In this document: one piece after another, positions 1 to 64,000 of the stretch
Layout of the letters: every line of letters begins with the position of its first letter
Position numbering within the stretch: the first letter of the stretch is position 1
Assembly (NCBI GenBank): GCA_963662865.1
Contig: OY759969.1
Coordinates: 2,287,742 to 2,351,741, forward strand
DNA from: Gammaproteobacteria bacterium
GTDB taxonomy: Bacteria > Pseudomonadota > Gammaproteobacteria > JAJDYQ01
DNA length: 64,000 bases
Direction: 5' to 3'
Position numbers and translations under genes: made by a program
Notes under the pieces: generated by a model
Seen by the model: only the letters and a program-made list of their open reading frames with translations
Database searches by the model: none
Told to the model about the DNA's origin: nothing

Positions 1-867
1 ATTGATGTCGGCTTGGATAAGTACGGCAAAGGATTAGATAAATTCATATCTTGGGGTTATCTGCCTCATGAAGATAAATATAACAAACCCACGATTGATG
101 GACGTAACTCAGCGGTGCAGATGCCCAGCGGCGTCTTCGATGGTGCGTCAGGTACGCATAAACTGATGGATCAAGGCATGGCAAGGGAAGATACAACACA
201 TGCCTGGTATGACGAAAGTGGTACAGTTCATCCGTTCAACCGCACTACCAACCCCATCCAGAAAAATGTATATGACTTTGATAACAATTACTCATGGGCA
301 ACTGCGGTAATTCATGCCGAGCATGGTCATCTGGAAGCAGGGCCATTGGCTCGTGAGCTGGTCTATGGCGGCAACCATATGCAGGATTGGCAGCATCAGG
401 ATGGTCTGGTACTGGATATGTACAAAAAAATGGGCGGCGCCAGCGTCCTGCTGCGTCACTTTGCGCGCATGCACGAATTCAAATGTATCTATCGCCAGAT
501 GGAGCAATGCCTGCGTGAGTTCAAGCTGGATGAGCCCTTCTATATCAAGCCTAAAGAACAGGATGGAAAAGGATGGGGCGCAACCGAGGCGATTCGCGGG
601 GCATTATGCCACTGGATCGAAATTGAAGACAGCAAGATCAAGAACTATCAGATAGTGGCACCGACAACCTGGAACGTAGGTCCCCGGACCGAGCAGGGAG
701 AGCGCGGACCGATTGAAGAAGCCTTGATTGGAACACCTATTGAAGACCCGGGTGACCCGGTAGAAGTTGGTCATGTTGCTCGATCTTATGACTCATGTTT
801 GGTATGTACAGTGCATGCACATGATGCCAAGACTGGCGAAGAACTGGCAAGATTTAAAACGGCTTAA
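1..867 (+). CDS. [NiFe]-hydrogenase large subunit, C-terminal portion (gene continues upstream of window)
   Basis: Frame-1 ORF open from nt 1. The C-terminal nickel-site motif is present (YDSCLVCTVH, a variant of DPCxxCxxH), followed by a short roughly 16-aa tail of the kind removed by the maturation protease. A HupD-type protease gene follows downstream. Confidence 0.8.
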   Translation: MDVGLDKYGKGLDKFISWGYLPHEDKYNKPTIDGRNSAVQMPSGVFDGASGTHKLMDQGMAREDTTHAWYDESGTVHPFNRTTNPIQKNVYDFDNNYSWATAVIHAEHGHLEAGPLARELVYGGNHMQDWQHQDGLVLDMYKKMGGASVLLRHFARMHEFKCIYRQMEQCLREFKLDEPFYIKPKEQDGKGWGATEAIRGALCHWIEIEDSKIKNYQIVAPTTWNVGPRTEQGERGPIEEALIGTPIEDPGDPVEVGHVARSYDSCLVCTVHAHDAKTGEELARFKTA

Positions 868-987
868 TGTCATCTTTCCCCTTATCCAACTGGCTACATG
901 GCCAGTTGACTGATTTTCGGGGGTAATTAATCCGTGAAAATGCGGAATGTTTTGACATTTATTCCATGTTGGCGATAGGGAGCACAT

Positions 988-1302
988 GTGTCTAAATCCG
1001 ACGATGATTCATTGCGGGACCTCATCGGCCAAATGATGGAAGATGGCTTGGAGACCCAAACCGAACCATTTCCCAAAGACAATCACGAGTTCGAAAATCT
1101 GCTTGTTAAATTGCGCGAGCTTGATGCAGATGATCTTGAGGGCAAACTGGTTATATCGGGTTTCGTAGATCGTCCTTACGGAGAAGACGAACAGCGCTGT
1201 TTAGAATGCATGTATTACCTTGTGCATCGAAAGTGGTGTGACCTGCCGGAATTGGCTGTACCCGTAGAACCGGAGTGGTGGTGCCGTCTCTGGAGGATAT
1301 AA
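988..1302 (+). CDS. small 4-Cys protein, hydrogenase-cluster associated (paralog A)
   Basis: 104-aa ORF. C-terminal motif CxxC-x9-C-x15-C ending PEWWCRLWRI. Tandem paralog of the next ORF. Family not recognised. Confidence 0.5.
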   Translation: MSKSDDDSLRDLIGQMMEDGLETQTEPFPKDNHEFENLLVKLRELDADDLEGKLVISGFVDRPYGEDEQRCLECMYYLVHRKWCDLPELAVPVEPEWWCRLWRI

Positions 1303-1331
1303 CCGGACTCAGATTAATTCGAGGTTAGAGC

Positions 1332-1679
1332 ATGAGCGAGAATGCGATCTCTGAAGAGCGACATGCTGCGGACGATTCACTGCGCAAGGATATCAAGTCG
1401 TTTTTAAGGAACGGCCTGGAAGTTGAAATTGAACCGCGAGCCTACTCCCATGAACAGGTCACGAATGTAGTAGCGCGTTTACAAGGCCTTGAAGATGATG
1501 ATTACATCAATAAACTGATTATTGGTGGATTCACCCTGACACCGTATATGGCCGATGACGATGATAAGCAGGCATGCGAAACCTGTATGTACTATAAAGT
1601 TCATCGGCAGTTTTGTGAGCTCCCTGAGCTCATGGTTCCTGTTGAACCGGAATGGTCTTGCAGACTCTGGCGTATTTAA
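1332..1679 (+). CDS. small 4-Cys protein, hydrogenase-cluster associated (paralog B)
   Basis: 115-aa ORF with the same C-terminal block (CETCMYYKVHRQFCELPELMVPVEPEWSCRLWRI) as 988..1302. Confidence 0.5.
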   Translation: MSENAISEERHAADDSLRKDIKSFLRNGLEVEIEPRAYSHEQVTNVVARLQGLEDDDYINKLIIGGFTLTPYMADDDDKQACETCMYYKVHRQFCELPELMVPVEPEWSCRLWRI

Positions 1680-1764
1680 GGATACGCTGATTAATTCAGA
1701 GTTTCCTGCATCACCTGATGATAAGTACTCTTAAGCGTACTAGTAACAAAGCCTTCATATAGCA

Positions 1765-2232
1765 ATGTTATCAATCATCGGCTGTGGCAATACCAATCGA
1801 AGAGATGACGGTGTAGGAGTACACGTAGCACACCACCTGAAAGCATATCTGGATGGGCGCCCTTCTCACTCTGTAACGGTTTATGATGCCGGAACCAGCG
1901 GTATGGATGTGATGTTTCAAGCCAAAGGCAGTAAGGCACTAATAATCATTGATGCTAATTTCAGTGGTTCAGCCCCAGGCGATATCTTTAAAGTCCCCGG
2001 AGAAGAACTGAGCAATATAAAAGACCCCGGTTATAACCTGCATGATTTTCGATGGGATCATGCCTTATATGCAGGTAAAAAAATATTCAAACAGGAATTT
2101 CCCGATGACATTACAGTGTTTTTGATCGAAGTGGAAAATACTGATATGGGACTGGACCTAACACCTGTAGTCCGCCAATCGGCAGATCGTGTCGTTGAGC
2201 TTATAAAAAACAGGATCACGGCATGGACGTAG
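1765..2232 (+). CDS. hydrogenase maturation endopeptidase (HyaD/HybD/HupD family)
   Basis: N-terminal IIGCGNTNRRDDGVGVHV, typical of the large-subunit C-terminal processing protease. 155 aa. Lies immediately downstream of the large subunit. Confidence 0.8.
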   Translation: MLSIIGCGNTNRRDDGVGVHVAHHLKAYLDGRPSHSVTVYDAGTSGMDVMFQAKGSKALIIIDANFSGSAPGDIFKVPGEELSNIKDPGYNLHDFRWDHALYAGKKIFKQEFPDDITVFLIEVENTDMGLDLTPVVRQSADRVVELIKNRITAWT

Positions 2233-2540
2233 TGGCTATAATCCAAATCAGACACGGCAATATATATATTGACTCCGATATCCATGACAAATATTTCAGC
2301 GGCTTGGAAAGTGTTGCACTATTAAATAGAGACGGATATACATACATAATGCCACTCCGATCAGGTTCCTCAGGCGGACTGCTATTGAAAATGCGTAACG
2401 CTAAAGGTGACCGAGTTATACACAGTATAGAATATTTGAATGAACTGGGAATTCCCTACGAAGACGAGTTACAGGTTGAGGCTAAATGGGACGCTGCGAT
2501 GTCAGGTTTATGTCTTGATATTCCCAAGGTAGAACAATGA
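2223..2540 (+). CDS. hypothetical protein (overlaps protease gene end, probably co-operonic)
   Basis: 105-aa ORF with a 10-nt overlap onto the upstream gene. No recognisable motif. Confidence 0.35.
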   Translation: MDVVAIIQIRHGNIYIDSDIHDKYFSGLESVALLNRDGYTYIMPLRSGSSGGLLLKMRNAKGDRVIHSIEYLNELGIPYEDELQVEAKWDAAMSGLCLDIPKVEQ

Positions 2541-2572
2541 TACCTCAGGCCACCGCTTAATAAAAGCATTCA

Positions 2573-3347
2573 TTACGACCATAATAACAGTAATCGTCGC
2601 AGAATTAAGCAATCCCTATAACCATGCCGGCTTTTCTTTACCGCCGGTACCTGTATGAGTCCGCCGCATATCGCACTTTTTGTTGCTAATAATGTAATGC
2701 GCCGGAGCTTGTAACCCCAGCCCTTTGTGTGGTCGGCAAGCTGGTTGCATTTGACCAGCCAATCGGCCAGCTTTTCGTTAAGCAAGCCCAAGTCTGCAAA
2801 CAATGGGCCTTCATGGAAGTCAACAAACTGTTCTTGGGCAATCCGGCTAAAACGAGAGTGTTCAATAATATGCGTGGTCAACAAGTGCTATAATGCAAGG
2901 ATGAAAAAGTCTATCGCACTCGCTCTCGCACTTTTGTCGTTCCCGCTCGGTGCTACCGAGCGAGTGCTGCTGGACTCACAAATCATCGCCAATCTGCCGA
3001 TAGATCGCCCGCAATCGCTCGACGAGATCGCACACGGCAAGTGGGGCTATGCGATTTTTGACCCCGAAAAGGTTCCGGTGTCAACCCGATACAAAATCGT
3101 CTCCGATCAAAGCAGACAATGCCTGACTCTGCGTTGAAGCAGACACTCTCCCCTTGACGGCCAAATCCGTTAAAAACGCCTCCATTTCCGCCTTGCCCAA
3201 CTCGACGGGATGGCGTTTATTGTGAAACAGGATATAGCGCTTAATCCAATTCAAGTAACTTTGTTCAGTCCTGATCGAATAATTCAATCGCTGCAAGCGC
3301 TCTCGCACCTGACTCAAGAAGGGAGATTTCATTTCTTTATTTTGCAT
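2573..3347 (-). pseudogene. intI: integron integrase (intI) pseudogene: N-terminal fragment (3130..3347) and a weak C-terminal-like fragment (2573..2884), separated by an inserted duplicated segment
   Basis: ORF 3081..3347 translates to VRERLQRLNYSIRTEQSYLNWIKRYILFHNKRHPVELGKAEMEAFLTDLAVKGRVSASTQSQALSAL. This matches the conserved N-terminal SAM-like region of integron integrases ([34 protein letters not shown]...VSVSTHRQALAAL). The ORF then runs into the antisense of the inserted repeat. ORF 2573..2884 contains HIIEHSRFSRIAQEQFVDF, weakly resembling the IntI segment HHMYDQTFQRAFKRAVEQ. The central roughly 170 aa of the integrase are absent. Confidence 0.65.
2885..3130 (+). repeat. duplicated copy (about 90% identity) of the 5' end plus 20 bp upstream of the DUF3047-like gene at 8186..8905 (original about 8659..8912, opposite strand)
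   Basis: ORF 2727..3137 encodes MKKSIALALALLSFPLGATERVLLDSQIIANLPIDRPQSLDEIAHGKWGYAIFDPEKVP. ORF 8186..8992 encodes MKSSIALVLTLLSLPLGAAERVLLDSQIIANLPIDRPQSLDEIARGKWGYAIFDPDKVP. The DNA aligns including the TATAAT-containing leader. Confidence 0.85.
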
Positions 3348-3516
3348 GATTTCGGCAAGATAAAATACGATTTAAAAACAAAAAATTGAATTAAATCAAT
3401 GGCATAAATAAATATCAATATTTCTTAATGCCAGAAACAGACGAATAATTTTAACACAAAAATTTTGTATCTGTCTGCATTCCATGATAGATTGGGAGAT
3501 CTACTAGTAGTTAGCA
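3348..3516 (+). other. putative attI / integron promoter region with a GTTAGCA crossover-like site at 3510
   Basis: AT-rich non-coding stretch between the intI start codon and the first cassette ORF. It ends in GTTAGCA, similar to the GTTAG(G/C)C cores of the downstream attC sites. Confidence 0.4.
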
Positions 3517-3539
3517 GGTAAAAACTTGAAGGGTGACTC

Positions 3540-3899
3540 ATGAGTAAACGATTAAGAGGTTCCTTCAGTGTCTACAAAGAAACCAATAAGTATAAAAACT
3601 TTGTGCAAGTTGAGATGCTTATCATTTCAATCATTATTGGCTATTCAGCATCATCCTGGTTTGTTTGGCTCATTTCATGTTTTTTGCTAGTAGGCGCACT
3701 TGGGACAAAAATCGAAATGATCATTGGCTGGGTTGTCACAATTTTATTGGCGATTTTGTCTACACTACTTTTATTCGAAGGCTCACAAAACCTAGAATTT
3801 AGTCTAGTTTTTGGTTTTTTACTGGGTGGAGTGTCTTGGTATATACATGATTGTGGAAACATATACTGGCGTGACTTTGTTGAGGCTGAATGGTGGTAA
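3540..3899 (+). CDS. small membrane protein (cassette 1, first ORF)
   Basis: 119 aa with three or four hydrophobic helices. AT-rich. Preceded by the RBS-like GAAGGG. Confidence 0.45.
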   Translation: MSKRLRGSFSVYKETNKYKNFVQVEMLIISIIIGYSASSWFVWLISCFLLVGALGTKIEMIIGWVVTILLAILSTLLLFEGSQNLEFSLVFGFLLGGVSWYIHDCGNIYWRDFVEAEWW

Positions 3900-3912
3900 T
3901 TAAAAAGAAAAA

Positions 3913-4632
3913 TTGAAAATTATCATGCCAGACCATAGCCAGGCAAATATATTTGATGTGCACCCATCACAAGAAATGGTAGCACTTTTTAAAGACAAAC
4001 CATTTCAAGGCCAATCACCCGAAAAAGCCTCCATTATATTTCTGAGCTCTGATGCAAATTATTCTCCAGAAATTTCAAACCATCCTTTTTTCAATTTTAT
4101 TTTGGAGTACCAGAAAAATGGAATTGCATTTTGGAAAAAATATGACTGCCATCATCCCTTCCTTTTATCAAACTATCCATTCAACAAAAATACAGGTGGC
4201 GTTCCTTTTCATCGGAATTTTAGGAAAATAGGGCTCAGCACTACCCATATTGAAAACATCTCATTCCTGGAACTTCTGGATATACCAACAATAGGGAACA
4301 AGTCAAAAAACAAAAAACTCTTTTATGATCTCGTCTCAAAATCTCACCTTGCGTACATAGAAAACCTTATGATGGGAGACTCCAGCAAATTATTTTTTGT
4401 ATCTAATGGTGTTTTGAAAGATATTGAAAAGTTAAAAAAACGGTTTCCAGTATTTAAATGGCTGGATCTGCCAGTGACGGGGCGACTTTCAAAAGGAATT
4501 AAAAGCAATAAAATCGAAGAGATTTATCATTTTTCTTCTTGGCAAATACATGGTCAACTTGCTGAAATTTCAACAATAATAAATAAATGGCTGGAAAAAT
4601 CTGCTAACAAATCACTTCAGCGGATGGCGTGA
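3913..4632 (+). CDS. hypothetical protein (cassette 1, second ORF)
   Basis: 239-aa ORF, AT-rich. Its 3' end overlaps attC-1. No family recognised. Confidence 0.45.
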   Translation: MKIIMPDHSQANIFDVHPSQEMVALFKDKPFQGQSPEKASIIFLSSDANYSPEISNHPFFNFILEYQKNGIAFWKKYDCHHPFLLSNYPFNKNTGGVPFHRNFRKIGLSTTHIENISFLELLDIPTIGNKSKNKKLFYDLVSKSHLAYIENLMMGDSSKLFFVSNGVLKDIEKLKKRFPVFKWLDLPVTGRLSKGIKSNKIEEIYHFSSWQIHGQLAEISTIINKWLEKSANKSLQRMA

Positions 4633-4693
4633 ACGTCGGCGGCGCTGACGCGGCAAGGTCGGGTGGCGCCACCGCTGAGTTCAAACGTTAGCC
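4602..4693 (+). other. attC site 1
   Basis: GCTAACAAATCA ... imperfect palindrome (TGAACGTCGGCGGCGC / GCGCCACCGCTGAGTTCA) ... GTTAGCC. Confidence 0.65.
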
Positions 4694-4733
4694 CCTTTAG
4701 GGAAATTGCATAAAACAGAAGTGCCATTAAATT

Positions 4734-5471
4734 ATGGAACTGTTCTTTCTCCTTCTGCTAATTTTTATCGTTTTACCCCTGGTATTTAGCTCGGCAAAGT
4801 ACAAGGGGTATGCGGGTGAAAGAAAAGTTGTACGTAAGCTTGGAAAATTTATCGATTCGATCGAGGGGGGTAAAGCATTCCATAATGTAACATTAGCAAC
4901 GCTCGATGGAACCACTCAAATTGATCATGTTCTTTTAGCCCCCCAAGGTATTTTCGTTATTGAAACTAAAAATATGACGGGATGGATATTTGGAGGGGAG
5001 TGGCAAAAAAGATGGACACAAACCATATATAAGAAAAAAGTAAATTTCCAAAATCCTATCCACCAAAACTACAAGCACGTAAAAGCACTGGAAAAACTGC
5101 TAGAAGCGAACCCTGAAATCATATTCAATGTTGTTGTTTTTGTAGGTGATGCCAAGTTTAAAACTGCTATGCCTGACAATGTTATGAAATTAAGAGGGCT
5201 GTTACCTTATATAAATTCGCATTCTGAGCACGTTTTAACCGGCAGAGACATTGAAAAGTATGATTCATTGATAGATCGAACCATTTCAGGCAACGTGGTA
5301 TCTGATAAACAGCACGTGCATAATGTTAAGAGAAATCGTGAGAACCCTATTTGTCCAAGGTGTGGAAGCTCTATGGTGCTGCGCACAGCGAAAAAAGGAA
5401 AGAATAAAGGCTCACAATTTTGGGGGTGCTCTGGTTTTCCATCATGCAGGGCAGTCAAGAAAAAGGGCTAA
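4734..5471 (+). CDS. NERD-domain protein with C-terminal topoisomerase-type C4 zinc finger (cassette 2)
   Basis: N-terminal TM segment. The NERD-like core is GERKVVRKL...IDHVLLAPQGIFVIETKN. C-terminal CPRCGSSMVLRTAKKGKNKGSQFWGCSGFPSCR matches the zf-C4 Topo-DNA-binding pattern. Confidence 0.7.
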   Translation: MELFFLLLLIFIVLPLVFSSAKYKGYAGERKVVRKLGKFIDSIEGGKAFHNVTLATLDGTTQIDHVLLAPQGIFVIETKNMTGWIFGGEWQKRWTQTIYKKKVNFQNPIHQNYKHVKALEKLLEANPEIIFNVVVFVGDAKFKTAMPDNVMKLRGLLPYINSHSEHVLTGRDIEKYDSLIDRTISGNVVSDKQHVHNVKRNRENPICPRCGSSMVLRTAKKGKNKGSQFWGCSGFPSCRAVKKKG

Positions 5472-5580
5472 CAATGGCGGTCGAGAGGGACTTACCTTCC
5501 GCGGTGTTCGTTTGTGCTTTACGCTACGCTAGCACAAGCCTCACCTCGCTACGGTAAGCCCCTCACCGCTAGCGTTAGGC
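5465..5580 (+). other. attC site 2
   Basis: GGCTAACAATGG ... inverted repeats ... CTCACCGCTAGCGTTAGGC. Confidence 0.7.
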
Positions 5581-5710
5581 TTTATACGCATATCGTTTGC
5601 AGCACCATTACTTTATGGAATAAGTAGACTATTACTACAGATCAAAGCCCAGAAAAGTGAATTTACTGGTAAATTTACGCATATTGGTTGTTTAAGAACT
5701 AGGAAATAGC

Positions 5711-6919
5711 ATGAGTAAATTAAAACTGGGAGTTATTGGAACTTCAAGAAAAGAAGATGAACGACGTTTCCCAATTCATCCAGAGCATTTGTCTCGTATT
5801 CCTGATGCTATTCGTCGTCAGCTAATATTTGAGGAGGGTTATGGAGCACCGTTTGATATTTCAGATTCAGAGATTGCTGCTCAGGCGGGTGGGATTGCAA
5901 CACGGCATGAATTATTAGCAGACATTGGCATGGTAATCATTTCAAAACCTGTACTGGCTGATTTATTGGAGCTCCGTGAAGGAGGAACGTTGTGGGGTTA
6001 TGTGCATTGTGTACAACAGCAGGATATCACTCAGGCTGCTTTGAACCGTAAGCAGACACTTATTGCCTTTGAGGATATGTTTGTTTGGTCTCCAAGCGGA
6101 CAACGATGTCGACATACATTCTATAAAAACAACGAATTAGCTGGTTATTGTGCGGTACTGCATGCCTTACAGCTTAAAGGAATCGATGGGCACTACGGCA
6201 ACCGCCGTAAAATAGTTATTTTCAGTTTTGGTGCAGTCAGTCGGGGAGCGATATACGCGCTCAAGGCTCATGGTTTTAGAGACATTACCATTTGTATTCA
6301 GCGCCCAGACCATGAAGTTCGTGAAGAGGTGCTTGATTGTCACTACGTTAAGGTTAGAGCGGGTAACGAAGACGAAGCGCGGATGATGGTGGTGGAGCAC
6401 GATGGAGCTAAAAGACCGTTGGCTGAACTCATTCTTGAAGCAGATATCATTGTAAATGGAACCTTTCAAGAAACGGATAATCCTACTGACTTTGTGATCG
6501 AAGAGGAAAGTTCGTGCCTTAAACCTCACAGTCTTATTATTGATGTCAGTTGTGATCAGGGAATGGGGTTCTTTTTTGCTAAACCAACCACATTTAAACA
6601 ACCGATATTTAAATATAAAACGATAGATTACTATGCTGTGGATCATACACCGAGCTTCCTTTGGGAAAGCGCAACTCGCTCAATTTCTGCCGCACTTATT
6701 GTATATTTATCAACGGTTCTATCGGGCCGTGATAGTTGGCAGAAAAATGAAACTATCAGATATGCTATAAATATTGATGGTGGTGTTATTAAAAAAACCT
6801 CAATTATTACGTTTCAAAATCGCGAATCGAATTACCCCCATAACCATATCAACCGACTTGAAAATAAATCCAAGAAGCCTAACAAATCAATCCAGCCGAC
6901 CGCCTTCGGCGGCGGCTGA
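5711..6919 (+). CDS. alanine dehydrogenase/PNT-family (N5-carboxyethyl-ornithine synthase-like) protein (cassette 3)
   Basis: 402 aa. N-terminal LKLGVIGTSRKEDERRFPIHPEH, followed by a Rossmann segment IVIFSFGAVSRGAIYAL. The family assignment is from pattern recall only. Confidence 0.45.
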   Translation: MSKLKLGVIGTSRKEDERRFPIHPEHLSRIPDAIRRQLIFEEGYGAPFDISDSEIAAQAGGIATRHELLADIGMVIISKPVLADLLELREGGTLWGYVHCVQQQDITQAALNRKQTLIAFEDMFVWSPSGQRCRHTFYKNNELAGYCAVLHALQLKGIDGHYGNRRKIVIFSFGAVSRGAIYALKAHGFRDITICIQRPDHEVREEVLDCHYVKVRAGNEDEARMMVVEHDGAKRPLAELILEADIIVNGTFQETDNPTDFVIEEESSCLKPHSLIIDVSCDQGMGFFFAKPTTFKQPIFKYKTIDYYAVDHTPSFLWESATRSISAALIVYLSTVLSGRDSWQKNETIRYAINIDGGVIKKTSIITFQNRESNYPHNHINRLENKSKKPNKSIQPTAFGGG

Positions 6920-6933
6920 TTGAGGCGTTAGGC
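6876..6933 (+). other. attC site 3
   Basis: GCCTAACAAATCAATCCAGCCGACCGCCTTCGGCGGCGGCTGATTGAGGCGTTAGGC, with a GCCTAAC inverse core and a GTTAGGC core around a short palindrome. Confidence 0.75.
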
Positions 6934-6956
6934 GCAAACCACAAACTAATGTTTTG

Positions 6957-8042
6957 TTAGGATTTTTCATTTAACAGAAACTCCATACCTGCCAACTCAT
7001 GTCCATTTACGATAATGCTAATCGAATGATTACCTGCATAATATTCTCTTGTTGAAATTTTCTTGAACGAAAAAGATTTCTTAACAGTTTTGTTATTACT
7101 ATCAACTTCTGACTCAGATATTTTGAATATTTTCCTTGATAAATTACCGCTTTTCTTAACAAAATCTATCGCATATTCAATTCTAAGCCTTCCGAGCTTT
7201 TGTTTTTGCGATTCAATTGTAAAAGAGAAATTCAGATTACCTTCCATTTCAACGGATTTTTGGGTTGTGAAATTTTTAATTTCAAGATGCTCTGGCTTTG
7301 AGAAGCCAAACAGATTCATTATCTCCGGCTGCCCTTGCTTTAGTAGCGTGCGACAAGCGTGCTTAATAATCCAGTCTGTTCGTTGATTGCTACCCAGCCA
7401 GCTCTTGGCTATCTCTATTACAATCTGTGGGTTATCTTTTGATATGTCATTCAGATTATTGGCAACGCTCCTTCTTACATATTCACTATCATCATTTTTC
7501 AGTTTTTCCAATATCGGCAGGATTTGGGATGGATCTCGCTTAAATTCAGGAAGTGCCATTGCCCAGGGTAAGCGAGGCCGACATCCTTCAGATGAAAGCC
7601 GACGTACATGGTGATTTTCTGATTCAGCCCATAATTCCATTTGTGCCATCATTTTCTTATTATGTTTTTTAATGAATGGTCGAACCGCAGACTCAGAACT
7701 TGCATACGAGGTGAAGTGCTCCAAAGCATGAATGGACTCTTCATACTGATCTAAGCCATACAGCTCCACAAAACCCGGAAAAAACATATACTGAAATCCA
7801 CTGAATTTTGATGACAATTTCATTAGTATTTGAATAGCATCAGAATAATCCATTGGTAAATATTGGTGCAATGATTCTGAAATATGTTTCATCCGCTCCT
7901 TTAGTTCTTTTTCTTTCCATTCATTATCAAATATATGAGAAGAAAACCCATCTTCATCAAAATTCTCATGCAGGCTTGACACTTGTTCGCACAAGGATTT
8001 TACAAGTTCAACGTTGTATAAGTTTTTTAATGGTTCCGGCAT
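6957..8042 (-). CDS. DNA alkylation repair protein (AlkD/AlkC-like HEAT-repeat glycosylase family) (cassette 4, reverse orientation)
   Basis: 361 aa. YVRRSVANNLNDISKDNPQIVIEIAKSWL matches the DNA_alkylation repair-enzyme family signature. Confidence 0.55.
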   Translation of the reverse strand: MPEPLKNLYNVELVKSLCEQVSSLHENFDEDGFSSHIFDNEWKEKELKERMKHISESLHQYLPMDYSDAIQILMKLSSKFSGFQYMFFPGFVELYGLDQYEESIHALEHFTSYASSESAVRPFIKKHNKKMMAQMELWAESENHHVRRLSSEGCRPRLPWAMALPEFKRDPSQILPILEKLKNDDSEYVRRSVANNLNDISKDNPQIVIEIAKSWLGSNQRTDWIIKHACRTLLKQGQPEIMNLFGFSKPEHLEIKNFTTQKSVEMEGNLNFSFTIESQKQKLGRLRIEYAIDFVKKSGNLSRKIFKISESEVDSNNKTVKKSFSFKKISTREYYAGNHSISIIVNGHELAGMEFLLNEKS

Positions 8043-8185
8043 GGTTGGTTTTGAATCCTAACATTGCCAATGAGCGGCTTATTTTTCAGTGGCAAGCGCA
8101 GCACAGCTACTGAAAAATAAGTCCGATTCAATTGGGCTTGTCAAGCTTTTTTCATAATATGGTATCGGATTCAGGCAAGAAAATG

Positions 8186-8905
8186 CTATTTTGCATCCGC
8201 GCTTTCGGCCAGTTTGATCTTCCGGAAGCGAGCGACTACCTTGCCCCCGGCATTGTCGGAGTCGGCCATCAGACCGATTCCGTCGATGATCGGGTCGGTT
8301 GCAAAAATCTCGCGCCACCACGCGGCGACATTGATCGCCTGACGATGCCATATACCGTTTTCTGCATCGGCATTGGCGAATGCGCGTATCTGTACCCGGT
8401 GCAGAAAGTTGTTATAGCGTTTATACGGGCTGGGCCATAGTGCGCCAACGGCTTTTTCGCGCGCACGCACCAGATTAAGCGTCCTTGAGCTTAATTTACC
8501 GCCGGCCGACAGGTAAATGCGAAAGGCGAAGTCATCGCCATCCCTGCTATCTTCGGGCGGCCCATTGGTCGGGGACTCATCGACACGCCAATCAAAGATC
8601 AAAAAGGGAGTTGCGCTCAGGTCGAGCGGCGTCTCGAACTTCAGGTAAAAAAACGACGCGCCCCCCATGGCAGTCGCTTGCAGTGCATGCCTGCCTTGAT
8701 CGGGGACGATTTCGTATCGGGTTGGTGCCGGGACCTTGTCGGGGTCAAAAATCGCATAACCCCACTTCCCGCGTGCGATCTCGTCGAGCGATTGTGGGCG
8801 ATCTATCGGCAGATTGGCGATGATTTGCGAATCCAACAGCACTCGCTCGGCAGCACCGAGCGGCAACGACAGCAGTGTAAGAACGAGTGCAATAGAGCTT
8901 TTCAT
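8186..8905 (-). CDS. secreted DUF3047-like protein
   Basis: Signal peptide MKSSIALVLTLLSLPLGAA. The likely start is ATG at 8905 rather than the upstream TTG of the track ORF. Its 5' end is duplicated at 2885..3130. Confidence 0.55.
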   Translation of the reverse strand: MKSSIALVLTLLSLPLGAAERVLLDSQIIANLPIDRPQSLDEIARGKWGYAIFDPDKVPAPTRYEIVPDQGRHALQATAMGGASFFYLKFETPLDLSATPFLIFDWRVDESPTNGPPEDSRDGDDFAFRIYLSAGGKLSSRTLNLVRAREKAVGALWPSPYKRYNNFLHRVQIRAFANADAENGIWHRQAINVAAWWREIFATDPIIDGIGLMADSDNAGGKVVARFRKIKLAESADAK

Positions 8906-8997
8906 CTCTGCATTATAGCTCTTGTCGGCCACGCATATATTGAAGCATGGCTTTATTACCGCTAACGTGTGTCTGAAATATAGCGAGGTCAATTATT

Positions 8998-9810
8998 ATG
9001 CAGGCACAAGAAATTAATCTGGAAGAATATTTTATCCAGGACGAGCCGTATTATGAGCCGGTTGGTAATGAAATCGTTGTTTTTGAGGCTGCCTACAACA
9101 ATGGTTTGCCGATTTTATTAAAAGGACCGACCGGCTGCGGTAAAACCCGTTTCATGGAACACATGGCCTGGAAGCTGGAACGTCCGCTGATTACCGTTTC
9201 CTGCCATGATGACCTGACAGCCTCCGATCTTGTCGGGCGATTTCTGGTAAAGGATGGTGAGACGGTTTGGGTGGATGGGCCACTGGCGCGTGCGGTGCGT
9301 GCCGGGGCGGTCTGTTATCTGGATGAGGTGGTGGAGGCCCGCAAAGACACGACCGTGGTCATTCATCCGCTTGCCGATGATCGCCGGGTGCTGCCGATGG
9401 AGAAGATCGGCCACCTGCTGGAAGCGGGGCCGGAGTTTTGTCTGGCCATGTCATATAATCCCGGTTATCAGAGTGTCCTGAAGGACTTGAAGCAGTCAAC
9501 GCGCCAGCGATTTATCGCTCTCGAATTTGACTATCCCGATGCGAATCTTGAAACCCGCATCGTCGAGAAAGAGGCGGATCTGGATGCGCAAATGGCGGGC
9601 TTGCTGGTCAGATTTGCCGGTATGACGCGCAATCTGAAAGGTAACGGGCTGGATGAAGGCGCCAGCACGCGCCTGTTGGTACATGCGGGCAAGCTGATGG
9701 CGGCCGGCGTGGACCCGGTATCAGCCTGTCAGAGCGCGATAGCCCAGGCGCTTACGGATGATCCGGAAATGCTGGCGGCAGTCAACGAGCTGTCCGCATC
9801 GTTATTCTGA
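8998..9810 (+). CDS. cbbQ: CbbQ/NorQ/NirQ-family AAA+ ATPase (RuBisCO activase subunit-like)
   Basis: [55 protein letters not shown] and [21 protein letters not shown]. Length 270 aa. Near-colinear match to CbbQ. Confidence 0.85.
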
Positions 9811-9898
9811 TCCTGCCGTTACGGAAGCGAATCCGCTGATTTGCCCGGATGATCGCCTTTAAGTCATTTTCCCGGTATCCTTCGCACCTTGTTGCTCC

Positions 9899-10507
9899 AT
9901 GGATACTATGACCATGCCTGATAGAGTCGCCAGCGTAAAACGCGACACGCTGGAAACACAAATCGAAGCCTCCCTGAACCTGGACGGAATCGGTGAATCC
10001 GAATTTGAGACCGGCATACCTTTTCTTGACCACATGATGGACCAGATTGCCCGTCATGGCATGATTGATCTGTCTGTGAAAGCCAATGGTGATACCGGGA
10101 TTGATGATCACCACACAGTTGAAGATATTGGCATTACCATCGGCATGGCGTTGAAAAAGGCCCTGGGAGACAAGCAGGGCATCCGTCGCTATGGCCATGC
10201 CTATGTCCCTCTGGATGAAGCCTTATCACGAGTGGTGATGGATTTTTCCGGACGGCCCGGCATGGTATTCTGCGCTGAATTCACGCGCGCCCGTATTGGG
10301 GATTTCGATGTGGATCTGTTCCATGAATTTTTTCAGGGATTGGTCAATCATGCCCTGATTACGTTGCACATTGATTGCATCCGCGGCCAGAACAGCCACC
10401 ATATTGCCGAAACGATTTTCAAGGCATTCGGGCGTGCCCTGCGTATGGCCATCGAACCGGACCCGCGTATGGCCGGGGTGATTCCCTCAACCAAAGGCAC
10501 GCTTTAG
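9899..10507 (+). CDS. hisB: imidazoleglycerol-phosphate dehydratase
   Basis: [19 protein letters not shown] ... [13 protein letters not shown]. 202 aa. Confidence 0.9.
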
Positions 10508-10531
10508 TTTCCTGCTTGCAGCTTCATTCTG

Positions 10532-11164
10532 ATGAAAGTGGCAATCATTGATTACGGCATGGGCAATTTGCGCTCGGTGTCCAAGGCGGTACAGCATGTT
10601 GCCAACGGCGCCGATGTGCAGGTCACGGACAGCCATGCGCAAATAAAGGCCGCGGACCGCGTTGTCTTCCCCGGTCAGGGTGCGGCACGCGACTGTATGG
10701 CGGCAATCGGCGATCACCAACTCAATCAGGCGATATTGGACGCCGCAAACAACAAGCCTTTTCTGGGTATCTGCATGGGTCTTGAGGTGTTGATGCGGCA
10801 TAGCCGGGAGAACGATGGTACCGATCTGCTCAATCTGCTGCCGGGTGAAGCAGTACGCTTCCCCCGTGATCTGAATCTGCGCGGCAAAAAACTCAAGGTC
10901 CCGCATATCGGATGGAACAAAGTTTCGCAAACCATGCAACACCCTCTGTGGAACGATATCGAAGACGGTTCACGCTTTTATTATGTCCACAGTTATTACG
11001 TAAAGCTCGAAGACATGTCCATACAGAGCGGAGAAACCGGCTATGGTATTCCTTTTACCTGCGCTATCGCACGGGACAATCTGTTTGCCGTACAGTTTCA
11101 CCCTGAAAAAAGTGCGCGCGCCGGACTCCGATTATTGCAAAACTTTATTGAGTGGGACATTTAG
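10532..11164 (+). CDS. hisH: imidazole glycerol phosphate synthase, glutamine amidotransferase subunit
   Basis: MKVAIIDYGMGNLRSV ... GICMGLEVL ... HPEKS. Confidence 0.9.
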   Translation: MKVAIIDYGMGNLRSVSKAVQHVANGADVQVTDSHAQIKAADRVVFPGQGAARDCMAAIGDHQLNQAILDAANNKPFLGICMGLEVLMRHSRENDGTDLLNLLPGEAVRFPRDLNLRGKKLKVPHIGWNKVSQTMQHPLWNDIEDGSRFYYVHSYYVKLEDMSIQSGETGYGIPFTCAIARDNLFAVQFHPEKSARAGLRLLQNFIEWDI

Positions 11165-11947
11165 ATGCTGCTGATTCCCGCTATTGATCTGAAGGACGGC
11201 AAGTGTGTTCGCCTGCGTCAGGGGCGTATGGATGATGAGACCATATTTGCCGATGACCCGGTTGCGATGGCGGGCAAATGGGTGGATGCGGGCTGCAACC
11301 GCCTGCATCTGATTGACCTCAATGGCGCCTTTGAGGGTAAGCCGGTCAATGCCGATGTGATTAATCGAATCTGCGATGCCTACCCCGATATTCCGATTCA
11401 GGTGGGTGGCGGCATTCGCACGGAAGACACCGTTGCTGCTTATTTGGATGCCGGGGCGCAGTTTGTCATTATCGGCACGCAGGCGATCAAGGCGCCGCGC
11501 TTTATCGCCGATCTGTGTAACAAGTTCCACGACCATATTATTATCGGTCTTGACGCCAAAAACGGGCGGGTCGCGGTGGAGGGTTGGGCGGAGATCACCG
11601 GCGAGCAAGCCATTGATGTTGCCAGGAAATTCGAGGACGCAGGCATCAGCGCCATTATTTATACCGATATTGCCCGTGATGGCATGATGGAAGGCGTCAA
11701 TGTTGAGGCGGTAAAGGCGCTGGCTGAAGCCGTCTCCATCCCTGTTATTGCATCGGGTGGCGTATCCCGGTACGCGGATATCCGCGCACTACAGGCTGTA
11801 TCAGACAGCGGCATCATAGGAGCCGTTATTGGCCGCGCAATATATGAAGGAACCATTGATCTGGTAACAGCGCAGGAAATCATCAACCAACCGCAGAAAG
11901 CTATTGATCCGGCGACAGAGCAAGAAGCTATCATGCCATCACCATGA
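11165..11947 (+). CDS. hisA: 1-(5-phosphoribosyl)-5-[(5-phosphoribosylamino)methylideneamino]imidazole-4-carboxamide isomerase
   Basis: [20 protein letters not shown]. Gene order is hisH-hisA-hisF. Confidence 0.9.
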
Positions 11948-11962
11948 ATCGGAAGGCAGAAT

Positions 11963-12751
11963 ATGTCTGCGGCGGTTTCCATGCTGGCTAAACGCATTAT
12001 CCCCTGCCTGGATATTGACGCCGGTCGTGTCGTCAAGGGCGTCCGGTTTGTTGATATACGTGATGCGGGTGACCCGGTTGAAGCCGCGCGCCGCTACGAC
12101 GAGCAGGGCGCGGATGAAATTACCTTTCTTGATATCACGGCCACATCCGATGCCCGCGATACTATGGCGCGTGTTGTCGAGGAAGTTGCCGCGCAGGTCT
12201 TTATCCCGCTCACGGTCGGCGGAGGTATCCGCACGGTTGATGATATTCGGCGCCTGCTCAATGCGGGCGCCGACAAGGTAGGTATCAATTCCGCTGCTGT
12301 GAAACGGCCCGAATTCGTCAAAGAAGCCGCCGACAGGGTCGGTTCGCAATGTATCGTATTATCTATCGACGCCAGGCGCGTAAACACCGATGATAAAACG
12401 CCACGTTGGGAAATTTTTACCCATGGCGGCCGTCAGGGTACAGGGATTGATGCCGTGGAATGGGCCATTCGTATGACAGAGTACGGCGCCGGTGAAATCC
12501 TGCTGACCAGCATGGACCGTGATGGCACCCGTGATGGCTTTGATCTGGAGCTAACGCGCACCGTCTGCGACGCGGTTGATGTCCCTGTTATCGCCTCCGG
12601 AGGCGTCGGCAGCCTGGACCACCTCGTGGCCGGAGTGACTGAAGGCGGGGCCGACGCAGTGCTGGCCGCCAGTATTTTCCATTTCAGCGACTACACCGTG
12701 CGACAGGCAAAGGAGTATATGGCCGGTAAGGGCATAGAAGTCAGGTTATAA
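11963..12751 (+). CDS. hisF: imidazole glycerol phosphate synthase, cyclase subunit
   Basis: [22 protein letters not shown] ... [10 protein letters not shown]. Confidence 0.9.
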
Positions 12752-12753
12752 AA

Positions 12754-13071
12754 ATGGACGATACTCTGCAAAAACTCGCCGGAATTTTGCAATCGCGCAA
12801 GGCCGAAGACCCGGAGAAATCCTATGTCGCCGGCCTTTATGTAAAAGGTATGGATAAAATCCTGCAGAAGGTTGGTGAAGAGGCCACTGAGCTTATTATT
12901 GCCGCGAAAGATAACGACAGAGACCAGATTATCCACGAAACCGCTGACCTGTGGTTTCATACCCTGGTCATGCTGGTTCAGGCCGGCCTCGGTCCAGACG
13001 ATGTTCTAAAGGAGCTGGAACATCGTTTGGGCACTTCAGGGCATGACGAAAAAGCCTCAAGAAATCAATAG
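12754..13071 (+). CDS. hisE: phosphoribosyl-ATP pyrophosphatase
   Basis: 105 aa. [26 protein letters not shown]. Confidence 0.85.
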
Positions 13072-13166
13072 CCTGCGCTGGCCTTGCCCCGAATCCCTTA
13101 TCCGGCATCGCCTCCGGCGTTTGCCTGAAATGGAGCGACACGAAAACCGGCTATTTCCCGCGTATT

Positions 13167-13817
<651 letters not shown>

Positions 13818-13942
13818 TTAACAGATTGATTCACCCGGCACCGACTTAGGCGGTCGTTCCTGGTTTACCCCATAGAGGCTTGTTGTCGCCACCGGCTGAG
13901 AGTATCTTTGCGGTAGTTGGGATACAGTAACGTGGACGAAAA

Positions 13943-14917
13943 ATGTCACGCATAGAGAGCATCTGTGTATTAGGGGGAACCGGGTTTGTCGGCCATGCCG
14001 TTGTTCAGCAGTTGGTGACAACCGGTCGTAAAGTCATTGTCTTGAGCCGTCGCCCGGAACGGGCCCGTGATCTTTTGCCTAATCCCGGTGTTCGCCTCAT
14101 CAAGGCCGATATTCATCAGCAGAAAGTCCTGGAAAGATATTTCCAGGGCATGGATGCGGTAATCAACCTTGTCGGTATTCTCAATGAATTTCGCCATCAG
14201 TCTTTTCGTGATGCCCATGTCAAACTGCCCGGAAGTGTCATGCGTGCTTGCTGGAAGGCCGATGTTCCGCGCCTTTTGCATATGAGCGCACTAGGGGCGG
14301 ACGCGGGTACCGGCAAAAGTGAATACCTGCGTACCAAGGGCGAAGCCGAGCAATTGCTGTATATTGATTCCGGCGATGACCTGCACGTTACCCGTTTTCG
14401 CCCATCGGTTATCTTCGGGCAAAACGATCAGTTTTTTAATCGCTTTGCCCGGCTATTGCGCTATACACCCTGGCTGTTTCCGCTGGCCTGCGGCAATGCA
14501 TCACTGGCGCCAGTGTATGTCGAAGATGTCGCCCGCGCATTTGTCACCTCTCTGGAAGACTCCGGCACGTACAATCAACGCTATGATCTGTGTGGCCCAA
14601 GTGAGTACTCACTGCGCGAACTGGTAGAATACACGGCGCAATTGCTCGGTCTCAGGCGCAGGGTAATCCCATTACCGGAGCGTGTTGCCATGTTGCAGGC
14701 GTTTTTCCTGGAAATGGTTCCGGGCAAACCTTTCAGCCTGGATAATTTCTACTCCCTGAAAACTGCCAGCCGCTGTGAAAACGATGGACTGCAATGTCTG
14801 GGTATTCAAGCCACACCACTTGAGGCAGTTGTGCCTCAGTATATGTTGGGGAAAACGCATTGTTCGCGCTACGACCGATTTCGCAGATATGCCGGACATG
14901 GTAAAGACAACGCTTAA
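13943..14917 (+). CDS. NAD(P)-binding epimerase/dehydratase-family protein (complex-I NDUFA9-like)
   Basis: ICVLGGTGFVGHAVVQQLV N-terminal Rossmann motif. 324 aa. Confidence 0.6.
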   Translation: MSRIESICVLGGTGFVGHAVVQQLVTTGRKVIVLSRRPERARDLLPNPGVRLIKADIHQQKVLERYFQGMDAVINLVGILNEFRHQSFRDAHVKLPGSVMRACWKADVPRLLHMSALGADAGTGKSEYLRTKGEAEQLLYIDSGDDLHVTRFRPSVIFGQNDQFFNRFARLLRYTPWLFPLACGNASLAPVYVEDVARAFVTSLEDSGTYNQRYDLCGPSEYSLRELVEYTAQLLGLRRRVIPLPERVAMLQAFFLEMVPGKPFSLDNFYSLKTASRCENDGLQCLGIQATPLEAVVPQYMLGKTHCSRYDRFRRYAGHGKDNA

Positions 14918-14931
14918 CGAGGCCCTCTGAC

Positions 14932-16158
14932 TTGATACAGGCCTACCTTGTCGGCGGAGCGGTCCGTGATTCACTGCTGGGTCGAACTGTCAGTGAAAAG
15001 GACTGGGTTGTCGTTGATGCTACACCTGAAGAAATGATCAATGCCAGCTTCAAGCCGGTCGGCAGGGATTTCCCGGTATTCCTGCACCCTGAAACCCATG
15101 AGGAATACGCATTGGCCCGTATTGAGCGAAAAACTGCGCCCGGCTACCATGGTTTCAGCTTTCATGCCGCCCCCGACGTCACGTTGGAAGAAGACCTCAA
15201 GCGCCGCGACCTGACCATTAACGCCATCGCGCAAAGTGACGATGGTCAATTAATTGACCCTTATGGTGGGGTTGCAGATATTGAAAAGCGAGTGCTGCGG
15301 CACGTCTCTGATGCCTTTGCCGAGGACCCCGTTAGAATTCTGCGAGTCGCCCGCTTTGCTGCACGCTTTCACAGACACGGCTTTACCATCGCCGATAAAA
15401 CCCAGCATCTGATGAGCCAAATGACGGACCAGGGAGAAGCGGATGCGCTGGTGCCTGAGCGTGTCTGGGCGGAAACCCGCAAGGCCCTGTCCGAAGACAA
15501 GCCCTCCGTATATTTTGAGGTTTTACGGGCCTGCGGTGCCCTCCAGAGACTATTTCCGGAGCTGGAGCGTTTATGGGGCGTCCCGCAACCCGGATACTGG
15601 CACCCCGAAATAAATACCGGTGTGCACGTGATGATGGCGCTGGATATGGCCGCCCGTTTAACCGGAGATGTTCAAGTGCGCTTTGCCGTTCTGACACATG
15701 ATCTGGGCAAAGGCGCAACCTCGACGGACATCCTCCCCTCCCATCGTGGCCATGAGCAACGCAGCGTTGAGCTGACCAGAAAAATGTGCAGTCGTTACAG
15801 GATACCCAGGCAATACCGCGATCTGGCCCTGGTGGCTGCGAAGTATCATGGCCATTTTCACCGGGTCGCCGAAATGAAGTCATCAACCATTCTAAAAGTC
15901 CTGCACGGTATTGACGCATTTCGGAAACCGGCGCGTTTCCGCCAATACGTGCTGGCCTGTGAAGCCGATTCACGGGGTAGAACCGGGTTCGAGGAGACTA
16001 TTCCACAACAGGCAGAGCAGATACAGGCATGCTATGAGGCCGCCACCTCGGTGGATATCCCGACAATTATCCGGGGACTCAAGGGGGAACAGGCAAAAAT
16101 TGCTATTGATAATGCTCGTATTGCGGCAATTGACAAACTGGGGTTGCGGCAGAGCTGA
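14932..16158 (+). CDS. cca: multifunctional CCA tRNA nucleotidyltransferase with HD domain
   Basis: [22 protein letters not shown] and an HD segment THDLGKG. 408 aa. Probably a TTG start. Confidence 0.85.
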
Positions 16159-16235
16159 TTTATATTATTCCGTCCAACACGTCCCGGGGAGTTCTGATAA
16201 AATGGGCGTATTCGCATCAATCAAAGGAATACACC

Positions 16236-16619
16236 ATGCCAACCATTATTGCCACAGACAAGGCACCCCAGGCCATTGGCACTTACTCTCAGGCCGTAAA
16301 AGCCGGTAATACCGTCTATATTTCCGGGCAGATTCCACTGGTACCTGAAACCATGCAGCCGGTTGCAGGCGATATGGAAGCCAGTATCCGTCGCGTGTTT
16401 GAAAGTCTCAAGGCCATCTGCGAGCAAGCAGGCGGTTCCCTGACCAATATCGTTAAGCTGAATATTTTCCTGACGGATCTCGGCAATTTCGCATTGGTAA
16501 ACGAGGTCATGGCGACCTACTTTGAACAGCCTTACCCAGCGCGGGCGGCAGTGGAAGTGGCTGCACTTCCCAAAGGCGTCGAAGTCGAAATGGATGCTGT
16601 CATGGTTATTGATGGTTGA
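16236..16619 (+). CDS. ridA: RidA-family reactive enamine/imine deaminase
   Basis: [25 protein letters not shown] ... [19 protein letters not shown]. Confidence 0.85.
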
Positions 16620-16682
16620 TCTGTATCCCAACCATCAGGTCACAGCCCCCCGCTGCTCGCCTCTTATATGGTGAATGTGTAA

Positions 16683-18770
16683 TTGGGTCCCTCGACAGAT
16701 CTGAAATTCCCTGTTACCGCATTGCGCGGTGTTGGCAGTCGGATTGCTGAAAAGCTACAGGACCTGGGCATTGAAACTATCCAGGACCTGTTATTTCATT
16801 TGCCCTCGCGTTACGAGGATCGTACGCGCATCGTACCTCTGGACAGTCTACGGCATGGCCACCGGGTGGCAATAGAAGGCCGAATTGAATCCACCGAGAT
16901 CGTCTATCGGCGTCGACGTATGATGCTTTGTCGCCTCTTTGATGGGACAGGTTCCATTACACTGCGCTTCTTTCACTTCAGCCAGCAACAGAAGAAGGGT
17001 CTGTCACGTGGTACGCGACTGCACTGTTACGGTGAGGTGCGCAGTGGTTTTGATGGGTTCGAGATGGTACACCCGGAATACCAGCGGTTGATTGACGGCG
17101 AGATTCAGCAGATGGAAGAATCGCTGACCGCAATCTACCCCGCTACAGAGGGTGTCCACCAGCTAACGCTGCGCAGATTGATAGATCAGGCGCTGGCCTT
17201 GATCGATAAAAATACCGCCGTTGAGGAATTAATACCTGCCGGACTGTATCACGATGACAGCGGCCTTACCCTGGCAGAGGCGCTGCAATACCTGCACCGA
17301 CCACCGCCGGATGCCCCCCAGGAATTAATGAAAGACCGATGTCACCCTTGCCAGAGGCGGCTCGCCTTCGAGGAACTGTTGGCACATAATGTCAGTCTGC
17401 GCCTCATGCGAAAACGCATACAGCGACATGTTGCTCCGGCCATGGGTGACGGTATGAACCTGTATAAAAAACTGCTGTCGCGGCTGGATTTTGAGCTGAC
17501 CGGTGCTCAAACTCGGGTGATCTCGGAAATTATCGAGGATCTGAAGCGGGCGCACCCCATGATGCGTCTGGTACAGGGCGATGTCGGCTCCGGCAAAACG
17601 GTCGTCGCGGCCATTGCCGCACTACAGACCATCGAGAGTGGATATCAGGTCGCACTCATGGCCCCAACCGAAATATTGGCCGAGCAACATTTCCGCAACA
17701 TGGACAACTGGTTCACGCCACTCGATATCGAGCTGGCCTGGTTATCCGGAAAACAAAAAGGCAAGGCCCGCCAGCAGGCCCTGTACAAAGTCGAAAGTGG
17801 CGAAGCCAGGCTGATCGTGGGAACCCATGCCCTGTTCCAGGAAGAGGTGATATTCAGCAAACTGGGATTGATGATTGTCGATGAACAACATCGCTTTGGT
17901 GTACACCAGCGATTAAAGCTGATGGAAAAAGGCGCACAGGATGACGCACGGCCGCATCAAATGATTATGACCGCCACGCCAATACCGCGAACCCTGGCGA
18001 TGACCGCCTATGCCGATCTCGATACCTCAATTATTGATGAGATGCCGCCCGGGCGACAACCGGTAATGACTGCGATTATTGCCGAAGAGCGGCGCAATGA
18101 AATTATTGAACGCGTTAAGCAGGCCTGTGTACAGGGCCGCCAGACCTATTGGGTCTGTCCGTTAGTCGAGGAATCCGAAGCGCTACAGGCGCAGGCCGCC
18201 ACAGAAACCGAAGCCACACTGAAAGAACAGCTGCCGGATCTGAAAATCCGGCTCATACACGGTCGCTTAAAAACAATGGAAAAAGAACAAATCATGCAAA
18301 GCTTCAAGGCCGGAGATATTGATTTACTGGTTGCGACGACGGTCATTGAAGTCGGTGTCGATGTGCCCAATGCCTCATTAATGATCATCGAAAATGCCGA
18401 ACGCCTCGGACTTTCCCAACTCCACCAGCTACGCGGACGTGTTGGACGAGGCAGCGAAAAAAGCTCCTGTGTATTGATGTATAAATCACCATTAGGGGTT
18501 ATCGCCAAAGAAAGGCTGTCCATTATGCGAAAGACCAGTGACGGCTTTGAAATCGCCAGACGGGACCTGGAAATACGTGGCCCCGGCGAAGTGCTCGGCA
18601 CACGCCAGACGGGTGTGCTTGATCTCAGAATCGCCGACTTGATACGTGACCAGGAAATGATGCCAATGGTAGTGAATGCCTCGAAAGCTGTATTTGATAA
18701 ACATCCGGAAATGATTGAACCGTTATTGCATCGGTGGCTGAAACAGGGGTTACAATTTGCCGGAGTATAA
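16683..18770 (+). CDS. recG: ATP-dependent DNA helicase RecG
   Basis: LPSRYEDRT wedge region. Helicase motifs GDVGSGKT and DEQHRFGV. 695 aa. TTG start. Confidence 0.9.
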   Translation: MGPSTDLKFPVTALRGVGSRIAEKLQDLGIETIQDLLFHLPSRYEDRTRIVPLDSLRHGHRVAIEGRIESTEIVYRRRRMMLCRLFDGTGSITLRFFHFSQQQKKGLSRGTRLHCYGEVRSGFDGFEMVHPEYQRLIDGEIQQMEESLTAIYPATEGVHQLTLRRLIDQALALIDKNTAVEELIPAGLYHDDSGLTLAEALQYLHRPPPDAPQELMKDRCHPCQRRLAFEELLAHNVSLRLMRKRIQRHVAPAMGDGMNLYKKLLSRLDFELTGAQTRVISEIIEDLKRAHPMMRLVQGDVGSGKTVVAAIAALQTIESGYQVALMAPTEILAEQHFRNMDNWFTPLDIELAWLSGKQKGKARQQALYKVESGEARLIVGTHALFQEEVIFSKLGLMIVDEQHRFGVHQRLKLMEKGAQDDARPHQMIMTATPIPRTLAMTAYADLDTSIIDEMPPGRQPVMTAIIAEERRNEIIERVKQACVQGRQTYWVCPLVEESEALQAQAATETEATLKEQLPDLKIRLIHGRLKTMEKEQIMQSFKAGDIDLLVATTVIEVGVDVPNASLMIIENAERLGLSQLHQLRGRVGRGSEKSSCVLMYKSPLGVIAKERLSIMRKTSDGFEIARRDLEIRGPGEVLGTRQTGVLDLRIADLIRDQEMMPMVVNASKAVFDKHPEMIEPLLHRWLKQGLQFAGV

Positions 18771-18813
18771 AATTCACGGGCCCGCGATCTGAGCCCTATA
18801 TTCTGCCCTGACG

Positions 18814-19800
18814 TTAATCATCGCGCCCACAGACACCGACGCTATCCGGCAGCCTCAAGGCCCCGGTCAAATCACCAATAGACCCAATCTCCATGCCATC
18901 CATATACTCGACCAGACCGTTGTTGATCCGCTTACAGACGATGGGGTCATAGAACAGGGCAGTACCAACCCCAATTGTGGTTGCGCCGGCCAGTAAAAAT
19001 TCCACGGCATCATTCGCCGAGGCGATGCCGCCCTGGCCAATAATCGGAATATTGTGTTTCTTTGCTACCTGATAAACCTCATGCACCTTGAGTAACGCAA
19101 TTGGTTTTATAGCCGGGCCGGAGAGTCCCCCCTGCACACTGCCGATAATCGGTACCCGGTTCTCAATATCAACAGCCATTCCAACCAGAGTATTAATAAC
19201 AGCAAGGCCATCGGTGCCGGCATCAATACAGCGTCGGGCATTTTCAGCAATATCGGTCTGATTTGGGGACAGCTTGGTAATGATTGGTTTACTGGTAACG
19301 GCCCGGCAGGCCCCGACCACCCTTGCCGACATGTCCGGGTCATTTCCAAATGCCGCACCGCCCTGTTTGACATTCGGGCAGGAAATATTGATCTCAATGG
19401 CATCTACGGGGGAGCCATCAAATCTGTGCACGACATCGACGTATTCCGCTACAGTCGAACCCGAGGCATTGGCGAAGAATCTGGTTTCTTCGAAATCCAG
19501 CGTCGGCAGGATATCGTCGATAACGGCATCAACTCCGGGATTTTGCAGGCCAATGGCGTTGATCACGCCCGCCGGAACCTCAGCCAGACGATGCGGAGGA
19601 TTCCCCAGACGCGCCGTTCCCGTCGTTCCCTTCAGGCAGACTGCGCCGACATCACGATTACTGAATCCTTCTATACGTGTGTACTCCTCGCCGAACCCGA
19701 CACAGCCGGAAAGCAGTACAATAGGACTACCCAGCTCAATACCACAAAAGGATACCTTTAATCGCGAGTCTAGCTCATGCTGCATGTTGTGCTCTATCAA
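18814..19800 (-). CDS. dihydroorotate dehydrogenase-family (class 1 PyrD / PreA-like) flavoprotein
   Basis: [14 protein letters not shown] and [30 protein letters not shown]. Confidence 0.65.
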
Positions 19801-20238
19801 CCGGAAATCCCCCCGAATACAGGCAACATTATACGGTTATGCGCCAATACAGGCGCGACCTTACACCTGATTCATCCACTTGGTTTTTCCCTTGAGGGGA
19901 AAAAACTGCGACGGGCTGGCCTGGACTACCATGAATGGTGCGATGTACAGGAATACCTCAACTGGCAGGAATTTCTAATAACGGCGAAGCCATCACGGTT
20001 ATTGGCCTTTTCAACCAAAGGGGAGAAAGTCTATTCGGAACATCGCTTTGCGGAAGGCGATGCCCTGATATTCGGTCCCGAAACTCGTGGATTACCGGCA
20101 GAAATTCTGGAATCTTTACCGGCAAACCGGCGTCTGCGCCTGCCGATGCTGGCGCACAGCCGCAGCCTGAATCTCTCTAACACGGTCGCGGTGGCGCTTT
20201 ATGAAGCCTGGCGCCAACTGGGTTTCGCTGCCGATTAG
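19777..20238 (+). CDS. trmL: tRNA (cytidine/uridine-2'-O)-methyltransferase TrmL (SpoU family)
   Basis: [32 protein letters not shown]. Confidence 0.85.
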
Positions 20239-20367
20239 ATTAGCAACAGTTTAATGGAACTTAGTCCGGATCCTGGACTCAAACTCCCTACGACGCTTTG
20301 ACCATGAGCGTTTTCCCGCGTTCCTCCCTGAGCGGGACCCGGCACATACCCCCGCCGGGCTTTATTT

Positions 20368-20406
20368 GCCCTGATATTTTCTCAAATATCGGGGCACTTC
20401 TTTTTT
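20368..20406 (+). terminator. rho-independent terminator-like hairpin followed by a T-run
   Basis: GCCCTGATATTT-tctc-AAATATCGGGGC followed by ACTTCTTTTTT. Confidence 0.5.
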
Positions 20407-21013
20407 AATAAGGCAGGGGCTGCCCAAGCCACTGTTCGATTTTCTCCCTGGCCTCATTCAACCCGCGCCTGTCTGCGGCTGAAAACAACTGCATACTGAT
20501 ATTGGTGTCTGTTTTCGCCAGCCGGGAACGAACACTGCACAGCGTTGCGCTTGCCGGGCCATGCCTTAATTTATCGCTTTTAGTCAGCAAACAGTGGATC
20601 GGTATCCCGATATCCGAGACCCAGTTGATCAGTTGCAGATCCAGATCTTTCAGTGGATGTCGAACATCCATTATCACCAGCAGCCCCACCAGACCGGCAC
20701 GGGTTTCAAAATACGCTCCGAGCGTCTGATCCCAATGCTGGCGCAACTTTGGCGGCACCCTGGCATAGCCATACCCCGGTAAATCCACCAGATAGCGTCG
20801 TTCGGCCAGCTCAAAATAATTAATCTGTCGGGTTCGTCCCGGTTGCTTGCCGGTCCTTGCCAGACCACCAATTCCGGTAATCACGTTTAAGGCGCTGGAT
20901 TTGCCGGCGTTAGAACGCCCGGCAATTGCGACCTCCAGGCCAGTATCCGGCAGGCACTGGTCGAGACTGTGCGCACCCCGGATAAAGCGGGCTTGTGAGA
21001 AATTGATCGGCAT
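20405..21013 (-). CDS. engB: ribosome biogenesis GTP-binding protein YihA/EngB
   Basis: EVAIAGRSNAGKSSALN, DLPGYGYA and LLTKSDKL. Confidence 0.9.
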   Translation of the reverse strand: MPINFSQARFIRGAHSLDQCLPDTGLEVAIAGRSNAGKSSALNVITGIGGLARTGKQPGRTRQINYFELAERRYLVDLPGYGYARVPPKLRQHWDQTLGAYFETRAGLVGLLVIMDVRHPLKDLDLQLINWVSDIGIPIHCLLTKSDKLRHGPASATLCSVRSRLAKTDTNISMQLFSAADRRGLNEAREKIEQWLGQPLPY

Positions 21014-21198
21014 AAAGCTTTATTATTTTTTGGAGAACCCTTGCTTAAATCGGGTCTCCCCTGAGACGGTATCCGGACTGTCTGCCACTGTCAACGCAAT
21101 GTCCAGATTCAGTCCCTGAAGCGCCCATACATGCCCTTGCCTGGGTGCCGCAAAATCCGTACTCTATGCGATCTGTCTTTATGCAGGAGTGACGAATT

Positions 21199-21849
21199 AT
21201 GGATGCCGAGCTGGCCCGTTTTAACATGGTGGAGCAGCAAATCCGAACCTGGGACGTGCTGGATGACCGTGTGCTGAACCTTGTCAGCCGCGTGCAGCGC
21301 GAGCGCTATGTGCCTGAAAAATACCAGGAACTTGCCTTCGCAGACATGCGGCTCCCTCTCAGCCCCGAAGCCAGCATGATGGAACCCAAACTCGAAGCCC
21401 GCATCCTGCAGTCGCTGGATATCCGAGAGGATAGTCGAGTGCTTGAAATTGGCACCGGCAGTGGCTATCTGACCGCCTGTCTGGCCGAACTGGCCGATTC
21501 GGTCGTCAGCTATGAAATTGATAAGAGCCTACACAGGCGGGCAGGCTACAATCTGGCGGACGACGGCTATGAGAATCTATCCCTTCGCATTGGTGACGCC
21601 ATGAATCTGCAATTAAATGAGCAATTCGACATCATTGTGCTCACCGGCTCATTACCGATCATGGACAAACGCTTTCATGGCCTGCTCAAAATCGATGGCA
21701 GGATGTTTATGATTGTCGGGGAAGAGCCGGCCATGGAGGCTCTGTTGATTACTCGCGTCGGCAAAAAGGAGTGGTCCCGGGAAAGCCTGTTTGAGACAGA
21801 GCTTGCCCCTCTGATAAATGCCAGGGCACCGTCGTCTTTCAAACTTTAG
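21199..21849 (+). CDS. protein-L-isoaspartate O-methyltransferase-family protein
   Basis: VLEIGTGSGYLTACLAELA SAM-binding motif in a PIMT-like layout. Confidence 0.65.
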   Translation: MDAELARFNMVEQQIRTWDVLDDRVLNLVSRVQRERYVPEKYQELAFADMRLPLSPEASMMEPKLEARILQSLDIREDSRVLEIGTGSGYLTACLAELADSVVSYEIDKSLHRRAGYNLADDGYENLSLRIGDAMNLQLNEQFDIIVLTGSLPIMDKRFHGLLKIDGRMFMIVGEEPAMEALLITRVGKKEWSRESLFETELAPLINARAPSSFKL

Positions 21850-22009
21850 CAGGCCGTTGAAATTCGCTCAGGCGAGTGCGAGACAAGACAAAAATGGCCG
21901 AAAAGCGCAGTTTACACAGAGTCAATGAGCATTTTGAGGTCATTTTTAACGCCATATCGTACCGCGGTAGAATTTCAATCACCTGTTAGGCACCCGGGCG
22001 GATAGCAGC

Positions 22010-22324
22010 ATGCACCACTTTACAGCGTCTGAGCTGGCGGCTTATCTGGAAACTAATAAGCCACTATTGCTGGATGTGCGAGAGCCGTGGGAATACCGGC
22101 TTTGTCATATTGATGGTTCGCGGCACGTCCCCATGCGACATATCCCGGAAATAATGGATCAACTGCCCACGGACGGGGATATTATTGTCATCTGTCACCA
22201 CGGTATACGCTCACAAGCGGTATGTAACTACCTGGAGCAACAGGGGATTCGCAATACCATTAACCTTACTGGCGGAGTGGACGCCTGGGCCAGACAGGTC
22301 GATACCTCAATGCAAACTTACTGA
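22010..22324 (+). CDS. rhodanese-domain sulfurtransferase
   Basis: 104 aa. The active-site loop is CHHGIRS. Confidence 0.8.
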   Translation: MHHFTASELAAYLETNKPLLLDVREPWEYRLCHIDGSRHVPMRHIPEIMDQLPTDGDIIVICHHGIRSQAVCNYLEQQGIRNTINLTGGVDAWARQVDTSMQTY

Positions 22325-22389
22325 CTCGAATGATTGTAGGTTTTAAACTGGTAAGCATAATAACCAAACTGAACAACCCGGGAAATATC

Positions 22390-23715
22390 ATGCCATCCTT
22401 AAGATTCGTATTAGTCGCTGCTTTACTCTTTGCTTCGAGCGTCCTGCACGCCCGCAACAACCTGCTGGATATCTATCGGGTTGCCCAGCAATCCGACCCC
22501 GTGTGGTTGGCGCAGGTCGCGGCAAACATGGCGGCTCAGGAGGCCATCGTACAGAGTTCTGCCAACTTCCGCCCGAATATCCGTTTTTCGGCCGACACAA
22601 CCAGCAATTTCAATAACTCTCAATCATTCAATCCGTCGATTGCTGATCGTCGTGAAAAATATAATTCCAATAGCTGGACATTGAGCCTCACTCAACCGAT
22701 TTTCCGAATGTCAAATTACGCGCAGCATCGTCTGGCGAAGGCAAGCGTACAGCGGGCAAATGCGGAATTGACTGCATCCGCGCAGGACCTCATGCTGCGC
22801 GTTGCCCGGGCCTACTTCGACATCCTGACCGCAGAGTCCGAGTTGACAGCGGCGCAAGCGGAAAAAAAGGCGATTGAGCGCCAACTGGACCAGGCCCAGA
22901 GGCGTTTTGAGGTCGGGATGGTTGCGATTACAGACGTGCATGAAGCTCAGGCCAGTTTTGACCTGGCAGTGGCCAATGAACTGGCGGCACAGAATCAACT
23001 GTTACTGGCAAAAGAGTCACTCAGCGAAATAACCGGAGACACCTACGACTCGCTTAAGCCGTTAAAGGACCGGATCAGGCTGGCCTCGCCGGAGCCCGAT
23101 AATATCGATGAATGGGTAAAACGCGCCCTGGAAAACAACCATACACTTGAGGCCGACAAAGCCGCCGTAGAAGTTGCCCGGCAGAATATCGAAGCACAGA
23201 AAGCAGGCCATTATCCGACCCTGGATCTGGTCGCTACGGGCCAGAACAATACCAGCCACGGCGGCAATTTCGGTAGCGATGCAGACAGAGAAATGCTCGG
23301 CCTGCAACTTACATTGCCTGTCTATTCAGGCGGCTTAACCGCATCCAGAGTGCGGCAGGCCATAGCCGAACTACAACAGGCACAAGAGGGATTGACCCGA
23401 ACCCGGCGCGCTACTGAAAGACAGGCCCGCGACGCCTATCTGAGGGTTATTAGTGCCATCAGTAGAATACAGGCCTTGCGTCAGGTCATGGTCTCTTCCC
23501 AAAGCGCCCTGGATGCGACGCAAGCCGGTTTTGAAGTTGGCACCCGTACTATTGTCGATATACTCAATGCGCAACGCACGCGATACAGCTCCGTTTCTGA
23601 CTTTCAGCAGGCGCGCCACAACTATATCATCAACAGCCTGGAACTAAAGCAGGCATCCGGGTCCTTATCTGAAGAAGATATCAGCCGTGTGGATCAAATG
23701 CTAAAGGCTAATTAA
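22390..23715 (+). CDS. tolC: TolC-family outer-membrane efflux protein
   Basis: Signal peptide MPSLRFVLVAALLFASSVLHA. Two repeats of the TolC architecture. Start moved to the ATG at 22390, which has a GGAAAT RBS. Confidence 0.85.
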   Translation: MPSLRFVLVAALLFASSVLHARNNLLDIYRVAQQSDPVWLAQVAANMAAQEAIVQSSANFRPNIRFSADTTSNFNNSQSFNPSIADRREKYNSNSWTLSLTQPIFRMSNYAQHRLAKASVQRANAELTASAQDLMLRVARAYFDILTAESELTAAQAEKKAIERQLDQAQRRFEVGMVAITDVHEAQASFDLAVANELAAQNQLLLAKESLSEITGDTYDSLKPLKDRIRLASPEPDNIDEWVKRALENNHTLEADKAAVEVARQNIEAQKAGHYPTLDLVATGQNNTSHGGNFGSDADREMLGLQLTLPVYSGGLTASRVRQAIAELQQAQEGLTRTRRATERQARDAYLRVISAISRIQALRQVMVSSQSALDATQAGFEVGTRTIVDILNAQRTRYSSVSDFQQARHNYIINSLELKQASGSLSEEDISRVDQMLKAN

Positions 23716-23839
23716 GCGAAACTGTAAATTTTCATGTTCCAATGAGATTGTGGCAGGCCCGTAATTTCCGCAAGACCGGCGTCAGGATCAAACCAGAATC
23801 TGCATAAGCCATTTTGTCAGATGGACCTGACTGACGCAG

Positions 23840-23866
23840 AATTTTGAATGCCATCCATCGGGCATT
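23840..23866 (+). terminator. rho-independent terminator after tolC
   Basis: ATGCC-ATCCATCG-GGCAT followed by TTTATT. Confidence 0.5.
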
Positions 23867-26623
23867 TTATTCCGTAAGGATGTCTTTTATGTCCGATGCT
23901 TTTTTTGAAACCGCAAACTTCCATTTGCCGAATCTGCCGTTTTCGTTGACGGCTTTAATCCATTCTTTCATGTATGCGTGTTTTGTATCGTCTTTTTCTT
24001 TTTGCTGGCCCTTGGTTTCCAGCACAAGCAATTCTCCCGATTTCATCCGCACAAGAAAATCGGGGCGGTATTTTTTCACAATGCCATTGTAGATATATAA
24101 AACCTCAAAACCGAGATGGTCATTTTTAACCCACGCCTCAACCGCTTTATTTCTATCAAGCTCGAAAGATTCTGATGCTTCCCAGGTGCTGTCATAAACA
24201 CAGTAATTGATATGGCTTCTTTTCGCGGCTTTGCAGGGTTTGCCGGTCCGCCATGGGCGCATGTCGCCGGTTGATCGAATCGGATGGTTGTCATCAAGCA
24301 CAAGAGCGGTTTTCTCTGTATTGTTAAATTCTATTGCCTGCCAGAAATGACGAATGATCTTTGACATATTGAGCGTTATCACAAGATGTCTTCTCTTTAC
24401 ATCCTGATTAAAGAGAGCGGGCATTATCTGTATGCGGTCTGAATCCAGAAACTGTTCCGCAAGACGCACAAGTTCTGCCATCAATAGCGGCGCAGATGCC
24501 GGCCATTCAGGTTTCATTTCCTGCCAGACGATTTGTGCCGCCTTGAATACAAGGGTTTGTTTGCGGAATTTTTTCGCCAGCTTTTCAATATCAATGTCTT
24601 CAATTTGGGAAACGTCAGGCTTGTTATTTACCGTGGGCGCGATCTCCGCTATTTCAACGGTTGTTGAAGTATCCAGTTCCAGTTTTTTTATTTTTTTCCA
24701 ATCAATGGCAAGTTCGGGCCTGTAAGTTCTGTCTATGCGGATGACATTGGGCCACGAAATGGCAAACTGTCTCTTTTCATCCACAGGCCGAATGATCGTT
24801 TTCGGCGGCGGAGGCGGTGGAGGTTTATCCATGTCTTCGTGTGGCAGAAAGCTGAACGGCACACCGAAAACATTGACATATTCGGCATCAAATAATCCCG
24901 TGTCTTCATTGATTTCATAAGAAGCACGGCGTAGCCCACGCCCGATAATCTGCTCACATAACAATTGACTTGTGAATGCCCGCAGCCCCATAATCTGCGT
25001 CACTGTCCTTGCATCCCAGCCTTCGGACAACATTCCAACGGATATAACATTCTGTACTTGATCACCAGGTTTCCCTTCCTGCCCGACCGTGTTCACTTTT
25101 TCACGCAGAATTTCAGCCTGTTCTTTTTTCGTTGCTTTGCGACTACCTTCCCTGCCTGCTTTTGTTGTGCCCGGTTCCGGCTCTTTTTCCTCGGCTTTTT
25201 TCAGCACTTCCGAGTCGATATGCAAAATCCCATTGGGAGCGCATAACTCATGAATGCTAATGTCCTTATTGTCAAAGGCATACTTGATTCTGGCTGCTGT
25301 TTCCGTGCGGTTTGCGACCGTAATCATCACCGGCGGCGTTTTCGCCCCTTGTCCCTCCCATATTTCTTTTGTTTTTAACCAATCGTAACCGAGCAGGAGA
25401 TAGGCGTTTCTTACAAGGTCGGGAGGCGGTTCATGCGGTTCAGCCTTTCTGTTCAGGTCATCTTTGACTTCCTCTTCGTTGTAGATGTGATACAGGCGGG
25501 ATTTATGGGTACTGGCATTTGGCAGAGCGTCATCACGCACAACAACACGGGGTGTTTTGACAAGCCCTGATTCTATGGCGTCACTGAGTCCGAAATCGCT
25601 GACAATCCAGGGGAACAACATCTCTTCCGATGTCTTCTTGCCGCTTGGTGCAAATGGCGTAGCAGAAAAATCAAAGCAATTCAAAATCCCCCTGGTTTTG
25701 TGTATGCGGTCAAGGCCACCAACCCATTTTGTGGCCTCGTCTATTTCCTCTTTCCTGACACCTGCTATTTTTGACTGTGCCGGAACACGCCAGGCATGAT
25801 GGGCCTCATCGTTAATCACAATCAGATTTCTGGCATTGGCCATATCACCGAGAACTTCGCGGGTATATGCCTCATCGCTTTTCGCGCCGCGTTTATCCAC
25901 CCCTTTCTTCTTTTTGATTTTTTCCTCACTTTCCCAGTTCAGGGTATGCCAGTTTCTTATGAGAACCTTTGCCTGTCTCAGCTTTTCGAGCAGGGACAAC
26001 GGCACAATACCGAACTCATCGTAATAGTTCTGCCTGTTTGATGGCATCAAAACAGAAAGACGCTCCCTGACGGTCAGATTAGGCGCGACAATAAAAACAT
26101 TTTGTGAAAACCGCCTGTCTTGAGGGTAAGTGGCGCGATTGATGGCCTGCCACGCAATCAGCATGGCCATGACAACGGTCTTCCCTGTACCAGTGGCGAG
26201 CTTGGAGCACAAACGGCTCAGTTCTCTGTCCTTTGCAATTTCAATTCCGGTCTTTTCCGAGTCGGGAGTTTCAATAAACCATATCAGCGTTTCAATCGCT
26301 TCCATCTGGCAGAAGAAAAACGGGAAATCTCTTTGCTCGTTGTCCCTCCAGTGTTCAAGCAGGGCTTTGGTAATACCCGTAATTCCGGGGCAGCCCGCTT
26401 TGCACCAGGAGTCAACACGTTTACGGATTTGGTTGACGGTCGGCAGGGGAACAAAAATGCCCTTGTCCTGATGCGGTTTTGCCTTCGGGTCGGCAACCAT
26501 ATAACCCGCTTCACGACGACCCTCCACACGCTCAAGCGGGGCGTCTTCCTCGACGAACTTCCAGTGCTTGGAAGGTGCAGAGCAGGGGGAGTTGATTATG
26601 AGTGATGAGGATTTTTCAGGCAT
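23867..26623 (-). CDS. res: Type III restriction endonuclease subunit (Res): SF2 helicase plus C-terminal PD-(D/E)xK nuclease
   Basis: Helicase motif I LATGTGKTVVMA and motif II VINDEAHHAW. C-terminal endonuclease motif YRPDFLVRMKSGELLVLETKG. 918 aa. Confidence 0.85.
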   Translation of the reverse strand: MPEKSSSLIINSPCSAPSKHWKFVEEDAPLERVEGRREAGYMVADPKAKPHQDKGIFVPLPTVNQIRKRVDSWCKAGCPGITGITKALLEHWRDNEQRDFPFFFCQMEAIETLIWFIETPDSEKTGIEIAKDRELSRLCSKLATGTGKTVVMAMLIAWQAINRATYPQDRRFSQNVFIVAPNLTVRERLSVLMPSNRQNYYDEFGIVPLSLLEKLRQAKVLIRNWHTLNWESEEKIKKKKGVDKRGAKSDEAYTREVLGDMANARNLIVINDEAHHAWRVPAQSKIAGVRKEEIDEATKWVGGLDRIHKTRGILNCFDFSATPFAPSGKKTSEEMLFPWIVSDFGLSDAIESGLVKTPRVVVRDDALPNASTHKSRLYHIYNEEEVKDDLNRKAEPHEPPPDLVRNAYLLLGYDWLKTKEIWEGQGAKTPPVMITVANRTETAARIKYAFDNKDISIHELCAPNGILHIDSEVLKKAEEKEPEPGTTKAGREGSRKATKKEQAEILREKVNTVGQEGKPGDQVQNVISVGMLSEGWDARTVTQIMGLRAFTSQLLCEQIIGRGLRRASYEINEDTGLFDAEYVNVFGVPFSFLPHEDMDKPPPPPPPKTIIRPVDEKRQFAISWPNVIRIDRTYRPELAIDWKKIKKLELDTSTTVEIAEIAPTVNNKPDVSQIEDIDIEKLAKKFRKQTLVFKAAQIVWQEMKPEWPASAPLLMAELVRLAEQFLDSDRIQIMPALFNQDVKRRHLVITLNMSKIIRHFWQAIEFNNTEKTALVLDDNHPIRSTGDMRPWRTGKPCKAAKRSHINYCVYDSTWEASESFELDRNKAVEAWVKNDHLGFEVLYIYNGIVKKYRPDFLVRMKSGELLVLETKGQQKEKDDTKHAYMKEWIKAVNENGRFGKWKFAVSKKASDIKDILTE

Positions 26624-26649
26624 TGAGTTAGCGTGTATTTTGAATGCTT

Positions 26650-27444
26650 CTAATGAAGATACGACTCTATGTTTTGCTCAATGGGCTTCCTTGAATCTAT
26701 TGAACTGACTTGTGAGCCTGCAATATTTGCATCTATCAATCTACTTAAATGTTTGGATGGAATTTCTTCCTGGTTTTCAAAAATAAGCAGCGTAGATTTT
26801 TGTATCTCGTGAATAAAAAAATGTTGCAAGGTTATGGTAACTAACTTTGCTTTGTCCTGATTCGGAATTCCAAACAGAAAAAGAGGGATTCCTTCTTCTT
26901 TTTTCAGATAATAATCAATGATGTAATTCTCAGAGTTGTCTAAATCAGGCACCTGATAATCCTGCTCTAATTTAATATCAGGCTTATCGCTGATGATCTG
27001 TTCCAATAGCTCCTTTAAGTCTCTGTAAAAAGTGGATGAAAATCGATCTCTGTTCAGATAAGACAAGTCATAAACCTGATTCAGTGCCTGGCTTAAGCGA
27101 AAGATGCCTTGAGAGATTTGTTCAACTGAAACATCCACATAAAAATTGCCATTGTCCTCGTTGATTTGATTTTCAGCGAGTATCTGGTTCATCAATTTCC
27201 CTTTGTTACCTTTGAAGTACCCATCAACATTTGGAGTGTAGTAGCTCAATCTCATCATGGTATCTGCCCCATCGCTAATACGTACTTTGCCAACGTCAGT
27301 TTCCTGTAAATAGATAGAGTAATGGTCGCCATCCGGATATGAGAATGGGTTTGAGATCATTTTCTTTCCATTCTGACGCTCTATCAGTTTGATGTCGGTA
27401 CATAATTGACGGCAGAGTTCTTTCTGTAATTGATCTTTATTCAT
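26650..27444 (-). CDS. hypothetical protein (tentatively DUF1828/DUF1829-like), embedded between mod and res
   Basis: 264 aa, AT-rich. Overlaps the upstream ORF by 4 nt, so likely translationally coupled. The DUF assignment is from memory of FSYPDGDHYSIYL-type N-terminal domains and is unverified. Confidence 0.45.
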   Translation of the reverse strand: MNKDQLQKELCRQLCTDIKLIERQNGKKMISNPFSYPDGDHYSIYLQETDVGKVRISDGADTMMRLSYYTPNVDGYFKGNKGKLMNQILAENQINEDNGNFYVDVSVEQISQGIFRLSQALNQVYDLSYLNRDRFSSTFYRDLKELLEQIISDKPDIKLEQDYQVPDLDNSENYIIDYYLKKEEGIPLFLFGIPNQDKAKLVTITLQHFFIHEIQKSTLLIFENQEEIPSKHLSRLIDANIAGSQVSSIDSRKPIEQNIESYLH

Positions 27445-27920
27445 GCTAAAAAACCCTCAAAGAGATTCTGTTGTGGAGAATTCGAATGTATGCTGTAGTC
27501 TTCACATAAGCATTTGAATGCGCCATCCAGGTTTTCATACCTTTTGGTTGTTTGCGTGTCTTCATGCTCTGGGCTTCTATCGCCTCTATTGATACTTTCA
27601 GGAGTGGCATGATGGATGTGGCATTCATGGCTCGCCACATTGTTTTCATGGTTAGAACCGTTATAGCGGGAAAGCATGATGTTCTTACCGTCTTTTTCAA
27701 CAAGACGAATGCCACAAGAGAAATTCTCCATATTTGATTCATTTTGTCGGGCAAAAACCTTTATAGATAAATCAGACAAGTGATCAGGCTTATCGACACC
27801 GTCAAACTGAACATCAAAATTCCATTGCTGACTTCCTCTTTGGCTGGATTTTTGCTCCTCTTCTATGGTTTTGGGAATTTCTCTAATTGATTTCAATATT
27901 TCCTCTGAAATTTCCATCAC
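27441..27920 (-). CDS. hypothetical His/Cys-rich protein (HECHIHH motif), embedded between mod and res
   Basis: 159 aa. SRYNGSNHENNVASHECHIHHATPE is a possible metal site. The ORF starts immediately after the remnant ORF stop. Confidence 0.45.
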   Translation of the reverse strand: MMEISEEILKSIREIPKTIEEEQKSSQRGSQQWNFDVQFDGVDKPDHLSDLSIKVFARQNESNMENFSCGIRLVEKDGKNIMLSRYNGSNHENNVASHECHIHHATPESINRGDRSPEHEDTQTTKRYENLDGAFKCLCEDYSIHSNSPQQNLFEGFLA

Positions 27921-28192
27921 TCCACCTCTACAATCTCCATCACCTTCAAACTCTCAATCCTTCGATCATCCATGGTTCGAATGGTTTCAATTGCCTCACT
28001 CCGGCGGAAAAAGAATGGGAAATTCCTTTGTTCATCGTCCTGATGCAGTTTTGCCTTCGGGTCGGCAACCATATAACCCGCTTCACGACAGCCTTTCACA
28101 CGCTCAAACGAGGCGTCTTCCTCGATGAACTTCCAGTGTTTGGAAGGTGCGGCGTAGAGGGAGTTGATTATGAGAGATTTTAGGGCTAACAT
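27917..28192 (-). pseudogene. chimeric remnant: res 5' end (with an internal deletion) fused to a mod-3'-end-like sequence
   Basis: The 91-aa ORF MLALKSLIINSLYAAPSKHWKFIEEDASFERVKGCREAGYMVADPKAKLHQD|DEQRNFPFFFRRSEAIET|IRTMDDRRIESLKVMEIVEVE aligns to Res aa 8-52, then Res aa 93-112. Its tail resembles the Mod C-terminus VKIVDDRGIESLKVINVIQRK. The DNA at 28000..28192 is roughly 85-90% identical to 26318..26623. Confidence 0.8.
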
Positions 28193-28758
28193 TTTAAATC
28201 GCTGAAGGAAATTTTTTCCAAAGAGTGGATAACTTTGAAGTTCTTACCTCTGTACCAGCACTCGCCTATCGGCTGAGGTATTATTCGTTGCTTATTCAGT
28301 CTTTCTCCTTTTTCCCCTTCTTTCTCTGCAAGAACAACAAAGTGTTTTTTAATTTCAAGTTTAATATCAAAATGAGCCCACATCATTGAGACCAGATATT
28401 CCCAAACAGGAATAGTAAAAAGTATTTGTTTGCATGCTTCTCTAGGAATGCCATTTTTATCGGGAGACAAAGTTTCTTTTATCTCTAGAAAATAAATATC
28501 CATACCATTTTCATTCTGCGGCACTATAACCAGAAAATCACAAGATTTCTTGTAATCTTTTTGAATCTTTATTATCCTCGAGTGGGCTTTTCCTCCTGCC
28601 GGAATAGAAAGTTTAAGCCCATTATCAGGTGATTCAATTATTGTAAATCTAACTCGATTTCCTTCTTTCAACTCAAAACAGTTATTTTTTATAATTTTAC
28701 ATTGAATTTTTAGAAGTCTTTGTATTGCCTCCATGGGGTCAGTCATCTTTTGAATCAT
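28186..28758 (-). CDS. small PD-(D/E)xK-type nuclease-like protein
   Basis: 190 aa. SCDFLVIVPQNENGMDIYFLEIKET has the D...E-x-K spacing and resembles the Res endonuclease motif RPDFLV...LVLETKG. AT-rich. Overlaps the upstream ATPase gene end. Confidence 0.5.
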   Translation of the reverse strand: MIQKMTDPMEAIQRLLKIQCKIIKNNCFELKEGNRVRFTIIESPDNGLKLSIPAGGKAHSRIIKIQKDYKKSCDFLVIVPQNENGMDIYFLEIKETLSPDKNGIPREACKQILFTIPVWEYLVSMMWAHFDIKLEIKKHFVVLAEKEGEKGERLNKQRIIPQPIGECWYRGKNFKVIHSLEKISFSDLKC

Positions 28759-30121
28759 CCCTTTTCATATAGGTAAGCTCCGCAGATATCTGATTAATGC
28801 CATCAATCGCATTATCAAAAACCGTCATACCATCAATGCCCTGTTTATCTATAGTGCATTGTCTTAAGCCGCCTTTCTCACAAAGATAAGCTCTAACAGA
28901 TTTTGGGTCAAGATGATCAATCTCTGTATATTCTCTTTTATGCTTCACAAGAAACTCTTTTTTTCTGTCAAAATCACCGTGCAGCATAATCAGATTATTA
29001 ATTTCTTTGATTATGTAATCGCTGTAGGTTGTTATAAGAACTTTAATTCCTGCATTAACACAAAATACCAAGAGTCGTGCCATTAGAATTTGATTGGTCG
29101 GGCTAAGATGGCTTTCGGGCTCATCAATGATAAGGAGTTGATTTGGCGCAGCTTTGTGTTTTAAATAAAAATATAAATCAGAAAGCCCTCTTGCCGAGGA
29201 TGAAGCCAGATGTAATGGTATATTAAATTTATCCTTCCTTTTTCTTGAAATAAATCTGATTTCATCTTTTATCATCTTATAGTAGCCATCCATCATATAT
29301 CTTATTGGAACGACTGTATCATCTATCAATTCACTTTTTTGTCTTTGTATGTTTGACAAATCCCTGGTGAAGTCTATATTATCTTTTATGGGCTGTGCAT
29401 AACGTGCACTTTGTTTTTCAATAAAAATAAACGGATCAGAATGCCTATCGTCTGACAATTTTTGCAGCTCCTCAACCAACCTGTTCTTGGTAAAATCCAG
29501 TTCTTTATAAAACAATGAAATACCAAATCTTTCTGCGGATAAAATATGGAGATTGAGACCAATATTAAGTGCTGTTCTTGCAAGTAATCTGCATACACCA
29601 CTCTCAATGACCGATGACGGCATACTTTCTAAACCATCAGCTTCAAATATCAAATTTCTATCATCCTGAAAAAAGGATTTCATCGTTGCCTTATCTTTTG
29701 AAGGGAACTTGATTGCATCTGATGTCGTTTGATGGTCTTTTCCCCAGTCAAGTTGGAAATGTGCCCCTTCAAATTCGCTTCTTGGAGAGCTGAATACCTG
29801 ATGAATAATTTCTTGAGAAAAGAATTGATATGCTCTGTTGATCAACTCATTACGTATTTTTTCGTATTCTTCTAATTCAATACGTGCTGTGCCTGTCTCT
29901 TCTATCTGTCGTGTGACCTCTTCTATTTTTTCCTCAAACCATTCAGGGAAATCAATTATATCATAAAGGGGAAATCCATTTTTACAAAAATCTAAAAACC
30001 CATAAAGGGTATAAACAAGGTAAGTTTTACCGGTATTATTCTGCCCTGCAATGATCGTTAAATCTCCCAATTCCAGTTCGGCATCCTTGATTGGCCCGAT
30101 ATTTTTGAAGGTTGCTTTCAT
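28739..30121 (-). CDS. ABC-type AAA ATPase (AAA_15/AAA_21-like, OLD/Septu/PARIS-type) without a fused nuclease domain
   Basis: Walker A IIAGQNNTGKTYL near the N-terminus. A distal Walker B/D-loop LLIIDEPESHLSP, with a long insert between. Start placed at the ATG at 30121 (MKATFKNIGP) with an AGAGGAAAT RBS, 5 nt after the mod stop. Confidence 0.7.
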   Translation of the reverse strand: MKATFKNIGPIKDAELELGDLTIIAGQNNTGKTYLVYTLYGFLDFCKNGFPLYDIIDFPEWFEEKIEEVTRQIEETGTARIELEEYEKIRNELINRAYQFFSQEIIHQVFSSPRSEFEGAHFQLDWGKDHQTTSDAIKFPSKDKATMKSFFQDDRNLIFEADGLESMPSSVIESGVCRLLARTALNIGLNLHILSAERFGISLFYKELDFTKNRLVEELQKLSDDRHSDPFIFIEKQSARYAQPIKDNIDFTRDLSNIQRQKSELIDDTVVPIRYMMDGYYKMIKDEIRFISRKRKDKFNIPLHLASSSARGLSDLYFYLKHKAAPNQLLIIDEPESHLSPTNQILMARLLVFCVNAGIKVLITTYSDYIIKEINNLIMLHGDFDRKKEFLVKHKREYTEIDHLDPKSVRAYLCEKGGLRQCTIDKQGIDGMTVFDNAIDGINQISAELTYMKRDDSKDD

Positions 30122-30125
30122 GCTT

Positions 30126-32741
30126 TCATTTCCTCTGAATAACATTAATGACTTTGAGGCTCTCAATCCCACGGTCATCCACTATTTTAACCGCGATTCG
30201 GCTGTTTTTGCCCAATTCAAACGGCAGTGACACCGTGCCTTGGTAGGATTCTATCAGGCCTTCGTCTATTTCGGCCCTCAGGTTTCTGGCGAGTTTTGTC
30301 CAGCCGCCTTTGTCGTCTGCCATTGGGAAGAACACCTGACTCGGATACAGGCTTCTGCCGTCGTAGTCGGTGTCCAGCATCCAGACGGCGATTTTGTTTT
30401 CATCACCGGATTCCAGTTTGCCGGTTCGGGTATTGAAATAGTCAAAGCCGTTCATGTGCACCTGCCATTGCCCCATCAGTTCGCCTTTTCTGATTTGTTC
30501 TACCGCGATGTCCGGCTGGCCTATCAGCCAGAAACTTTCATTGCCTGACCGTTTCTTTTTCAGATCATCGGTTTGCAGGTCGGCGTTCATTTGCGCTTTC
30601 AGTGGTGTCACCCCGGGCCAGTTGGTTTCGTCTATATCCCTGGCGGCTTCGGGATCAAACTGAAAGGCGGCGAACACAACCATTTCAGGCTTTGGCATCA
30701 GGGTTGCCGCTTCCTGCAAGGCGTTTTCTACCTGTCGCGCTTCCAGCGGGGCGTGTTCCGGGCCGAAGGAGATCACCGCACGGCGGGGTTTATAGGCGGT
30801 TGCGGTTTCTCTTACTGCATCTGTACCGGAATCATCCGGTCTGGTTTCGGCGTCTGCATGCAGCCAGCGGCACGGCAGGGGGTCAATACGGGAAAATGAA
30901 ATGCGCTGTCCGCCCTTGCCGCGTATGCCGGTTTTCAGCAGTTCATCACGCCATTCGCTCTGGCGCAGGGTTTCGCCGGTGCGGGCAATGGTTGCATCTG
31001 CCGGAACAGGCGGCGCCTGTATATTATCAATCGGCTGCACGGTCGGAGACGGCACGGCTTCCGCGGTAAAGGGGCCGGTAACACGTGCCCGTTTACTGTC
31101 TTTTTCCGGTTGATCAAACAGGGTTTCCCTTGTAGATGGCTTTACGCCAATCAAAACGCTTGGGGATACCTTCGGAACATATTTATATTCAAACCCGCCT
31201 CCCACGCCTTCATCGGGCCAGGCCAGTTTGTAATAGTCAAATGTGGCGGTCATCAGTCGTTGTTTGGCGAGGGTCAATGCCACACGCGAAGTGTCGCAGG
31301 TGATCCAGCGGCGCCCCCATTGCTCGGCCATAGTGGCGGTTGTGCCGGAACCGCAGGTCGGGTCAAACACCAGATCGCCCGGGTCGGTCGTCATCAGGAG
31401 GCAGCGTTGTATGGCCTTAACCGAAGTCTCCACAACATATCTCTTTTCACTCGGATACATCTGCGCCGGCCAGATATTATTGATACGCCGTCCCGGCACT
31501 TCATCTTCGTACTTTTTCCACCTGAGAGAGTCCTGTTTTTCAAGTGCTTCCAGCCGCCCCATTTCTGCCAGTTTGTCCAAGCCCTGTTTTGAAACAGACC
31601 AGTGTCTGTTTTTTGAACATCGGAAAATTCTGCCCTTCCATTGATAGGGTTCGGACCTTCCGGTGGTAGAAACGCCCTGCGAGTCCAGTCCTGTGCGCTG
31701 ATAGATGCGCGCCCCCTCGGGCAGGAATTTATCGGGGTTGAAACGTTCTTCATCGGTTAATTTCCGGCAGGTGCCATCAGACAGTTCCACCGCCACATAA
31801 GAGCTAAAGTAATCCACGATTTCCGGTCGTGTCAGTGGTTCGTACAACTGCCGATACTTCGCTTGGTTTTTGTCTTTTGCATACCAGAGCAGGTAGTCCG
31901 AGACCTGCGGCAGGTGTTGTGTGGAACTGCCACTGGTAGTCGCAAATGAAATGGTGGCGATACGATTCTCCGCGCCAAAAATATCGTCCATCACGGTCCC
32001 GACTCGATGCACATTTTCATCGCCAATCTGCACAAAGCACGAACCGCTTTCGGTCAGCAATTCACTTGCCAGCAAAAACCGGTCACGCAGATAGGTCAGA
32101 TACGAATGAATACCCAGTTCCCAGGTGTCGCGGAACGCCTTGATCATTTCCGGTTCAGAGGTTAAGTCCTCATCTTTGCCATCCCGTACCTCGCGTTTAC
32201 CCACAAACGGCTGAAAATTGGAGCCGTATCTAATGCCATATGGCGGGTCCATATAGACACACTGCACCTTGCCTGCCATATTCTCTTTTTGCAGCAGCGA
32301 GTTCATCACCAGCAGCGAATCACCGGCAATCAGGCGGTTGCTCCAGTTGTTGGCGTGTTGGTAAAACTCGATCGCTTGGCGCAGCGGGATGCTCTGCTCT
32401 TCTTCAAAAAGCGACGCCTGTCTGCCGTTACCGCCGTTGCTGTTTCTGACCGCTTCGATGATGGTGCGCGGGTCAATGCGCTCGTGGACATGCAACGATT
32501 GGGTCGGCACGGCAAAAGATGTGTGCTCGGCCTTGCCGGCCCATTGCAGTTGCGGGTCCAGGTGCGGGTCGTGTTGCCAGGTCTTTTTTTCTCCTTTGTC
32601 CGGGTCGGTTTTGGGCGTTACCAGCCCGGCGGGCGGATTGTTTGCCCTTTCCTCGCCTCCATGAGAGTAGGATTCGATTTTGCGTTTTTTCGGCGGCAAG
32701 TTTGTACACACCTTTTGATGATTCCTCCCATGGTACCGCAT
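30126..32741 (-). CDS. mod: Type III R-M N6-adenine DNA methyltransferase (Mod, beta-class) with a long C-terminal extension
   Basis: LIAGDSLLVMNSLL...GKVQCVYMDPPYGIRYGSNF (motif IV) precedes motif I LVFDPTCGSGTTATMAEQWGRRWITCD. 871 aa versus about 600-650 for typical Mod proteins. Confidence 0.8.
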   Translation of the reverse strand: MRYHGRNHQKVCTNLPPKKRKIESYSHGGEERANNPPAGLVTPKTDPDKGEKKTWQHDPHLDPQLQWAGKAEHTSFAVPTQSLHVHERIDPRTIIEAVRNSNGGNGRQASLFEEEQSIPLRQAIEFYQHANNWSNRLIAGDSLLVMNSLLQKENMAGKVQCVYMDPPYGIRYGSNFQPFVGKREVRDGKDEDLTSEPEMIKAFRDTWELGIHSYLTYLRDRFLLASELLTESGSCFVQIGDENVHRVGTVMDDIFGAENRIATISFATTSGSSTQHLPQVSDYLLWYAKDKNQAKYRQLYEPLTRPEIVDYFSSYVAVELSDGTCRKLTDEERFNPDKFLPEGARIYQRTGLDSQGVSTTGRSEPYQWKGRIFRCSKNRHWSVSKQGLDKLAEMGRLEALEKQDSLRWKKYEDEVPGRRINNIWPAQMYPSEKRYVVETSVKAIQRCLLMTTDPGDLVFDPTCGSGTTATMAEQWGRRWITCDTSRVALTLAKQRLMTATFDYYKLAWPDEGVGGGFEYKYVPKVSPSVLIGVKPSTRETLFDQPEKDSKRARVTGPFTAEAVPSPTVQPIDNIQAPPVPADATIARTGETLRQSEWRDELLKTGIRGKGGQRISFSRIDPLPCRWLHADAETRPDDSGTDAVRETATAYKPRRAVISFGPEHAPLEARQVENALQEAATLMPKPEMVVFAAFQFDPEAARDIDETNWPGVTPLKAQMNADLQTDDLKKKRSGNESFWLIGQPDIAVEQIRKGELMGQWQVHMNGFDYFNTRTGKLESGDENKIAVWMLDTDYDGRSLYPSQVFFPMADDKGGWTKLARNLRAEIDEGLIESYQGTVSLPFELGKNSRIAVKIVDDRGIESLKVINVIQRK

Positions 32742-32884
32742 ACTTGACCGTTTAACACTCCCTTAATCGGCATCTTGGTGAATCGTGATTTTCCATTCAG
32801 TATCTCCCGGACCCGATTGCCAGGATTAGTCAGAGTTTCCATAATGCCATTACCGAAGTTTCCTGCATTCTCTTCAAAAATTCC

Positions 32885-34144
32885 TTAATACCTCGCAATG
32901 ATTGTGATCAATCGTTGCAATGCGCCACGATTGGATTCGACATAGGCCCTGCCGTTGATGCCCAGTTCATAGCGTAAATCGGCGTCTTTCAATAATTCCT
33001 GTACGGTCAGGGCCAGTGTCTGGCTATCGGTGACCATTCTTGCTGCGTCTGCCTGTAATAATTGCTGGCTTATATCATGAAAATTAAACAGGTGTGGCCC
33101 AAACACCACAGCGATGCCCTGGGCCGCGGCCTCAATCATGTTATGCCCTCCAATCGGCATCAGGCTGCCGCCGATGAAGGCCACGTCGCCGGCGGAATAA
33201 AACTGCGGCAGTTCTCCCAATGTATCCACCAGATAGATATCCGACACGTCATCATGGGCTGTTTCCAGTGTGCGACGGATCACTTTCCAGTGATTTTTCC
33301 GGCACAACCGTTCAACATCGTCTGCACGTTCAGGGTGGCGGGGGATCAGCACCAGCAGGGCATCATTCACTGTTTTCTTCAGTATCGCATGGGCTTTCAG
33401 CACCTGTTCTTCTTCTCCGACATGTGTACTTGCAGCAATCCATACCGAACGATCAACCCCCAGCCGGCGCCGGAGCACCTCGCCCTGTTCGCGCAGCTCG
33501 GCAGGCGGATTGATATCCATCTTTATATTGCCCGTAACGATGACCTGCTCCGGGTTTGCGCCCAGGCCCATGAATCGCAGCCGGTCACTCTCGGTCTGGG
33601 CGGCGATACAGGAAATACGGCTTATCGCCTGATACGTCAGGCCCCGAATCCGCTGGTATCCCTTTGCGGAATGTCCTGAAAGCCTTGCATTGACCAACAG
33701 CAGAGGGACGTTGCGCTGATGGCACCAGCTAATTATGTTGGGCCATATTTCGGTCTCCATAATAATCGCCCGTGCCGGGTTGATCCGATTCAGAAAGCGA
33801 CTGACGGCACCGGACAAGTCATAAGGGGCATACACGTGATGCACTCGGCCACCAAACAGAGACGTTACCCGCCGCGAACCCGTAGGGGTCATCGTTGTTA
33901 TAACGACCGGCGTTTGCGGGTCAGAACGCAGGAAATACTCAATCAATGGGGCACTGGCCTGTACCTCGCCAACGGATACGGCGTGTATCCAGGTAGAGTC
34001 CATCAACTCAGGTAGCCTGTTAAAGCCAAAGCGTTCCGGCCAGCGATACCAGTATTCCCGGTCCCGAAAGCCACGACGCAACAGTCGCCATAAAAACAAA
34101 GGCACAAGCAGATACATCAACGCGCTGTATGCAAAGCGTGCCAT
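32885..34144 (-). CDS. waaA: 3-deoxy-D-manno-octulosonic acid transferase
   Basis: WIHAVSVGEV, MTPTGS and the glycosyltransferase C-terminal ETEIWPN...IGGSL. Confidence 0.85.
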   Translation of the reverse strand: MARFAYSALMYLLVPLFLWRLLRRGFRDREYWYRWPERFGFNRLPELMDSTWIHAVSVGEVQASAPLIEYFLRSDPQTPVVITTMTPTGSRRVTSLFGGRVHHVYAPYDLSGAVSRFLNRINPARAIIMETEIWPNIISWCHQRNVPLLLVNARLSGHSAKGYQRIRGLTYQAISRISCIAAQTESDRLRFMGLGANPEQVIVTGNIKMDINPPAELREQGEVLRRRLGVDRSVWIAASTHVGEEEQVLKAHAILKKTVNDALLVLIPRHPERADDVERLCRKNHWKVIRRTLETAHDDVSDIYLVDTLGELPQFYSAGDVAFIGGSLMPIGGHNMIEAAAQGIAVVFGPHLFNFHDISQQLLQADAARMVTDSQTLALTVQELLKDADLRYELGINGRAYVESNRGALQRLITIIARY

Positions 34145-34953
34145 TAGTCTGGTTTTACGACTGACAGGAAGGTGTCAATATTCTGCCGTAAGTGCCTCGG
34201 GTCAACCGTACCAATAATCAAACTGCTGACCGCCTGCTGTAGAAAAATGTGAGCATAAGACGCACTTAACGGATTAGCTACTCCGACCTTTGCCAGATGG
34301 CCACTCATCAAACCTTTTTTAATAAAGATCCCTTTCCCTGCGGCCCCTGCGGCCTGAATGACAGGCAATTCATTCGTTTCAGCAAGATTGTACATACACA
34401 TAATGACATCCAGAAATTGCACTGCCAGCAGTCCCCCTGCAATCGTTTTACTGGAGATCCCTGTCGCCTTTATTTTGCCCTGTTCCCTCATTCTCAATAA
34501 TGTTTCCACGACCGGTGTATTTTGCAGAATATTCATGTCGTTACCGTTCGAGTGTATCAGCACGATATCCAGGACATCACGTTTCAGTTCCCGCAGACTG
34601 TTTTCTATGGTGGATACCGTTGTTGACTCGCCGTAATCATATATTGACTGCCCATTAATAAACTGCTCACCCACCTTACTACAGATCACCCAGTCATTGT
34701 CTGCCCCAATAAGTTTGCCAATTCTGCCTTGCGCCGTGCCGTAAGCAGGGGCCGTATCCAGTAAATTCATACCGGCTTCATGGGCCTGGGATAACAGGGA
34801 TACCACGGTTTTATCATCGGGTATCTCAAAATGTCCCGGATATTTCACTGCTTCATTGCGGCCGAATTTGACGGTGCCAAGACCAAGCGCACTCACCGTA
34901 ATTCCGCTATCGGAAAGACTTTTTAATGGGATGCCTGCCATATTCAAATACAA
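34144..34953 (-). CDS. aldo/keto reductase-family oxidoreductase
   Basis: LGLGTVKFG ... LLDTAPAYG AKR signature. Confidence 0.75.
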   Translation of the reverse strand: MYLNMAGIPLKSLSDSGITVSALGLGTVKFGRNEAVKYPGHFEIPDDKTVVSLLSQAHEAGMNLLDTAPAYGTAQGRIGKLIGADNDWVICSKVGEQFINGQSIYDYGESTTVSTIENSLRELKRDVLDIVLIHSNGNDMNILQNTPVVETLLRMREQGKIKATGISSKTIAGGLLAVQFLDVIMCMYNLAETNELPVIQAAGAAGKGIFIKKGLMSGHLAKVGVANPLSASYAHIFLQQAVSSLIIGTVDPRHLRQNIDTFLSVVKPD

Positions 34954-36129
34954 TTATCCACGTTGCCACGCAACAAGCTCCCATGGATACCGGCCTGTAT
35001 CCGCCTGCGGCAATCCGATAGCGGCGTCACCGGTTCCCGACCTGTTTATCGGCATTGCCTCGACAAGGTTTAACACGTCATCAGCCACCACTGGGGCGAA
35101 AACCAGCTTTGTAGGCCATACCGTTATCTGACGCCCGCACTGCCTGATCACCGGCTTATCCGGCCTTTTCTTACCAGTCTGGACGCCCTCCGCACGATTG
35201 ATACTCAGCGTCGCCCAGCTAAGCGAGTCCGGTTTCATATCTGGAAATATTTTTTTCAATTCCTGTCCGGCCGCCGAAATCTGCTCTTCAGTCGAACAGG
35301 TAACACCATCTTCAGCCAGTTGTCCCCCGAGGTACCAGACAATTCCTCCTTCGGTACATTGATGGGATGTGATGGTCAAACGCGGATTCATGCCGGCCTC
35401 AATAACGTGGCCCCACAGTTCAGGCAAATCACCTTTAACCATGACCATCTGCAATGATCGACGCTGCATTGTATACGTCTGAATCCCTTCGTTACCCTCA
35501 CCGGCGGCACACACCAGGGCCTGGGCACTAAGATAGCGTGTTTCATTATTCGCCCTCACTTCAAGCAGCACATGATTGTTATCCACTTCAGAGCGGACGG
35601 CTTCGGCACTGAACAATCTGCCCTTGCTGAAATCGGCGAGACATTGCACCAGACTTGAGACATTGAGAACCGGTTCATGCAGACGATAGACCGTCTTCGC
35701 CTTAAGCATCTCAGGTAATTCCCGTCTTTCAACCGGCGTTACGCGACCGGACATCAGCTTGCCGGCCAAAAAGCTCGATACCCTTGACGGAATATCCCCG
35801 GCGCCCCACATCCACTGATGTTCGCTGTTTCGATGAACGCCGCTTAAGTCCGGAAATCGATGGCCCGACAAATGCTCGGTCCACCGCTCCGGCATGCCAC
35901 GCACCGCTTCGGAAGAACCCGTTACATTACCGATAAGCGCATATTTTGTGCCGCCATGAATAATGCCCTGCGAAGCCAGAGTCTGCCTGCCGCCAAGAGA
36001 CTCCTTCTCAACAAGGATGGCATCGTAACCGGCCTTACGCAGACTCGACAATACCCACAGGCCCGCAATGCCGCCTCCGACCACGATCACGTCAACAGAA
36101 GGTACCTGCCGATTACTGATCGCCTTCAC
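34954..36129 (-). CDS. FAD-dependent oxidoreductase (LhgO/DAO-like)
   Basis: VDVIVVGGGIAGLWVL dinucleotide-binding motif. GIIHGGTKY resembles the hydroxyglutarate-oxidase GVIHAGVYY motif. Confidence 0.55.
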   Translation of the reverse strand: MKAISNRQVPSVDVIVVGGGIAGLWVLSSLRKAGYDAILVEKESLGGRQTLASQGIIHGGTKYALIGNVTGSSEAVRGMPERWTEHLSGHRFPDLSGVHRNSEHQWMWGAGDIPSRVSSFLAGKLMSGRVTPVERRELPEMLKAKTVYRLHEPVLNVSSLVQCLADFSKGRLFSAEAVRSEVDNNHVLLEVRANNETRYLSAQALVCAAGEGNEGIQTYTMQRRSLQMVMVKGDLPELWGHVIEAGMNPRLTITSHQCTEGGIVWYLGGQLAEDGVTCSTEEQISAAGQELKKIFPDMKPDSLSWATLSINRAEGVQTGKKRPDKPVIRQCGRQITVWPTKLVFAPVVADDVLNLVEAMPINRSGTGDAAIGLPQADTGRYPWELVAWQRG

Positions 36130-37537
36130 GTATCTGGCTGATGATGTTTGTTGTTGAACGGCCCTCGATGTAATCCAGCACTATCACCTGCCCGCCGGTT
36201 TCTCTTACGCACCGTGCGCCGGGGATCCTGTCGGGGTCGTTATCTCCTCCTTTCACCAGATAATCAGGTCTTATCTCGCAAATCAGGCGCTCCGGGGTCT
36301 CTTCTGAAAAAGGCACAACCCAATCCACGGTGGCCAGACCCGCCAGTACGGCCATGCGTGACTCAAGAGAATTGACAGGACGACCTTCACCTTTTAATAT
36401 CCTGACTGCTTCGTCAATATTAACCGCAACAATCAGGTGGTCTCCAAGCCCCGCAGCCTGATTCAGATAATGGACATGTCCCGCGTGTAATATATCAAAG
36501 CAACCGTTCGTCATAACGATGCTTTCGCCACTTGCCCGCGTTTCAGCCACGAGCTGCAATAATTCATTTTCAGTAACTATTCCATGGCGGCCCCGTTGTG
36601 CGTGACTGGCACGTTTTAATTCGGGCACGGATACCGTGGCGGAACCCAGCTTTGCCACAGTGACCCCCGCCGCCAGATTTGAGAGAAGAACGCCCTGTTC
36701 AAGATCTGTTCCGGCGGCCAGAGCCGCAGCCAGTGTGGCGATCACCGTATCACCCGCGCCAGTCACGTCAAAAACCTCCCTGGTCTGAGCGGGTATATGC
36801 GTCGCCTCCCCTTCAGCCGGTATAAAGCTCATTCCTGCCTCGCCCCGGGTTACCAGCAGACCTTCCAGTCCCGCTTTCCTGATAAGCCGTACAGCACTAC
36901 GGTGTATTTCTCGGTCATCGGAGCATTCTCCCACGATTTCCTGAAATTCCTTGAGATTAGGCGTTATCAGGCTGGCACCGCGATAGCGGTTAAAGTCACC
37001 ACCCTTTGGATCAACAATGGCCTTTTTCCCGGCTTCACGACATTGATCGATCCATTTCCCGATATTAGTCAGCGTGCCTTTACCATAGTCAGAAAACACA
37101 ACGACGTCATGATTGGCTATCAGATCGTCAAGTCCTTCAGCAAGAACATCGCTTTCGGGAACGATGCCGTCTTCAATATCCAGTCTTATGAGTTGCTGGT
37201 TCCGGCTGAGTACCCTCAACTTGGTGATCGTGTCGAAACCATTGACCCTGTGTATTTTTGCCTGCACCCCGCTGTTTTCAAGATAATCGCAGAGCGACCT
37301 GCCGTTTTTATCATTTCCGACGACAGCCAGCAGTGTGCATTTTGCTCCCAGCGCCGTGACATTTAGCGCGACGTTGCCGGCCCCACCGGGTCTATCGGTG
37401 ATATCGTCAATCTGAACGACAGGAACAGGGGCTTCCGGTGAAATGCGTTGCGTAGTACCCGTCCAGTACTGGTCCAGCATAAGGTCGCCAATCACCAGTA
37501 CACTGGCATTTTTAAAATCAGGGATATCCAGGTTCAT
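36113..37537 (-). CDS. hldE: bifunctional D-beta-D-heptose 7-phosphate kinase / D-beta-D-heptose 1-phosphate adenylyltransferase
   Basis: VLVIGDLMLDQYW, a ribokinase-like domain, and a C-terminal cytidylyltransferase-like segment TNGCFDILHAGHV. Confidence 0.9.
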   Translation of the reverse strand: MNLDIPDFKNASVLVIGDLMLDQYWTGTTQRISPEAPVPVVQIDDITDRPGGAGNVALNVTALGAKCTLLAVVGNDKNGRSLCDYLENSGVQAKIHRVNGFDTITKLRVLSRNQQLIRLDIEDGIVPESDVLAEGLDDLIANHDVVVFSDYGKGTLTNIGKWIDQCREAGKKAIVDPKGGDFNRYRGASLITPNLKEFQEIVGECSDDREIHRSAVRLIRKAGLEGLLVTRGEAGMSFIPAEGEATHIPAQTREVFDVTGAGDTVIATLAAALAAGTDLEQGVLLSNLAAGVTVAKLGSATVSVPELKRASHAQRGRHGIVTENELLQLVAETRASGESIVMTNGCFDILHAGHVHYLNQAAGLGDHLIVAVNIDEAVRILKGEGRPVNSLESRMAVLAGLATVDWVVPFSEETPERLICEIRPDYLVKGGDNDPDRIPGARCVRETGGQVIVLDYIEGRSTTNIISQIREGDQ

Positions 37538-37675
37538 TAAATCAAGCGGGCGCAGTCAGACAAACCAGTTACGGTATCATATCACAGCGCTTCACGAGCC
37601 CATGGCAGGGCTACAATATGGCGTACCATGGCTGCGGCCATTCTGGGATAGAATACACAATCGTCTTCAGCTTGT

Positions 37676-38590
37676 TTGGAAATGCGGGAACAGGGCAATC
37701 ATAATTTTTACACGCCAGGGCATTGGTTGCTGTGGCTGCTATTTGGCTTACTGTATCTGGTGACTCGTTTACCTTTGAGTATGCAGCACTGGGTTGGTCG
37801 CCGACTGGGAAGCCTGCTTTATCTGTTTGGTCGCCGCCGACGCCACATTGCTGCGGTCAATCTGCGGCTATGCTTCTCCGGGTTGCAGGCATCCCAGCGG
37901 CACACACTGCTGAAAAGACACTTCGCCTTATATGGCGTCAGCGTCATTGAGTGTTTTACTGCATGGTGGAGCAAGCCGGAAATCATCAACCGGCACACTG
38001 AATACACCGGCCTTGAAAACTTTGAACAGGCTCTCGCCGAAAAACGCGGCATATTGTTACTGAGTGGGCACTTCACTACACTGGAAATCGGTTCACGCCT
38101 GCTGGGGCAGAAGATTCCGTTTTCAGGTATGTATCGGAAACATAAAAACCCGCTGTTTGAGCGCATCATGTCCGAGGGCAGGGAAAGATGGATAGCCGGC
38201 AGGTCCTATGATCGAAGGGATGTAAGAGGCATCCTCAAAAGCCTCAAGGCGGGTAATGCCATATGGTACGGCCCGGATCAGGACTATGGTCGAAAGCACA
38301 GCATATTTGTCCCCTTCATGGGTGTTACCGCAGCGACCGTAACCGGCACCAGCCGATGGGCCAGGCTGACAAATGCCATCGTCCTGCCGTACTTCGTGGA
38401 ACGCACCGAAAGCGGTTACCACGTCAGGGTATTCCCTCGGCTGGAAAATTTCCCGACCAGCGACCAGGAAGCCGATGCCATCCGAATCAATCAGATTATC
38501 GAAAAACAGATATGCGTATCACCGGAAAACTATCTATGGACCCACCGTCGCTTCAAAACACGTCCGGCCGGGGAACTCCGCCCATACTGA
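37676..38590 (+). CDS. lpxL: lipid A biosynthesis lauroyl/myristoyl acyltransferase
   Basis: LLSGHFTTLEIG and YGPDQDYG, typical of the LpxL/HtrB family. 304 aa. Confidence 0.8.
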   Translation: MEMREQGNHNFYTPGHWLLWLLFGLLYLVTRLPLSMQHWVGRRLGSLLYLFGRRRRHIAAVNLRLCFSGLQASQRHTLLKRHFALYGVSVIECFTAWWSKPEIINRHTEYTGLENFEQALAEKRGILLLSGHFTTLEIGSRLLGQKIPFSGMYRKHKNPLFERIMSEGRERWIAGRSYDRRDVRGILKSLKAGNAIWYGPDQDYGRKHSIFVPFMGVTAATVTGTSRWARLTNAIVLPYFVERTESGYHVRVFPRLENFPTSDQEADAIRINQIIEKQICVSPENYLWTHRRFKTRPAGELRPY

Positions 38591-38591
38591 G

Positions 38592-39464
38592 ATGGAAGAC
38601 CTGCCCACACAGCGCTCGGTACACACCTTTCATGGTCAGGTCTTTATGTGCAAACCTGAATGGCAGAGTAAACTAAAGAAGATCGGGCTATCAAAAGCCG
38701 AAGACTGGACAGCGTTAACCGGCAACCACGCAGTCAGCCGCTCGTACAGCACCCGCATCTCTCGTCTCAGGGTCGATAACCATACAGCGATATATTTCAA
38801 ATGCTATGCATATGAAAAACCCAAATTAAAACACTGGTTCCAGCCGACAAAAGCCGCCGTAGAAGCCGCTGGCTTACATGAATTAAGAAAACTGGGCATC
38901 CCCACAGTCAACATCATCGCATACGGCGAGCGGCGCCGGTTTGGCTTTACCAGGGCCACATTCATCGTGACCGAGGCCATACCCGGCCAGCTTGCAATGG
39001 ATCGTTACCTGACACAAATCCGGTTCCAGTTACCCTACCGCAGAAAAAGAGATGTGTTTGATAAACTACAGCCAATAATAATCGGGCAATTGCAAAAGAT
39101 ACACCGAGCCGGTTTTTTTCACTGGGATCTAAAACTCAGAAACCTGCTGATTACAATACCGGTATCAGACAGACCGTCTATTACGTGGATAGACTGCCCG
39201 CGTTTTCGCCGCAGTTCTCCGGATCGTTTTTTCGGTGTTGTCAAAGACCTGGCTGACATGGCACGTGTCGGTGCCAGGGTATTAACGACAGGACAGCAGT
39301 TTCGTTTTCTGCTTGATTACTGTAACGGAGACAAAACACAGGCAAGAAAATTATACCTCGCCATTGCGAACAGGCTGAAAAAAAATCCGCCCAAATCTTA
39401 CCGGCAGCTCCTGGCAAAAATGAACCTGAACACGTCAAAATGCAAAAGAGAGCGCCTTGATTAG
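38592..39464 (+). CDS. lipopolysaccharide kinase (InaA/Kdo-kinase family) protein
   Basis: FFHWDLKLRNLL catalytic-loop-like motif. The start ATG is 2 nt after the lpxL stop. Confidence 0.6.
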   Translation: MEDLPTQRSVHTFHGQVFMCKPEWQSKLKKIGLSKAEDWTALTGNHAVSRSYSTRISRLRVDNHTAIYFKCYAYEKPKLKHWFQPTKAAVEAAGLHELRKLGIPTVNIIAYGERRRFGFTRATFIVTEAIPGQLAMDRYLTQIRFQLPYRRKRDVFDKLQPIIIGQLQKIHRAGFFHWDLKLRNLLITIPVSDRPSITWIDCPRFRRSSPDRFFGVVKDLADMARVGARVLTTGQQFRFLLDYCNGDKTQARKLYLAIANRLKKNPPKSYRQLLAKMNLNTSKCKRERLD

Positions 39465-40098
39465 TCGGTCACCCAACAAACTGCCCGTTGAGAATATCAG
39501 CTGGCAACAACTGAAGGATCTGACTGATCAAGCCAGGCTCATGGTTGCCGACGGTGCCGGCCTCAAGGTGCTGGAGACCCCGCAGAGCACCATCATCAAA
39601 CTTTTTCGCCGTAAACGCTGGTTCAGTTCGGCGATGTTCGCCCCGTATGCCGTGAGATTCGTAAATAATGCCCTGCGAATAAAAGAACTCGACATCCCCA
39701 CGATTACCCCATTATCCATCAGACACTGCAAGACATCCCGTATCCATGTCGTCGAATATGTAAGGCTCCGCGGCAGGCTGCTCCGGGGAGAGCTTGAGCA
39801 AAATCGGGAACCACAACTGTTCGTGAAGACTGCACAGTTCATCGCCGATTTACACTACAAAGGCATTTACTTCCGTTCCCTGCACTTTGAAAATATTGTT
39901 GTCGCCGATGATGGCCTCGGACTCATTGATGTAGCGGACATGAAAATTTATCCTGAACCACTGAGCACCTCTTTGAGAAAAAGAAATTTTCAGCATTTTC
40001 TGCGTTACCCGCAGGACAGGAGGTTGCTCAACGCCTATGGCATGGAGCACTTTAACAACCAATACGACACACATCTGAAATCATTGATAAATACCTGA
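39457..40098 (+). CDS. Kdo/LPS-core kinase-like protein (KdkA/RfaY-like)
   Basis: HYKGIYFRSLHFENIVV ... LIDVADMK kinase-like core. 213 aa. Confidence 0.5.
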   Translation: MISRSPNKLPVENISWQQLKDLTDQARLMVADGAGLKVLETPQSTIIKLFRRKRWFSSAMFAPYAVRFVNNALRIKELDIPTITPLSIRHCKTSRIHVVEYVRLRGRLLRGELEQNREPQLFVKTAQFIADLHYKGIYFRSLHFENIVVADDGLGLIDVADMKIYPEPLSTSLRKRNFQHFLRYPQDRRLLNAYGMEHFNNQYDTHLKSLINT

Positions 40099-40313
40099 TT
40101 ATCAGCCGCCTTTCTAACGGGTTATACTGGCATCGTGGACAGTACGCTACCAGGGATCTCCCATATACCCATCATCGACGACAATCGTCGGGTTGTTGCC
40201 ACTTTACCTGTTAGCTTCACGAAACAAGCCGGACCCGCGTCGGATAAACCGCAATCAACAACCGCTTCCAACCGATCGGCACTCAGCTCAAACCCACGCC
40301 CCCGCCACAAAGT

Positions 40314-41195
40314 ATGAAATCGGCAGACGATCCCGGACCCAACACGCCGCTGCCGGATACCCGGGGCATGACAGAATTAGGCAAGTACAGCATACAGGCC
40401 TGTATCGGCAAAGGTGCCACAGCGTGGGTTTACCGGGTGATCCGCAAAACCGACAACAAAATCATGGCGCTAAAACTATATCGGCCTGGGACTTCCAAGG
40501 ACCCGGAATCACGCAACCGGTTTATCCGCGAGTTTGAGCTCATCAAGGGTATAGATCATCCGAATATCGTCAAGATGTACGAACTCGGCGTACAAAACAA
40601 CAATATTTACTCTGTCATGGAGATATTGCCGGCCGGCGCCCTCAAACAAAAGATGGCCAGCGGTTTGTCCATGGGGCAAGCCGTTCATTATGCCGCACAT
40701 ATTGCCGCTGCGTTGTATGCGATCCATCAGTGTGGCGTCATCCACCGGGATCTCAAACCGACCAACATCCTGCTCCGTGAAGATGGATCACTGGCCCTGA
40801 TTGACTTTGGAATCGCAAAATTAATCAGAAGCGACAGCTCCACACAGATTAACCCAGGTACAGTGGTCGGCACCCCTACCTATGTCAGCCCGGAACAGGC
40901 CATGGGAAATGAGCTGGATGGCCGTACCGACTTATATACACTTGGTATTATTCTTTACGAAATGCTTGAAGGCCGGAGACTTTTTTACGGTGCCTCGGCA
41001 ATGGACGTCATGTATGCACATGTCAACTCACCGGTACCCGGACTATCTCAGGATTACGGTGGACTGAACAACATCGTGATGCGCCTGCTGGAGAAACAAC
41101 CGCATAATCGCTATGCCACTGGTCTGGAGGTACTACAGGCACTACAGCGGTCATGCCCGGACCACGTTGACAAACTGCTTTTCAGGATATTGTGA
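40314..41195 (+). CDS. Hanks-type serine/threonine protein kinase
   Basis: GKGATAWVYRV, ALKLY, HRDLKPTNILL, DFGIAK and SPEQ. An alternative start is MTELGKYSI at 40365. Confidence 0.85.
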   Translation: MKSADDPGPNTPLPDTRGMTELGKYSIQACIGKGATAWVYRVIRKTDNKIMALKLYRPGTSKDPESRNRFIREFELIKGIDHPNIVKMYELGVQNNNIYSVMEILPAGALKQKMASGLSMGQAVHYAAHIAAALYAIHQCGVIHRDLKPTNILLREDGSLALIDFGIAKLIRSDSSTQINPGTVVGTPTYVSPEQAMGNELDGRTDLYTLGIILYEMLEGRRLFYGASAMDVMYAHVNSPVPGLSQDYGGLNNIVMRLLEKQPHNRYATGLEVLQALQRSCPDHVDKLLFRIL

Positions 41196-42006
41196 CGACA
41201 TTGTCGGCAACAGCCTCGGGTCTGGCATCGCCTCGGATCGACTGACAAATCGGGCATTTTGGGTCAACGGCGATCTTTATTTCACGCCACCGCAGACCCA
41301 GGGCATCAAGAATCTGCAAACGTCCGGATAATGTAGTACCGATTCGCGTAATCAGCTTAATGGCTTCCAGGGCCTGCATACTGCCGATAATACCAACCAG
41401 GGGCGCAATGATACCATTTTGACTACAGGTCTCTTCCACCTCGCCCGTAACCGGATAGAGACATTGATAACAAGGACTGCTTTCCTGTCGAGGGTCATAT
41501 ACCATCACCTGCCCCTCAAATCGTATCGCCGCCCCTGAAACCAGCGGCACCCGACAGGTGACACAGGCGCGATTAATGGCAAAGCGGGCCTCAAAGTTAT
41601 CGGTGCAGTCGAGGACGGCGCTGACCCGAGGCACAAGCCTGGCAAGCTGTTCTGAATCAATACGACCAGCGACCGCATCAACGGTGCACTCCGGATTGAT
41701 AGCGCCCAGCGAGGCCTTGAGGGACTCGGCCTTTAACCGGCCAAGATCAACCATGGTATGCGCCAGTTGCCTTTGCAGGTTCGTCAGTTCAACCTTATCG
41801 TCATCGGCAATAATAATCCCGCCGATCCCGGAAGCCGCTAGATACATGGATACCGGGCAACCCAGGCCGCCCGACCCCACTACCAGCACACTGGCCTCGC
41901 GCAGCCGCTGTTGACCCTCTATCCCAAGCTGCGGCAGCATAATCTGACGAGAATAACGCAGCAATTGCTCGTCGTTCATCCCATTCTGGCTGGCGGCATC
42001 AATCAT
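41182..42006 (-). CDS. moeB: molybdopterin-synthase adenylyltransferase (ThiF/MoeB family)
   Basis: VLVVGSGGLGCPVSMYLAASGIG and the CxxC pairs of the E1-like family. Confidence 0.85.
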   Translation of the reverse strand: MIDAASQNGMNDEQLLRYSRQIMLPQLGIEGQQRLREASVLVVGSGGLGCPVSMYLAASGIGGIIIADDDKVELTNLQRQLAHTMVDLGRLKAESLKASLGAINPECTVDAVAGRIDSEQLARLVPRVSAVLDCTDNFEARFAINRACVTCRVPLVSGAAIRFEGQVMVYDPRQESSPCYQCLYPVTGEVEETCSQNGIIAPLVGIIGSMQALEAIKLITRIGTTLSGRLQILDALGLRWREIKIAVDPKCPICQSIRGDARPEAVADNVVTIS

Positions 42007-42898
42007 TATCAGGACCCCTGGCCTGTGTTACACGCTCATTTCCGGCCAGGTCCAAAGCGGTCCGGATATTACCGTACCCGGCCTGTCCGAGTAAGCCGCG
42101 CACGGCCTCTGCCTGGTTATAACCATGCTCCATCACCAGCCAGCCGCCCGGTTTGAGGAATTTCAGGGCATTGTCGATCAGGTAACGGATGCAATCCAGG
42201 CCATCCTCCCCCGCAATCAGGGCATCGTCGGGGTCAAAGCGCACATCGCCCCGCAGCAGGTGCGGGTCGCCTTCGGCAACATAAGGAGGATTACTGACGA
42301 TGGCATCAAAGCCATGGGGCCTGTACCCCGCCAGAGAATCGGTACACCTGAAAAGGATATGCGGAGTATGGGTTAAAGCCGCATTCTCCGCAGCCACTTT
42401 CAATACCGCCTCTGACATATCCATGGCATGGACCTGCCAGGCGGGCCTTTCATGCACGAGCGCGATGGCGACGGCACCGCTTCCCGTGCCAAAATCCAGG
42501 ATACTCGCCTTCTCAGGCAGATTCAGCGACAGAGTCCGTTCAACCAGATGTTCGGTTTCCGGCCTGGGGATCAAGGTATCCGGAGTCACTTTCAGCCGCA
42601 GACCCCAGAACTCGCGACAGCCGGTTAAATGGGCCACCGGCCTTCCTTGAGCGCGCTCATCAATTAAGCGCCGAAACTCCTCCAGTACATCAACCGGGAA
42701 TTCATCATCCGAGTGCGCGATGAACCACGCCCGGTCCCGTTGCAACACATGGCCGGCCAGCGCCCGCACATCCGCATAAGGTTCATCGGTAAAGGCAGCC
42801 AGCCTGGAACCGGCTGCATCCATTGCCTGTTTAACAGAATCCGTCACCGCGCAAATAAAATCACAACAGCGACGCCCAGTCGCGGGACGTATCCGCAA
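41999..42898 (-). CDS. prmC: peptide chain release factor N5-glutamine methyltransferase
   Basis: LDFGTGSGAVAIAL ... SNPPY. Confidence 0.85.
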   Translation of the reverse strand: MRIRPATGRRCCDFICAVTDSVKQAMDAAGSRLAAFTDEPYADVRALAGHVLQRDRAWFIAHSDDEFPVDVLEEFRRLIDERAQGRPVAHLTGCREFWGLRLKVTPDTLIPRPETEHLVERTLSLNLPEKASILDFGTGSGAVAIALVHERPAWQVHAMDMSEAVLKVAAENAALTHTPHILFRCTDSLAGYRPHGFDAIVSNPPYVAEGDPHLLRGDVRFDPDDALIAGEDGLDCIRYLIDNALKFLKPGGWLVMEHGYNQAEAVRGLLGQAGYGNIRTALDLAGNERVTQARGPDND

Positions 42899-43655
42899 TC
42901 ACCATAAAATGCGGATTCAAGAGAGACTCTTTCATATTGTATCGCATGGGCTGCATATCCAATGTCACCAGCCGACCACCGGCCGCCTCCACAATAGCCT
43001 GCGCAGCCGCCGTATCCCACTCGGACGTTGACCCAAAACGTGGGTAAATATCGGCCTTCCCCTCGGCAATCAGACAGCTTTTCAAAGAACTGTCCATACT
43101 GATCAGTTGATAGTCACCGACTTTTCCTAGAAATTCTTCCAGTGTGTCGCCACGATGCGAGCGACTACCGAGGATTATCAGAGGACCTTCCGGTAACTCT
43201 CGGACCGTAATTGTTTCTTTCGTACCCCCGCCTGCCTGTTTCCAAGAACCGAAGTCTCTGGCTCCAGCGTAGGTAATATCCGGTACCGGCGCATAAATCA
43301 CCCCCATAGTGGGTTGACTACCCTCAATCAGCGCGATATTTACCGTGAACTCATCGCTGCGCCTGACGAACCCGCGTGTACCGTCCAGAGGATCGACCAG
43401 CCAATAGGTCTGCCATTGTGACCGGGTTGCAAACGAGATACCGGTGGACTCCTCTGACAGCACGGGTATGGTCGGCGTAAGCACCCCCAGCCTCTCTACA
43501 ATCAAGTTATGTGCCGCCATGTCAGCCGCCGTCAGAGGGGACTTATCATCCTTTTTTTCAACATCGAAATCAGTCTGGTAGATCTCCAGGATTTTGCTGC
43601 CCGCCTCCATGCCGATGTCCATCACGGCGGGCATTAATTCGGAATAGTCAATCAT
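42861..43655 (-). CDS. cysQ: 3'(2'),5'-bisphosphate nucleotidase
   Basis: WLVDPLDGT inositol-monophosphatase-family motif. 264 aa. Confidence 0.85.
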   Translation of the reverse strand: MIDYSELMPAVMDIGMEAGSKILEIYQTDFDVEKKDDKSPLTAADMAAHNLIVERLGVLTPTIPVLSEESTGISFATRSQWQTYWLVDPLDGTRGFVRRSDEFTVNIALIEGSQPTMGVIYAPVPDITYAGARDFGSWKQAGGGTKETITVRELPEGPLIILGSRSHRGDTLEEFLGKVGDYQLISMDSSLKSCLIAEGKADIYPRFGSTSEWDTAAAQAIVEAAGGRLVTLDMQPMRYNMKESLLNPHFMVIADTSRDWASLL

Positions 43656-43748
43656 AATAAATCCGTTTATCCCTCAAAAATCAGTCGGGCCATGAGCCAC
43701 TCCAAGCCATCCTGAATAAAAGCCCGACGGGCAAAACATAATAACCCG

Positions 43749-44153
43749 CTACCCCCTCCAACCCTTAAATTTCTTTCGGCAATAGCGGTTGATCGAATCG
43801 TAATCAGGGAAGTGCAACAACCAGTGTTTATCAGCCGGCTCATCATACTCACACCAGTCATTCGAATAATCCCGGCAAACCTGTGGACGGGTTTCATAGA
43901 TACCGCAACGACCGTCGGGCAATAATTTTTCACAGGTTGTGGTGAAGATCACGTACCACGTCTTATCAGAGTCCTTATAAACTTCAACGCCTTTGTGTAA
44001 TACCTGCCAGGCCAGAACCTCGAATTCATACCGGGTTCCGGGCGGATCAATTTCCTGAGTAACATAATGACAGCATTTTGCCCCTTCACAAAAGCTGCAT
44101 TTATTGTCGGCGCTAACCTCAACCTTGAGTTTCCTGTTTTTTCCCTTCGGCAC
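43749..44153 (-). CDS. YkgJ/UPF0153-family cysteine-cluster protein
   Basis: CSFCEGAKCC ... DGRCGIYETRPQVCRDY. Confidence 0.6.
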   Translation of the reverse strand: MPKGKNRKLKVEVSADNKCSFCEGAKCCHYVTQEIDPPGTRYEFEVLAWQVLHKGVEVYKDSDKTWYVIFTTTCEKLLPDGRCGIYETRPQVCRDYSNDWCEYDEPADKHWLLHFPDYDSINRYCRKKFKGWRG

Positions 44154-44256
44154 GGTAGAAGAAATTCAATAACAAAAAGTTTATAATACGCACACCTTAC
44201 ATGAATTGAACCAAAATGCGAACCACCCTGAAAACCACCTCGCCGGGAGTCCAGCC

Positions 44257-45069
44257 ATGAGCTGGTGGGGAAAAGTTGTCGGTGGCGCTGTCGGCCTGAT
44301 GATGGGCGGTCCTTTGGGAGCCGCGCTTGGTGTGGCATTGGGGCATCAGTTCGATCACGGTTTTCAAGAAGTACTATCAGACAGTAACCCCAGTCAGGCC
44401 GACATGGAAAAAATCCAGGCGGCGTTTTTTACTGCCACCTTTTCCGTTATGGGCCATCTCGCAAGAGTTGACGGTCGTATCAGTAAAGACGAAATCAATA
44501 TGGCTGAACAGGTCATGCAACAAATGCAGCTCAATAATGACCAGCGCAGGGCTGCAATAAATCTCTTTAACGAAGGCAAAAATCCGGACTTCATCATTGA
44601 TGAAGCACTGCGACAATTCCGTCAAGTGGCACACCGCCGTACCAACCTGCTGCAAATGTTCCTTGAAATCCAGGTCTATGCCGCCTTCGCCGACGGGTTG
44701 CTACACCCCAGGGAAGAGGAAATGTTGCAGCATATTTTCCGCATGCTCGGCTTTAGTCATTTCGACTTTGAAATCATTGTCGGACGTGTACAGGCCGAGA
44801 TGCACCTCGGTGATCGTCAGCAACGCCAGTCCGGCCCGACAACTCAATCCATCGTCAGCGACCAGGACGCCTACACCATACTCGGCGTGCACCAAAACGC
44901 AGACAACAAAGACATCAAAAAAGCCTACCGCCGTTTAATGAACCAACACCACCCCGACAAACTGGTTGCTAAAGGTCTGCCGGAAGAAATGATTGAAATG
45001 GCGACCACAAAGACCCATAAAATTCGTGCGGCATATGACCATATCAAATTATTGCGCGGATTAAAGTAA
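44257..45069 (+). CDS. djlA: co-chaperone DjlA (TM segment, TerB-like domain and C-terminal J domain)
   Basis: MSWWGKVVGGAVGLMMGGPLGAALGVALGHQFD ... J-domain DAYTILGVHQNADNKDIKKAYRRLMNQHHPDK. Confidence 0.85.
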   Translation: MSWWGKVVGGAVGLMMGGPLGAALGVALGHQFDHGFQEVLSDSNPSQADMEKIQAAFFTATFSVMGHLARVDGRISKDEINMAEQVMQQMQLNNDQRRAAINLFNEGKNPDFIIDEALRQFRQVAHRRTNLLQMFLEIQVYAAFADGLLHPREEEMLQHIFRMLGFSHFDFEIIVGRVQAEMHLGDRQQRQSGPTTQSIVSDQDAYTILGVHQNADNKDIKKAYRRLMNQHHPDKLVAKGLPEEMIEMATTKTHKIRAAYDHIKLLRGLK

Positions 45070-45127
45070 AATCCTTATCCCGGACCGCAAAAACATATTG
45101 GCCGGAAAACCCCGATTAATGCAGAAC

Positions 45128-45154
45128 ACAAAAAACGCACGGCTGTTTTCCGTG
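45128..45154 (-). terminator. rho-independent terminator for the hydrolase gene
   Basis: Minus-strand hairpin CACGGAAAACAGCCGTG followed by CGTTTTTTGTGTT. Confidence 0.5.
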
Positions 45155-45216
45155 TCCTGAAATACAAGCAAGTCGGCGGCCCCTGTAAAAGGTCAATCGC
45201 CCAAAAGGCCGATCAC

Positions 45217-46023
45217 CTACAAACTCTCCAGCCATTTCAGGATCTCGTCACCCAGCGCATCAACATCCCTCTGCATACTGTAATAGTGATCCGCGCCATT
45301 GATCATGACCTGCTCAGACTTGTCATTGCCCGCTTTGCGCAGCATGGACCGGCGATCCAGAGCGAGCCTGCGTACCGCCGGAAAATCGTTACTGCCATAG
45401 ATATCCAGTATCGGCTTGCCGATCCTGTCCAGCGGCAAAGGCCGTCTCATTGGCTGCCTGTAATCAGTGGCGCCCATGCCGACACCAATATAGGCGTCAA
45501 AATCCCCATCGCCATTTTCACGGACATAGCTCATGGCCATATGAGTACCACAACTATGCGCCAGTATGACCACGCTCCCATAGCCCGAGTCACGCAGATA
45601 TCGAATTCCCGCCGCAATTCGCCCCCGCGCCTCAGGAAAGACAGGCACATAATCATAATATCTGGCCTCCTTACCGAGTACAGGCATTTGCAGGGATAAA
45701 GTCGCCCAGCCCTCTTCCGGTAGCCTCTCGCGCAGCGGCTGCACAACAGCCGGCCATACCGGATGGTAACCACGACCATGCAGAATCAGAACCGCACCTT
45801 TCAGCTGGTCGGCATCCGATTCGGTCATGACCGCGAGAAAATCGCGCTCACCGTCGTTCAGGTCAATCGGGTCGCCGACCACAATGGCATCGACAATCTC
45901 ATCTCTGAGACGCAGCTCCCGGTCATAATCAGGCGCATTGGCAGCCTGCAACGATAACGCCGATGAAGTGCAGGCGATGAGTAACATCCCGGTCAGACCG
46001 TTCTTTGTTAAACACACTGTCAT
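45217..46023 (-). CDS. secreted alpha/beta-hydrolase-fold protein
   Basis: Signal peptide. ILAHSCGTHMAMSY nucleophile-elbow-like motif. Confidence 0.6.
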   Translation of the reverse strand: MTVCLTKNGLTGMLLIACTSSALSLQAANAPDYDRELRLRDEIVDAIVVGDPIDLNDGERDFLAVMTESDADQLKGAVLILHGRGYHPVWPAVVQPLRERLPEEGWATLSLQMPVLGKEARYYDYVPVFPEARGRIAAGIRYLRDSGYGSVVILAHSCGTHMAMSYVRENGDGDFDAYIGVGMGATDYRQPMRRPLPLDRIGKPILDIYGSNDFPAVRRLALDRRSMLRKAGNDKSEQVMINGADHYYSMQRDVDALGDEILKWLESL

Positions 46024-46200
46024 TCCCCTTCCTCATGCACAGGCAAACCCAGGGACACGCCGATAATACCAGAATCATGGCCGGGATGACGCCCCCCAAC
46101 AGCGACCACCTGAACGAAAGGAGCGTACAGCATGAGCCGGGTTTAAGACCCAGGCAGGCCGGAAAATCGGATAGTCTGGTAATCAACACACAGTATGATT

Positions 46201-46250
46201 AAGACTGGCCTGCAAGCATCCACGCAGGCTGCGACTTTGTCTCATGGCAA
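46201..46250. repeat. left imperfect direct repeat flanking the dCD-like gene insertion
   Basis: AAGACTGGCCTGCAAGC...CACGCAGGCTGCGACTTTGTCTCATGGCA versus AAAACTGGCCTGGAACGCC...CCATGCAGGTCGCGACTTTGTCTCATAGCA at 47531..47602. Confidence 0.7.
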
Positions 46251-46509
46251 CTAATCAGGAAAGGTTTACAATGTGTTCCGGAAGGGATACCCTCGCTCAC
46301 ATGACAGTTATGGACCCGCAACCGGCCCAATAGCCGGCCGAAACAGCGGGTTGACATATTCGTAAAATGCACCACAAGCGCCATAGACAATATAATCCGC
46401 GTCGGCCCTGCCGCCCGGATCTGCCTCCGTCGCCGCTCAGACGGTCAATGCCGACGGTTTCCGCACCGTTATTCGGCCCGCCAATAGTATGGTACGCGCA
46501 TAGCCGGGT

Positions 46510-47496
46510 TTGATCATGTCAAAATTAATTGCAGACCGGGAAATAAGTCAGTTAATCGGTAGCGTCCTGATCGATGCCGATGAAAGTTACTTAAATCCTA
46601 ATGGTATTGAGCTTCGCTTGGGGAAACACATTTACTTCCATTCGACTAATGAGGAATGTGAACTGGCACCTGAGCAATTTTTAGTTGTCAGGCCAGGTGA
46701 AAATGTCATTATTACAAGCCATGAAGAGATTGATTTCTCTGAAAAAACCGTTCAACAACACTTTCCGGATTGCATGCTGATGGGTTGGGTGACACCAACG
46801 ACAACGATGATGAGAGAAGGGATTTCCCAGATTACCACAAAAGTGGATTCTGGCTATGTCGGCCAGCTTAACTGGAGGCTGCGTAATGGTTCGACAAAAG
46901 ATCTCATTCTCGGTTATGGGGAACCCGTCTATAAACTAACCCTGGAATTGCTTAAAGAAGATGAAAAGCCTGACAAGCCTTATGGAGAACGGGAACGGGA
47001 CACCTATCAGGACAATAAAGGCATCAAGCATTCTACCCGGCAAATACCCGCACAAATCCCCGAGAATAAAAAAGTAAAATCCAGCTTTGAAAGCTCTGAC
47101 CCGGTCAAACAGCTAAAAGACGCAGGATATCCCTTCAACCACATCAGTACTGAACTGATCGCATTGCGAGGTGATATCGAAACCGTATCGAAAGATTTCG
47201 GCAACTTGAAAAGAGAAATTGACCAGCTCGGCAATAAAATAGATAAAGAAACCAAAACACTGGCCGATAAAATTCAGGAAGCACAGCAAAACCTTATGCA
47301 AAATGCAGAAAATTTATTCAATAATAAATTCAATAAAATAACAGGCATCCTTATAGGCTCGTTAGTCATTATAGCAAGCGTTACTGCCTACTTCTCGAAA
47401 AGCAACATCGACGATAACGTCTTATTATTAGGAGGATTAATTGCTGGTATTATGATTATCCTCATAATAGTCGGCCTCAATAAAGCCGATAAATAA
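46510..47496 (+). CDS. dCTP deaminase/dUTPase-fold domain protein fused to a coiled-coil and two C-terminal transmembrane helices
   Basis: N-terminal roughly 160 aa are colinear with Dcd: LIADREISQLIGSVLI, IELRLGKHIYF, VRPGENVIITSHEEIDFS, WVTPTTTMMREGISQITTKVDSGYVGQLNWRLRN and GEPVYKLTLEL. This is followed by a KE-rich coiled-coil and the hydrophobic segments ITGILIGSLVIIASVTAYF and LLLGGLIAGIMIILIIVGL. Confidence 0.7.
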   Translation: MIMSKLIADREISQLIGSVLIDADESYLNPNGIELRLGKHIYFHSTNEECELAPEQFLVVRPGENVIITSHEEIDFSEKTVQQHFPDCMLMGWVTPTTTMMREGISQITTKVDSGYVGQLNWRLRNGSTKDLILGYGEPVYKLTLELLKEDEKPDKPYGERERDTYQDNKGIKHSTRQIPAQIPENKKVKSSFESSDPVKQLKDAGYPFNHISTELIALRGDIETVSKDFGNLKREIDQLGNKIDKETKTLADKIQEAQQNLMQNAENLFNNKFNKITGILIGSLVIIASVTAYFSKSNIDDNVLLLGGLIAGIMIILIIVGLNKADK

Positions 47497-47530
47497 CATT
47501 AAACTATCCGAACGCTTGGTGCCGGGAGGA

Positions 47531-47602
47531 TAAAACTGGCCTGGAACGCCCATGGACGACCGACAGCAACCCATGCAGGTCGCGACTTTGTCTCATAGCA
47601 GG
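47531..47602. repeat. right imperfect direct repeat flanking the dCD-like gene insertion
   Basis: See the left copy at 46201..46250. This copy carries a 20-bp insertion between the two conserved blocks. Confidence 0.7.
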
Positions 47603-47777
47603 CGGTTACCGATGCGGCCAGCCAGTTCAAGAGTGAGTTCGACCATCTGAGAAAGGGCACTATATGGTGGACTCATACAGCACCTGGACAACAATTAGCG
47701 GCTTCATATAGAATGCCCCGCCTTTTCACCGCCACCGATGTCGGCGGACATAATTAACCGTTTTTTCGAGGTGCGAC

Positions 47778-48482
47778 ATGCAGAACTATGCCATTGCCCC
47801 ATCCATTCTTTCAGCCGATTTTGCCAGACTGGGCGATGAAGTGAACAGGGTTATTGCCTCTGGTGCCGATATCGTGCATTTCGACGTAATGGATAATCAC
47901 TATGTTCCCAACCTGACTATCGGGCCTCTGGTCTGCGATGCACTGCGCAAGCACGGCGTAACGGCTGAAATTGATGTTCATCTGATGGTCAAACCGGTGG
48001 ACCGCATCATTCCTGATTTCGCCAAAGCCGGTGCCAGTTACATCACCTTCCATCCGGAAGGTTCCGAGCATATTGATAGTTCCCTGCAACTCATCAAAAA
48101 AGAAGGCTGTAAATGTGGCCTGGTATTCAATCCGGCAACGTCGCTGGACTACCTGCGTTACACCATCGACAGGATCGACATGGTGCTGCTGATGTCCGTA
48201 AATCCGGGTTTTGGGGGCCAGAGCTTCATTTCCACCGCGCTGGATAAACTGCGTGAAGCCCGCCGCATCATCGACCAGTCCGGCCGTGACATCCGCCTGG
48301 AAATCGACGGCGGTGTGAAGATCGACAATATCCGTAAAATCGCTGAGGCGGGTGCCGATACTTTCGTAGCCGGTTCCGCCATTTTCGGCGCGGCCTGCGG
48401 CAGCGATCCAAACAGTTACGATACCGTTATCAAGGCGATGCGGAACGAGCTTGCGAAAGCCGAGGTCGTTGGAGCGGCCTGA
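47778..48482 (+). CDS. rpe: ribulose-phosphate 3-epimerase
   Basis: [31 protein letters not shown] and SVNPGFGGQ. Confidence 0.9.
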
Positions 48483-48543
48483 CCATCAGTTCATCGAACC
48501 ATACAGGCGCGACCCGGATCACCAGAACCCGCCTTTTTCCATT

Positions 48544-49221
48544 ATGTTGAAAAAACCTGAACTGATTCTGATTGATGTCGATGGTACACTGGTTGACAGT
48601 CTCCCCGACCTCGCCCACTGCGTCAATTCCATGCTGTTTGAGCTCGGCATGGAAAGGCATCCCGAGGACAGGATTCGTGAATGGGTTGGCAATGGCGTTG
48701 AGCGCCTTACTCGCCGTGCACTGGCGGGCCAACTGAACGGTGAGCCGGACAACACCCTGTTCCACAAAGGTTATCCTCTGTTCCTTGACTGTTATGCCGA
48801 AAACACTTCCAGACGCAGCGCACTTTATCCGGGCATCCGTGAAGGAATCAATAAATTGCACTCACTTGGCTTCACTTTGGGCAGTGTTACCAACAAGGCC
48901 GCACAGTTCACGATTCCATTGCTAAAGGAACTGGACGTTTATGACGATTTCGCGGTTGTTATTGCCGGCGACACACTGGAAAAACAGAAACCCGATCCCG
49001 CGCCACTGCTGTATGCGGCGGAGCAGACGGGTACTGATCCGGAAAACTGTCTGATGGTGGGTGACTCCGTCAGTGACGTGAAAGCCGCACGTGCCGCAGG
49101 CTTCCAGATTGTCTGCATGCGTTATGGCTATAACCATGGCAATGATATCTGCGAAGCCAACCCGGACGCAGTCATTGATTCACTGGAGCAACTGGATACA
49201 CTGTTTACCGAGACACCATAA
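48544..49221 (+). CDS. gph: phosphoglycolate phosphatase (HAD superfamily)
   Basis: LILIDVDGTLVDS motif I and DSVSDV motif. Lies directly downstream of rpe, as is usual. Confidence 0.8.
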   Translation: MLKKPELILIDVDGTLVDSLPDLAHCVNSMLFELGMERHPEDRIREWVGNGVERLTRRALAGQLNGEPDNTLFHKGYPLFLDCYAENTSRRSALYPGIREGINKLHSLGFTLGSVTNKAAQFTIPLLKELDVYDDFAVVIAGDTLEKQKPDPAPLLYAAEQTGTDPENCLMVGDSVSDVKAARAAGFQIVCMRYGYNHGNDICEANPDAVIDSLEQLDTLFTETP

Positions 49222-49411
49222 AGCCTCCGGGGCATGTACTATTGCGCACATCCGCTTGCCCGGATATTTTTACCCTGTTTTGTGCCACCTGAGAAACCTC
49301 ACAGCAAGAAAGACAAACCGATGTTAGCCAAACAAACATATCGCCGGTGATGGTGAACACTGACTTCGGCCCACCCCCACCGCATCTTTTTAATAACGAC
49401 TGGATTGCCCC

Positions 49412-50902
49412 GTGAATAAAGAAGAATTCCTTGCTCTCGCTGAAAAGGGCTACAACAAAATACCGATAACCAGCGAAGTGCTCGCCGATCTTGAGACCCC
49501 GCTCAGTGCCTTTCTAAAGCTGGCGGCCCAGCCCAACACCTATCTGTTTGAATCAGTACAGGGCGGGGAAAAATGGGGGCGCTATTCCATTATTGGTCTT
49601 CCCTGTAACTCACGAATCGAGGTTTACGGAAACCGGGTGGACCTTGTTGTCGATGGGCAGGTTACTGAATCGGAAACCGTGGACGACCCTTTAGACTGGA
49701 TTGAGCAGCGGTACAACCGCTTCAACGTCGCTCCGACGGAAAGCGCGCCCCCATTTACCGGCGGACTGGTTGGATATTTCGGCTTCGATACCATTCGATA
49801 TATCGAGCCACGACTGGCCGGAGGGGAAAACAGGGATACCCTGGGTACGCCGGATATCGTGTTATTCATCTCCGAAGAGGTTGTCGTTTTTGACAACCGG
49901 CACGGTAAACTGTTTTTTGTCGTACTGGCCGATACCAATGCAACGGCTTACGACCGGTGTCAGGAACGATTGCATTTTCTCAGTAAGCAGCTTCGCGGTA
50001 ACTGTGAGGATTACCGCTGGATCAAGGAGGGCGAAGCTATCATCAGGGAAGAAGACTTCATATCGGAATTTACCCGGGATGAATTCAAGGCCGCCGTTGA
50101 CCGCGTCAAGCAATACATCAAATCCGGTGACGCCATGCAGGTCGTATTGTCGCAGCGCATGTCTATCCCGCTGAACGTCGCCGCTCTGGATGTTTATCGC
50201 GTCCTGAGGAGTTTGAATCCTTCCCCGTACATGTTCTATATTGACCTGGGCGACTTCCAGATTGCAGGTTCCTCTCCGGAAATTCTGACACGGGTTGAAA
50301 ACGGCATCGTTACCGTGCGCCCGATCGCGGGTACCCGTCCCCGAGGAAAGGATGAGGTGGAAGACAAGGCCCTGGAAAAAGAATTGCTCGCCGACCCCAA
50401 GGAGCTTGCCGAACACTTGATGCTCATTGACCTCGGACGGAACGATACGGGCCGCGTGAGTAAAATCGGCACGGTGCAGCTGACAGACCGGATGATCGTC
50501 GAACGCTATTCCCACGTCATGCACATCGTGTCCAATGTCACCGGTGAACTGGACAGGTCGCATAGCCTTATGGGTGCGCTGCGTGCCACGTTTCCGGCAG
50601 GGACCGTTAGTGGTGCGCCTAAAATCAGGGCACTCGAAATTATTGATGAACTTGAGCCGATTAAACGCGGGATTTATTCCGGTGCCGTCGGTTATCTATC
50701 GTGGAGCGGCAATATGGATACGGCTATCGCCCTGCGCACTGCGGTGGTGAAAGACAACCGCCTGACCATCCAGGCGGGTGCGGGTATTGTTGCCGACTCC
50801 GACCCCGGCAAAGAGTGGGAAGAAACCATGAACAAGGGACGCGCCATGTTCAGGGCGGTCGCACTGGCTGAATCAGGCTTTATGCCGAAAGGAGGTGAAT
50901 GA
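49412..50902 (+). CDS. trpE: anthranilate synthase component I
   Basis: LESV.GGE, the chorismate-binding C-terminal half [20 protein letters not shown]. 496 aa. Confidence 0.9.
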
Positions 50903-51480
50903 TGATTCTCATGATCGATAATTATGACTCATTCACCTATAATCTTGTGCAATATCTGGGCGAGCTGGGCGCACATACCGAGGTGTATCGCAACGACAGG
51001 ATTACGTTGGATGAAATCACCGAACTGGCTCCGGAAAAGATAGTGATTTCCCCGGGTCCGTGCACACCGAATGAAGCCGGCATATCCGTCGAAATAATCA
51101 AGCGGTTCGCAGGTAAAGTGCCGTTGCTCGGTGTTTGTCTGGGCCACCAGAGTATCGGGCAGGCATTTGGCGGCCACATCACCCGAGCCCGGCAGATCAT
51201 GCACGGCAAGACCTCAATGATTTATCACGACGATACCGGGCTGTTCAAAGGACTACCCAACCCTCTCCAGGCCACCCGCTACCACTCACTCATTATTGAG
51301 CAGTCCTCGCTGCCCGACAACCTTCGGGTCAACGCCTGGACACGTCTTGGAGACGGCTCAAGAGATGAGATTATGGGTGTCACACATAAAAATCATATCG
51401 TCATTGGCATACAGTTTCATCCGGAGTCCATCCTGACACCGGAAGGCCATGACATGTTGAGAAACTTTCTGGAGATGTGA
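50899..51480 (+). CDS. trpG: anthranilate synthase component II (glutamine amidotransferase)
   Basis: [19 protein letters not shown] ... GVCLGHQ ... HPES. Confidence 0.9.
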
Positions 51481-51489
51481 CAATACACC

Positions 51490-52135
51490 GCCACACAACC
51501 AGATAATCAAGCCAGACCAGCGAAAAAAGACTAGAACCTATCTCAAGTGTTATCCCAACTACAAAACGGTCCATCGGCGTTTTCAAAAATGGTGCGAAGA
51601 CCATGTGATTCGTGACATGATGGTGGAGCTTGTCAATACATTGAGAGCGCAAAATGACTTAAGATGAATTGGAATGTTTTATTGACGGCATGTTTTCTCC
51701 AGCCAAAGGTGGAGGCGAAGAAATTAGGTTGACCAAGCGCGGAAAAGGCATTAAAATCATGGCGATAGTGGACAAACACGGATTGCCTTTGTCGGTCAGT
51801 CCTCATGCGGCCAGTCACCATGAAGTGACATTAGTTCAACTGAGTTTTGATTTTTACATGATTGAGGCGAGGCCGGAAAAACTGATTGGAGATAAGTCGC
51901 TATGACAGCGCTCCGTTTGATGAAGAACTGGCAGAACAAGGAATAGAAATGATTGCGCCGCACAAGCGAAATCGAGTCAAGCCAAGTACTTAAAATGGGC
52001 GAAAACTCAGGCGCTATCAATGGCGCTGGTTGGCCGAATATTTTCGGTGGGAGTATTATGCTGCTAATTTCCTGGGCTTTGTTCAACTGGCTACTGTTAA
52101 TATCCTGCTTAAACAATTTTGATATAGGTCTTAAT
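51490..52135 (+). mobile_element. IS5-family DDE transposase gene remnant (frameshifted and 5'-truncated)
   Basis: Pieces in three frames: YKTVHRRFQKWCEDHVIRDMM; ECFIDGMFSPAKGGGEEIRLTKRGKGIKIMAIVDKHGLPLSVS...EARPEKLIGDKSYDS; [17 protein letters not shown]...RRYQWRWL. The IS5/IS1031-type C-terminal region carries a deletion relative to the second copy. Confidence 0.75.
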
Positions 52136-53219
52136 GGCAAGGAAGACGAGAAAAAGAATGTATTATATGCTGAAAAAAGCCTTATATCCATACTACGGCA
52201 TTAGAGTCACAATAAAGCGCTTGAATTATATATGGAAATTAGCGTTTTACCCGTTAATTATTCAAGTTGGGAGAAGAAAAGAGCCAGGCATAAATGAGAA
52301 TAAAAGTACACGAACAGTAAAAATTTTACATTGCTCCTCAAGAATAAATTTCACCACGTTAAAGAAGCAATTTAATACAGAAAAAGGATGGGGGAATATA
52401 GAATTCACAACAGACAGATATGCTGATTATTATCTTATAGTGGATCATCCGCTGAATGGTCAACTGTCATACTACAATCCGAAGCGAACGTTGCTTTATT
52501 TTGGAGAGCCTTCAGGATCTTCAATGCCAATGTTTAGAAGAATGTTCATGAAGGCATGGAGCGAGCTTGATAAAGAAAGCTTTTTTCATGTGTCACAAAT
52601 GCCGCACAGACGAATGTTTACGATCTGGCATCTCTCAAAGTCATACCATTGGTTGAAAGAAAACTCAATCCGTAAAACAAAGGTGTGTTCCACGGTAACA
52701 TCAGATCAGAGCCTGCTTCCTCTTCATAAAAAAAGATTGCAGTTCGTCACAATGCTGGATGAGCAGATCAGCATAGACATATATGGAAAAGTGAACAGGT
52801 TCAGGTCGCCACTAAAAGCCTGTTCGCAATATCAAGGGGAACTGCCGCCTATTGGAAAAGACAAAGGACTGTTTCCATACAAATATCATTTTGCTTCTGA
52901 GAACAACATTGAAGATAATTACATTACGGAGAAGCTAACGGATGCAATTCTGGCGGAGTGTTTATGCTTTTATTATGGGACGAAGACAGCTAAAGACTGG
53001 ATAGATAGCGAGGCATTTATCCATATAGATATAATGAGGCCTGCTGAGGCGATTAGCCTTATAAAAAAGGCAATTGAAAATAAAGAGTGGGAAAAGCGCA
53101 TCCACATTATACGCAAAGAAAAGCAGAAAATACTGGATGAAATGCAGCTATTTGCTGACATTGAGAATGTAATAAATCACAATGAAAAATTTATGCAGTA
53201 TAAAAAATTGAGAAAGTAA
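52134..53219 (+). CDS. GT10-family alpha-1,3-fucosyltransferase-like glycosyltransferase (AT-rich cargo between IS remnants)
   Basis: YHFASENNIEDNYITEKLTDAILAECLCFYYGTKTAKDWIDSEAFIHI matches the conserved FxxxFENSxxxxYxTEK block of alpha-1,3-fucosyltransferases such as the H. pylori FutA motif FENSQGYGYVTEKIIDAYFSHTIPIYWG. The true start may be an internal Met at about 52161. Confidence 0.7.
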   Translation: MARKTRKRMYYMLKKALYPYYGIRVTIKRLNYIWKLAFYPLIIQVGRRKEPGINENKSTRTVKILHCSSRINFTTLKKQFNTEKGWGNIEFTTDRYADYYLIVDHPLNGQLSYYNPKRTLLYFGEPSGSSMPMFRRMFMKAWSELDKESFFHVSQMPHRRMFTIWHLSKSYHWLKENSIRKTKVCSTVTSDQSLLPLHKKRLQFVTMLDEQISIDIYGKVNRFRSPLKACSQYQGELPPIGKDKGLFPYKYHFASENNIEDNYITEKLTDAILAECLCFYYGTKTAKDWIDSEAFIHIDIMRPAEAISLIKKAIENKEWEKRIHIIRKEKQKILDEMQLFADIENVINHNEKFMQYKKLRK

Positions 53220-53295
53220 ATGATGTGATAATTGATATTGATTGTAAAAAATAGAAGAAGGTTTGTGGGGGATGAGGAGGTCCTATAGTATCTAT

Positions 53296-53640
53296 GATTT
53301 TTCAAAACACTTTTGAGTTTTGATTTTTACATGATTGAGGCGAAGCCGGAAAAACTGATTGGAGATAAGGCCTATGACAGCGATCCGCTTAATGTAAGGG
53401 CTGGCAGAACAAGGAATAGAAATGATTGCGCCACACAAGAGAAATCAAGTTAAGCCAAGTACTCAAGATGAACGAAAGCTCAGGCGCTATCAGCGCCGCT
53501 GGTTGGTTGAACGTTTTTTTGCCTGGATACAATGGCAAAGACGCTTCCTTGTTCGATGGGAATATCATGCTGCCAATTTCCTGGGCTTTGTTCAACTGGC
53601 TACTGTTAATATCCTGCTTAAACAATTTTGAGATAGGCTC
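53296..53640 (+). mobile_element. second, partial copy of the IS5-family transposase 3' end (direct repeat of 51850..52135)
   Basis: [74 protein letters not shown] is about 88% identical to the first copy and ends 5 bp before the trpD ATG. Confidence 0.75.
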
Positions 53641-53644
53641 TACT

Positions 53645-54670
53645 ATGAATTTACAACAAGCTATTGCGACCGTCATTGACGGACGGGACCTGTCGCACGA
53701 CGACATGAAAAATGTCATGCGTCTCATCATGACCGGCGAGGCAACCGCGGCCCAGATCGGTGGTTTCCTGATTGGTCTGCGCATGAAAGGGGAAACAGTG
53801 GACGAGATCGCGGCGGCGGCGAAGGTGATGCGCGACCTCGCACACAAGGTTGATGTTTCCGGTGACCATATTGTCGATATTGTCGGCACCGGCGGCGACG
53901 GTTCCGGCACATTCAATATCTCCACGGCCTCCTGTTTTGTGGTTGCTGCGGCAGGCGGCAAGGTCGCCAAACACGGCAACCGTTCAATCTCCAGCAAGTC
54001 CGGCAGTGCCGATTTACTCGAAGCTGCCGGCGTCAACCTCGATCTGACCCCTGAACAGATCGAACAATGTATCGAACGGGTCGGTGTTGGTTTTATGTTT
54101 GCCCCCAGGCACCATAGCGCCATGAAACATGCGATCGGCCCTCGTAAAGAAATGGGGGTGCGCACCATATTCAATATCCTGGGACCGCTCACCAATCCCG
54201 CCGATGTGCCTAATCTGGTCATGGGCGTCTTTTCTCGAAAACTGGTGGAACCACTGGCGCACGTATTCAAGGCATTGGGCAGCAACCACGTCATGGTCGT
54301 GCATTCGGATGATGGGCTGGATGAAATCAGCACTGCCGCCAATACCCATGTTGCCGAATTGAGAAATGGTGAAATCACCACCTGGGAGATTGACCCCGCT
54401 GATTATGGATGCCAGGCCGACAGCCTTGAACCAATCAAAGTGGAGAGTGCAGAGGAAAGTCTCGAGCTGGTGTACTTGGTACTGGCCGGCAAGCCGGGCC
54501 CCGCGCTGGACATCGTTGTACTTAACGCCGGAGCCGCAATCTACGTCTCAGGCCTTGCGGATTCCATGGCAGCCGGCGTTGCCAGGGCGCGAGAGGTTAT
54601 TGAGTCGGAAGATGCCGCAGAAAAAATGGCGCAGCTTGTTTCCGTATCCAACATGTCTGCCGTCGTATAG
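53645..54670 (+). CDS. trpD: anthranilate phosphoribosyltransferase
   Basis: [51 protein letters not shown] ... [17 protein letters not shown]. The upstream part of the track ORF is the IS fragment in frame. Confidence 0.9.
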
Positions 54671-55016
54671 GTGCCGGAACAGACTGATTCATGCTGCGCA
54701 ATTACTCCGGTGCAGACCGGAGCGTGTCAGATGGGGAGATACTCGTCTGCAAGGTGTACAGACCATCATCAAGAGGTAAAAGGGGGGTGTTTTCTGAGAG
54801 CCACGATAACGACTTCCTCTTCGGTTGCCGGTACCATGGAACGGGCATCCTGCGGCCCCGGCCCGATGTCTTCAACACTGTGGCGTTTGCGCCACTTCGC
54901 CGCGGCCTCTTCATTGATGCCATAGCGCTGACTTAACTCTTTGAGCAAAGCCGTTGATCACTGTATTGACGTTCGGATCACATATGTTGTCGTGGTGCTT
55001 GCATGTAATAGCTGAC

Positions 55017-55913
55017 CTATAAATCCTCCTGTTCAAATGGCTTAAAAAACTTGGGATCAATATCATAAGTTGTACGAGGCTTTACACCCAATTCTAGTTT
55101 TTCAAACATCTCCACTAGCTTCTCGCCATCTACCAGTTCTATTGGCCGAGCGCCATCGCGCATGGCTTCTCTTTTTGCATCAGATGTAAAACTTCCGGTG
55201 GTGAGCACTATGCCTTTTTCGGCGCGCCCCTCCATTGCGCCGCGAAAATCGCGTATTTGCGACGAGGTAACACTGCCTTTATATCGCTTACATTGGAACA
55301 CTACCTGGAAGCTGACGAGCGGATTAATCTGCAGGATCCCATTACCATCTATGCCTCCATCACCTGACCGACCGGTTACTTCCACGTTTTCGAAACCTGC
55401 TTCCCTTAAAAGCCTTTGGCATACACGCTCAAAACCAAAGGATGGTAGAGATTTTAATATTCTGAGTAATTCCTCTCTGTAGCTCGTATCCGACATATCA
55501 GAAAAAATAGTTTCATCGGATTTCTGTGAAAAATTTTGTTCATGATTATCTGTAGATTTTCTTGTTTTCGTCTTCGCTGATGCGTTTCTAGTACTTTTAG
55601 TAATTTCTTCTATCTCTTCTTCAGATAGTTGGTGAGCACGCTGCCCCTTTTCTGTTAAAGCCCAAACTCCCCTTGGCGAGGAATTATCAAGATAACCCGT
55701 TTTAACCAAATGAAATCTTGCCCAGTGAACTTGATCTTTATAATGGGATTGACCATTTTTTAGCGTTTTATCAAGAACATCATCACTTAAAGATAGATCA
55801 TTAGCAATTCTTGCGCAGACTTCATCTGGTCTAGCAGATCCTCCCAATTTCTTCAGCGCGGATATAAGTGGATTCATGTAAACTGCAAACGCTGGTCCAG
55901 CCATTCTTACCAT
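55017..55913 (-). CDS. mrr: Mrr-family restriction endonuclease (N-terminal winged helix plus Mrr catalytic domain)
   Basis: FERVCQRLLREAGFENVEVTGRSGDGGIDGNGIL ... QCKRY ... catalytic core of the Mrr_cat type. AT-rich. Lies between trpD and trpC on the opposite strand. Confidence 0.75.
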   Translation of the reverse strand: MVRMAGPAFAVYMNPLISALKKLGGSARPDEVCARIANDLSLSDDVLDKTLKNGQSHYKDQVHWARFHLVKTGYLDNSSPRGVWALTEKGQRAHQLSEEEIEEITKSTRNASAKTKTRKSTDNHEQNFSQKSDETIFSDMSDTSYREELLRILKSLPSFGFERVCQRLLREAGFENVEVTGRSGDGGIDGNGILQINPLVSFQVVFQCKRYKGSVTSSQIRDFRGAMEGRAEKGIVLTTGSFTSDAKREAMRDGARPIELVDGEKLVEMFEKLELGVKPRTTYDIDPKFFKPFEQEDL

Positions 55914-56206
55914 TCCTCTGGGTTAATAGGCATAACTATTAATAGTATGGCCTAGCCTACCACAAAATGCGAATAGGCGCAAAAATCGTGTGCTAAAATG
56001 ATTCACTCGCTTCTAGCCCAAAATATATTTATATTAAAGTGTCTGCTTCAACGCAAAATCAGGCCCGGGATGCCATCTTTCCCGCATGGGCTGGCTGATG
56101 GGCCAGTCAATACAATAGCATATGACCACACAAGGGGCTGGGATTACAAGCCCGAATGCGGTACATTGTCAGCAGAGAAAATGCAATATGTAGGAGATTT
56201 ATACAC

Positions 56207-57004
56207 ATGCCCGATACGCCTGATATCCTGCTGAAAATACTTGACTGCAAGCGCCAGGAGATTGCCGCACGCAGCGCATCTATATCGCTGGCCGATCTGG
56301 AAGCAAAGACAGGTCAGGCACCTCGGCCACGCGGCTTTGTTGCCGCAATACGGCGCTCCGTTGCCGATGGCCGTGCGGCCGTTATTGCCGAAGCAAAGAG
56401 GGCATCACCCAGTAATGGTATCGTGCGGAGAGATTTTGATATCGTGCAGATTGCCAAAAGCTACCAGGCCGGCGGTGCCAGTTGCATGTCGGTCCTCACC
56501 GACAAAGACTTCTTCCAGGGCAGCGACGACTATCTGAAACAGGCGCGTACAGCCTGCGACCTGCCGCTGATACGCAAAGACTTTATTATTGATCCTTACC
56601 AGGTCCATGAGGCACGCATCATAGGGGCTGACTGTATTTTACTGATTGCCGAGGCCCTCGAAGATGCACAAATGGCCGAATTGACTCGGCTCGCAGGGCA
56701 ATTGGAACTGGACGTGCTGATTGAAGCCCATGACGGTAATGAACTGGAGCGTGCGCTGCAACTCGACCAGACCCTGGTAGGTATCAATAATCGCAACCTG
56801 CATACCTTCAAAACAACACTGGACACCACCATCAACCTGCTTGATCAGGTCCCCAAAGATCGGATTGTTGTTACCGAAAGTGGTATTCATACACGGGAAG
56901 ACGTAAAACGGATGCAGGATAATAATGTGAACGCCTTTTTGGTTGGAGAGGCATTTATGCGGGTGCCTGAACCGGGAGAGAAATTGAGAGAACTGTTCTT
57001 TTGA
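56207..57004 (+). CDS. trpC: indole-3-glycerol phosphate synthase
   Basis: [15 protein letters not shown] ... [13 protein letters not shown] ... LIGINNRNL. Confidence 0.9.
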
Positions 57005-57132
57005 TGTTTCCGGCTCGATGTGCCTTTGCAATCAACATAAAAAACTCTCCGGGCTGCCGGATAACATATGTGCCATGCCAGGAAAATACCAGGTAATCGA
57101 TATTATAAGAGAACAGTAAGGCACGAAAAATC

Positions 57133-57861
57133 ATGGGTTGCAAAGATACGATCTACGACAAGCCGACGGGCGAACCAGGCTCATTTGTCTTCAATGAAGC
57201 AGTCGCACGAGTTTTTCCCGACATGATAAGGCGTTCGGTTCCCGGTTATGCGAGTGCCATTGCCGGTACCGGGCTGATTAGCGGTGATTACATACAGCCG
57301 AAGTCCAATGCCTACGACCTCGGCTGTGCTGTGGGTGCGTCCACTCTCGCCATGCTACAGCATATTACGTGTGATGATTTCAGTATTATTGCGATTGACA
57401 ACTCGCCGGACATGATCGAACGCTGCCAGGAAAATATTCAAGATTCCAGCAATACAGACAGAGTCAGCTACCGGTGTGAAGACATGCTCGACATGGATAT
57501 CAGCAATGCGTCGGTTGTGGTGCTGAACTATACTCTGCAATTTATTCCGCCGGAGCGGCGCACTGCTCTGCTTGTAAAAATCTACATGGGTATGAGACCA
57601 GGCGGTGTTCTTGTGCTCTCGGAAAAAATAGCCTTCGATAACAAGGCCGAACAAATCCGGCAAACGGCCCTGCATGAATCCTTCAAGCGTGCCCAGGGTT
57701 ATTCCGAGCTGGAGATCAGCCGGAAACGTGCGGCACTGGAAAATATTCTGACTCCGGAATCATGCGCCACTCATCTTGGTCGATTAAACGGCATCGGCTT
57801 CCATGACGCGCAACTCTGGTTTCGCAGTATTAACTTCGCTTCCATGCTGGCATGGAAATAG
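57133..57861 (+). CDS. cmoA: carboxy-S-adenosyl-L-methionine synthase
   Basis: FNEAVARVFPDMIRRSVPGY ... DLGCAVGAST. 242 aa. Confidence 0.85.
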   Translation: MGCKDTIYDKPTGEPGSFVFNEAVARVFPDMIRRSVPGYASAIAGTGLISGDYIQPKSNAYDLGCAVGASTLAMLQHITCDDFSIIAIDNSPDMIERCQENIQDSSNTDRVSYRCEDMLDMDISNASVVVLNYTLQFIPPERRTALLVKIYMGMRPGGVLVLSEKIAFDNKAEQIRQTALHESFKRAQGYSELEISRKRAALENILTPESCATHLGRLNGIGFHDAQLWFRSINFASMLAWK

Positions 57862-58826
57862 TTGACTTCAAACATCTGAACCAGATACTAAAGGACCACG
57901 ATCTATGGGGATGGGGATATGATATTGAAAGAATTAGCAGGCGGTTTTTAGAAAATAATCCACACGGGCACACATCTATCTGGCTGGAAACCATCAGTAA
58001 ATTTCCTCAACTCAATATAACCGGCAGAGATATAAACAGCCCTGCCATTACCGTTCGTACCGAACAGGACTTTGACCGCGAATCTCTGGAAACGGAACTG
58101 AGAAGGATGCTTCCTTGGCGCAAGGGGCCTTTTGATATTCATGGAATTTACATGGATACCGAATGGCGCTCCGACTGGAAATGGCAGCGACTGATCGGAG
58201 ACATTACACCGCTTGCAGGACGAAAGGTTCTTGATATTGGCTGTGGCAATGGCTACTACCTGTGGCGTATGCTGGGGGCCGGTGCACGTTGCGCGCTGGG
58301 CGTTGATCCGGTGCGCCTGTTTGTCGCACAATTTCAGGCCATACGACATTTTATGGGCAGAGACCTGCCTGCCGCCATACTGCCCACCGGCATCGACGAA
58401 CTGCCTTTTCATATGCCGGCGTTTGACACCATATTTTCAATGGGTGTGCTCTATCACCGCCGCGACCCTCGGGCACATATCGAACGACTCAAATCGCTGC
58501 TGCTTTCCGGTGGGGAACTGATACTCGAAACCCTGATTATCGAGAATGATGACATATCCATACTTAAACCCGCGGGACGCTATGCCAAAATGCGCAATGT
58601 ACACAGGATTCCGTCAATACCATTGTTGCAGCAATGGCTGAAAAATATCGGCATGCAAAATATCAGAATAATTGATATTTCACCGACCACGCCGAACGAA
58701 CAACGAACAACCGGCTGGATGCCATTTGAGTCATTAAAGGATTTTCTCGACCTGGCGGACCCATCAAAAACCATAGAAGGCTATCCCGCACCGGTTCGCG
58801 CCATTATCGCGGCAACTGGGGAATAG
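57852..58826 (+). CDS. cmoB: tRNA U34 carboxymethyltransferase
   Basis: Overlaps cmoA by 10 nt. VLDIGCGNGYYLWRMLGAGA. 324 aa. Confidence 0.85.
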   Translation: MEIVDFKHLNQILKDHDLWGWGYDIERISRRFLENNPHGHTSIWLETISKFPQLNITGRDINSPAITVRTEQDFDRESLETELRRMLPWRKGPFDIHGIYMDTEWRSDWKWQRLIGDITPLAGRKVLDIGCGNGYYLWRMLGAGARCALGVDPVRLFVAQFQAIRHFMGRDLPAAILPTGIDELPFHMPAFDTIFSMGVLYHRRDPRAHIERLKSLLLSGGELILETLIIENDDISILKPAGRYAKMRNVHRIPSIPLLQQWLKNIGMQNIRIIDISPTTPNEQRTTGWMPFESLKDFLDLADPSKTIEGYPAPVRAIIAATGE

Positions 58827-58837
58827 CTCGTCAGCGG

Positions 58838-60955
58838 TCAGGTCGTCAGCTTTCTGTAGATATCGGACACCTTGAGCGGCAGTCGAGTGACATCATCGAC
58901 CAGCGTATAATTGACCGCGCCGTACATACGCGGCAGATACTCAGGCCCATGTCGGTCTATCGTGATACAGAATGGATGGATGCCGGCATACCGGGCTTCA
59001 ATTAACGCCTTACGGGTATCTTCAATGCCATAATCACCGCGATAATGGTCAATATCGTCCGGCTTACCATCGGATAGCGTTATCAACATGCGCGTCTTGG
59101 CCACCTGTTCCTTTAATAGCTTTGTGAGATGGCGGATAGTCACGCCCATACGGGTATATTCCTGCGGTTCGATATTCGCGATACGCGCCTTCACATCGTC
59201 TGTATAACTTTCTGCAAAGGACTTTATTCGGTACAACTCGCATTTTTTACGGGTATTGCCGGAGAAGCCATAAATCGCATAACGGTCGCCAAGGCATTCT
59301 AGTGCCTCACACAACAGGATCAGGGACTCACGTTCGGCGTCGTTAATCCAGCCACGGGTTGAACCACTCATATCCACCATAAAAGCAACCGCGATATTCC
59401 GTTCACTACGATGCATACGGGTAAACAGCCGATCAGTCATTTCAGCCCCGTCCCTGGCGGCTGCCATGGCCTCAATCAGGGCGTCAATATCGACGTCACT
59501 GCCATTGGCCTGGCGTTTTAACAGGCGGTCTTCGTCGCGCATGGCCTCAAATGTTTTACGTAAACGCCCGGTCAGTCCATGATATTTTGCGATGGTATGA
59601 CGGGCGAACTCACGGTCACCTGGCTCTACCTCCCGTTCACGTAACACACACCAACGCTTGCGGTAATGACCACGTTTTACGTCCCATTCATCATAAAACT
59701 CGGCATCTCCTTCGTGCCAGATGCCTTGCCAGGCCTCATCAGGGATGGCCTCGTGGAACAGGGTCGGGTCATACTCGCCGTCACCCGCCGGTGTCAGGTA
59801 TTCGTCCGGGATTCGGCCGAAATCAAGTTGTATTGACGTGAACAGATTTCGCACCGCTGTCGGCGGTGCAATGGACACATCATCCAGCGTGAGCTCATAC
59901 ATGCCCGGCTCAAGGATATCGTTTTCGTCCCGTTGGCCGGGTTCCCTTGCCTTTTCCTTCAGGCCAAACCTGCGATCCTCCTTTCTCCTGCCATCAGGCG
60001 TAACCTCATCGAGCATGTCGGCAAGCTTCAGGCGAAGCAATGCCTTTTCATGTTCGATACGCGCCCGCATGACCTCTTCAGTCTCGTGTAATCGCAGCTC
60101 ACCCTGGTAGCAAACCGGCGAGGGGAGTTCTGATGCATAAAACCGTTCAACCAGACTGAGCGAGTCCGCCGCGGTGGCATCGGTGTTGCCAAGCAGGGTA
60201 AGCCCATCCTGCCATTCCTGCGGGCAGGTTCGCTGTCCCAGCTGATTTTTTATATCCAGCATACGACGATAAAGCCCCGGCAGTTCACGCTCAATACAGG
60301 CCTCCAGTCGATAAGTCTCTAACTGATGATACAACGCAATCGCCTTGTCATTATCCTCATACTGCTGCAATACACCAAGCGGTTGGTGGCGAAAGGTACC
60401 AAAGCGGGTCTGTGCCCATTGCAAAGTCACGATTGACTTGAACAGATTGAAATTATCCTCTCTGGTTTCCAGGACTGAGACCACTTTCGGCAGATACAGC
60501 GTCTCGCTATCCGTATAGGTATGGTCTTTTAATTCAAGTTTTAATTCGCGCCCGGAAAGCCCATGGACAAAATTGCCCAGAACACCGCGTACCTCGCTAT
60601 AAACGCTGCCTACCTTTCGCTGACGGCTCAGTTCAACATAGTCTTCAACCTGACGTATAACTTCCATGGCGGGGTACAGCCCGGAAGTGTCATAAACGTC
60701 AAGCGTATAGACCGCCCATTCCTCAATGGTCTGACGATCCATATCGTCAATGACCCGCACGACATTGGCAATAAACTGATGCGCCAACTCCACCTGGGTA
60801 CTCGCCAGACTCTTTCCCCAGGCGAGTATAAAACTCTGATGCCGTTCTTCCAGCGGCAACAATACCCGGGCAAGCTCATCCGTACGTATAAACGTAAATT
60901 CGGCTTCCAGATATTCATCAAGCCGCGCGATAATCTCCTGCTCAGTCAGTTTCAC
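58838..60955 (-). CDS. cbbO: CbbO/NorD-type von Willebrand factor A domain protein (partner of CbbQ/NorQ ATPases)
   Basis: C-terminal VWA domain VAFMVDMSGST ... LITLSDGKPDD. The long alpha-helical N-terminal region is typical of CbbO/NorD. 705 aa. Confidence 0.65.
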   Translation of the reverse strand: MKLTEQEIIARLDEYLEAEFTFIRTDELARVLLPLEERHQSFILAWGKSLASTQVELAHQFIANVVRVIDDMDRQTIEEWAVYTLDVYDTSGLYPAMEVIRQVEDYVELSRQRKVGSVYSEVRGVLGNFVHGLSGRELKLELKDHTYTDSETLYLPKVVSVLETREDNFNLFKSIVTLQWAQTRFGTFRHQPLGVLQQYEDNDKAIALYHQLETYRLEACIERELPGLYRRMLDIKNQLGQRTCPQEWQDGLTLLGNTDATAADSLSLVERFYASELPSPVCYQGELRLHETEEVMRARIEHEKALLRLKLADMLDEVTPDGRRKEDRRFGLKEKAREPGQRDENDILEPGMYELTLDDVSIAPPTAVRNLFTSIQLDFGRIPDEYLTPAGDGEYDPTLFHEAIPDEAWQGIWHEGDAEFYDEWDVKRGHYRKRWCVLREREVEPGDREFARHTIAKYHGLTGRLRKTFEAMRDEDRLLKRQANGSDVDIDALIEAMAAARDGAEMTDRLFTRMHRSERNIAVAFMVDMSGSTRGWINDAERESLILLCEALECLGDRYAIYGFSGNTRKKCELYRIKSFAESYTDDVKARIANIEPQEYTRMGVTIRHLTKLLKEQVAKTRMLITLSDGKPDDIDHYRGDYGIEDTRKALIEARYAGIHPFCITIDRHGPEYLPRMYGAVNYTLVDDVTRLPLKVSDIYRKLTT

Positions 60956-61423
60956 TCAAGTACCTCTGAACCAGCTACAGGATGCCGGCAGTAATCGTTA
61001 TTCACGGAAATTCAGTAGGAGACAGCGTCATTCATGGAATGCGGCTTTTAATTACACCATAATTTAAGGAAGCTCTGAACCGGTCCATCCTGGGCCTGAG
61101 CAAAGCACGGGCGGACTCATTGCCGGGCTTGTCCAGAATTTCTCCGGATGAACGCGCATAATGAACGCTGTAATCGCACCCGCCAAGGGGCAGCCTGTCG
61201 ATTTCCATGAAGATCGGTTATTCACCAGACTTTCAGGCATTTAACCGGCGTCTGGTGGGTGGACTGATTGTTTGCAATACTGTTCTGCCATGCCGTAGTT
61301 TCGGCCTCCAACCTCTGCTACAATGGTTCACTCGACATTATCCCAAGTGCTAGAGGCACTGGTCAAATACAATGATTGTCAAGGAACTGGAATACGATAT
61401 AGAAAACGATCTATGGGGCTTGA

Positions 61424-62479
61424 TTGATAGTGCCATATGATCAGTTACTCATGGTTGCAATATTATTCATGATGTTTATGGCCTCTTGGGCCATAACGTA
61501 TCATTTATCGTGCAGCCAATCAAAGCTGCGGATTATGGACGAACCAAACAGCCGCTCCCTGCATACAACGCCGACCCCTCGGACAGGAGGACTGGCTATT
61601 TATATCACTGTACTATCGGGTATTTTTTGTAACTACTTCATGTACGATCAGGCATCGCTTTTAATATTGTATGGCTTGCTGGCTACCATGCTGACGATAG
61701 TTGCTTTTGCGGACGACCTCTATGATTTATCCGCCCTTATAAGATTGATTGTCCATGTGGTAGTGGCTGGATATATCGTGTGGAAAGGTATGGTGCTTTC
61801 TGTAATATCATTTCCCGGAATTCAATGGGCACTTGCAGACTGGTTATCGATTATGGTGACCATCATATACATTGTCTGGATTATCAATTTGTATAATTTC
61901 ATGGACGGCATGGATGGGCTTGCCGGCGGCATGTCTGTTATTGGTTTCGGCACTTACGCCGTATTGTCCTATATCAAGGGCGACGATTTGTTGTTATTTA
62001 TGAGTTTAGGCCTGACTGTATCGACCGCAGGATTTCTTCGCTATAATCTGCCGCCTGCAAAGATATTTATGGGCGATGTGGGTTCTTGTTTGCTTGGTTT
62101 TTCGGTTGCCATATTATCCCTGTATGCGCATAATGAAGATGTTATCCCTATCTGGTTGTCAGTTATTATTTTCTCCCCTTTTATTATTGATGCATCGCTG
62201 ACGTTGATTAAGCGCATATATCGAAGAGAAAGATTCTGGCAGGCTCATAAAAGCCATTATTTTCAAATAACAGTTCGGTCAGGGTGGGGACATACCAAGA
62301 CGGTACTTGCCGAGTACATCATTATGCTGACTGTCTCTTTATGTGCGATATTCATCATTGATGCGGAGGTTTCTGTCCAGATAATCGTTTTTTCACTTTT
62401 ATTAATGGCTTATATGATGATTATTTTTTTGATAGAAACCAAACTCATAAAATACCTGAGGACAGAGGAAACACCTTGA
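61424..62479 (+). CDS. glycosyltransferase family 4 polyprenyl-phosphate sugar-phosphate transferase (WecA/WbpL/MraY family)
   Basis: Polytopic membrane protein with FADDLYD and INLYNFMDGMDGLAGG motifs. Confidence 0.75.
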   Translation: MIVPYDQLLMVAILFMMFMASWAITYHLSCSQSKLRIMDEPNSRSLHTTPTPRTGGLAIYITVLSGIFCNYFMYDQASLLILYGLLATMLTIVAFADDLYDLSALIRLIVHVVVAGYIVWKGMVLSVISFPGIQWALADWLSIMVTIIYIVWIINLYNFMDGMDGLAGGMSVIGFGTYAVLSYIKGDDLLLFMSLGLTVSTAGFLRYNLPPAKIFMGDVGSCLLGFSVAILSLYAHNEDVIPIWLSVIIFSPFIIDASLTLIKRIYRRERFWQAHKSHYFQITVRSGWGHTKTVLAEYIIMLTVSLCAIFIIDAEVSVQIIVFSLLLMAYMMIIFLIETKLIKYLRTEETP

Positions 62480-62543
62480 AGCAATATTCAGGAAAACGCT
62501 TTGTGTTATTTTTACATGATATTACGGCGGCACCGATATCATC

Positions 62544-63446
62544 ATGACACAATCGACCATCAGCAAGGCCGTTTTTCCTGTTGGCGGGCTTGGCACTCGT
62601 TTTCTGCCGGCAACCAAAGCGATTGCAAAGGAGATGCTGCCCATAGTGGATAAGCCATTAATCCAGTACGCAGTTGAAGAAGCGATGGAGGCGGGCTGCA
62701 CCAATATGATTTTCATAACCGGACGAACTAAAAGATCCATTGAAGATCATTTTGATGCGGCTGTAGAGTTGGAAAACGAACTGGAGATAAAACAAAAGAC
62801 CGAGCTCCTGGAGATTATCCGCAACATTATTCCATCGTATGTAAGCTGTAGTTTCATACGACAATCCCATCCTCGGGGTTTAGGTCATGCGGTATTATGC
62901 GCCAGACCGATTGTCGGCAATGATCCCTTTATGGTGGTACTGTCGGATGACATGATTGATTCTGAAACAGGCTGTTTGAAACAGATGATCGATGTACAGC
63001 GCCAGACCGGTGGTAATATGATCGCAGTAGATGAAGTGCCCATGGAAAATATCACGGCTTATGGTGTAGTTGATGTTGATAACACCGAAAGTAATCCTAT
63101 GCGCCTGCAACACATTATCGAGAAACCATCGCAGACACAAGCACCATCAAATCTGGCCGTTATCGGGCGCTATATTCTGCAACCCGGGATATTCCCTATC
63201 CTCGAAAAGATCAGACCAAGCATTGGCAGTGAAATCCAGTTAACCGATGCCATAGAAATCCTGGCCCGGCAGCAGGCTGTTCATGCCTTCCGCTTTGACG
63301 GAACCCGATATGACTGTGGGTCGAAACTTGGCTTCTTAAAAGCGATGGTCAAGTATGCGATGAAACATCCGGACCTGGCTGGCGACTTCAAGAAGTATCT
63401 TAAGTCTACGGTCGGGGCTGCGGATGAAACGAAAAAGGCCACATAA
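62544..63446 (+). CDS. galU: UTP--glucose-1-phosphate uridylyltransferase
   Basis: KAVFPVGGLGTRFLPATKAIAKEMLPIVDKPLIQY. Confidence 0.9.
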   Translation: MTQSTISKAVFPVGGLGTRFLPATKAIAKEMLPIVDKPLIQYAVEEAMEAGCTNMIFITGRTKRSIEDHFDAAVELENELEIKQKTELLEIIRNIIPSYVSCSFIRQSHPRGLGHAVLCARPIVGNDPFMVVLSDDMIDSETGCLKQMIDVQRQTGGNMIAVDEVPMENITAYGVVDVDNTESNPMRLQHIIEKPSQTQAPSNLAVIGRYILQPGIFPILEKIRPSIGSEIQLTDAIEILARQQAVHAFRFDGTRYDCGSKLGFLKAMVKYAMKHPDLAGDFKKYLKSTVGAADETKKAT

Positions 63447-63458
63447 AGAGGCCTTTTC
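63432..63458 (+). terminator. bidirectional rho-independent terminator between galU and tRNA-Asn
   Basis: AAAAAGGCC-acataaagaG-GCCTTTT. Confidence 0.6.
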
Positions 63459-63464
63459 GTTGAA

Positions 63465-63540
63465 TGGCTCCCCCGGCCGGGCTCGAACCAGCGACCCAAT
63501 GATTAACAGTCATTTGCTCTACCAACTGAGCTACAGGGGA
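63465..63540 (-). tRNA. tRNA-Asn (GTT)
   Basis: Reverse complement TCCCCTGTAGCTCAGTTGGTAGAGCAAATGACTGTTAATCATTGGGTCGCTGGTTCGAGCCCGGCCGGGGGAGCCA. GTT anticodon in the CTGTTAA loop, with an encoded CCA end. The plus-strand ORF 63424..63660 (…LLYQLSYRG…) is the usual tRNA translation artefact. Confidence 0.9.
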
Positions 63541-63642
63541 TTGGTAAGAGAATTAATCCTACTGAAACAGCGTGATTTTCGCAATCCCTGGAAGATATTT
63601 TTTACTAATTCCGGAGGGGAGCCTGATTTAATCAGAACCCCC

Positions 63643-64000
63643 TTAAGTCAATGCAGATAATATCCTTTGAACTGCGGATTCCAGGTTCTCCATACTGGTT
63701 GCAAAAGATACGCGAAAATTACCCGGAGAACCAAAGGCGCTGCCCGGCACGATTGCAACACCTCCTTCATTAATCAGAAAAGAAGCCAACTCAAGGTCAT
63801 TTTCCAAATCGGGCTTATTCGCTATTGCCTCGCTGGCATTGGGGAAAGCATAAAAAGTGCCATCGCCGGTCAGACAGGATATTCCCAGGATCTGGTTAAA
63901 GGCATCAACGACGTAATCATGACGCCTTTTGAATTCAGCAACCATACTGGCAACACATGTCTGACTGCCGTTCAGGGCCGCTACAGATGCCGCTTGGGAA
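63643..64000 (-). CDS. class I/II aminotransferase, C-terminal part (gene continues beyond window end)
   Basis: C-terminal sequence GGVAIVPGSAFGSPGNFRVSFATSMENLESAV, typical of aspartate/aromatic aminotransferases. Confidence 0.7.
   Translation of the reverse strand, partial: SQAASVAALNGSQTCVASMVAEFKRRHDYVVDAFNQILGISCLTGDGTFYAFPNASEAIANKPDLENDLELASFLINEGGVAIVPGSAFGSPGNFRVSFATSMENLESAVQRILSALT

Follow-up and report, generated by a model that had tools for sequence, protein, structure and literature searches.

The window, by which we mean the whole stretch of 64,000 nucleotides analysed here, carries on its minus strand a type III restriction-modification (R-M) operon whose terminal genes, mod and res, are parted by 3.5 kb (mod stop to res start), with an ATPase gene and the gene of a small nuclease-like protein lying in between (Table 1). 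With a score of 1089 bits, where the cutoff is 800, Res falls into NF046055 (BPTD_3080 family), and judging by sequence the host operon is a type III R-M of this family, the operons of which are widespread and occur in many phyla. It is flanked by waaA and a TolC-like gene; the host is Gram-negative. A scan for promoters and terminators from 23.5 to 33.2 kb returned sites no more frequently than in shuffled sequence and found no terminator between the operon genes; the pair is probably co-transcribed with mod and res.

Table 1. Genes and sequence features of the type III R-M operon and of its cargo in the window
Feature	Position	Strand	Evidence
mod, type III DNA methyltransferase, 871 aa, first operon gene	30126..32741	-	PADLOC MTase_III PDLC03632 2.4e-152; Pfam N6_N4_Mtase 4.7e-29
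ABC (OLD-like) ATPase, 460 aa, PD-T4-4_A / PDC-M47A family	28739..30121	-	PADLOC, Pfam
Walker A of ATPase, GQNNTGKT, aa 26-33	30023-30046	-	
Walker B of ATPase, LLIIDEPE, aa 329-336	29114-29137	-	
H-loop of ATPase	29015-29032	-	motif position
Codon TAC, Tyr366, at the ABC H-loop (switch) His position	29024..29026	-	alignment of relatives
Small stand-alone PD-(D/E)xK nuclease-like protein, 190-aa ORF	28186..28758	-	
Catalytic residues of small protein: D74; E92; K94	28537-28539; 28483-28485; 28477-28479	-	
Fusion scar, 91-aa ORF, between cassette 1 (the pair) and cassette 2	27917..28192	-	translation, NCBIfam, DNA alignment, blastn
Cassette 2 gene 1, 159 aa, no known domain	27441..27920	-	no Pfam/PADLOC/NCBIfam match
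Cassette 2 gene 2, DUF1828 protein, 264 aa, PDC-M24B-like	26650..27444	-	Pfam DUF1828 7.8e-18; PADLOC PDC-M24B 1.2e-14
res, type III restriction helicase-nuclease, 918 aa, last operon gene	23867..26623	-	NCBIfam NF046055 BPTD_3080; Pfam ResIII 1.7e-10

The full reading frame of the ATPase extends over 30178..28739, and since PADLOC and Pfam alignments open at Met20, translation likely starts at 30121, 4 nt past the Mod stop codon. The ORF reported by the first-pass annotation is therefore real, although its size counted from this start is 460 aa instead of 459. Its product matches PD-T4-4_A of PADLOC (PDLC04033, E 2.7e-108; residues 20-471 against positions 1-457 of the 460 in the profile), a second profile of this type (PDLC04032, 1e-63) and PDC-M47A (1.1e-89), with weaker PADLOC similarity to AriA (1e-18), GajA (3e-12), Old (4e-8) and PtuA (1e-7); Pfam recognizes AAA_15 (2.9e-17) and AAA_21 (2.8e-11) and no other domain, and neither Toprim nor HNH was found in the protein by the Pfam search. 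These profiles bear out the earlier description of a split-motif ATPase akin to those of OLD, PARIS and Septu and devoid of fused nuclease, while the label “AAA ATPase” is right only as to ATPase, the clade being ABC (OLD-like) and not AAA/AAA+.

The small protein probably starts at 28746 and comprises 186 aa, because its homologues begin at the fifth codon of the ORF (MTD...); from this position it overlaps the ATPase stop codon by 8 nt (ATGACTGA), and depending on the start chosen the overlap of the two codirected genes amounts to 8-20 nt. As had been noticed beforehand, this overlapping downstream frame bears a D...ExK motif, contained in the segment SCDFLVIVPQNENGMDIYFLEIKET (aa 72-96). 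Across the aligned sequences of 141 diverse family members, D74, E92 and Q111 never vary, and conservation of C73 and K94 is at least 90%, so that, on the evidence of sequence, the pattern is not a matter of chance. While AF2 prediction from an 8-sequence alignment was poor (pLDDT 52), the run used instead, based on the 141 sequences, yielded a model with pLDDT 92.3 and pTM 0.89, in which D74 opens the strand 75-80, E92 and K94 close the strand 85-94, and the core of beta-hairpin, helix and strand is similar to that of solved REase-like nucleases. The restriction-endonuclease-like PD-(D/E)xK fold with conserved D/E/K, on which the initial proposal depended, is thus supported by the predicted model. 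The resemblance to the endonuclease motif of Res, also suggested at that stage, comes down to the generic PD-(D/E)xK motif: a specific relationship between the small family and the C-terminal nuclease domain of Res was rejected, given hhalign E of 0.56 with the motifs in register. Pfam and NCBIfam contain nothing usable for the small protein, the profile of its 141-member family found only a chance match among PDB sequences (E 1.5), and Foldseek comparison of the model with PDB gave no match at E <= 0.001. Its sole PADLOC match is PDC-M47B (3.2e-8), and none of the four PD-T4-4_B profiles is reached at E <= 0.1. Within the 141-member family, PDC-M47B is matched by 91 proteins and PD-T4-4_B by 49 (PDLC04035, 49, best E 2e-19; PDLC04034, 34; PDLC04037, 11; PDLC04036, 10), and sampled relatives match both. 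The window protein belongs to a divergent clade with 8 close homologues only, and its link to PD-T4-4_B, as traced through sequence profiles, is transitive, passing through these relatives.

A member of the small family stands directly after the ATPase gene and on the same strand in 55 of the 61 loci with enough downstream sequence. In the window both PDC-M47 profiles are matched by adjacent genes, arranged as in PD-T4-4, i.e., co-directionally and with the ATPase first. We consider it likely, as far as these profile matches can tell, that the pair represents an anti-phage module of the PD-T4-4/PDC-M47 type. The former opinion that such a set of partners has no named counterpart is not supported: ATPase accompanied by stand-alone PD-(D/E)xK protein is the architecture of PD-T4-4, PDC-M47 and WonAB, and with the PD-T4-4_A and PDC-M47B matches the pair maps essentially cleanly to an already named system. 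PD-T4-4 was discovered in E. coli by selecting functionally for defence against phages (PMC9519451), and it was classed as PD-(D/E)xK nuclease plus NTPase forming higher-order complexes (bioRxiv 10.1101/2025.07.10.664194); WonAB and PD-T4-4 were placed in one larger family by the authors who described WonAB (PMC12137116). For PDC-M47, the literature search found no experimental validation. Two small overlapping genes, one of them for a nuclease, could also be taken for a toxin-antitoxin addiction module with the ATPase as antitoxin, merely stabilising the R-M locus, in line with the Pfam title of AAA_21 (“putative AbiEii toxin, type IV TA system”) and with the toxicity of overproduced WonB (PMC12137116). 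Nevertheless, this toxicity of the WonAB nuclease needs the ATPase and its activity (PMC12137116), which rules out simple sequestration, and the selection that brought the family to light was for phage defence (PMC9519451), making the addiction module very improbable.

If the pair is indeed a defence module of this family, its mode of action can be outlined by borrowing from the architecturally related WonAB, from which we infer the following scheme. The OLD-like ABC ATPase, probably dimeric, would serve as sensor or regulator, and the small PD-(D/E)xK nuclease as translationally coupled effector, bound to the conserved C-terminal extension at aa ~390-460 of the ATPase and licensed and stabilised by ATP binding and hydrolysis. 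A cue of infection would activate the nuclease and lead to abortive infection. WonAB acts by abortive infection, shutting off translation while the chromosome is not degraded (PMC12137116), and for this reason the target of the nuclease may, by analogy, be RNA.

Of the catalytic set composed of Walker A Lys, Walker B Asp-Glu and H-loop His, the window ATPase lacks the last: both Walker motifs are kept, whereas its H-loop reads TTYSDY. T-H-S is found in 116 of 117 relatives with recognisable motif, including all three closest ones, and T-Y-S in the window ATPase alone. The H-loop His is required for hydrolysis across ABC ATPases. In WonA its replacement by Ala (H333A) abolished defence and WonB was lost (PMC12137116), and because of this effect the window copy may, by analogy, be attenuated, that is, weakened or inactive through Tyr366. 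That we deal with a decaying PD-T4-4-kind module inactive in this particular genome is a possibility to be reckoned with, though not the one we would favour. Degraded versions of such loci do exist (L044 and L045). On the other hand, both ORFs are of full length, the other motifs and the D/E/K of the nuclease are intact, the substitution comes down to one base, CAC to TAC, which might reflect a sequencing error or else a variant that is tolerated or regulatory, and Tyr is not Ala, leaving room for residual or altered activity. With this natural replacement of His by Tyr, a means of testing what ATP hydrolysis does in the PD-T4-4/PDC-M47/WonAB family is already at hand.

The pair is separated from res by a second cassette and a scar, which, like the R-M setting and the cargo found at this junction, had escaped the first-pass annotation. 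The 159-aa protein of cassette 2 has 22 homologues, and the DUF1828 gene directly follows its gene at each of the five loci inspected (window, L045, L112, L113, and L114). The scar consists of the 5′ end of res, a short internal fragment of res and the last ~20 codons of mod, in this order; its first part shares ~90% of nucleotides with the real res start, as judged by eye in the alignment, and NCBIfam recognizes BPTD_3080 in the scar (1.5e-7). By blastn, the syntenic locus L004 is free of both cassette 2 and the scar, while L045 contains the two window cassettes in reverse order with a scar of the same kind. Four cassettes with three scars are present in L113 and at least five scars in L112. 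In some related loci, four to five cassettes form an array with scars between them. Between mod and res there may be as little as 4 bp or as much as 5.5 kb, and the gap reaches at least 0.6 kb in 25 of 32 related genome loci, mod and res being directly adjacent in the remaining seven. Elsewhere the junction is occupied by HEC-01A/B, an NsnB/HEC-03-like ATPase with likely PIN partner, RmrA-like protein, SoFic with PDC-S03, Ppl-like protein, PD-T4-6 kinase with type IIG enzyme, KAP NTPase or IetAS. The cassettes have a GC content of 0.34-0.37, lower than the 0.41-0.60 of mod and res. On this comparative evidence the mod-res junction is a cargo site and the window pair one of two swappable cassettes; bounded by the 3′ end of mod and the 5′ end of res, such cassettes seem to be swapped and stacked through homologous recombination that leaves Res′/′Mod scars behind. 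A role of in-frame scar ORFs as relays of translational coupling was considered and not established, the scars of L112 being mostly out of frame.

The order Mod-ATPase-small protein-Res, with the genes overlapping, is shared by three independent loci at small-protein identity of 43-68%, as might be expected if the ATPase and the small nuclease were extra subunits of a composite type III enzyme. Such a composite is hardly credible, given that mod and res are adjacent in part of the related operons and enclose unrelated cargo in others, that GC breaks at the cassette borders, that the pairs also occur free-standing and that Res has a PD-(D/E)xK nuclease domain of its own according to Pfam. Free-standing pairs are exemplified by L047 and L048, where they lie alone among housekeeping genes; pairs in such surroundings include one of 59% and one of 48% identity. 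Mod and Res are absent from 63 of 64 metagenome loci, as seen within flanks of <=5 kb that are far shorter on short contigs, and in L045 both have been deleted nearly wholly with the pair left intact. The pair is thus nested in the operon on the same strand and found non-embedded elsewhere, as embedded defence cargo is delineated by Payne et al. (2024), and as part of the same overall explanation it probably is an autonomous cargo, separate from R-M.

At nine loci, however, the pair or its ATPase sits in the mod-res gap or its remains (window, L001, L002, L004, L045, L046, L113, L044, and L051, with L003 being a second copy of the L002 locus and L044 and L051 degraded, with just a Mod scar upstream), and this recurrence could reflect functional coupling with R-M instead. 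PARIS responds to Ocr, and in a similar vein the pair might be held latent by Mod and Res and fire when a phage anti-restriction protein inhibits them. PrrC, an embedded effector gated by the host R-M enzyme, sets the precedent (PMC12707154); all genes of the operon share one strand and either lie 4 nt apart or overlap at their stop and start codons, and WonAB appears to hit translation, as an anticodon nuclease would. Yet many unrelated cargo systems share the junction, so position alone is no proof of coupling. Together with the free-standing pairs, the survival of the pair in L045, and protection by PD-T4-4 and WonAB without any R-M partner (PMC9519451, PMC12137116), this makes a PrrC-like guard unlikely.

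A broader and more speculative idea, which we put forward as tentative and on balance rather doubtful, is that the junction serves as a dedicated integrase-free platform for cassette arrays, where terminal mod codons on one side of a cassette and initial res codons on the other act as portable homology handles, by which up to five or more systems are swapped and stacked into arrays transcribed together, the PD-T4-4-like pair being a travelling cassette and possibly a second-line guard firing on R-M inhibition. In a literature search on PDC-M47, BPTD_3080 and the embedding of genes in type III R-M, no paper turned up with the mod-cargo-res arrangement. The pair itself is ordinary and its mod-res setting is more interesting. 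The pair adds a divergent clade to the PD-T4-4/PDC-M47/WonAB family and provides a high-confidence fold model with clear catalytic residues to mutate. The scars point to a concrete recombination mechanism for exchange of embedded cargo, and mod-res junctions allow cheap mining of candidate systems such as the pair of 159-aa and DUF1828 proteins.

Among known systems, OLD, Gabija GajA, PARIS AriA, Septu PtuA and AbiL share the ABC ATPase clade with the window ATPase and differ in effector, which in the window is a separate PD-(D/E)xK protein without Toprim, HNH or RloB-type domain or partner. Neither window protein has a Toprim or DUF4435 match in Pfam and PADLOC, as would befit OLD, Gabija or PARIS; no HNH or PtuB match accompanies the slight PtuA similarity, and no AbiLii/RloB-type partner was found, the small protein matching PDC-M47B alone in PADLOC. 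PrrC of the EcoprrI type Ic R-M locus is likewise an ABC-type ATPase-linked nuclease between R-M genes, but it is one polypeptide with anticodon-nuclease domain physically gated by the R-M enzyme, whereas the window has two proteins, a PD-(D/E)xK effector and free-standing relatives pointing to autonomy. PDC-M47, a “guilt-by-embedding” candidate of PADLOC v2 (Payne et al., 2024, bioRxiv 10.1101/2024.01.29.577857), is matched by the window genes in both components, and like other PDC candidates the pair is same-strand cargo embedded in DNA-modification-based defence. The cargo that served to define these candidates came from BREX, DISARM and type I R-M, whereas the host here is type III R-M, a class absent from the embedding hosts listed in that study (bioRxiv 10.1101/2024.01.29.577857) and to which the approach is hereby extended. 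PD-T4-4 of E. coli ECOR58 (Vassallo et al., 2022, PMC9519451) has the same succession of ATPase gene and small stand-alone PD-(D/E)xK gene; PD-T4-4_A is matched by the window ATPase over full length and PD-T4-4_B by relatives of the small protein, not by itself, and PD-T4-4 is located in an ICE-like element rather than within a type III R-M operon. WonAB of V. cholerae WASA-1 (AWB73975.1, AWB73976.1), an “OLD-ABC ATPase + novel REase” operon (PMC12137116), is tied to the window pair via the statement of its authors that PD-T4-4 is related. As in the window, it combines an ABC ATPase having a C-terminal extension with a small variant PD-(D/E)xK protein, although WonB is smaller (16 kDa), WonAB is prophage-borne, and WonA keeps the essential H-loop His at the position where the window ATPase has Tyr.

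The ATPase and small-protein genes lie within a single tightly packed string of genes, all on the minus strand (see table), where neighbours are separated by at most 4 nt or overlap by stop and start codons, the sole exception being 26 nt before res. Its outer members form a type III R-M operon, in which PADLOC identifies Mod as a type III methyltransferase (E 2.4e-152) and Res, at 1089 bits, passes the cutoff of 800 for the BPTD_3080 restriction endonuclease family in NCBIfam. GC content falls from ~0.52 in mod and res to 0.35-0.40 over 27-30 kb. Elsewhere in the window, a low-GC islet (0.42 versus ~0.52) contains a second restriction function, a modification-dependent enzyme of the Mrr type (Mrr_N + Mrr_cat). 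A protein with a NERD nuclease-related domain and C-terminal topoisomerase-type zinc ribbon occupies a low-GC stretch (~3-8 kb, GC 0.37-0.42), a family 10 glycosyltransferase (fucosyltransferase-like) gene falls in a low-GC kilobase (0.39) with other envelope-sugar genes near it at 61-63 kb, and a tRNA-Asn gene is also present.

Positions of the operon genes, of other features of the window, and of scars in related loci
Locus	Feature	Position	Strand	Length
Window	mod	32741..30126	-	871 aa
Window	ATPase	30121..28739	-	460 aa
Window	Tyr366 codon (TAC) of ATPase	29024-29026	-	
Window	small ORF	28758..28186	-	190 aa
Window	fusion scar ORF	28192..27917	-	91 aa
Window	cassette 2, gene 1	27920..27441	-	159 aa
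Window	cassette 2, gene 2 (DUF1828 protein)	27444..26650	-	
Window	res	26623..23867	-	918 aa
Window	NERD-domain protein	4734-5471	+	
Window	family 10 glycosyltransferase	52134-53219	+	
Window	Mrr-type enzyme	55017-55913	-	
Window	tRNA-Asn	63465-63540		
L045	operon remnant	4879-9381		
L045	scar	6441-6995		
L113	scars	3381-3923, 7459-7986, 9332-9595		
L112	scars	at least five sites		

The motifs described in the first-pass annotation were all recovered, namely Walker A (GQNNTGKT, aa 26-33) and Walker B (LLIIDEPE, aa 329-336) of the ATPase and SCDFLV...YFLEIKET (aa 72-96) of the small protein, while the ATPase has 460 residues rather than the proposed 459, and the 190-aa ORF was sized correctly, yet its translation probably begins at the fifth codon, where homologues start, yielding 186 aa. 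Only AAA_15 and AAA_21 are detected in the ATPase by Pfam, and neither a Toprim nor an HNH domain is present, in agreement with the first-pass annotation. This protein belongs to a large family (2438 proteins at E <= 1e-10) and matches PADLOC PD-T4-4_A across the whole profile (E 2.7e-108) and PDC-M47A (1.1e-89), the matches to other ABC-ATPase defence families being far weaker (NsnB 1e-22, AriA 1e-18, GajA 3e-12, Old 4e-8, PtuA 1e-7). The small protein matched nothing in Pfam or NCBIfam; in PADLOC it meets PDC-M47B (3.2e-8) and gives no match to PD-T4-4_B. Since PD-T4-4, WonAB and PDC-M47 already share this architecture, the statement that the pair matches no named system was wrong.

A word-indexed search returned only 8 close homologues of the small protein, and a profile search over 1.84 billion cluster representatives collected 265 clusters, all of stand-alone proteins of ~175-200 aa. 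In the family alignment, which took in 141 of the cluster members, D74, E92 and Q111 are invariant and L30, C73, K94, P117 and Y121 show conservation of 90% or more. PDC-M47B was matched by 91 of these 141 and PD-T4-4_B by 49 (best 2e-19), and individual members match both; the two profiles therefore describe, with overlap, one superfamily, of which the window protein is a divergent branch. AlphaFold2 with a deep alignment gave pLDDT 92.3 and pTM 0.89 (pLDDT 52 with a shallow one), and in the model D74 stands at the opening of strand 75-80, E92 and K94 at the close of the paired strand 85-94, followed by a long helix 106-130 with Q111 and strand 135-144. The modelled arrangement is the PD-(D/E)xK core, which confirms the fold that had been anticipated. 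Its suggested likeness to the Res motif RPDFLV...LVLETKG holds insofar as hhalign places the motifs in register, though at E 0.56 it is generic only and does not indicate specific kinship.

Of the related loci, 61 extend far enough past the ATPase gene to show what comes next, and in 55 of these a small-protein family member follows directly on the same strand, and the pairing is kept down to ~30% ATPase identity. The order Mod-ATPase-small protein-Res with overlapping genes recurs in the related loci L001, L002/L003 and L004, their small proteins being 43-68% identical to that of the window; L004 (~81% nucleotide identity) remains syntenic past the operon and is free of the second cassette and scar. 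In L046 (ATPase identity 53%) the pair shares the gap with a second unit, Mod-[pair]-[M78 peptidase + DUF4411]-Res, and in L048 (59%) and L047 (48%) it stands alone amid housekeeping genes. Such Mod or Res is absent from 63 of 64 metagenome loci within flanks of up to 5 kb, far shorter on short contigs. Given both free-standing and embedded contexts, the two genes make up an autonomous module that often rides in this type III R-M operon.

The mod-res junction itself accepts diverse cargo. A set of 32 related BPTD_3080-type operons (L005-L041), drawn from genomes that represent species across many phyla, includes 7 with mod next to res (4-119 bp between them) and 25 with 0.6-5.5 kb of cargo in between, almost always same-strand; cargo GC is below both flanks in ~23 of 27 cases, L001 and L002 included. 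This cargo comprises HEC-01A/B (2e-153 and 6e-56), an NsnB/HEC-03-like ATPase and an RmrA-like protein, each with a likely PIN partner, SoFic with PDC-S03, a Ppl-like protein, a PD-T4-6 kinase with a type IIG enzyme, an LmuB-like ATPase, a KAP NTPase and IetAS (3e-134 and 5e-247), besides several ORFs without any match. The "guilt-by-embedding" preprint covered Hma, BREX, DISARM and type I R-M and makes no mention of type III hosts or recombination scars (bioRxiv 10.1101/2024.01.29.577857); our literature search found no other paper on a type III mod-res cargo site.

In the same gap of the window lies cassette 2, whose 159-aa protein has no known domain and belongs to a family of only 22 proteins, and whose DUF1828 protein is PDC-M24B-like (1e-14). 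The two recur together in the mod-res gaps of L112, L113 and L114 and beside the ATPase pair in L045, making them a candidate uncharacterised defence pair. The scar between the cassettes fuses three pieces: the first ~50 res codons (judged by eye in the alignment, roughly 90% identical in nucleotides to the beginning of the real gene), a short fragment from inside res and the last ~20 mod codons. Scars of this type, in which a res 5' end is joined to a mod 3' end, also divide neighbouring cassettes in related loci, L112 having at least five of them. L045 reads dMod-[160 aa + DUF1828]-Res(1-86)/Mod(771-871)-[pair]-dRes, with the order of the two cassettes opposite to that of the window, its Mod and Res being short internally deleted remnants and both cargo cassettes intact. 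The locus shares synteny with L113, which comes from the same sample and in which intact Mod and Res enclose four cassettes (the pair; an AAA+ ATPase with an S8 protease; 160 aa + DUF1828; a Schlafen/AlbA_2 protein) with three scars between them. End points are similar among scars of one array. Some scars form intact mini-ORFs, in frame and overlapping the adjacent genes by stop and start codons; the rest are out of frame. Gene calling in the arrays of L112-L114 yielded neither an integrase nor a transposase. On the simplest reading, homologous recombination acting through the conserved 3' segment of mod and 5' segment of res would swap cassettes and stack them.

The H-loop of the window ATPase is TTYSDY, with Tyr366 replacing the ABC histidine, while the three closest relatives have TTHSDY and T-H-S is kept in 116 of 117 relatives. 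As the equivalent WonA change, H333A, is defence-dead (PMC12137116), the window copy may by analogy be attenuated or inactive; the codon is a single transition from CAC and could alternatively reflect a sequencing or base-calling error. It is the context, namely the cargo site of a type III R-M operon and its arrays of cassettes delimited by scars, the second, uncharacterised cassette and this natural H-loop variant, that holds most interest, and the pair itself is a new, divergent member of the PD-T4-4 / PDC-M47 family. PD-T4-4 was found in E. coli by functional selection for phage defence (PMC9519451), is classed as a system of a PD-(D/E)xK nuclease and a P-loop NTPase that assembles into higher-order complexes (10.1101/2025.07.10.664194), and its ATPase is of the ABC clade, not AAA+ (Payne et al., bioRxiv 10.1101/2024.01.29.577857); the same preprint derives PDC-M47, a candidate of several genes, from cargo lying inside BREX, DISARM or type I R-M. 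WonAB of V. cholerae has been placed in one larger family together with an "OLD-ABC ATPase + novel REase" operon and with PD-T4-4; WonAB defence is abolished by the WonA ATPase motif mutants K34A, R182A, E300A and H333A and by the nuclease mutant K71A, active WonA is required for WonB stability and toxicity, and defence is abortive, translation halting without DNA degradation (PMC12137116). By analogy with WonAB, the pair described here would act in a similar way.

Follow-up and report, generated by a model that had tools for sequence, protein, structure and literature searches.

The 64-kb stretch of gammaproteobacterial DNA analysed here (the window) contains a solitary, intact open reading frame (ORF) between a gene for a DUF3530 alpha/beta-hydrolase and rpe, encoding ribulose-phosphate 3-epimerase (Table 1). 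The program-made list of ORFs extends its frame to a TTG at 46510; similarity to homologues, at the level of both DNA and protein, begins at the ATG. The encoded protein combines a Dcd-like N-terminal head with a Lys/Glu-rich helix and two hydrophobic C-terminal helices. This layout had been proposed in a preliminary description of the DNA and is borne out by profile searches, a structural model and hydrophobicity analysis. The ORF is a member of a rare, uncharacterised family of ‘Dcd-like head + helix + 2TM’ proteins, which we refer to as DCD-2TM. The family is under purifying selection and its architecture is fixed, with a dN/dS of 0.16-0.18 for the ORF against its three closest homologues and of 0.11-0.18 overall. 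A scan for promoters and terminators yielded nothing beyond shuffle expectation.

Table 1 Features of the DCD-2TM locus in the window and of a second DCD-2TM family member on metagenome contig L071.
Feature	Position	Strand	Basis or remark
DUF3530 alpha/beta-hydrolase, flanking host gene	45217-46023	-	Anchor for locating the empty site
Segment specific to the window (1612 bp), between the DUF3530 gene and rpe	46079-47690	.	blastn and local alignments
Left direct-repeat copy (imperfect), 16-nt and 30-nt blocks	46200-46249	.	Local alignment
Intact ORF	46516-47496	+	326 aa, ATG start, stop codon 47494-47496
Dcd/dUTPase-fold head, residues 1-175	46516-47040	+	Profiles, AlphaFold model, Foldseek, alignments
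Linker, residues 176-224	47041-47187	+	Family-specific invariant motif; no Pfam match
Charged long helix, residues 225-272, possible coiled-coil stalk	47188-47331	+	DSSP on model, heptads, charge
First hydrophobic (transmembrane) helix, residues 275-293	47338-47394	+	Kyte-Doolittle 2.09 (19-mer)
Second hydrophobic (transmembrane) helix, residues 302-320	47419-47475	+	Kyte-Doolittle 2.97 (19-mer)
Right direct-repeat copy (imperfect), same two blocks with 20 extra nt between them	47531-47600	.	Local alignment
Ribulose-phosphate 3-epimerase (rpe), flanking host gene	47778-48482	+	TIGR01163, E=5e-90
Second ‘DCD + 2TM’ family member, 275 aa	L071, 2193-3020		Homologues P0295-P0335

The gene resides in a segment that is specific to the window. 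Its 1612 bp are replaced by 54 bp in the related loci L058 and L059, and in two further relatives (L055 and L057) the same break point is occupied by different, unrelated sequence. The left boundary of the segment is sharp at 46078/46079, and the right one lies at or before 47691. These comparisons support acquisition of the gene by insertion at a variable spot between two housekeeping genes. As stated in the preliminary description, the gene stands alone and is AT-richer than its surroundings, with a GC content of 0.41 (GC3 0.43) versus 0.51-0.55 (GC3 0.57-0.62) in six neighbouring genes. The remainder of the segment, 437 bp on the 5' side of the ORF and 194 bp on its 3' side, has a host-like GC content of 0.55-0.56.

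The imperfect direct repeats that had been reported around the gene are real. Their 30-nt blocks (46220-46249 and 47571-47600) agree at 26/30 positions, including an exact 15-mer, and the 16-nt blocks (46200-46215 and 47531-47546) at 14/16, offset by a 20-nt indel. The best local score between the two flanks was 40, which none of 1000 dinucleotide shuffles reached (maximum 31). A site-specific insertion via these repeats, as proposed initially, does not agree with the empty site, since both copies are internal to the segment, 120 bp and 30-90 bp from its ends; the insertion as such is upheld, with boundaries wider than the repeats. An alignment of the left against the right junction proper scored at chance (1938 of 2000 shuffles scored equally high), and a target-site duplication was dismissed. 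No integrase or transposase is encoded among the surrounding housekeeping genes; with no recombinase, and with the repeats away from the empty-site junctions, an integrated mobile element bearing att sites was likewise rejected. The repeat occurs in just two copies across the window, was found neither in 59 related loci nor in the metagenome scan, and is absent from the flanks of all other carriers, the closest of which are devoid of comparable repeats. This finding speaks against a dispersed element or the end of a shared cassette. DNA similarity of the window to other carriers is confined to the ORF. An Rfam search over 44000-49000 returned no match at E≤1, and a structured RNA in the repeats was discarded because folds of both copies on both strands gave z-scores of only -0.9 to +0.5.

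The head has a Dcd/dUTPase fold. It matches the Pfam profile DCD (PF22769; E=2.6e-7) with 31.3 bits, above the gathering score of 27, over residues 6-144 (profile positions 3-151 of 153), and most homologues carry a precomputed PF22769 assignment. The TIGR02274 profile matches with E=3.7e-11 and 43.1 bits, less than half of its equivalog cut-off of 92.8. An AlphaFold monomer model reached a pLDDT of ~90 across residues 1-170, and a Foldseek search of the PDB retrieved Thermococcus pacificus dUTPase (3.4e-12), E. coli Dcd (2.3e-11) and the Mycobacterium tuberculosis DCD-DUT (2.9e-11). With top matches at E values of 1e-10 to 1e-12, the structural model confirms the fold assigned earlier.

Invariant residues of the head include T95-T97, R100, K109, D111, G113, G116, L118-N119-W120, R123 and N124 as well as Y156, Y164, Q165, G169, S173 and R175 of the lid. 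In an alignment to E. coli Dcd, S111/S112 correspond to T96/T97, R115 to R100, R126 to K109 and D128 to D111, and the C-terminal lid residues Y/Q/G/S are kept. The motif-III Asp and the Ser/Thr-Arg loop, the hallmarks of trimeric, Dcd-like dUTPases, are both present and align to the dUTPase structures 8y1w and 9ln0. The catalytic glutamate of Dcd is E138 in the E. coli and E145 in the M. jannaschii enzyme, and PDB entries 1xs4, 2v9x, 2hxd and 3gf0 represent mutants of these residues. E138 aligns without gaps to R121, in agreement with HMMER alignments, and this column is occupied by R, G, A or S across 33 homologues. Moreover, H121 of E. coli Dcd aligns to a serine. Hence, the phosphate-binding Thr/Arg residues, the dUTPase-type Asp and the lid have survived, and the deaminase Glu and H121 have been lost. 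As E138 is replaced by a variable residue in the whole family, we conclude that the window protein is very probably not a dCTP deaminase, and the chemistry initially ascribed to it is not supported.

The linker that follows the head carries the family-specific invariant motif Q199-L200-x2-A203-G204-Y205-P206-F207-x2-I210-x2-E213. Among 1.84 billion representatives searched, this C-terminal module was found solely together with the Dcd-like head of the family. All 53 matches belong to the same family or are fragments thereof, and a swapping of the module onto other heads was rejected. DSSP assigned helices 225-296 and 300-324 on the monomer model at low pLDDT; values for stalk and linker range from 29 to 55. 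The long helix, initially described as a coiled coil, is predicted; with a modest heptad signal (12/19 a/d positions), a coiled coil is plausible. Two hydrophobic helices are present in 106 of the 117 full-length homologues; the first contains a nearly invariant G277-x3-G281 and the second a nearly invariant G311. Basic residues precede the first and follow the second helix, which by the positive-inside rule would place both termini, and with them the head, in the cytoplasm (an N-in/C-in hairpin). The conserved linker and the conserved GxxxG motif of the hairpin, with the long helix between them, suggest that the membrane part is functional and self-associating rather than a passive anchor.

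We compared the protein with known systems. The best matches to residues 1-175, in structure and in sequence, are the Dcd-type trimeric dUTPases of archaea and thermophiles, such as T. pacificus dUTPase (8y1w), dUTPase P45 (9ln0) and Sulfolobus tokodaii dUTPase (2zdc/2yzj), with Foldseek E=3e-12, a TM-score (target) of 0.85-0.89 and hmmsearch E=2.8e-8. They share the compact head, which lacks the insertion of E. coli Dcd, the Ser/Thr-x-x-Arg-x-Gly loop, the ‘VD(P/S)G(W/Y)xG’ Asp motif and the lack of the deaminase Glu (‘LTLML’ in the dUTPases). However, they are soluble proteins of ~155 aa, to which the window protein adds 150 residues with the linker motif, the long helix and the two transmembrane helices; sequence identity is merely 21-24%, and N119-W120 and R123 have no counterpart. 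Dcd and DCD-DUT enzymes (E. coli 1xs1, M. tuberculosis 2qxx, M. jannaschii 1ogh) resemble the head in fold (Foldseek E ~1e-10 to 1e-11), phosphate-binding residues, catalytic-site Asp and C-terminal lid. They differ in possessing the catalytic Glu and H121 and, in E. coli Dcd, an insertion of 23 residues. Furthermore, Dcd is a housekeeping enzyme, whereas the window family is membrane-anchored and sporadic.

With the anti-phage dCTP deaminase/AvcD the protein has only the name in common, and perhaps pyrimidine deoxynucleotides as a shared target. Those proteins of ~576 aa pair a kinase-like domain at the N-terminus with a deaminase domain of the zinc-dependent cytidine-deaminase type (CDA clan) and are not homologous to the window protein, which gave no Pfam match to a CDA or kinase domain and no match to the PADLOC dCTP-deaminase models. 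The nucleotide-depleting deaminases cited initially as a precedent are therefore of an unrelated fold. The transmembrane effectors of CBASS, Pycsar and Thoeris carry SAVED, cNMP-binding or SLOG/Macro domains, and their genes adjoin that of a ligand-making enzyme. Their combination of a cytoplasmic nucleotide-binding domain with C-terminal transmembrane helices recalls the protein described here, a resemblance in design only; architectures of this kind are known from defence islands. In contrast to them, its head has a dUTPase fold and its gene no conserved signal-synthesising partner; any ligand of the head would have to originate from the cell or the phage.

The metagenome contig L071 encodes a member of a second ‘DCD + 2TM’ family two genes from a true family member, within a nucleotide-centred conflict cluster. 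Proteins of this second family also lack the Glu in their DCD head, with T or A in place of E138, and carry a C-terminal pair of hydrophobic helices. Their similarity to the window protein is only remote (phmmer E=2.6e-5) and limited to the head; they lack the AGYPF motif and are ~270 aa long or, as variants, 410-434 aa. A ‘DCD-2TM’ class as proposed here would comprise two or more sequence families and at least three size classes.

The family of the window protein occurs in 51 of 185,579 species representatives, all of them environmental metagenome-assembled genomes (MAGs). Homologues 45-55% identical are spread over Acidobacteriota, Verrucomicrobiota, Planctomycetota, Nitrospirota, Gemmatimonadota, Zixibacteria and Proteobacteria. 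Homologues are present on roughly 400 contigs. The gene is poorer in GC (38-41%) than its flanks (52-60%) in each of the four gammaproteobacterial carriers. No conserved partner gene and no recurring neighbour family was found, except for a clade-restricted DDE transposase-like gene linked upstream of the DCD-2TM gene in Acidobacteriota; this acidobacterial block shows no consistent terminal inverted repeats. The gene is thus an accessory, horizontally transferred, single-gene module. A phage or plasmid origin was rejected, as the family is missing from the collections searched: plasmids and IMG/VR gave no match, the sole match among phages was a distant rudivirus dUTPase, and BFVD matches were limited to the head.

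Genes for restriction-modification (RM), toxin-antitoxin (TA) or other defence systems lie within 7 kb of the gene in 8/8 long metagenome contigs, a raw count on contigs picked by length alone. These neighbours are HEPN/MNT on the first; a Type ISP RM and a KAP NTPase on the second; Mrr on the third; M78, HNH, type I RM and GmrSD on the fourth; SIR2-STAND, PDC-S46 (E=1.6e-280), RM and PIN on the fifth; and type I RM, AAA_13 and ParE/Phd on the seventh. On the sixth, the gene is located directly 3' of hsdRMS, together with PIN and Fic, and on the eighth (L071) Nudix, PRTase and ORC-like proteins accompany the second DCD-2TM protein. At 46 genome-representative loci (48 non-redundant carrier loci once L001 and L002 are included), the two nearest genes on each side are mostly housekeeping genes, and only a minority match defence genes, namely AbiEii, PifA and several MTases. 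A seed-profile search for RM and TA in such loci found few, with an RM operon in just one, and the window itself contains no defence gene near the ORF. The defence association is therefore heterogeneous across loci. Taken together, a role of the gene in conflict or defence is plausible. The anti-phage, Abi-type function put forward in the preliminary description gains from the long contigs and loses the analogy to established nucleotide depletion.

As our favoured though tentative explanation, which we regard as a real possibility, the DCD-2TM protein may be a single-gene conflict module of the anti-phage or abortive-infection type, in which the binding or hydrolysis of a nucleotide acts on the membrane. 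The membrane-anchored head would reside in the cytoplasm and, by analogy to Dcd and dUTPases, probably form a trimer. Since the triphosphate residues, the Asp and the lid are kept and the deaminating Glu is lost, we infer from the residue pattern that the ligand of the head would be a pyrimidine (deoxy)nucleoside triphosphate, which it may also hydrolyse, and that the head would not produce dUTP from dCTP. The stalk might relay the nucleotide state of the head to the membrane hairpin, similar to sensor-transmembrane effectors. In a bolder and rather doubtful version, the deaminase-dead trimer would read a phage-induced change in pyrimidine dNTPs (dUTP or a hypermodified dNTP), gate a six-helix membrane bundle through its coiled-coil stalk and abort infection without a dedicated signal synthase, as the founding member of a new single-gene immune class.

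The retention of every phosphate-binding and catalytic-Asp residue fits a plain enzyme no less than a sensor. The protein could then be a dUTPase-like pyrophosphatase of dUTP, dCTP or a phage-modified pyrimidine dNTP whose catalysis is its function, either in depletion defence or in sanitation, with helix and hairpin just localising or restraining it. The invariance of the triphosphate-binding and catalytic residues (T95-97, R100, K109, D111 and lid Y164/Q165/G169/S173), the bona fide dUTPases among the best structural matches and the Nudix hydrolase and other nucleotide enzymes adjoining the homologue in L071 all agree with such a pool enzyme. We nevertheless consider it unlikely, as a mere anchor would need neither an invariant linker motif, nor a GxxxG in the first transmembrane helix, nor a strictly fixed architecture, and the depletion enzymes known in defence are soluble. 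A dCTP deaminase that is tethered to the membrane and drains the dCTP pool of infected cells, as envisaged initially, would account for the Pfam DCD and TIGR02274 similarity and for the automated JGI annotation of homologues. It is very improbable given the non-conserved residues in place of E138, the Ser in place of H121, a TIGR02274 score of 43 against 92.8, closest structures that are Glu-less dUTPases, and validated defensive enzymes that belong to the unrelated CDA fold.

Beyond defence, the gene might encode a membrane toxin of the selfish or addictive kind and travel as cargo of a transposon or hotspot. Alternatively, it might encode a membrane-associated nucleotide sensor with a niche physiological role unrelated to phages. 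The transposase-like gene linked upstream in Acidobacteriota, the many loci without defence neighbours, including the window, and the restriction of all carriers to environmental MAGs would be in line with this. Yet a solitary toxin without a linked antidote should not last under purifying selection (dN/dS 0.11-0.18) across many phyla, the gene is missing from the plasmid, phage and viral-contig collections, and its repeated embedding in RM/TA/STAND islands is typical of defence genes. We therefore judge such an accessory role to be improbable.

If the conflict-module reading is correct, the family would be new to PADLOC v2 (2023), whose models gave no match to the window protein, and to the literature, in which our search for the family found nothing. 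It would also be the first defence family with a dUTPase-fold head wired to the membrane, and would widen nucleotide-centred immunity past depletion enzymes and cyclic-nucleotide signalling to membrane proteins that directly sense or process pyrimidine dNTPs. The family is a highly conserved single gene of compact size (~330 aa), which makes its synthesis and testing straightforward. The family also poses an annotation trap: the JGI pipeline names homologues ‘deoxycytidine triphosphate deaminase’, and hundreds of metagenomic proteins bear this automatic label without possessing the deaminase glutamate.

The Dcd-2TM gene lies between the divergent genes DUF3530 and rpe, in the order cysQ-djlA-DUF3530 / rpe-gph-trpE-trpG. 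ORF calling gave an upstream TTG at 46510 as an alternative start, but we preferred the ATG because both the protein alignment and the DNA similarity to homologues begin there. The gene is AT-richer than its surroundings, as the preliminary description had stated, with a GC of 0.41 (GC3 0.43) compared to 0.51-0.55 (GC3 0.57-0.62) in six neighbours.

Coordinates of the Dcd-2TM gene and of related features in the window and in compared loci
Location	Feature	Position	Strand	Details
Window	DUF3530 alpha/beta-hydrolase, flanking housekeeping gene	45217-46023	-	
Window	Break point to start codon	46079-46515		437 bp, GC 0.56
Window	Dcd-2TM ORF	46516-47496	+	326 aa, ATG start
Window	rpe, flanking housekeeping gene	47778-48482	+	
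Window	Second AT-rich one-gene island, between trpG and trpD	51484-53641		
Window	Direct repeats flanking GT10 ORF	51841-52128 and 53314-53637		~290 bp, 85-98% identity
Window	GT10 fucosyltransferase-like ORF	52134-53219	+	361 aa, Pfam E=2.1e-11, GC 0.37
L055	AT-rich polytopic membrane-protein ORF	2-613		
L055/L056	RM pair between DUF3530 and djlA	1748-3257		N6_N4 methyltransferase, MvaI/BcnI-MutH-like endonuclease
L064	PDC-S46 match	4503-6671		Near full length
L071	Nucleotide-centred gene cluster	1570-8527		Downstream of Dcd-2TM homologue
L071	Second DCD protein	2193-3020		275 aa, Thr at Glu position, two C-terminal hydrophobic helices
L016	DDE transposase-like gene	8942-9859		
L017	DDE transposase-like gene	8936-9859		
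L021	DDE transposase-like gene	8914-9858		
L044	DDE transposase-like gene	8912-9817		
L053	DDE transposase-like gene	8978-9862		

The proposed Dcd/dUTPase fold of the N-terminal head (residues 1-175) was confirmed by several approaches. Pfam DCD (PF22769) matched residues 6-144 with E=2.6e-7 and 31.3 bits, above its gathering score of 27, while NCBIfam dCTP_deam (TIGR02274) matched end to end (E=3.7e-11), but with 43 bits below its cut-off of 92.8. An AlphaFold model employing 33 homologues as alignment input showed a pLDDT of ~90 over residues 1-170, and Foldseek matches in the PDB were the T. pacificus dUTPase (E=3.4e-12, target TM 0.85), E. coli Dcd (2.3e-11), the DCD-DUT enzymes of M. tuberculosis and B. 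halodurans, and dUTPase P45. We aligned the head to E. coli K-12 Dcd, with no gaps in the active-site strand. S111/S112, R115, R126 and D128 of the E. coli enzyme correspond to T96/T97, R100, K109 and D111, and its lid (Y...Y-x-x-x-x-G...S) to Y156, Y164, G169 and S173; all of these are invariant in the family, as are Q165 in the lid region and the family's own N119, W120 and R123. Not all catalytic residues are retained, however: the catalytic E138 is replaced by R121 (R, G, A or S among the 33 homologues) and H121 by S104, a nearly invariant Ser. Both E138 and H121 are among the residues mutated in deposited Dcd variants, and the closest solved structures, which are dUTPases, likewise lack the Glu ('GNLTLMLFN'). 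Since phosphate-loop and lid residues are kept and the Glu is gone, the head, which retains the dUTPase-type Asp, is predicted to bind a nucleoside triphosphate and to have lost deaminase chemistry.

The head is followed by a linker (residues 176-224) that contains the motif QL(R/K)(E/D)AGYPF(D/N)HI(G/S)TEL, invariant in the homologue alignment; it has no match in Pfam and is modelled at low confidence. Helices are predicted for residues 225-296 and 300-324, and two 19-residue stretches (275-293 and 302-320) exceed a Kyte-Doolittle value of 2.0. Two such hydrophobic segments occur in 106 of the 117 full-length homologues. The hydrophobic C-terminal helices described earlier thus stand, whereas the coiled coil is a plausible prediction, with 12/19 a/d positions hydrophobic in the best heptad register. 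The glycines of G277-x3-G281 (TM1) and G311 (TM2) are conserved almost without exception, which argues for a specific helix packing rather than a mere passive anchor. Lys residues precede TM1 and follow TM2, which by the positive-inside rule suggests an N-in/C-in hairpin with a cytoplasmic head.

With an E-value limit of 1e-3, a word-indexed search with the window protein retrieved 414 proteins, which with few exceptions are 325-335 aa long and share 50-55% identity between phyla. All derive from metagenomes or MAGs, save the window's own 2.57-Mb contig, and they are named at most automatically as 'deoxycytidine triphosphate deaminase'. Scanning one genome per species yielded 51 loci among 185,579 species, all MAGs, with carriers in Acidobacteriota, Verrucomicrobiota, Planctomycetota, Nitrospirota, Gemmatimonadota, Zixibacteria, Stahlbacteria, Binatia, and Gamma- and Deltaproteobacteria, among others. 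The architecture is fixed: when 1.84 billion representatives were searched in full with HMMER for residues 176-326, there were 53 matches, all belonging to the family or truncated pieces of it. Neither 72,556 plasmids nor 2.9 million viral contigs contained a match, and the sole phage match was a distant rudivirus dUTPase. The gene is under purifying selection (dN/dS 0.16-0.18 against the three closest homologues, 0.11-0.17 among those three), and in 4/4 gammaproteobacterial carriers it has 38-41% GC inside flanks of 52-60%. No PADLOC model covers the protein and a literature search found no paper on the family or architecture. Within the Dcd/dUTPase superfamily, Dcd-2TM represents a new and uncharacterised variant in architecture.

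Using DUF3530 as an anchor, we found relatives with 74-81% protein identity. In L058/L059, the gap between DUF3530 and rpe is 203 bp; homology to the window stops at 46078 and restarts at 47691, so that 54 bp stand where the window has 1612 bp. Two further relatives, L055 and L057, diverge at the same break point (...CCAGAATCAT), beyond which the former carries a membrane-protein ORF and the latter unrelated sequence. The empty site and the differing cargo at one break point identify a variable hotspot, into which the Dcd-2TM gene was inserted relative to at least one relative. As L055/L056 also contain an RM pair beyond DUF3530, accessory genes are taken up on both flanks of the latter. While the insertion thus held up, its proposed repeat-mediated, site-specific nature did not: the imperfect direct repeats flanking the gene are statistically real, but they lie within the window-specific segment (46079-47690) rather than at its boundaries, and copies are absent from the empty site, the other carriers and the rest of the 64-kb window. 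RNA folding of the repeats gave nothing notable, and no recombinase is found near the gene. The non-coding portions of the insert are host-like in GC, and the DNA common to the window and other carriers is the ORF only. The stretch from break point to start codon, also host-like, has no convincing ORF, no Rfam match and no counterpart in any other carrier, and could represent an earlier layer of this hotspot. A second island, encoding a GT10 fucosyltransferase-like protein, is represented by only 49 bp in L058. Two AT-rich, repeat-flanked, one-gene insertions <=7 kb apart hint at a common acquisition mechanism.

Across carriers, no conserved partner gene was found. We examined eight homologue contigs, selected solely for length, and defence or toxin-antitoxin genes lie <=7 kb from the homologue in 8/8. 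These comprise HEPN/MNT; a type ISP RM and KAP NTPase; an Mrr-like gene; ImmA-like M78, HNH, type I RM and GmrSD; SIR2-STAND, the PADLOC candidate PDC-S46 (E=1.6e-280), RM and PIN (L064); hsdR-hsdM-hsdS directly upstream of the homologue, with PIN and Fic close by; type I RM, AAA_13 and two ParE/antitoxin pairs; and Nudix, a second DCD protein, a retron-type PRTase and an ORC-like ATPase (L071). In L064, PDC-S46 is directly upstream of the homologue, beside the SIR2 and STAND NTPase gene. However, when the two closest genes to either side were compared over 48 non-redundant carrier loci (46 from genome representatives, together with L001 and L002), most had housekeeping functions, with scattered strong PADLOC matches (AbiEii, PifA, type I/II/III MTases); our own seed-profile search found an RM operon in just one genome-representative locus. 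The loci examined suggest a mobile accessory gene that frequently, though not invariably, lies in defence islands. Among the Acidobacteriota, 5-7 loci have a DDE transposase-like gene (~305 aa; DDE_Tnp_IS1 / IS240 matches) ~100 bp upstream of the Dcd-2TM gene on the same strand, with remnants in L025 and L034 and a displaced copy in L049. The two-gene block shows 68-71% DNA identity within unrelated flanks, and clear inverted repeats were not found at its ends.

Dcd and dUTPases are homotrimers whose inter-subunit active sites are closed by a C-terminal lid, and by analogy the window protein is likely a trimer. From each lid, the chain would continue by way of the conserved linker to a stalk of three strands and then to a bundle of six membrane helices, and lid closure on nucleotide binding or hydrolysis could transmit a signal to the membrane part. 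A conflict role of this sensor-TM abortive-infection type is the reading we favour, though it falls short of probable; the defence genes on all eight long contigs make it plausible, and the housekeeping neighbours elsewhere weigh against it. A purely catalytic, membrane-localised dNTP pyrophosphatase would agree with the retained dUTPase-type Asp but is rather unlikely, and the conserved glycines argue for more than an anchor. That the protein is a dCTP deaminase, as first described, is very unlikely with the catalytic Glu replaced throughout the family. Its supposed kinship with nucleotide-depleting defence enzymes also fell away: the validated 'dCTP deaminase' defence proteins combine a zinc-dependent cytidine-deaminase domain of the CDA clan with a kinase-like domain and are unrelated to Dcd-2TM. 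A dUTPase domain has been named among computationally predicted, unvalidated defence domains. We consider Dcd-2TM a credible candidate for a single-gene defence module.

The second DCD protein of L071 has 42 homologues (P0295-P0335) of ~270 aa or, with a longer helical linker, 410-434 aa. One or two hydrophobic helices form the C-terminus in the large majority, Thr or Ala replaces the Dcd Glu in inspected members, and none has been characterised. The Glu-less DCD head with a 2TM hairpin is thus a design recurring in at least two sequence families. The L071 cluster also encodes a Nudix-box protein (203 aa), a 650-aa protein without assignment, a PRTase (PADLOC retron III-A type, E=4e-16) and an ORC/CDC6-like protein, and may represent a larger uncharacterised conflict system.

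Follow-up and report, generated by a model that had tools for sequence, protein, structure and literature searches.

A GT10-family glycosyltransferase gene between IS5-family remnants in a gammaproteobacterial trp operon

How did an AT-rich GT10-family glycosyltransferase gene come to lie between trpG and trpD of a biosynthetic operon, and what has become of it there? Here we examined a stretch of 64 kb (the window) containing this trp operon and compared the interrupted cluster with those of related genomes. An earlier note on this DNA had described a trp operon split between trpG and trpD by IS5-family remnants together with an AT-rich GT10 gene, and all of these elements are present (Table 1).

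Table 1. Positions of the trp genes and of the inserted elements in the window
Feature	Position	Strand	Basis and remarks
trpE (anthranilate synthase component I)	49412..50902	+	intact 496-aa ORF; 4-nt overlap with trpG
trpG (glutamine amidotransferase component)	50899..51480	+	intact; Pfam GATase 200 bits; syntenic in L081 and L083
Left part of ancestral trpG-trpD spacer, 53 nt	51481..51533	+	last 2 nt are the target TA (51532-51533)
IS5-family copy 1, non-autonomous	51534..52131	+	both ends kept; aligned to three full-length 833-bp relatives; inverted repeat search
GT10-family glycosyltransferase gene	52134..53219	+	intact, 361 aa; alternative start 52158; TA (52132-52133) between gene and copy 1
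AT-rich 3' flank of GT10 gene, 94 bp	53220..53313	+	homologous neither to the IS nor to the relatives' spacer
IS5-family copy 2, 3' 327 bp only (IS nt about 508-833)	53314..53640	+	aligned to full-length relatives
Right-hand TA (53641-53642) and CT, final 2 nt of ancestral spacer	53641..53644	+	sequence
trpD (anthranilate phosphoribosyltransferase)	53645..54670	+	intact, 341 aa; Pfam Glycos_transf_3 332 bits
trpD-trpC interruption: IS481-like remnant and Mrr-type gene	54671..56134		Pfam, PADLOC, comparison with relatives
trpC (indole-3-glycerol-phosphate synthase)	56207..57004	+	ORF; probable start MPDTPD (start regions aligned with L081 and L083)

An insertion at a single TA of the trpG-trpD spacer

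The trp genes of the window have clear counterparts in syntenic relatives. Its trpE shows ∼81-83% DNA identity to that of L081 and L083, where the gene is of equal length and encodes a Chorismate_bind domain. The trpD product is identical to a database protein (P0085, 341 aa) and has orthologues of 340-341 aa that are 88-89% identical, while the trpC orthologues of L081 and L083 have 265 or 266 aa, with an IGPS domain. The arrangement in L083 (OZ243932.1) is trpG-55 nt-trpD-3 nt-trpC, with no interruption, and in L081 and L082 trpG and trpD are separated by an uninterrupted spacer of 53 nt. These comparisons show that the ancestral order was a contiguous trpE-trpG-(about 55 nt)-trpD-trpC. Since the trpG-trpD junction is uninterrupted in the relatives, all 2.1 kb of the block are inserted DNA, in agreement with the earlier description of the GT10 gene as the passenger of a decayed IS within a biosynthetic operon.

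DNA homology to L081 and L083 breaks off at 51483-51485 and returns at 53642-53645. The 53 nt that follow trpG (51481-51533) can be aligned to the trpG-trpD spacers of OZ243932.1 (55 nt) and Ga0131710_100020 (53 nt), and with the 2 nt 5' of the trpD ATG they reconstruct a spacer of 55 nt. IS-derived DNA had previously been placed from about 51490; its true start is 51534, and the alignment of the relatives' spacers rules out a first copy that is 5'-truncated at 51490. The unit so delimited (51534-53640) is 2,107 bp long and is followed by 4 nt and then by the trpD ATG (53645). The distance of 5 bp between the second copy and this ATG given earlier needs correction, as the IS end lies 4 nt from the ATG and the homology between the two copies stops 7 nt from it.

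The ends of the unit are those of the IS. It starts with GAACCTATCTCAA at 51534 and carries the inverted complement at 53628-53640, the inverted repeats agreeing at 12 of 13 positions between the two ends, and it is flanked by TA on both sides in the context CTA...TAC. An inverted repeat search found only three such sites in the entire window. We collected 72 full-length IS relatives from metagenomes (817-846 bp, mode 833), every one of which has the same inverted repeats; TA...TA flanks are found in 65 of the 72, the wider context CTA...TAG in 46 and CTA...TAC in 2. The block is bounded by the inverted repeats and the usual TA flanks of its own IS family. All 2,107 bp lie at one TA of the spacer, with 2 nt left before the start codon of trpD. 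All four trp genes and the cargo ORF are intact.

We considered whether the block could have been misjoined into the trp operon during assembly. IS repeats are a classic cause of misjoins, and the sequence comes from the assembly of an uncultured organism, in which each of the proteins is found only once and all of them on one 2.57-Mb contig. Such an artefact is nevertheless very improbable, since at each junction an exact IS end, with the TA flank of its family, meets one half of the ancestral spacer, an arrangement that would not arise from a chimeric join. Identity between the two copies, moreover, is no higher than about 90%, with indels between them, and no further copy of this IS or of the unit was found elsewhere in the 64-kb window.

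The operon is interrupted a second time, between trpD and trpC. This segment contains an IS481-like remnant (about 54690-55026, a weak IS481 match) and, on the minus strand, a type IV restriction endonuclease gene of the Mrr type (55017-55913; Pfam Mrr_cat and Mrr_N; PADLOC mREase_IV). Its edges are common to L081, where the cargo is another, and the segment is missing from L083, in which trpC begins 3 nt after trpD; the trpD-trpC interruption is older than the trpG-trpD insertion. With two such insertions, the operon junctions of this lineage serve as landing pads for cargo. The one between trpG and trpD is also a case of a tolerated operon interruption, with 2.1 kb inserted 2 nt from a start codon in an essential amino-acid operon whose trp genes are intact.

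The IS copies and the origin of the unit

Two direct copies of the IS around an intact 361-aa ORF had been noticed before and were found again by blastn, which aligned 51841-52128 (288 nt) with 53314-53637 (324 nt) at an E value of about 1e-86; the repeats are about 90% identical apart from a 36-bp deletion of copy 1. Their derivation from a transposase, on which the earlier reading hinged, was confirmed. When joined across the frameshifts, the reconstructed transposase matches the NCBIfam profile NF033580 ‘IS5 family transposase’ (transpos_IS5_3) with 144.3 bits (cutoff 110) over positions 54-257 of 258 and Pfam DDE_Tnp_1 with 61.7 bits, and it has a DUF4096-type N-terminal remnant.

Neither copy holds an intact transposase gene, and both are remnants rather than active IS. 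Copy 1 had been viewed as a longer frameshifted remnant. Frameshifts are indeed present, along with a stop codon and the 36-bp deletion, but the copy is not simply 5'-truncated: it still has its left inverted repeat GAACCTATCTCA as well as its right end, and the N-terminus of the transposase was lost through an internal deletion of 201 bp (IS nt 13-213). It is a mild coincidence that just 12 nt of the left end are kept beside this deletion. Copy 2 has one frameshift and a 69-aa ORF that matches Pfam DDE_Tnp_1, and it ends in the right inverted repeat TTGAGATAGGCTC (inverted repeat search, 1 mismatch in 16). The GC content of the copies is 0.44, and relative to outgroup IS they have derived substitutions in common. 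Their ∼10% divergence means either that they differed already when the unit was formed or that decay has been long since then. The copies resemble the short (about 0.83 kb) IS5-family elements of NF033580 in the DDE domain, the GAACCTATCTCAA ends and a TA duplication that usually lies within CTAG. However, those elements are plain single-ORF IS, whereas the copies described here are defective and enclose cargo, and protein identity to the closest relatives is no more than 70-78%.

With two direct copies of one IS around the cargo and both outer inverted repeats kept, the block is probably a decayed IS5-family compound transposon within the trp operon, composed of the left inverted repeat, an internally deleted IS, the GT10 gene, the 94-bp flank, an IS 3' fragment and the right inverted repeat. 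Compound (composite) transposons include Tn5, Tn9 and Tn10. Like these and like IS-with-passenger elements, the block has two copies of one IS around cargo, and intact outer ends flanked by the target dinucleotide of the IS, a layout that is in principle mobile as one unit if transposase is supplied. It differs from Tn5, Tn9 and Tn10 in that its IS copies are direct and decayed and its cargo is a glycosyltransferase gene instead of a resistance or catabolic gene. The 94-bp flank probably moved together with the GT10 gene.

In the history that we envisage, an IS would have inserted, elsewhere in the genome, at a TA immediately 5' of a GT10 paralogue, with a second copy downstream. A transposase using the outermost left and right ends would then have moved IS-GT10-IS as one unit; alternatively, homologous recombination may have copied the IS-flanked module into an IS that already occupied the TA between trpG and trpD. 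Copy 1 would later have lost the transposase N-terminus and copy 2 its 5' 500 bp, deletions that would have immobilised the unit. Since the copies are now decayed, the unit is immobile.

The recombinational route can be taken further, and a history in which the block never was a transposing unit is possible, though we think it distinctly less likely. A solo complete IS would have entered the spacer TA first. The IS 3' end, the GT10 gene and its flank would have been added later from an IS-flanked GT10 locus elsewhere in the genome, by double crossover or by gene conversion. The final structure and TA flanks predicted for this course are identical to those seen; since TA is the regular target of this IS, the flanks fit compound transposition and a solo IS with later cargo equally, and nothing in the sequence separates the two. 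Recombination between dispersed copies does operate in this genome, as seen in a stretch of 188 residues that is 99-100% identical between GT10 paralogues beside an N-domain of 68% identity, and IS copies about 10% apart are what separate histories would be expected to leave. On the other hand, this course needs two events and a donor already arranged as IS-GT10-IS, and it is no simpler. Read as a compound transposon, which we prefer, the block is a well-preserved fossil of gene movement by an IS: the empty site is known from relatives, both ends of the IS have survived together with the target dinucleotide, and the later decay that froze the element is readable base by base. It represents real but fairly ordinary transposon-borne gene traffic and leaves the current understanding of transposons, trp operons and fucosyltransferases unchanged.

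The GT10 protein, its paralogues and its homologues

The cargo ORF encodes a GT10-family glycosyltransferase. The gene is 1,086 nt long with a GC content of 0.37, compared with 0.51-0.56 in the trp genes, so that its composition, like that of the IS copies, is foreign to the operon. Its product contains YHFASENNIEDNYITEKL, is 100% identical to a database protein (P0001) and matches Pfam PF00852 (Glyco_transf_10) with 44.2 bits (cutoff 23.9) at residues 183-311. A profile built from 77 homologues and searched against the PDB identified Helicobacter pylori FucT (2nzw, E value 3.5e-13) and FUT9 (5.8e-8). The GT10 fold that the earlier note had presupposed is borne out by a confident AlphaFold2 model (pLDDT 92.5, pTM 0.90), for which the top Foldseek ranks in the PDB are GT10 fucosyltransferases, namely FUT9 (8d0w, 8d0o) and HpFucT (2nzx, 2nzw, 2nzy, 5zoi), with mango FT13 (7yro) from rank 12. 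These matches have E values of 5e-8 to 1e-5 with TM scores of only 0.4-0.5, and identity to characterised enzymes is only 12-19%. There was no match to the Pfam GT10 N-terminal domain (Glyco_tran_10_N) in the 361-aa protein, and a PADLOC search for defence systems gave no match for it.

The donor-site motif (F/C)xENxxxxxYxTEK is present as SENNIEDNYITEK. Residues E256, N257, Y263, E266 and K267 align with HpFucT E239, N240, Y246, E249 and K250. The residues of the motif are invariant or nearly so in the 77 homologues, and all nearly invariant residues of the family are present in the window protein. Against HpFucT, hhalign and hmmsearch aligned only this C-terminal motif (with an approximate HpFucT sequence in the case of hhalign). 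Two further residues that hardly vary across the family, E125 (in YFGEP) and R201, are plausible equivalents of the N-domain catalytic base (Glu95) and the phosphate-binding arginine (Arg195) of HpFucT. The catalytic residues of HpFucT are Glu95 and Glu249 (PMC4202792). Given that identity to characterised enzymes is so low, we infer the donor and the linkage: the protein would most likely use GDP-fucose as its donor and fucosylate a surface glycan.

In comparison with H. pylori FutA, FutB and FucT (PDB 2NZW, 5ZOI) and human FUT9 (8D0O), the window protein is alike in its GT-B fold and has the ENxxxxxYxTEK donor motif and a C-terminal helical tail in common with them. It differs in having no heptad repeats and a long N-terminal helical segment (residues 2-49). 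A further likeness lies at the genome level, since H. pylori carries several fucosyltransferase paralogues per genome with evidence of recombination between them (PMC4202792), and the lineage of the window likewise has several paralogues per genome with signs of recombination. Two further paralogues, P0002 and P0003, are recorded on a contig of equal length (2,573,357 bp) and are taken to be on the same contig as P0001. C-domain identity is 99% and 89% within the genome and 73-76% to other genomes, and N-domain identity is 60-68%. This pattern suggests that the C-terminal (donor) domain is held near-identical by gene conversion while the N-terminal (acceptor) domain has diverged.

GT10 genes had been considered unusual outside Helicobacter-type mimicry, a view that finds no support here. 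Homologues occur in Actinomycetota, Acidobacteriota, Burkholderiales, Rhodobacterales, Bacteroidota, Verrucomicrobiota and giant viruses, and related gammaproteobacterial genomes have two to four copies each, with a tandem pair in L001, so the gene is not rare. As for the Lewis-antigen mimicry that had been brought up, nothing in this analysis shows a link to it. The closest structural matches overall are multidomain glycosyltransferases of giant viruses (Klosneuvirus, Terrestrivirus and Harvfovirus), with TM scores of 0.72-0.73 on the query and 30-36% identity. These viral proteins have 560-935 aa, of which the GT10-like domain is only a part, and being uncharacterised they add no functional information. 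Giant-virus contigs encode GT10 homologues that are 31-40% identical. Phage delivery of the gene is unsupported, as homologues on viral contigs are at most 40% identical and mostly belong to giant viruses. The subfamily is uncharacterised and widespread in environmental bacteria and giant viruses, and the combination of a concerted donor domain with a diverging acceptor domain may interest glycoenzyme engineers.

Transcription through the insert and the standing of the GT10 gene

No terminator was detected on the plus strand between trpG and trpD. The 94-bp flank downstream of the GT10 gene has no terminator-like fold (RNA fold z-score 0.53, no better than shuffles), and an Rfam search of the insert gave no match. 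With 14 promoter-like matches versus 10.1 ± 3.4 expected, the promoter scan stayed at chance level, so that an IS-borne promoter cannot be claimed. Given the shared orientation of all parts and the lack of a detectable terminator, read-through from the trpE promoter is the most likely source of transcripts for both the GT10 gene and trpD, consistent with the dependence of trpD on read-through suggested earlier. The original upstream sequence of trpD would have been replaced by the IS end GAGATAGG, 7 nt from the ATG.

These features also bear on whether the GT10 ORF is a passenger that has no function and will decay in time, its frame still open only by chance or through gene conversion from functional paralogues, with the insertion neutral or slightly deleterious. 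Both adjoining IS copies are heavily decayed, the annotated ATG lies 2 nt from the IS end without a clear ribosome-binding site, no dedicated promoter stands out, and the gene is outside any glycan gene cluster. We nonetheless regard this as unlikely. An AT-rich frame of 1,086 nt has stayed open while IS DNA of similar age alongside it has acquired stops, frameshifts and deletions, and the product keeps both a confidently predicted fold and all the residues that are nearly invariant in the 77 homologues. Relatives, too, retain intact single GT10 genes located after housekeeping genes.

When the flanks of eight GT10 genes were compared all against all by blastn, only synteny between sister MAGs and the IS repeats of the window itself emerged, and neither IS ends nor a transposase were found at the GT10 loci of the relatives. 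A lineage-wide mobile cassette of integron, MITE or IS type was rejected on the basis of these flank comparisons and searches. More speculatively, and with low confidence on our part, the GT10 genes of the lineage might be a scattered set of surface-glycan modifiers that diversifies by itself, in which promoterless single genes are moved by IS and settle, co-oriented, directly downstream of housekeeping genes (trpG, mnmA, prfC, ppsA and fumarate hydratase), the acceptor domains diverging while gene conversion keeps the donor domain near-identical. If true, such a set would provide a range of fucosylation specificities that could serve in interaction with a host or in evading phages, in loose analogy to futA/futB variation in H. 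pylori.

A foreign block in the trpG-trpD spacer

We found trpE, trpG, trpD and trpC to be full length (4/4), with a block of foreign DNA between trpG and trpD on the same strand as its neighbours (Table). Two direct repeats within the block (blastn E ~1e-86), ~90% identical leaving aside a 36-bp deletion in the first, enclose an intact 361-aa ORF, and GC content is 0.51-0.56 in the trp genes, 0.44 in the repeats and 0.37 in the ORF. The repeat pair, the intact ORF and the GC contrast therefore show that the arrangement described in the earlier note, IS remnants around an intact ORF in the trp operon, is real and far beyond chance.

Table. Features of the trp region in the window and GT10 loci in related MAGs
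Feature	Location	Strand	Details
AT-rich 328-aa ORF	46510-47496		within 46024-47690; between DUF3530 gene and rpe
trpE	49412-50902	+	
trpG	50899-51480	+	
IS copy 1	51534-52131	+	IS nt 1-12, then deletion, then nt 214-833
Direct repeat, first	51841-52128	+	
361-aa ORF (GT10)	52134-53219	+	
IS copy 2	53314-53640	+	IS nt ~508-833, one frameshift
Direct repeat, second	53314-53637	+	
trpD	53645-54670	+	
trpD/trpC insert	54671-56134		IS481-like remnant + Mrr-type restriction enzyme gene
Mrr-type restriction endonuclease gene	55017-55913		type IV, methyl-directed; on the - strand
trpC	start 56207	+	
GT10 locus	L001 5902-8116		tandem pair
GT10 locus	L002 5779-6981		
GT10 loci	L003 and L005 ~5755-7002		
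GT10 locus	L004 5896-6942		
GT10 locus	L007 5914-6819		

Against NCBIfam NF033580 'IS5 family transposase' (cutoff 110), the transposase protein stitched across frameshifts reached 144 bits and covered positions 54-257 of the 258 in the profile; it also scored 61.7 bits on Pfam DDE_Tnp_1, confirming that the flanking repeats are transposase-derived. Searching JGI metagenomes with this protein gave 80 loci (67-78% identity), 72 of them elements with both ends present. These full-length relatives measure 817-846 bp (commonest 833), have one ORF each of ~255 aa and terminal inverted repeats GAACCTATCTCAAAA, and are flanked by TA...TA in 65/72 cases, CTA...TAG in 46/72 and CTA...TAC in 2/72. We mapped the window copies by alignment to three full-length metagenomic elements. 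Copy 1 has lost 201 bp internally (IS nt 13-213, the leader and first 50-odd codons), and its remaining portion carries the 36-bp deletion, single-base indels and one stop; neither copy is able to encode a transposase. Both share substitutions absent from the outgroup elements and are therefore of one IS lineage. No further copy or solo end of this IS was found elsewhere in the 64-kb window.

Readable loci were available from two related uncultured gammaproteobacteria with TrpD orthologues 88% identical. The spacer between trpG and trpD is 55 nt in OZ243932.1 (locus L083; rpe-gph-trpE-trpG-trpD-trpC-cmoA-cmoB) and 53 nt in Ga0131710_100020 (locus L081). DNA homology to both relatives ends at 51483-51485 and restarts at 53642-53645. 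The left junction of the block reads ...GAC TA / GAACCTATCTCAA and the right TTGAGATAGGCTC / TA CT ATG, so that its outer limits are the IS family's own ends plus the target dinucleotide TA. Without the 2,107-bp block and one copy of TA, the spacer would measure 55 nt and match the relatives, which places the entire block at a single point in the spacer, 2 nt ahead of the trpD ATG. The earlier note was thus correct in placing IS5-family remnants with a GT10 gene between trpG and trpD, and the IS ends and the relatives' empty site bound them well. Its IS-derived start at ~51490 was not borne out: we rejected 51481-51533 as the start of the remnant, as it aligns with both relatives' spacers and is ancestral spacer. 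The insertion postdates the split from each of these relatives, whose trp DNA is ~82% identical to that of the window.

The GT10 protein and its relatives

The ORF scored 44.2 bits on Pfam Glyco_transf_10 (curated cutoff 23.9), and a profile of 77 homologues matched the H. pylori fucosyltransferase HpFucT (2nzw; 3.5e-13), core alpha1,3-fucosyltransferase 9s6a and the human GT10 enzyme FUT9. In the profile alignment E256, N257, Y263, E266 and K267 of the donor site SENNIEDNYITEK fall onto HpFucT 239-250, which takes in Glu249, one of two glutamates that inactivate the enzyme when mutated (PMC4202792). The AlphaFold model (pLDDT 92.5, pTM 0.90) is a very confident GT-B fold with a long helical segment before it and helices after; its best PDB matches were FUT9 and HpFucT, with mango FT13 lower (E 5e-8 to 1e-5, TM 0.4-0.5, 12-19% identity). 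Family, profile and donor-site matches together with the predicted fold, which the earlier note had anticipated, thus establish GT10 membership, from which we infer a GDP-fucose donor and an alpha1,3/4 linkage. The N-domain catalytic base gave no alignment to HpFucT; E125 and R201, nearly invariant among homologues, are candidates only. Homologues fused to GT25 and GT32 domains occur, and point to surface-glycan synthesis. The nearest predicted structures overall were domains of giant-virus glycosyltransferases (Terrestrivirus, Klosneuvirus, Harvfovirus; 30-36% identity, TM 0.72-0.73), and giant-virus MAG contigs carry homologues at 31-40% identity.

The supposed rarity of GT10 enzymes in free-living proteobacteria did not hold: homologues range over Actinomycetota, Acidobacteriota, Burkholderiales, Rhodobacterales, Bacteroidota, Verrucomicrobiota, Melainabacteria and giant viruses, and close relatives have two to four copies per genome. 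These copies are AT-rich genes (GC 0.34-0.39 vs 0.47-0.50), singletons apart from the L001 tandem pair, located 3' of a housekeeping gene (mnmA, prfC, ppsA or the class I fumarate hydratase gene) and always co-oriented with it. No common flanking sequence or end of this IS was present at the relatives' GT10 loci. In L002 the gene is closely preceded by the remains of another, rve-type transposase, and a thiamine-diphosphate enzyme gene and pta stand beside the GT10 site in related MAGs. Adjoining mnmA on the - strand is a membrane-anchored ankyrin-repeat protein (L001 3839-4519, L002 3415-4038; repeat motif judged by eye); with its neighbours it gives a hint of possible host association for these genomes of about 2.5 Mb. 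JAJDYQ01 is a GTDB placeholder order only (PMC11427306).

The window's genome has two further GT10 paralogues, P0002 and P0003, reported from an equally long contig (2,573,357 bp) that we take to be the same one. Over residues 156-343 (C-domain; window 52599-53162) they are 99-100% and 89% identical, respectively, to the trp-located copy, vs 73-76% for other genomes, whereas their N-domains are only 60-68% identical to it. This mosaic indicates that gene conversion has recently acted on the donor-binding half alone, over old divergence of the acceptor domain. That a dispersed, converting GT10 repertoire generates surface-glycan diversity is an unlikely reading.

Arrival of the block and expression of its genes

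The block is a decayed IS5-family compound transposon, or IS-flanked module, with an intact GT10-family glycosyltransferase gene; IS family, composite element and glycosyltransferase family are each of known kind. We are confident that it is an IS-bounded cargo insertion, and a compound transposon is the simplest account. A TA immediately 5' of a GT10 gene would have received one IS, and that TA is still present (52132-52133, next to the ATG); a second copy would have come to lie 94 bp downstream of the gene. The whole unit would then have been moved by transposase working on its outermost left and right ends. Equally compatible is a solo IS at the trp-spacer TA that later gained IS-flanked cargo via homologous recombination, because this IS always targets TA and the 2-bp TA fits both accounts; that dispersed copies recombine in this genome is clear from the paralogue mosaic. 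We nevertheless hold transposition of the whole unit to be the likelier route. Under either, the donor would be an IS-GT10-IS arrangement, and deletions would have immobilised it afterwards. The mosaic also argues for an old trp insertion, consistent with how far the IS copies have decayed.

No terminator-like site was found on the + strand between trpG and trpD, the 94-bp flank 3' of GT10 folded no better than shuffled sequence (z = 0.53), no Rfam element was present in the insert, and promoter-like matches were at chance level (14 found vs 10.1 +/- 3.4 expected); on these results, GT10 and trpD are most likely both transcribed by read-through from upstream. The IS end GAGATAGG, at 7 nt from the trpD ATG, appears to have taken the place of the sequence that originally preceded this codon. 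One promoter-like site at 52030-52059 (TTGGCC and TATTAT, 18-nt spacing; 9/12 consensus, in a scan at chance level overall) was juxtaposed by copy 1's 36-bp deletion, ~75 nt upstream of the GT10 start, and does not occur in copy 2.

Other inserts in the conserved block

The trpD/trpC insert has edges in common with L081, where the cargo is different (DUF3825 and others), and is suggestive of an older island whose cargo has turned over; OZ243932.1 is without it, trpC following trpD by 3 nt. Between gph and trpE, L081 (2391-4826) carries an Eco57I-type methylase/restriction gene and a split BsuBI/PstI-type endonuclease gene, and a HicAB pair lies upstream of its rpe. The conserved block thus collects defence-type cargo, at junctions that differ from genome to genome. 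In OZ243932.1 only ~200 bp separate the DUF3530 gene from rpe (L083 2356-3162, 3371-4075), so 46024-47690 is probably another insertion; its 328-aa ORF has a dCTP-deaminase-like N-terminal domain and a hydrophobic C-terminus, with only a marginal CorA-like match in PADLOC. Intergenic junctions of the conserved block are used repeatedly as landing sites.

Follow-up and report, generated by a model that had tools for sequence, protein, structure and literature searches.

How does a complete restriction endonuclease gene come to lie between trpD and trpC, on the strand opposite to both, and what would such a gene do inside a tryptophan operon? We addressed this question within a 64,000-nucleotide stretch of gammaproteobacterial DNA (the window), in which the spacer between the two trp genes measures 1536 nt (54671-56206), exactly the range that an earlier, sequence-only reading had assigned to an inserted gene. 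We put the probability at roughly 0.8 that the gene is an intact, horizontally acquired, stand-alone Mrr-family Type IV endonuclease, carried between trpD and trpC by a small islet whose cargo varies among genomes. The parts of the locus are as follows.

53645-54670 (+): trpD, anthranilate phosphoribosyltransferase (TIGR01245, E 2e-127), intact; the insertion is limited on the left by its stop codon
54672-55038 (-): frameshifted remnant of an IS481-family transposase (N-terminal third), directly after the trpD stop codon
55017-55913 (-): Mrr-family Type IV restriction endonuclease gene, longest open reading frame, 298 aa
about 55039-56134: cargo segment unique to the window genome (Mrr and its upstream region), GC 42.5%
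55927-55954: imperfect palindrome of 28 nt, adjoining the Mrr ribosome-binding site on its upstream side
56002-56029 (+): divergent sigma-70-like match facing trpC, a consensus match only
56022-56051 (-): sigma-70-like match TTGAAG-18-TATATT facing Mrr, a consensus match only
56038-56064 (+): 27-nt scrap encoding KVSASTQNQA, 25/27 identical to an integron integrase remnant (intI') at 3121-3147 (-)
56090-56206 (+): dispersed repeat "X" (~117 nt), which ends at the trpC ATG and contains the trpC ribosome-binding site
56207-57004 (+): trpC, indole-3-glycerol phosphate synthase (NF001373, E 2.6e-118), intact; right limit of the insertion

Functionally, the assignment to the Mrr family is secure at the level of both domains. 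The sequence-only reading had described a complete 298-aa Mrr-like gene with a winged-helix N-terminal domain and an Mrr catalytic domain, running against the trp genes, and each element of that description holds: the gene is on the minus strand with trpD and trpC on the plus strand, Pfam recognizes two domains, Mrr_N (PF14338; residues 11-93, E 1.9e-20) and Mrr_cat (PF04471; residues 154-269, E 1.7e-32), and the PADLOC profile mREase_IV, a full-length model of Type IV methyl-directed enzymes, covers residues 4-280 (E 7e-26). Translation probably starts at the second ATG of the frame (55904), which gives a protein of 295 aa, coincides with the start of the database gene call P0001 and is preceded, 9 nt upstream, by an AGAGGA box. 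The (D/E)...(D/E/Q)xK variant of the PD-(D/E)XK motif defines Mrr-cat (PMC3874153), and the window Mrr has this nuclease motif in its D...QxK form, with D185...Q207-x-K209 intact. When the window Mrr is aligned with EcoKMrr and 19 homologues, the pattern G-D185-G-G-x-D ... Q207-x-K209-R is invariant, and all invariant positions of the family, the catalytic D, Q and K included, are kept in the window Mrr.

Structurally, the AlphaFold2 model (pLDDT 81.8), built on an alignment that left out the E. coli sequence, has two folded domains with a disordered linker between them (residues about 113-137), the N-terminal domain consisting of helices and a beta wing (pLDDT about 90). Its best Foldseek matches are MspJI and AspBHI (E 2.7e-6 to 1.2e-5), followed by Rpb5, AF1548 and winged-helix proteins, and the sole sequence match in the PDB is the MspJI catalytic domain, with the same catalytic residues aligned. 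The Mrr-cat nuclease fold is thus common to the window Mrr and these Type IIM/IV modification-dependent enzymes (PDB 4F0P, 4F0Q and 4OC8), but only the C-terminal half aligns: MspJI begins with an SRA-like base-flipping domain, whereas the window Mrr begins with the Mrr_N winged helix. EcoKMrr (E. coli K-12 mrr, b4351) has the same order of Mrr_N and Mrr_cat at 304 aa versus 295-298 aa, and is collinear with the window Mrr (window residues 4-280 against 1-291, 28% identity, E 2e-23); both keep the GDGGxD...QxK motif and both are without a cognate methyltransferase, although EcoKMrr resides in the hsdRMS-mrr-mcrBC immigration control region and the window Mrr is solitary inside the trp operon. 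Since identity to EcoKMrr is only 28%, the specificity of the window Mrr cannot be read off from that enzyme. No methyltransferase gene adjoins the window Mrr, its neighbours being trpD, the IS481 remnant and trpC, and the nearest one, a Type III Mod, is about 22-25 kb off.

Could the nuclease domain instead serve in a different defence context, as part of a PADLOC PDC-S02 system or as a NACHT-associated effector, and not alone, as Type IV enzymes classically do? Among the PADLOC models, those of PDC-S02 do give the best E-values (4.8e-30), and Pfam also reports NA-iREase1 (1.5e-11), but both kinds of match are confined to residues 121-293, the C-terminal nuclease domain; mREase_IV extends over both domains. 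Mrr_cat, moreover, scores 68 bits above NA-iREase1, membership of the "inactive REase" family is disfavoured by the presence of the catalytic residues, and no partner gene stands between Mrr and the trpD and trpC genes on either side, so that we regard this explanation as very improbable. As a stand-alone Type IV enzyme, the window Mrr would bind DNA bearing foreign methylation (m6A and/or m5C) through the Mrr_N winged helix, with low sequence selectivity, and the PD-(D/E)XK nuclease of Mrr_cat (D185, Q207 and K209) would then cleave it; no partner methyltransferase would be needed, and the host's own methylation pattern would have to fall outside the enzyme's specificity. LlaGI has Mrr motifs yet does not target methylated DNA (PMC3874153), so likeness of the nuclease domain is by itself no proof of modification dependence; for the window Mrr we infer from sequence both that it is methylation-dependent and that it is expressed.

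Compositionally, the gene stands apart from its hosts, as had been claimed when it was called AT-rich: its GC content is 42.1% and its GC3 33.8%, against 51-56% and 55-62%, respectively, in trpE, trpG, trpD and trpC. About 15% of all 900-nt segments of the 64-kb stretch are as AT-rich as the Mrr gene, such segments being frequent because the stretch holds several other islands. In a search of 5.8 billion proteins, the exact Mrr sequence was traced to a single 2.57-Mb contig, and the best non-self relative was 69% identical. Both by GC3 and by this sparsity in the databases (one identical sequence, the next at 69%), the gene looks foreign to the operon in which it resides. As a defence gene it is ordinary, a new sequence in a large and well-known family with >8000 database relatives at E ≤ 1e-5, and what is unusual is the variable place that it occupies. 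Among these homologues, a close one (P0003) lies alone among housekeeping genes, others (L090 and L092-L094) immediately follow hsdM-hsdS-hsdR, as at the E. coli K-12 locus, and homologues occur on 41 plasmids; none was found in viral contigs, and a search of the phage collection returned two weak matches only.

That trpD and trpC are normally adjacent, as the claim of an insertion presupposes, is borne out at two phylogenetic distances. Across 78 gammaproteobacterial loci (TrpC 57-65% identical), the distance from TrpD to TrpC, as measured by tblastn, is in most cases 20-55 nt, with a median of about 37 nt, and none of the 78 has an Mrr homologue between the two; a couple of these distant loci (2/78) have independent small inserts, namely a VapBC-like antitoxin/PIN pair (L004) and a lipoprotein gene (L055). 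Closer relatives were picked through TrpC and have the gene order rpe-gph-trpE-trpG-trpD-trpC-cmoA-cmoB-VWA in common with the window. Four of them (L081, which is a 2.5-Mb contig, and L084, L086 and L088) have empty sites, with trpD and trpC 1-2 nt apart, and Mrr is absent from the site in all seven related loci (TrpC 75-84% identical). The outcome that the sequence-only reading had named as its own refutation, the same gene at this position throughout related genomes, is therefore not what the comparison shows. Two of the relatives, L082 and L083, have a spacer of 2477 nt that is filled with other minus-strand genes, coding for a 159-aa protein with a weak GIY-YIG match, a frameshifted DUF3825 product and a 126-aa protein, and the same two carry, in the interval from gph to trpE, an Eco57I-type methylase and a split BsuBI/PstI endonuclease. 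The closest relative, L085 (TrpC 84% identical), has a third sequence upstream of a common 72-nt edge, and this sequence includes a 30-nt internal fragment of trpD.

The proposal that the trp operon is an integration hotspot thus gains comparative support, because the trpD-trpC site has conserved flanks and is empty or filled with other cargo in relatives. The edges of the islet are kept at 72-82% identity among relatives, and trpD itself is collinear with its counterparts in L081, L082 and L084 at 76-82% nucleotide identity. In the window, trpD and trpC both exceed their NCBIfam cut-offs by a wide margin. Since the edges common to L082 and L085 have diverged about as far as the trp genes, they would predate the split of these lineages and the cargo would not; and since the cargo between common edges differs from genome to genome, it has turned over. 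Evolutionarily, a TrpEGDC phylogeny places the window, L081 (empty) and L082 (occupied) in a trichotomy with identities of 83-85%, and a single ancestral insertion at trpD-trpC is likely. The islet resembles the defence islets found at chromosomal hotspots in its conserved core flanks (trpD and trpC), in a site that is empty or differently filled elsewhere, in the mobile-element debris at its edges and in the other restriction genes nearby in relatives; unlike the usual ones, it lies inside a biosynthetic operon, between genes otherwise 1-2 nt apart, and it is very small, with a single gene.

The islet is bordered on the left by the decayed IS481 remnant and on the right by repeat X, which provides the ribosome-binding site of trpC. 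The remnant was pieced together from three-frame translations, and the stitched peptide of 88 aa, which maps to 54692-54951, matches NF033577 (E 1.2e-8) over profile positions 16-100 of 284; its GC content of 53.8% is host-like. The window and L082 are homologous without a break from trpD onwards, across this remnant and as far as about 55038, the L082 copy of the remnant having a 100-nt internal deletion. The last five Mrr codons and the stop codon (EQEDL, then stop) are encoded by this common flank, and where homologues end in ...FFEPFKD, the window Mrr ends in ...FFKPF-EQEDL. Because the homology to L082 ends inside the last Mrr codons, the gene must have lost its native 3' end at the junction of the cargo, and its C-terminal tail was rebuilt from flanking DNA; EcoKMrr ends differently. 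Beyond this junction, neither blastn nor alignment found a counterpart of the cargo segment in L082 or L085. Upstream of the Mrr gene, the palindrome at 55927-55954 is a possible operator, and the two sigma-70-like matches are no commoner than chance (2 found versus 2.6 expected from shuffles).

At the right edge, repeat X has a second copy at 2660-2742 (-), and its 23-nt core has 2 matches versus 0 expected; the last ~72 nt of the repeat are conserved upstream of trpC in L082, L083 and L085. It has no protein-family match and no significant fold (z -0.6), and a degenerate-pattern scan gave 0 matches in a collection of metagenome contigs that does not include the L082 contig. The idea, suggested by eye, that the repeat encodes the C-terminus of an rve/IS481 transposase (LADWLVKCNQLADHTKGWGYK) was discarded, as it matched nothing in NCBIfam or the PDB even at E 10. 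A search for target-site duplications or terminal inverted repeats around the insertion found nothing beyond chance-level short matches, and we likewise rejected a composite transposon or IS481-mobilised segment, for which the locus offers one truncated IS481 remnant only and no flanking repeats above chance. Cargo may possibly have been exchanged by IS-adjacent deletion or IS-associated rearrangement, by homologous replacement through the trp and edge flanks, or by cassette-type exchange; we infer these routes from the anatomy of the islet. The sequence-only reading had made no mention of the edges common to the window, L082 and L085, the IS481 remnant, the junction in the last Mrr codons, repeat X or the intI scrap.

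The last of these, the 27-nt scrap, suggests a different history, in which Mrr arrived as an integron cassette and the islet is a decayed integron platform, with a remnant of intI on the plus strand by trpC and cassettes on the minus strand. A real decayed integron does lie in the window at 2.6-7 kb, 50 kb from Mrr, where an integrase remnant is accompanied by three attC hairpins and by cassettes that include a NERD/zinc-ribbon protein.

3081-3347 (-): truncated integron integrase, intI' (TIGR02249, E 1.2e-24)
4602-4693: attC hairpin with canonical RYYYAAC/GTTRRRY ends (z -2.4)
5466-5580: attC hairpin with the same canonical ends (z -3.4)
6877-6933: attC hairpin with the same canonical ends (z -6.8)

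These hairpins were called by direct reading and folding, a home-made scanner having performed no better than on shuffles and having missed two obvious sites. The scrap matches intI' at 3121-3147 (blastn E 8e-4) as well as the intI' of L175, and it stands 60 nt upstream of the blastn-matched core of repeat X (56124-56190), so that scrap and repeat follow one another collinearly at both 56038-56206 and 3147-2660. Further in keeping with cassettes, Mrr and the cargo genes of L082 all point away from the intI scrap, the L082 cargo holds one plausible attC-like site (GCTTAAC...GTTAGGT), the genome has at least three intI' paralogues, and defence genes have been described in integron cassettes (bioRxiv 10.1101/2024.07.02.601719). 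Sedentary chromosomal integrons offer the same picture of an intI scrap beside cargo that is transcribed away from it and that differs among relatives, but they differ from the Mrr locus in that attC and attI are undetectable here. No RYYYAAC...GTTRRRY hairpin lies by Mrr, whose 3' end passes directly into the IS481 remnant, its upstream region does not fold (z -1.0), and intI is represented at the locus by the 27-nt scrap only. Repeat X, for its part, has no detectable similarity to IntI, as its by-eye identity of about 26% over 30 aa to the box II region is not statistically detectable, and it is absent from the intI' loci L175 and L176; no IntI similarity was found in L082, and cassette arrays are not where the closest homologues of Mrr reside. 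We therefore hold arrival as an integron cassette to be improbable. It seems just as doubtful that the trpD-trpC islet, and perhaps the other trp insertions in this clade, would be an eroded integron-like platform that sat within an essential biosynthetic operon and swapped defence genes such as Mrr as cassettes, with repeat X and the intI scrap as its footprint; if this were true, the flanks in a core operon would guarantee both that the platform is kept and that strains exchange its cargo by homology.

Returning to a horizontally acquired Mrr in a variable islet, a further question is whether the gene still acts, and here the second restriction system of the window comes into play.

23867-26623: Type III Res
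30126-32741: Type III-like Mod (PADLOC MTase_III, E 2e-152), open reading frame intact

Between Res and Mod there is a PD-T4-4 pair, and also a DUF1828 gene. The sequence-only reading had seen in Mrr a coherent complement to this Type III system; the presence of Type III Mod and Res stands, but the implied synergy is not supported. In published experiments, methylation by Type III Mod (StyLTI and ED1a Mod) activates EcoKMrr (PMC3152355). Gain of either Mrr or a Type III Mod drives loss of the other partner, and close homologues of EcoKMrr and of Type III Mod are anticorrelated across genomes, with r = -0.52 (PMC3152355). Given this antagonism, co-residence implies a compatibility constraint and no obvious synergy: were the specificities of the window Mrr and Mod to overlap, only one of them could be active. 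An apparently intact Mrr beside an apparently intact Type III Mod constitutes a natural test case for the published antagonism.

The same antagonism, in which one partner is often lost (PMC3152355), together with the intact Mod reading frame of the window, lends some weight to the view that Mrr is a decaying or silenced passenger, with an intact frame, unexpressed or inactive and harmless, which if active could not coexist with the resident Type III Mod. Consistent with such a passenger are the C-terminus rebuilt from flank sequence, surroundings that are all debris (the IS481 remnant, the intI scrap and the repeat), and a search for a promoter or terminator at Mrr that found no convincing one. 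The state of the gene itself argues the other way, as its frame of 295 aa is uninterrupted where neighbouring pseudogenes are frameshifted, and every position that is invariant in the family is kept, among them the catalytic D, Q and K. The swapped tail, moreover, lies beyond the conserved region, where homologues vary and EcoKMrr ends differently. On balance, we consider a silenced passenger unlikely and favour an intact Type IV endonuclease as what the islet carries.

From the perspective of the operon, the Mrr islet is one of several intrusions. Four foreign segments have entered this operon within one small clade, namely Mrr, a GT10 gene, the DUF3825 cargo and the PstI-like restriction-modification system, and beside every one of them lies debris of an IS or a recombinase, making the operon a convenient natural system in which to study the turnover of cargo. 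A packed biosynthetic operon, with genes 1-2 nt apart, can evidently host a variable defence islet with no trp gene lost, and trpC, downstream, even takes its ribosome-binding site from the edge of the islet. The GT10 gene belongs to a second insertion of the window, between trpG and trpD.

51481-53644 (+): second insertion, trpG-trpD, in which IS5-family remnants flank a GT10 gene
52134-53219: AT-rich GT10-family glycosyltransferase gene, between the IS5-family direct repeats

L081, L082 and L084 lack this insertion, their gap between trpG and trpD being about 55 nt, and in the window its IS5-family remnants carry direct repeats of 290-325 nt at 51841-52128 and 53314-53637.

The segment at 2573-6933 is a decayed chromosomal integron, in which a plus-strand array of AT-rich ORFs runs divergently from a truncated integron-integrase gene, and which retains three attC sites, all of them clear and with RYYYAAC...GTTRRRY ends:

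3081-3347, minus strand, truncated integron-integrase gene (TIGR02249, E 1e-24)
4602-4693, attC site 1 (DNA-fold z -2.4)
4734-5471, cassette encoding a NERD + topoisomerase-type zinc-ribbon protein
5466-5580, attC site 2 (DNA-fold z -3.4)
5711-6919, cassette encoding an alanine-dehydrogenase-like protein
6877-6933, attC site 3 (DNA-fold z -6.8)

A DUF3047 gene, whose full copy lies at 8186-8992 (minus strand), has its 5' end duplicated in inverted orientation (2908-3137, plus; 8660-8890, minus). Since these two copies bracket the integron segment, they suggest that an inversion or insertion took place here and truncated intI as well. Outside the window, the same 2.57-Mb contig encodes three or more truncated N-terminal pieces of IntI that are paralogues (P0243, P0244 and P0247; 88, 122 and 69 aa) and 80-100% identical, and the source genome thus has several decayed integrase copies. 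In relatives, two intI' loci (L175 and L176) have the classical layout, with small ORFs in a divergent array.

The trp operon carries a second insertion, between trpG and trpD (51481-53644), which relatives L081, L082 and L084 lack. IS5-family transposase fragments lie on either side of its AT-rich gene of the GT10 family (fucosyltransferase-like; 52134-53219, GC 37%), with direct repeats of 290-325 nt at 51841-52128 and 53314-53637. Cargo is also found at the trp genes of the related L082/L083 genome, where gph and trpE are separated by a Type II R-M system (1888-4323) that combines an Eco57I-family methylase with a BsuBI/PstI endonuclease split into two ORFs, and where the cargo in the trpD-trpC spacer, at 7792-9928, comprises a frameshifted DUF3825 gene followed by one attC-like site (GCTTAAC...GTTAGGT), a protein of 159 aa that gives a weak GIY-YIG match, and a 126-aa unknown protein (GC 40%). 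In the closest relative, L085 (TrpC 84% identical), positions 1-70 of a 1.3-kb contig include a 30-nt piece of mid-trpD (AGVNLNLTP), with the shared right-edge repeat starting only 40 nt downstream of it. This suggests that a deletion or rearrangement took out the 3' half of trpD, or else that the contig is misassembled there. Distant Gammaproteobacteria and Betaproteobacteria also have small, independent insertions between trpD and trpC: an antitoxin + PIN-domain (VapBC-like) pair on the same strand (L004, 9321-9982) and a lipoprotein gene (L055, 2850-3293).

Within the window's own trpD-trpC spacer, a 28-nt near-palindrome (TAGGCATAACTATTAATAGTATGGCCTA, 55927-55954) sits between the promoter-like site and the ribosome-binding site of the Mrr gene; it is not conserved among the homologues examined, and may be a regulator-binding site.

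A defence island occupies 23867-32741 on the minus strand. Its Mod and Res genes lie about 3.5 kb apart, and the defence genes inserted between them have a very low GC (about 34-40%). The order is as follows:

Type III-like Res, minus strand, 918 aa
DUF1828/PDC-M24B protein, minus strand
ORF, minus strand, 159 aa
PD-T4-4 pair, minus strand, 190 aa + 479 aa (PD-T4-4_A, E 3e-108)
Type III Mod, minus strand, 871 aa
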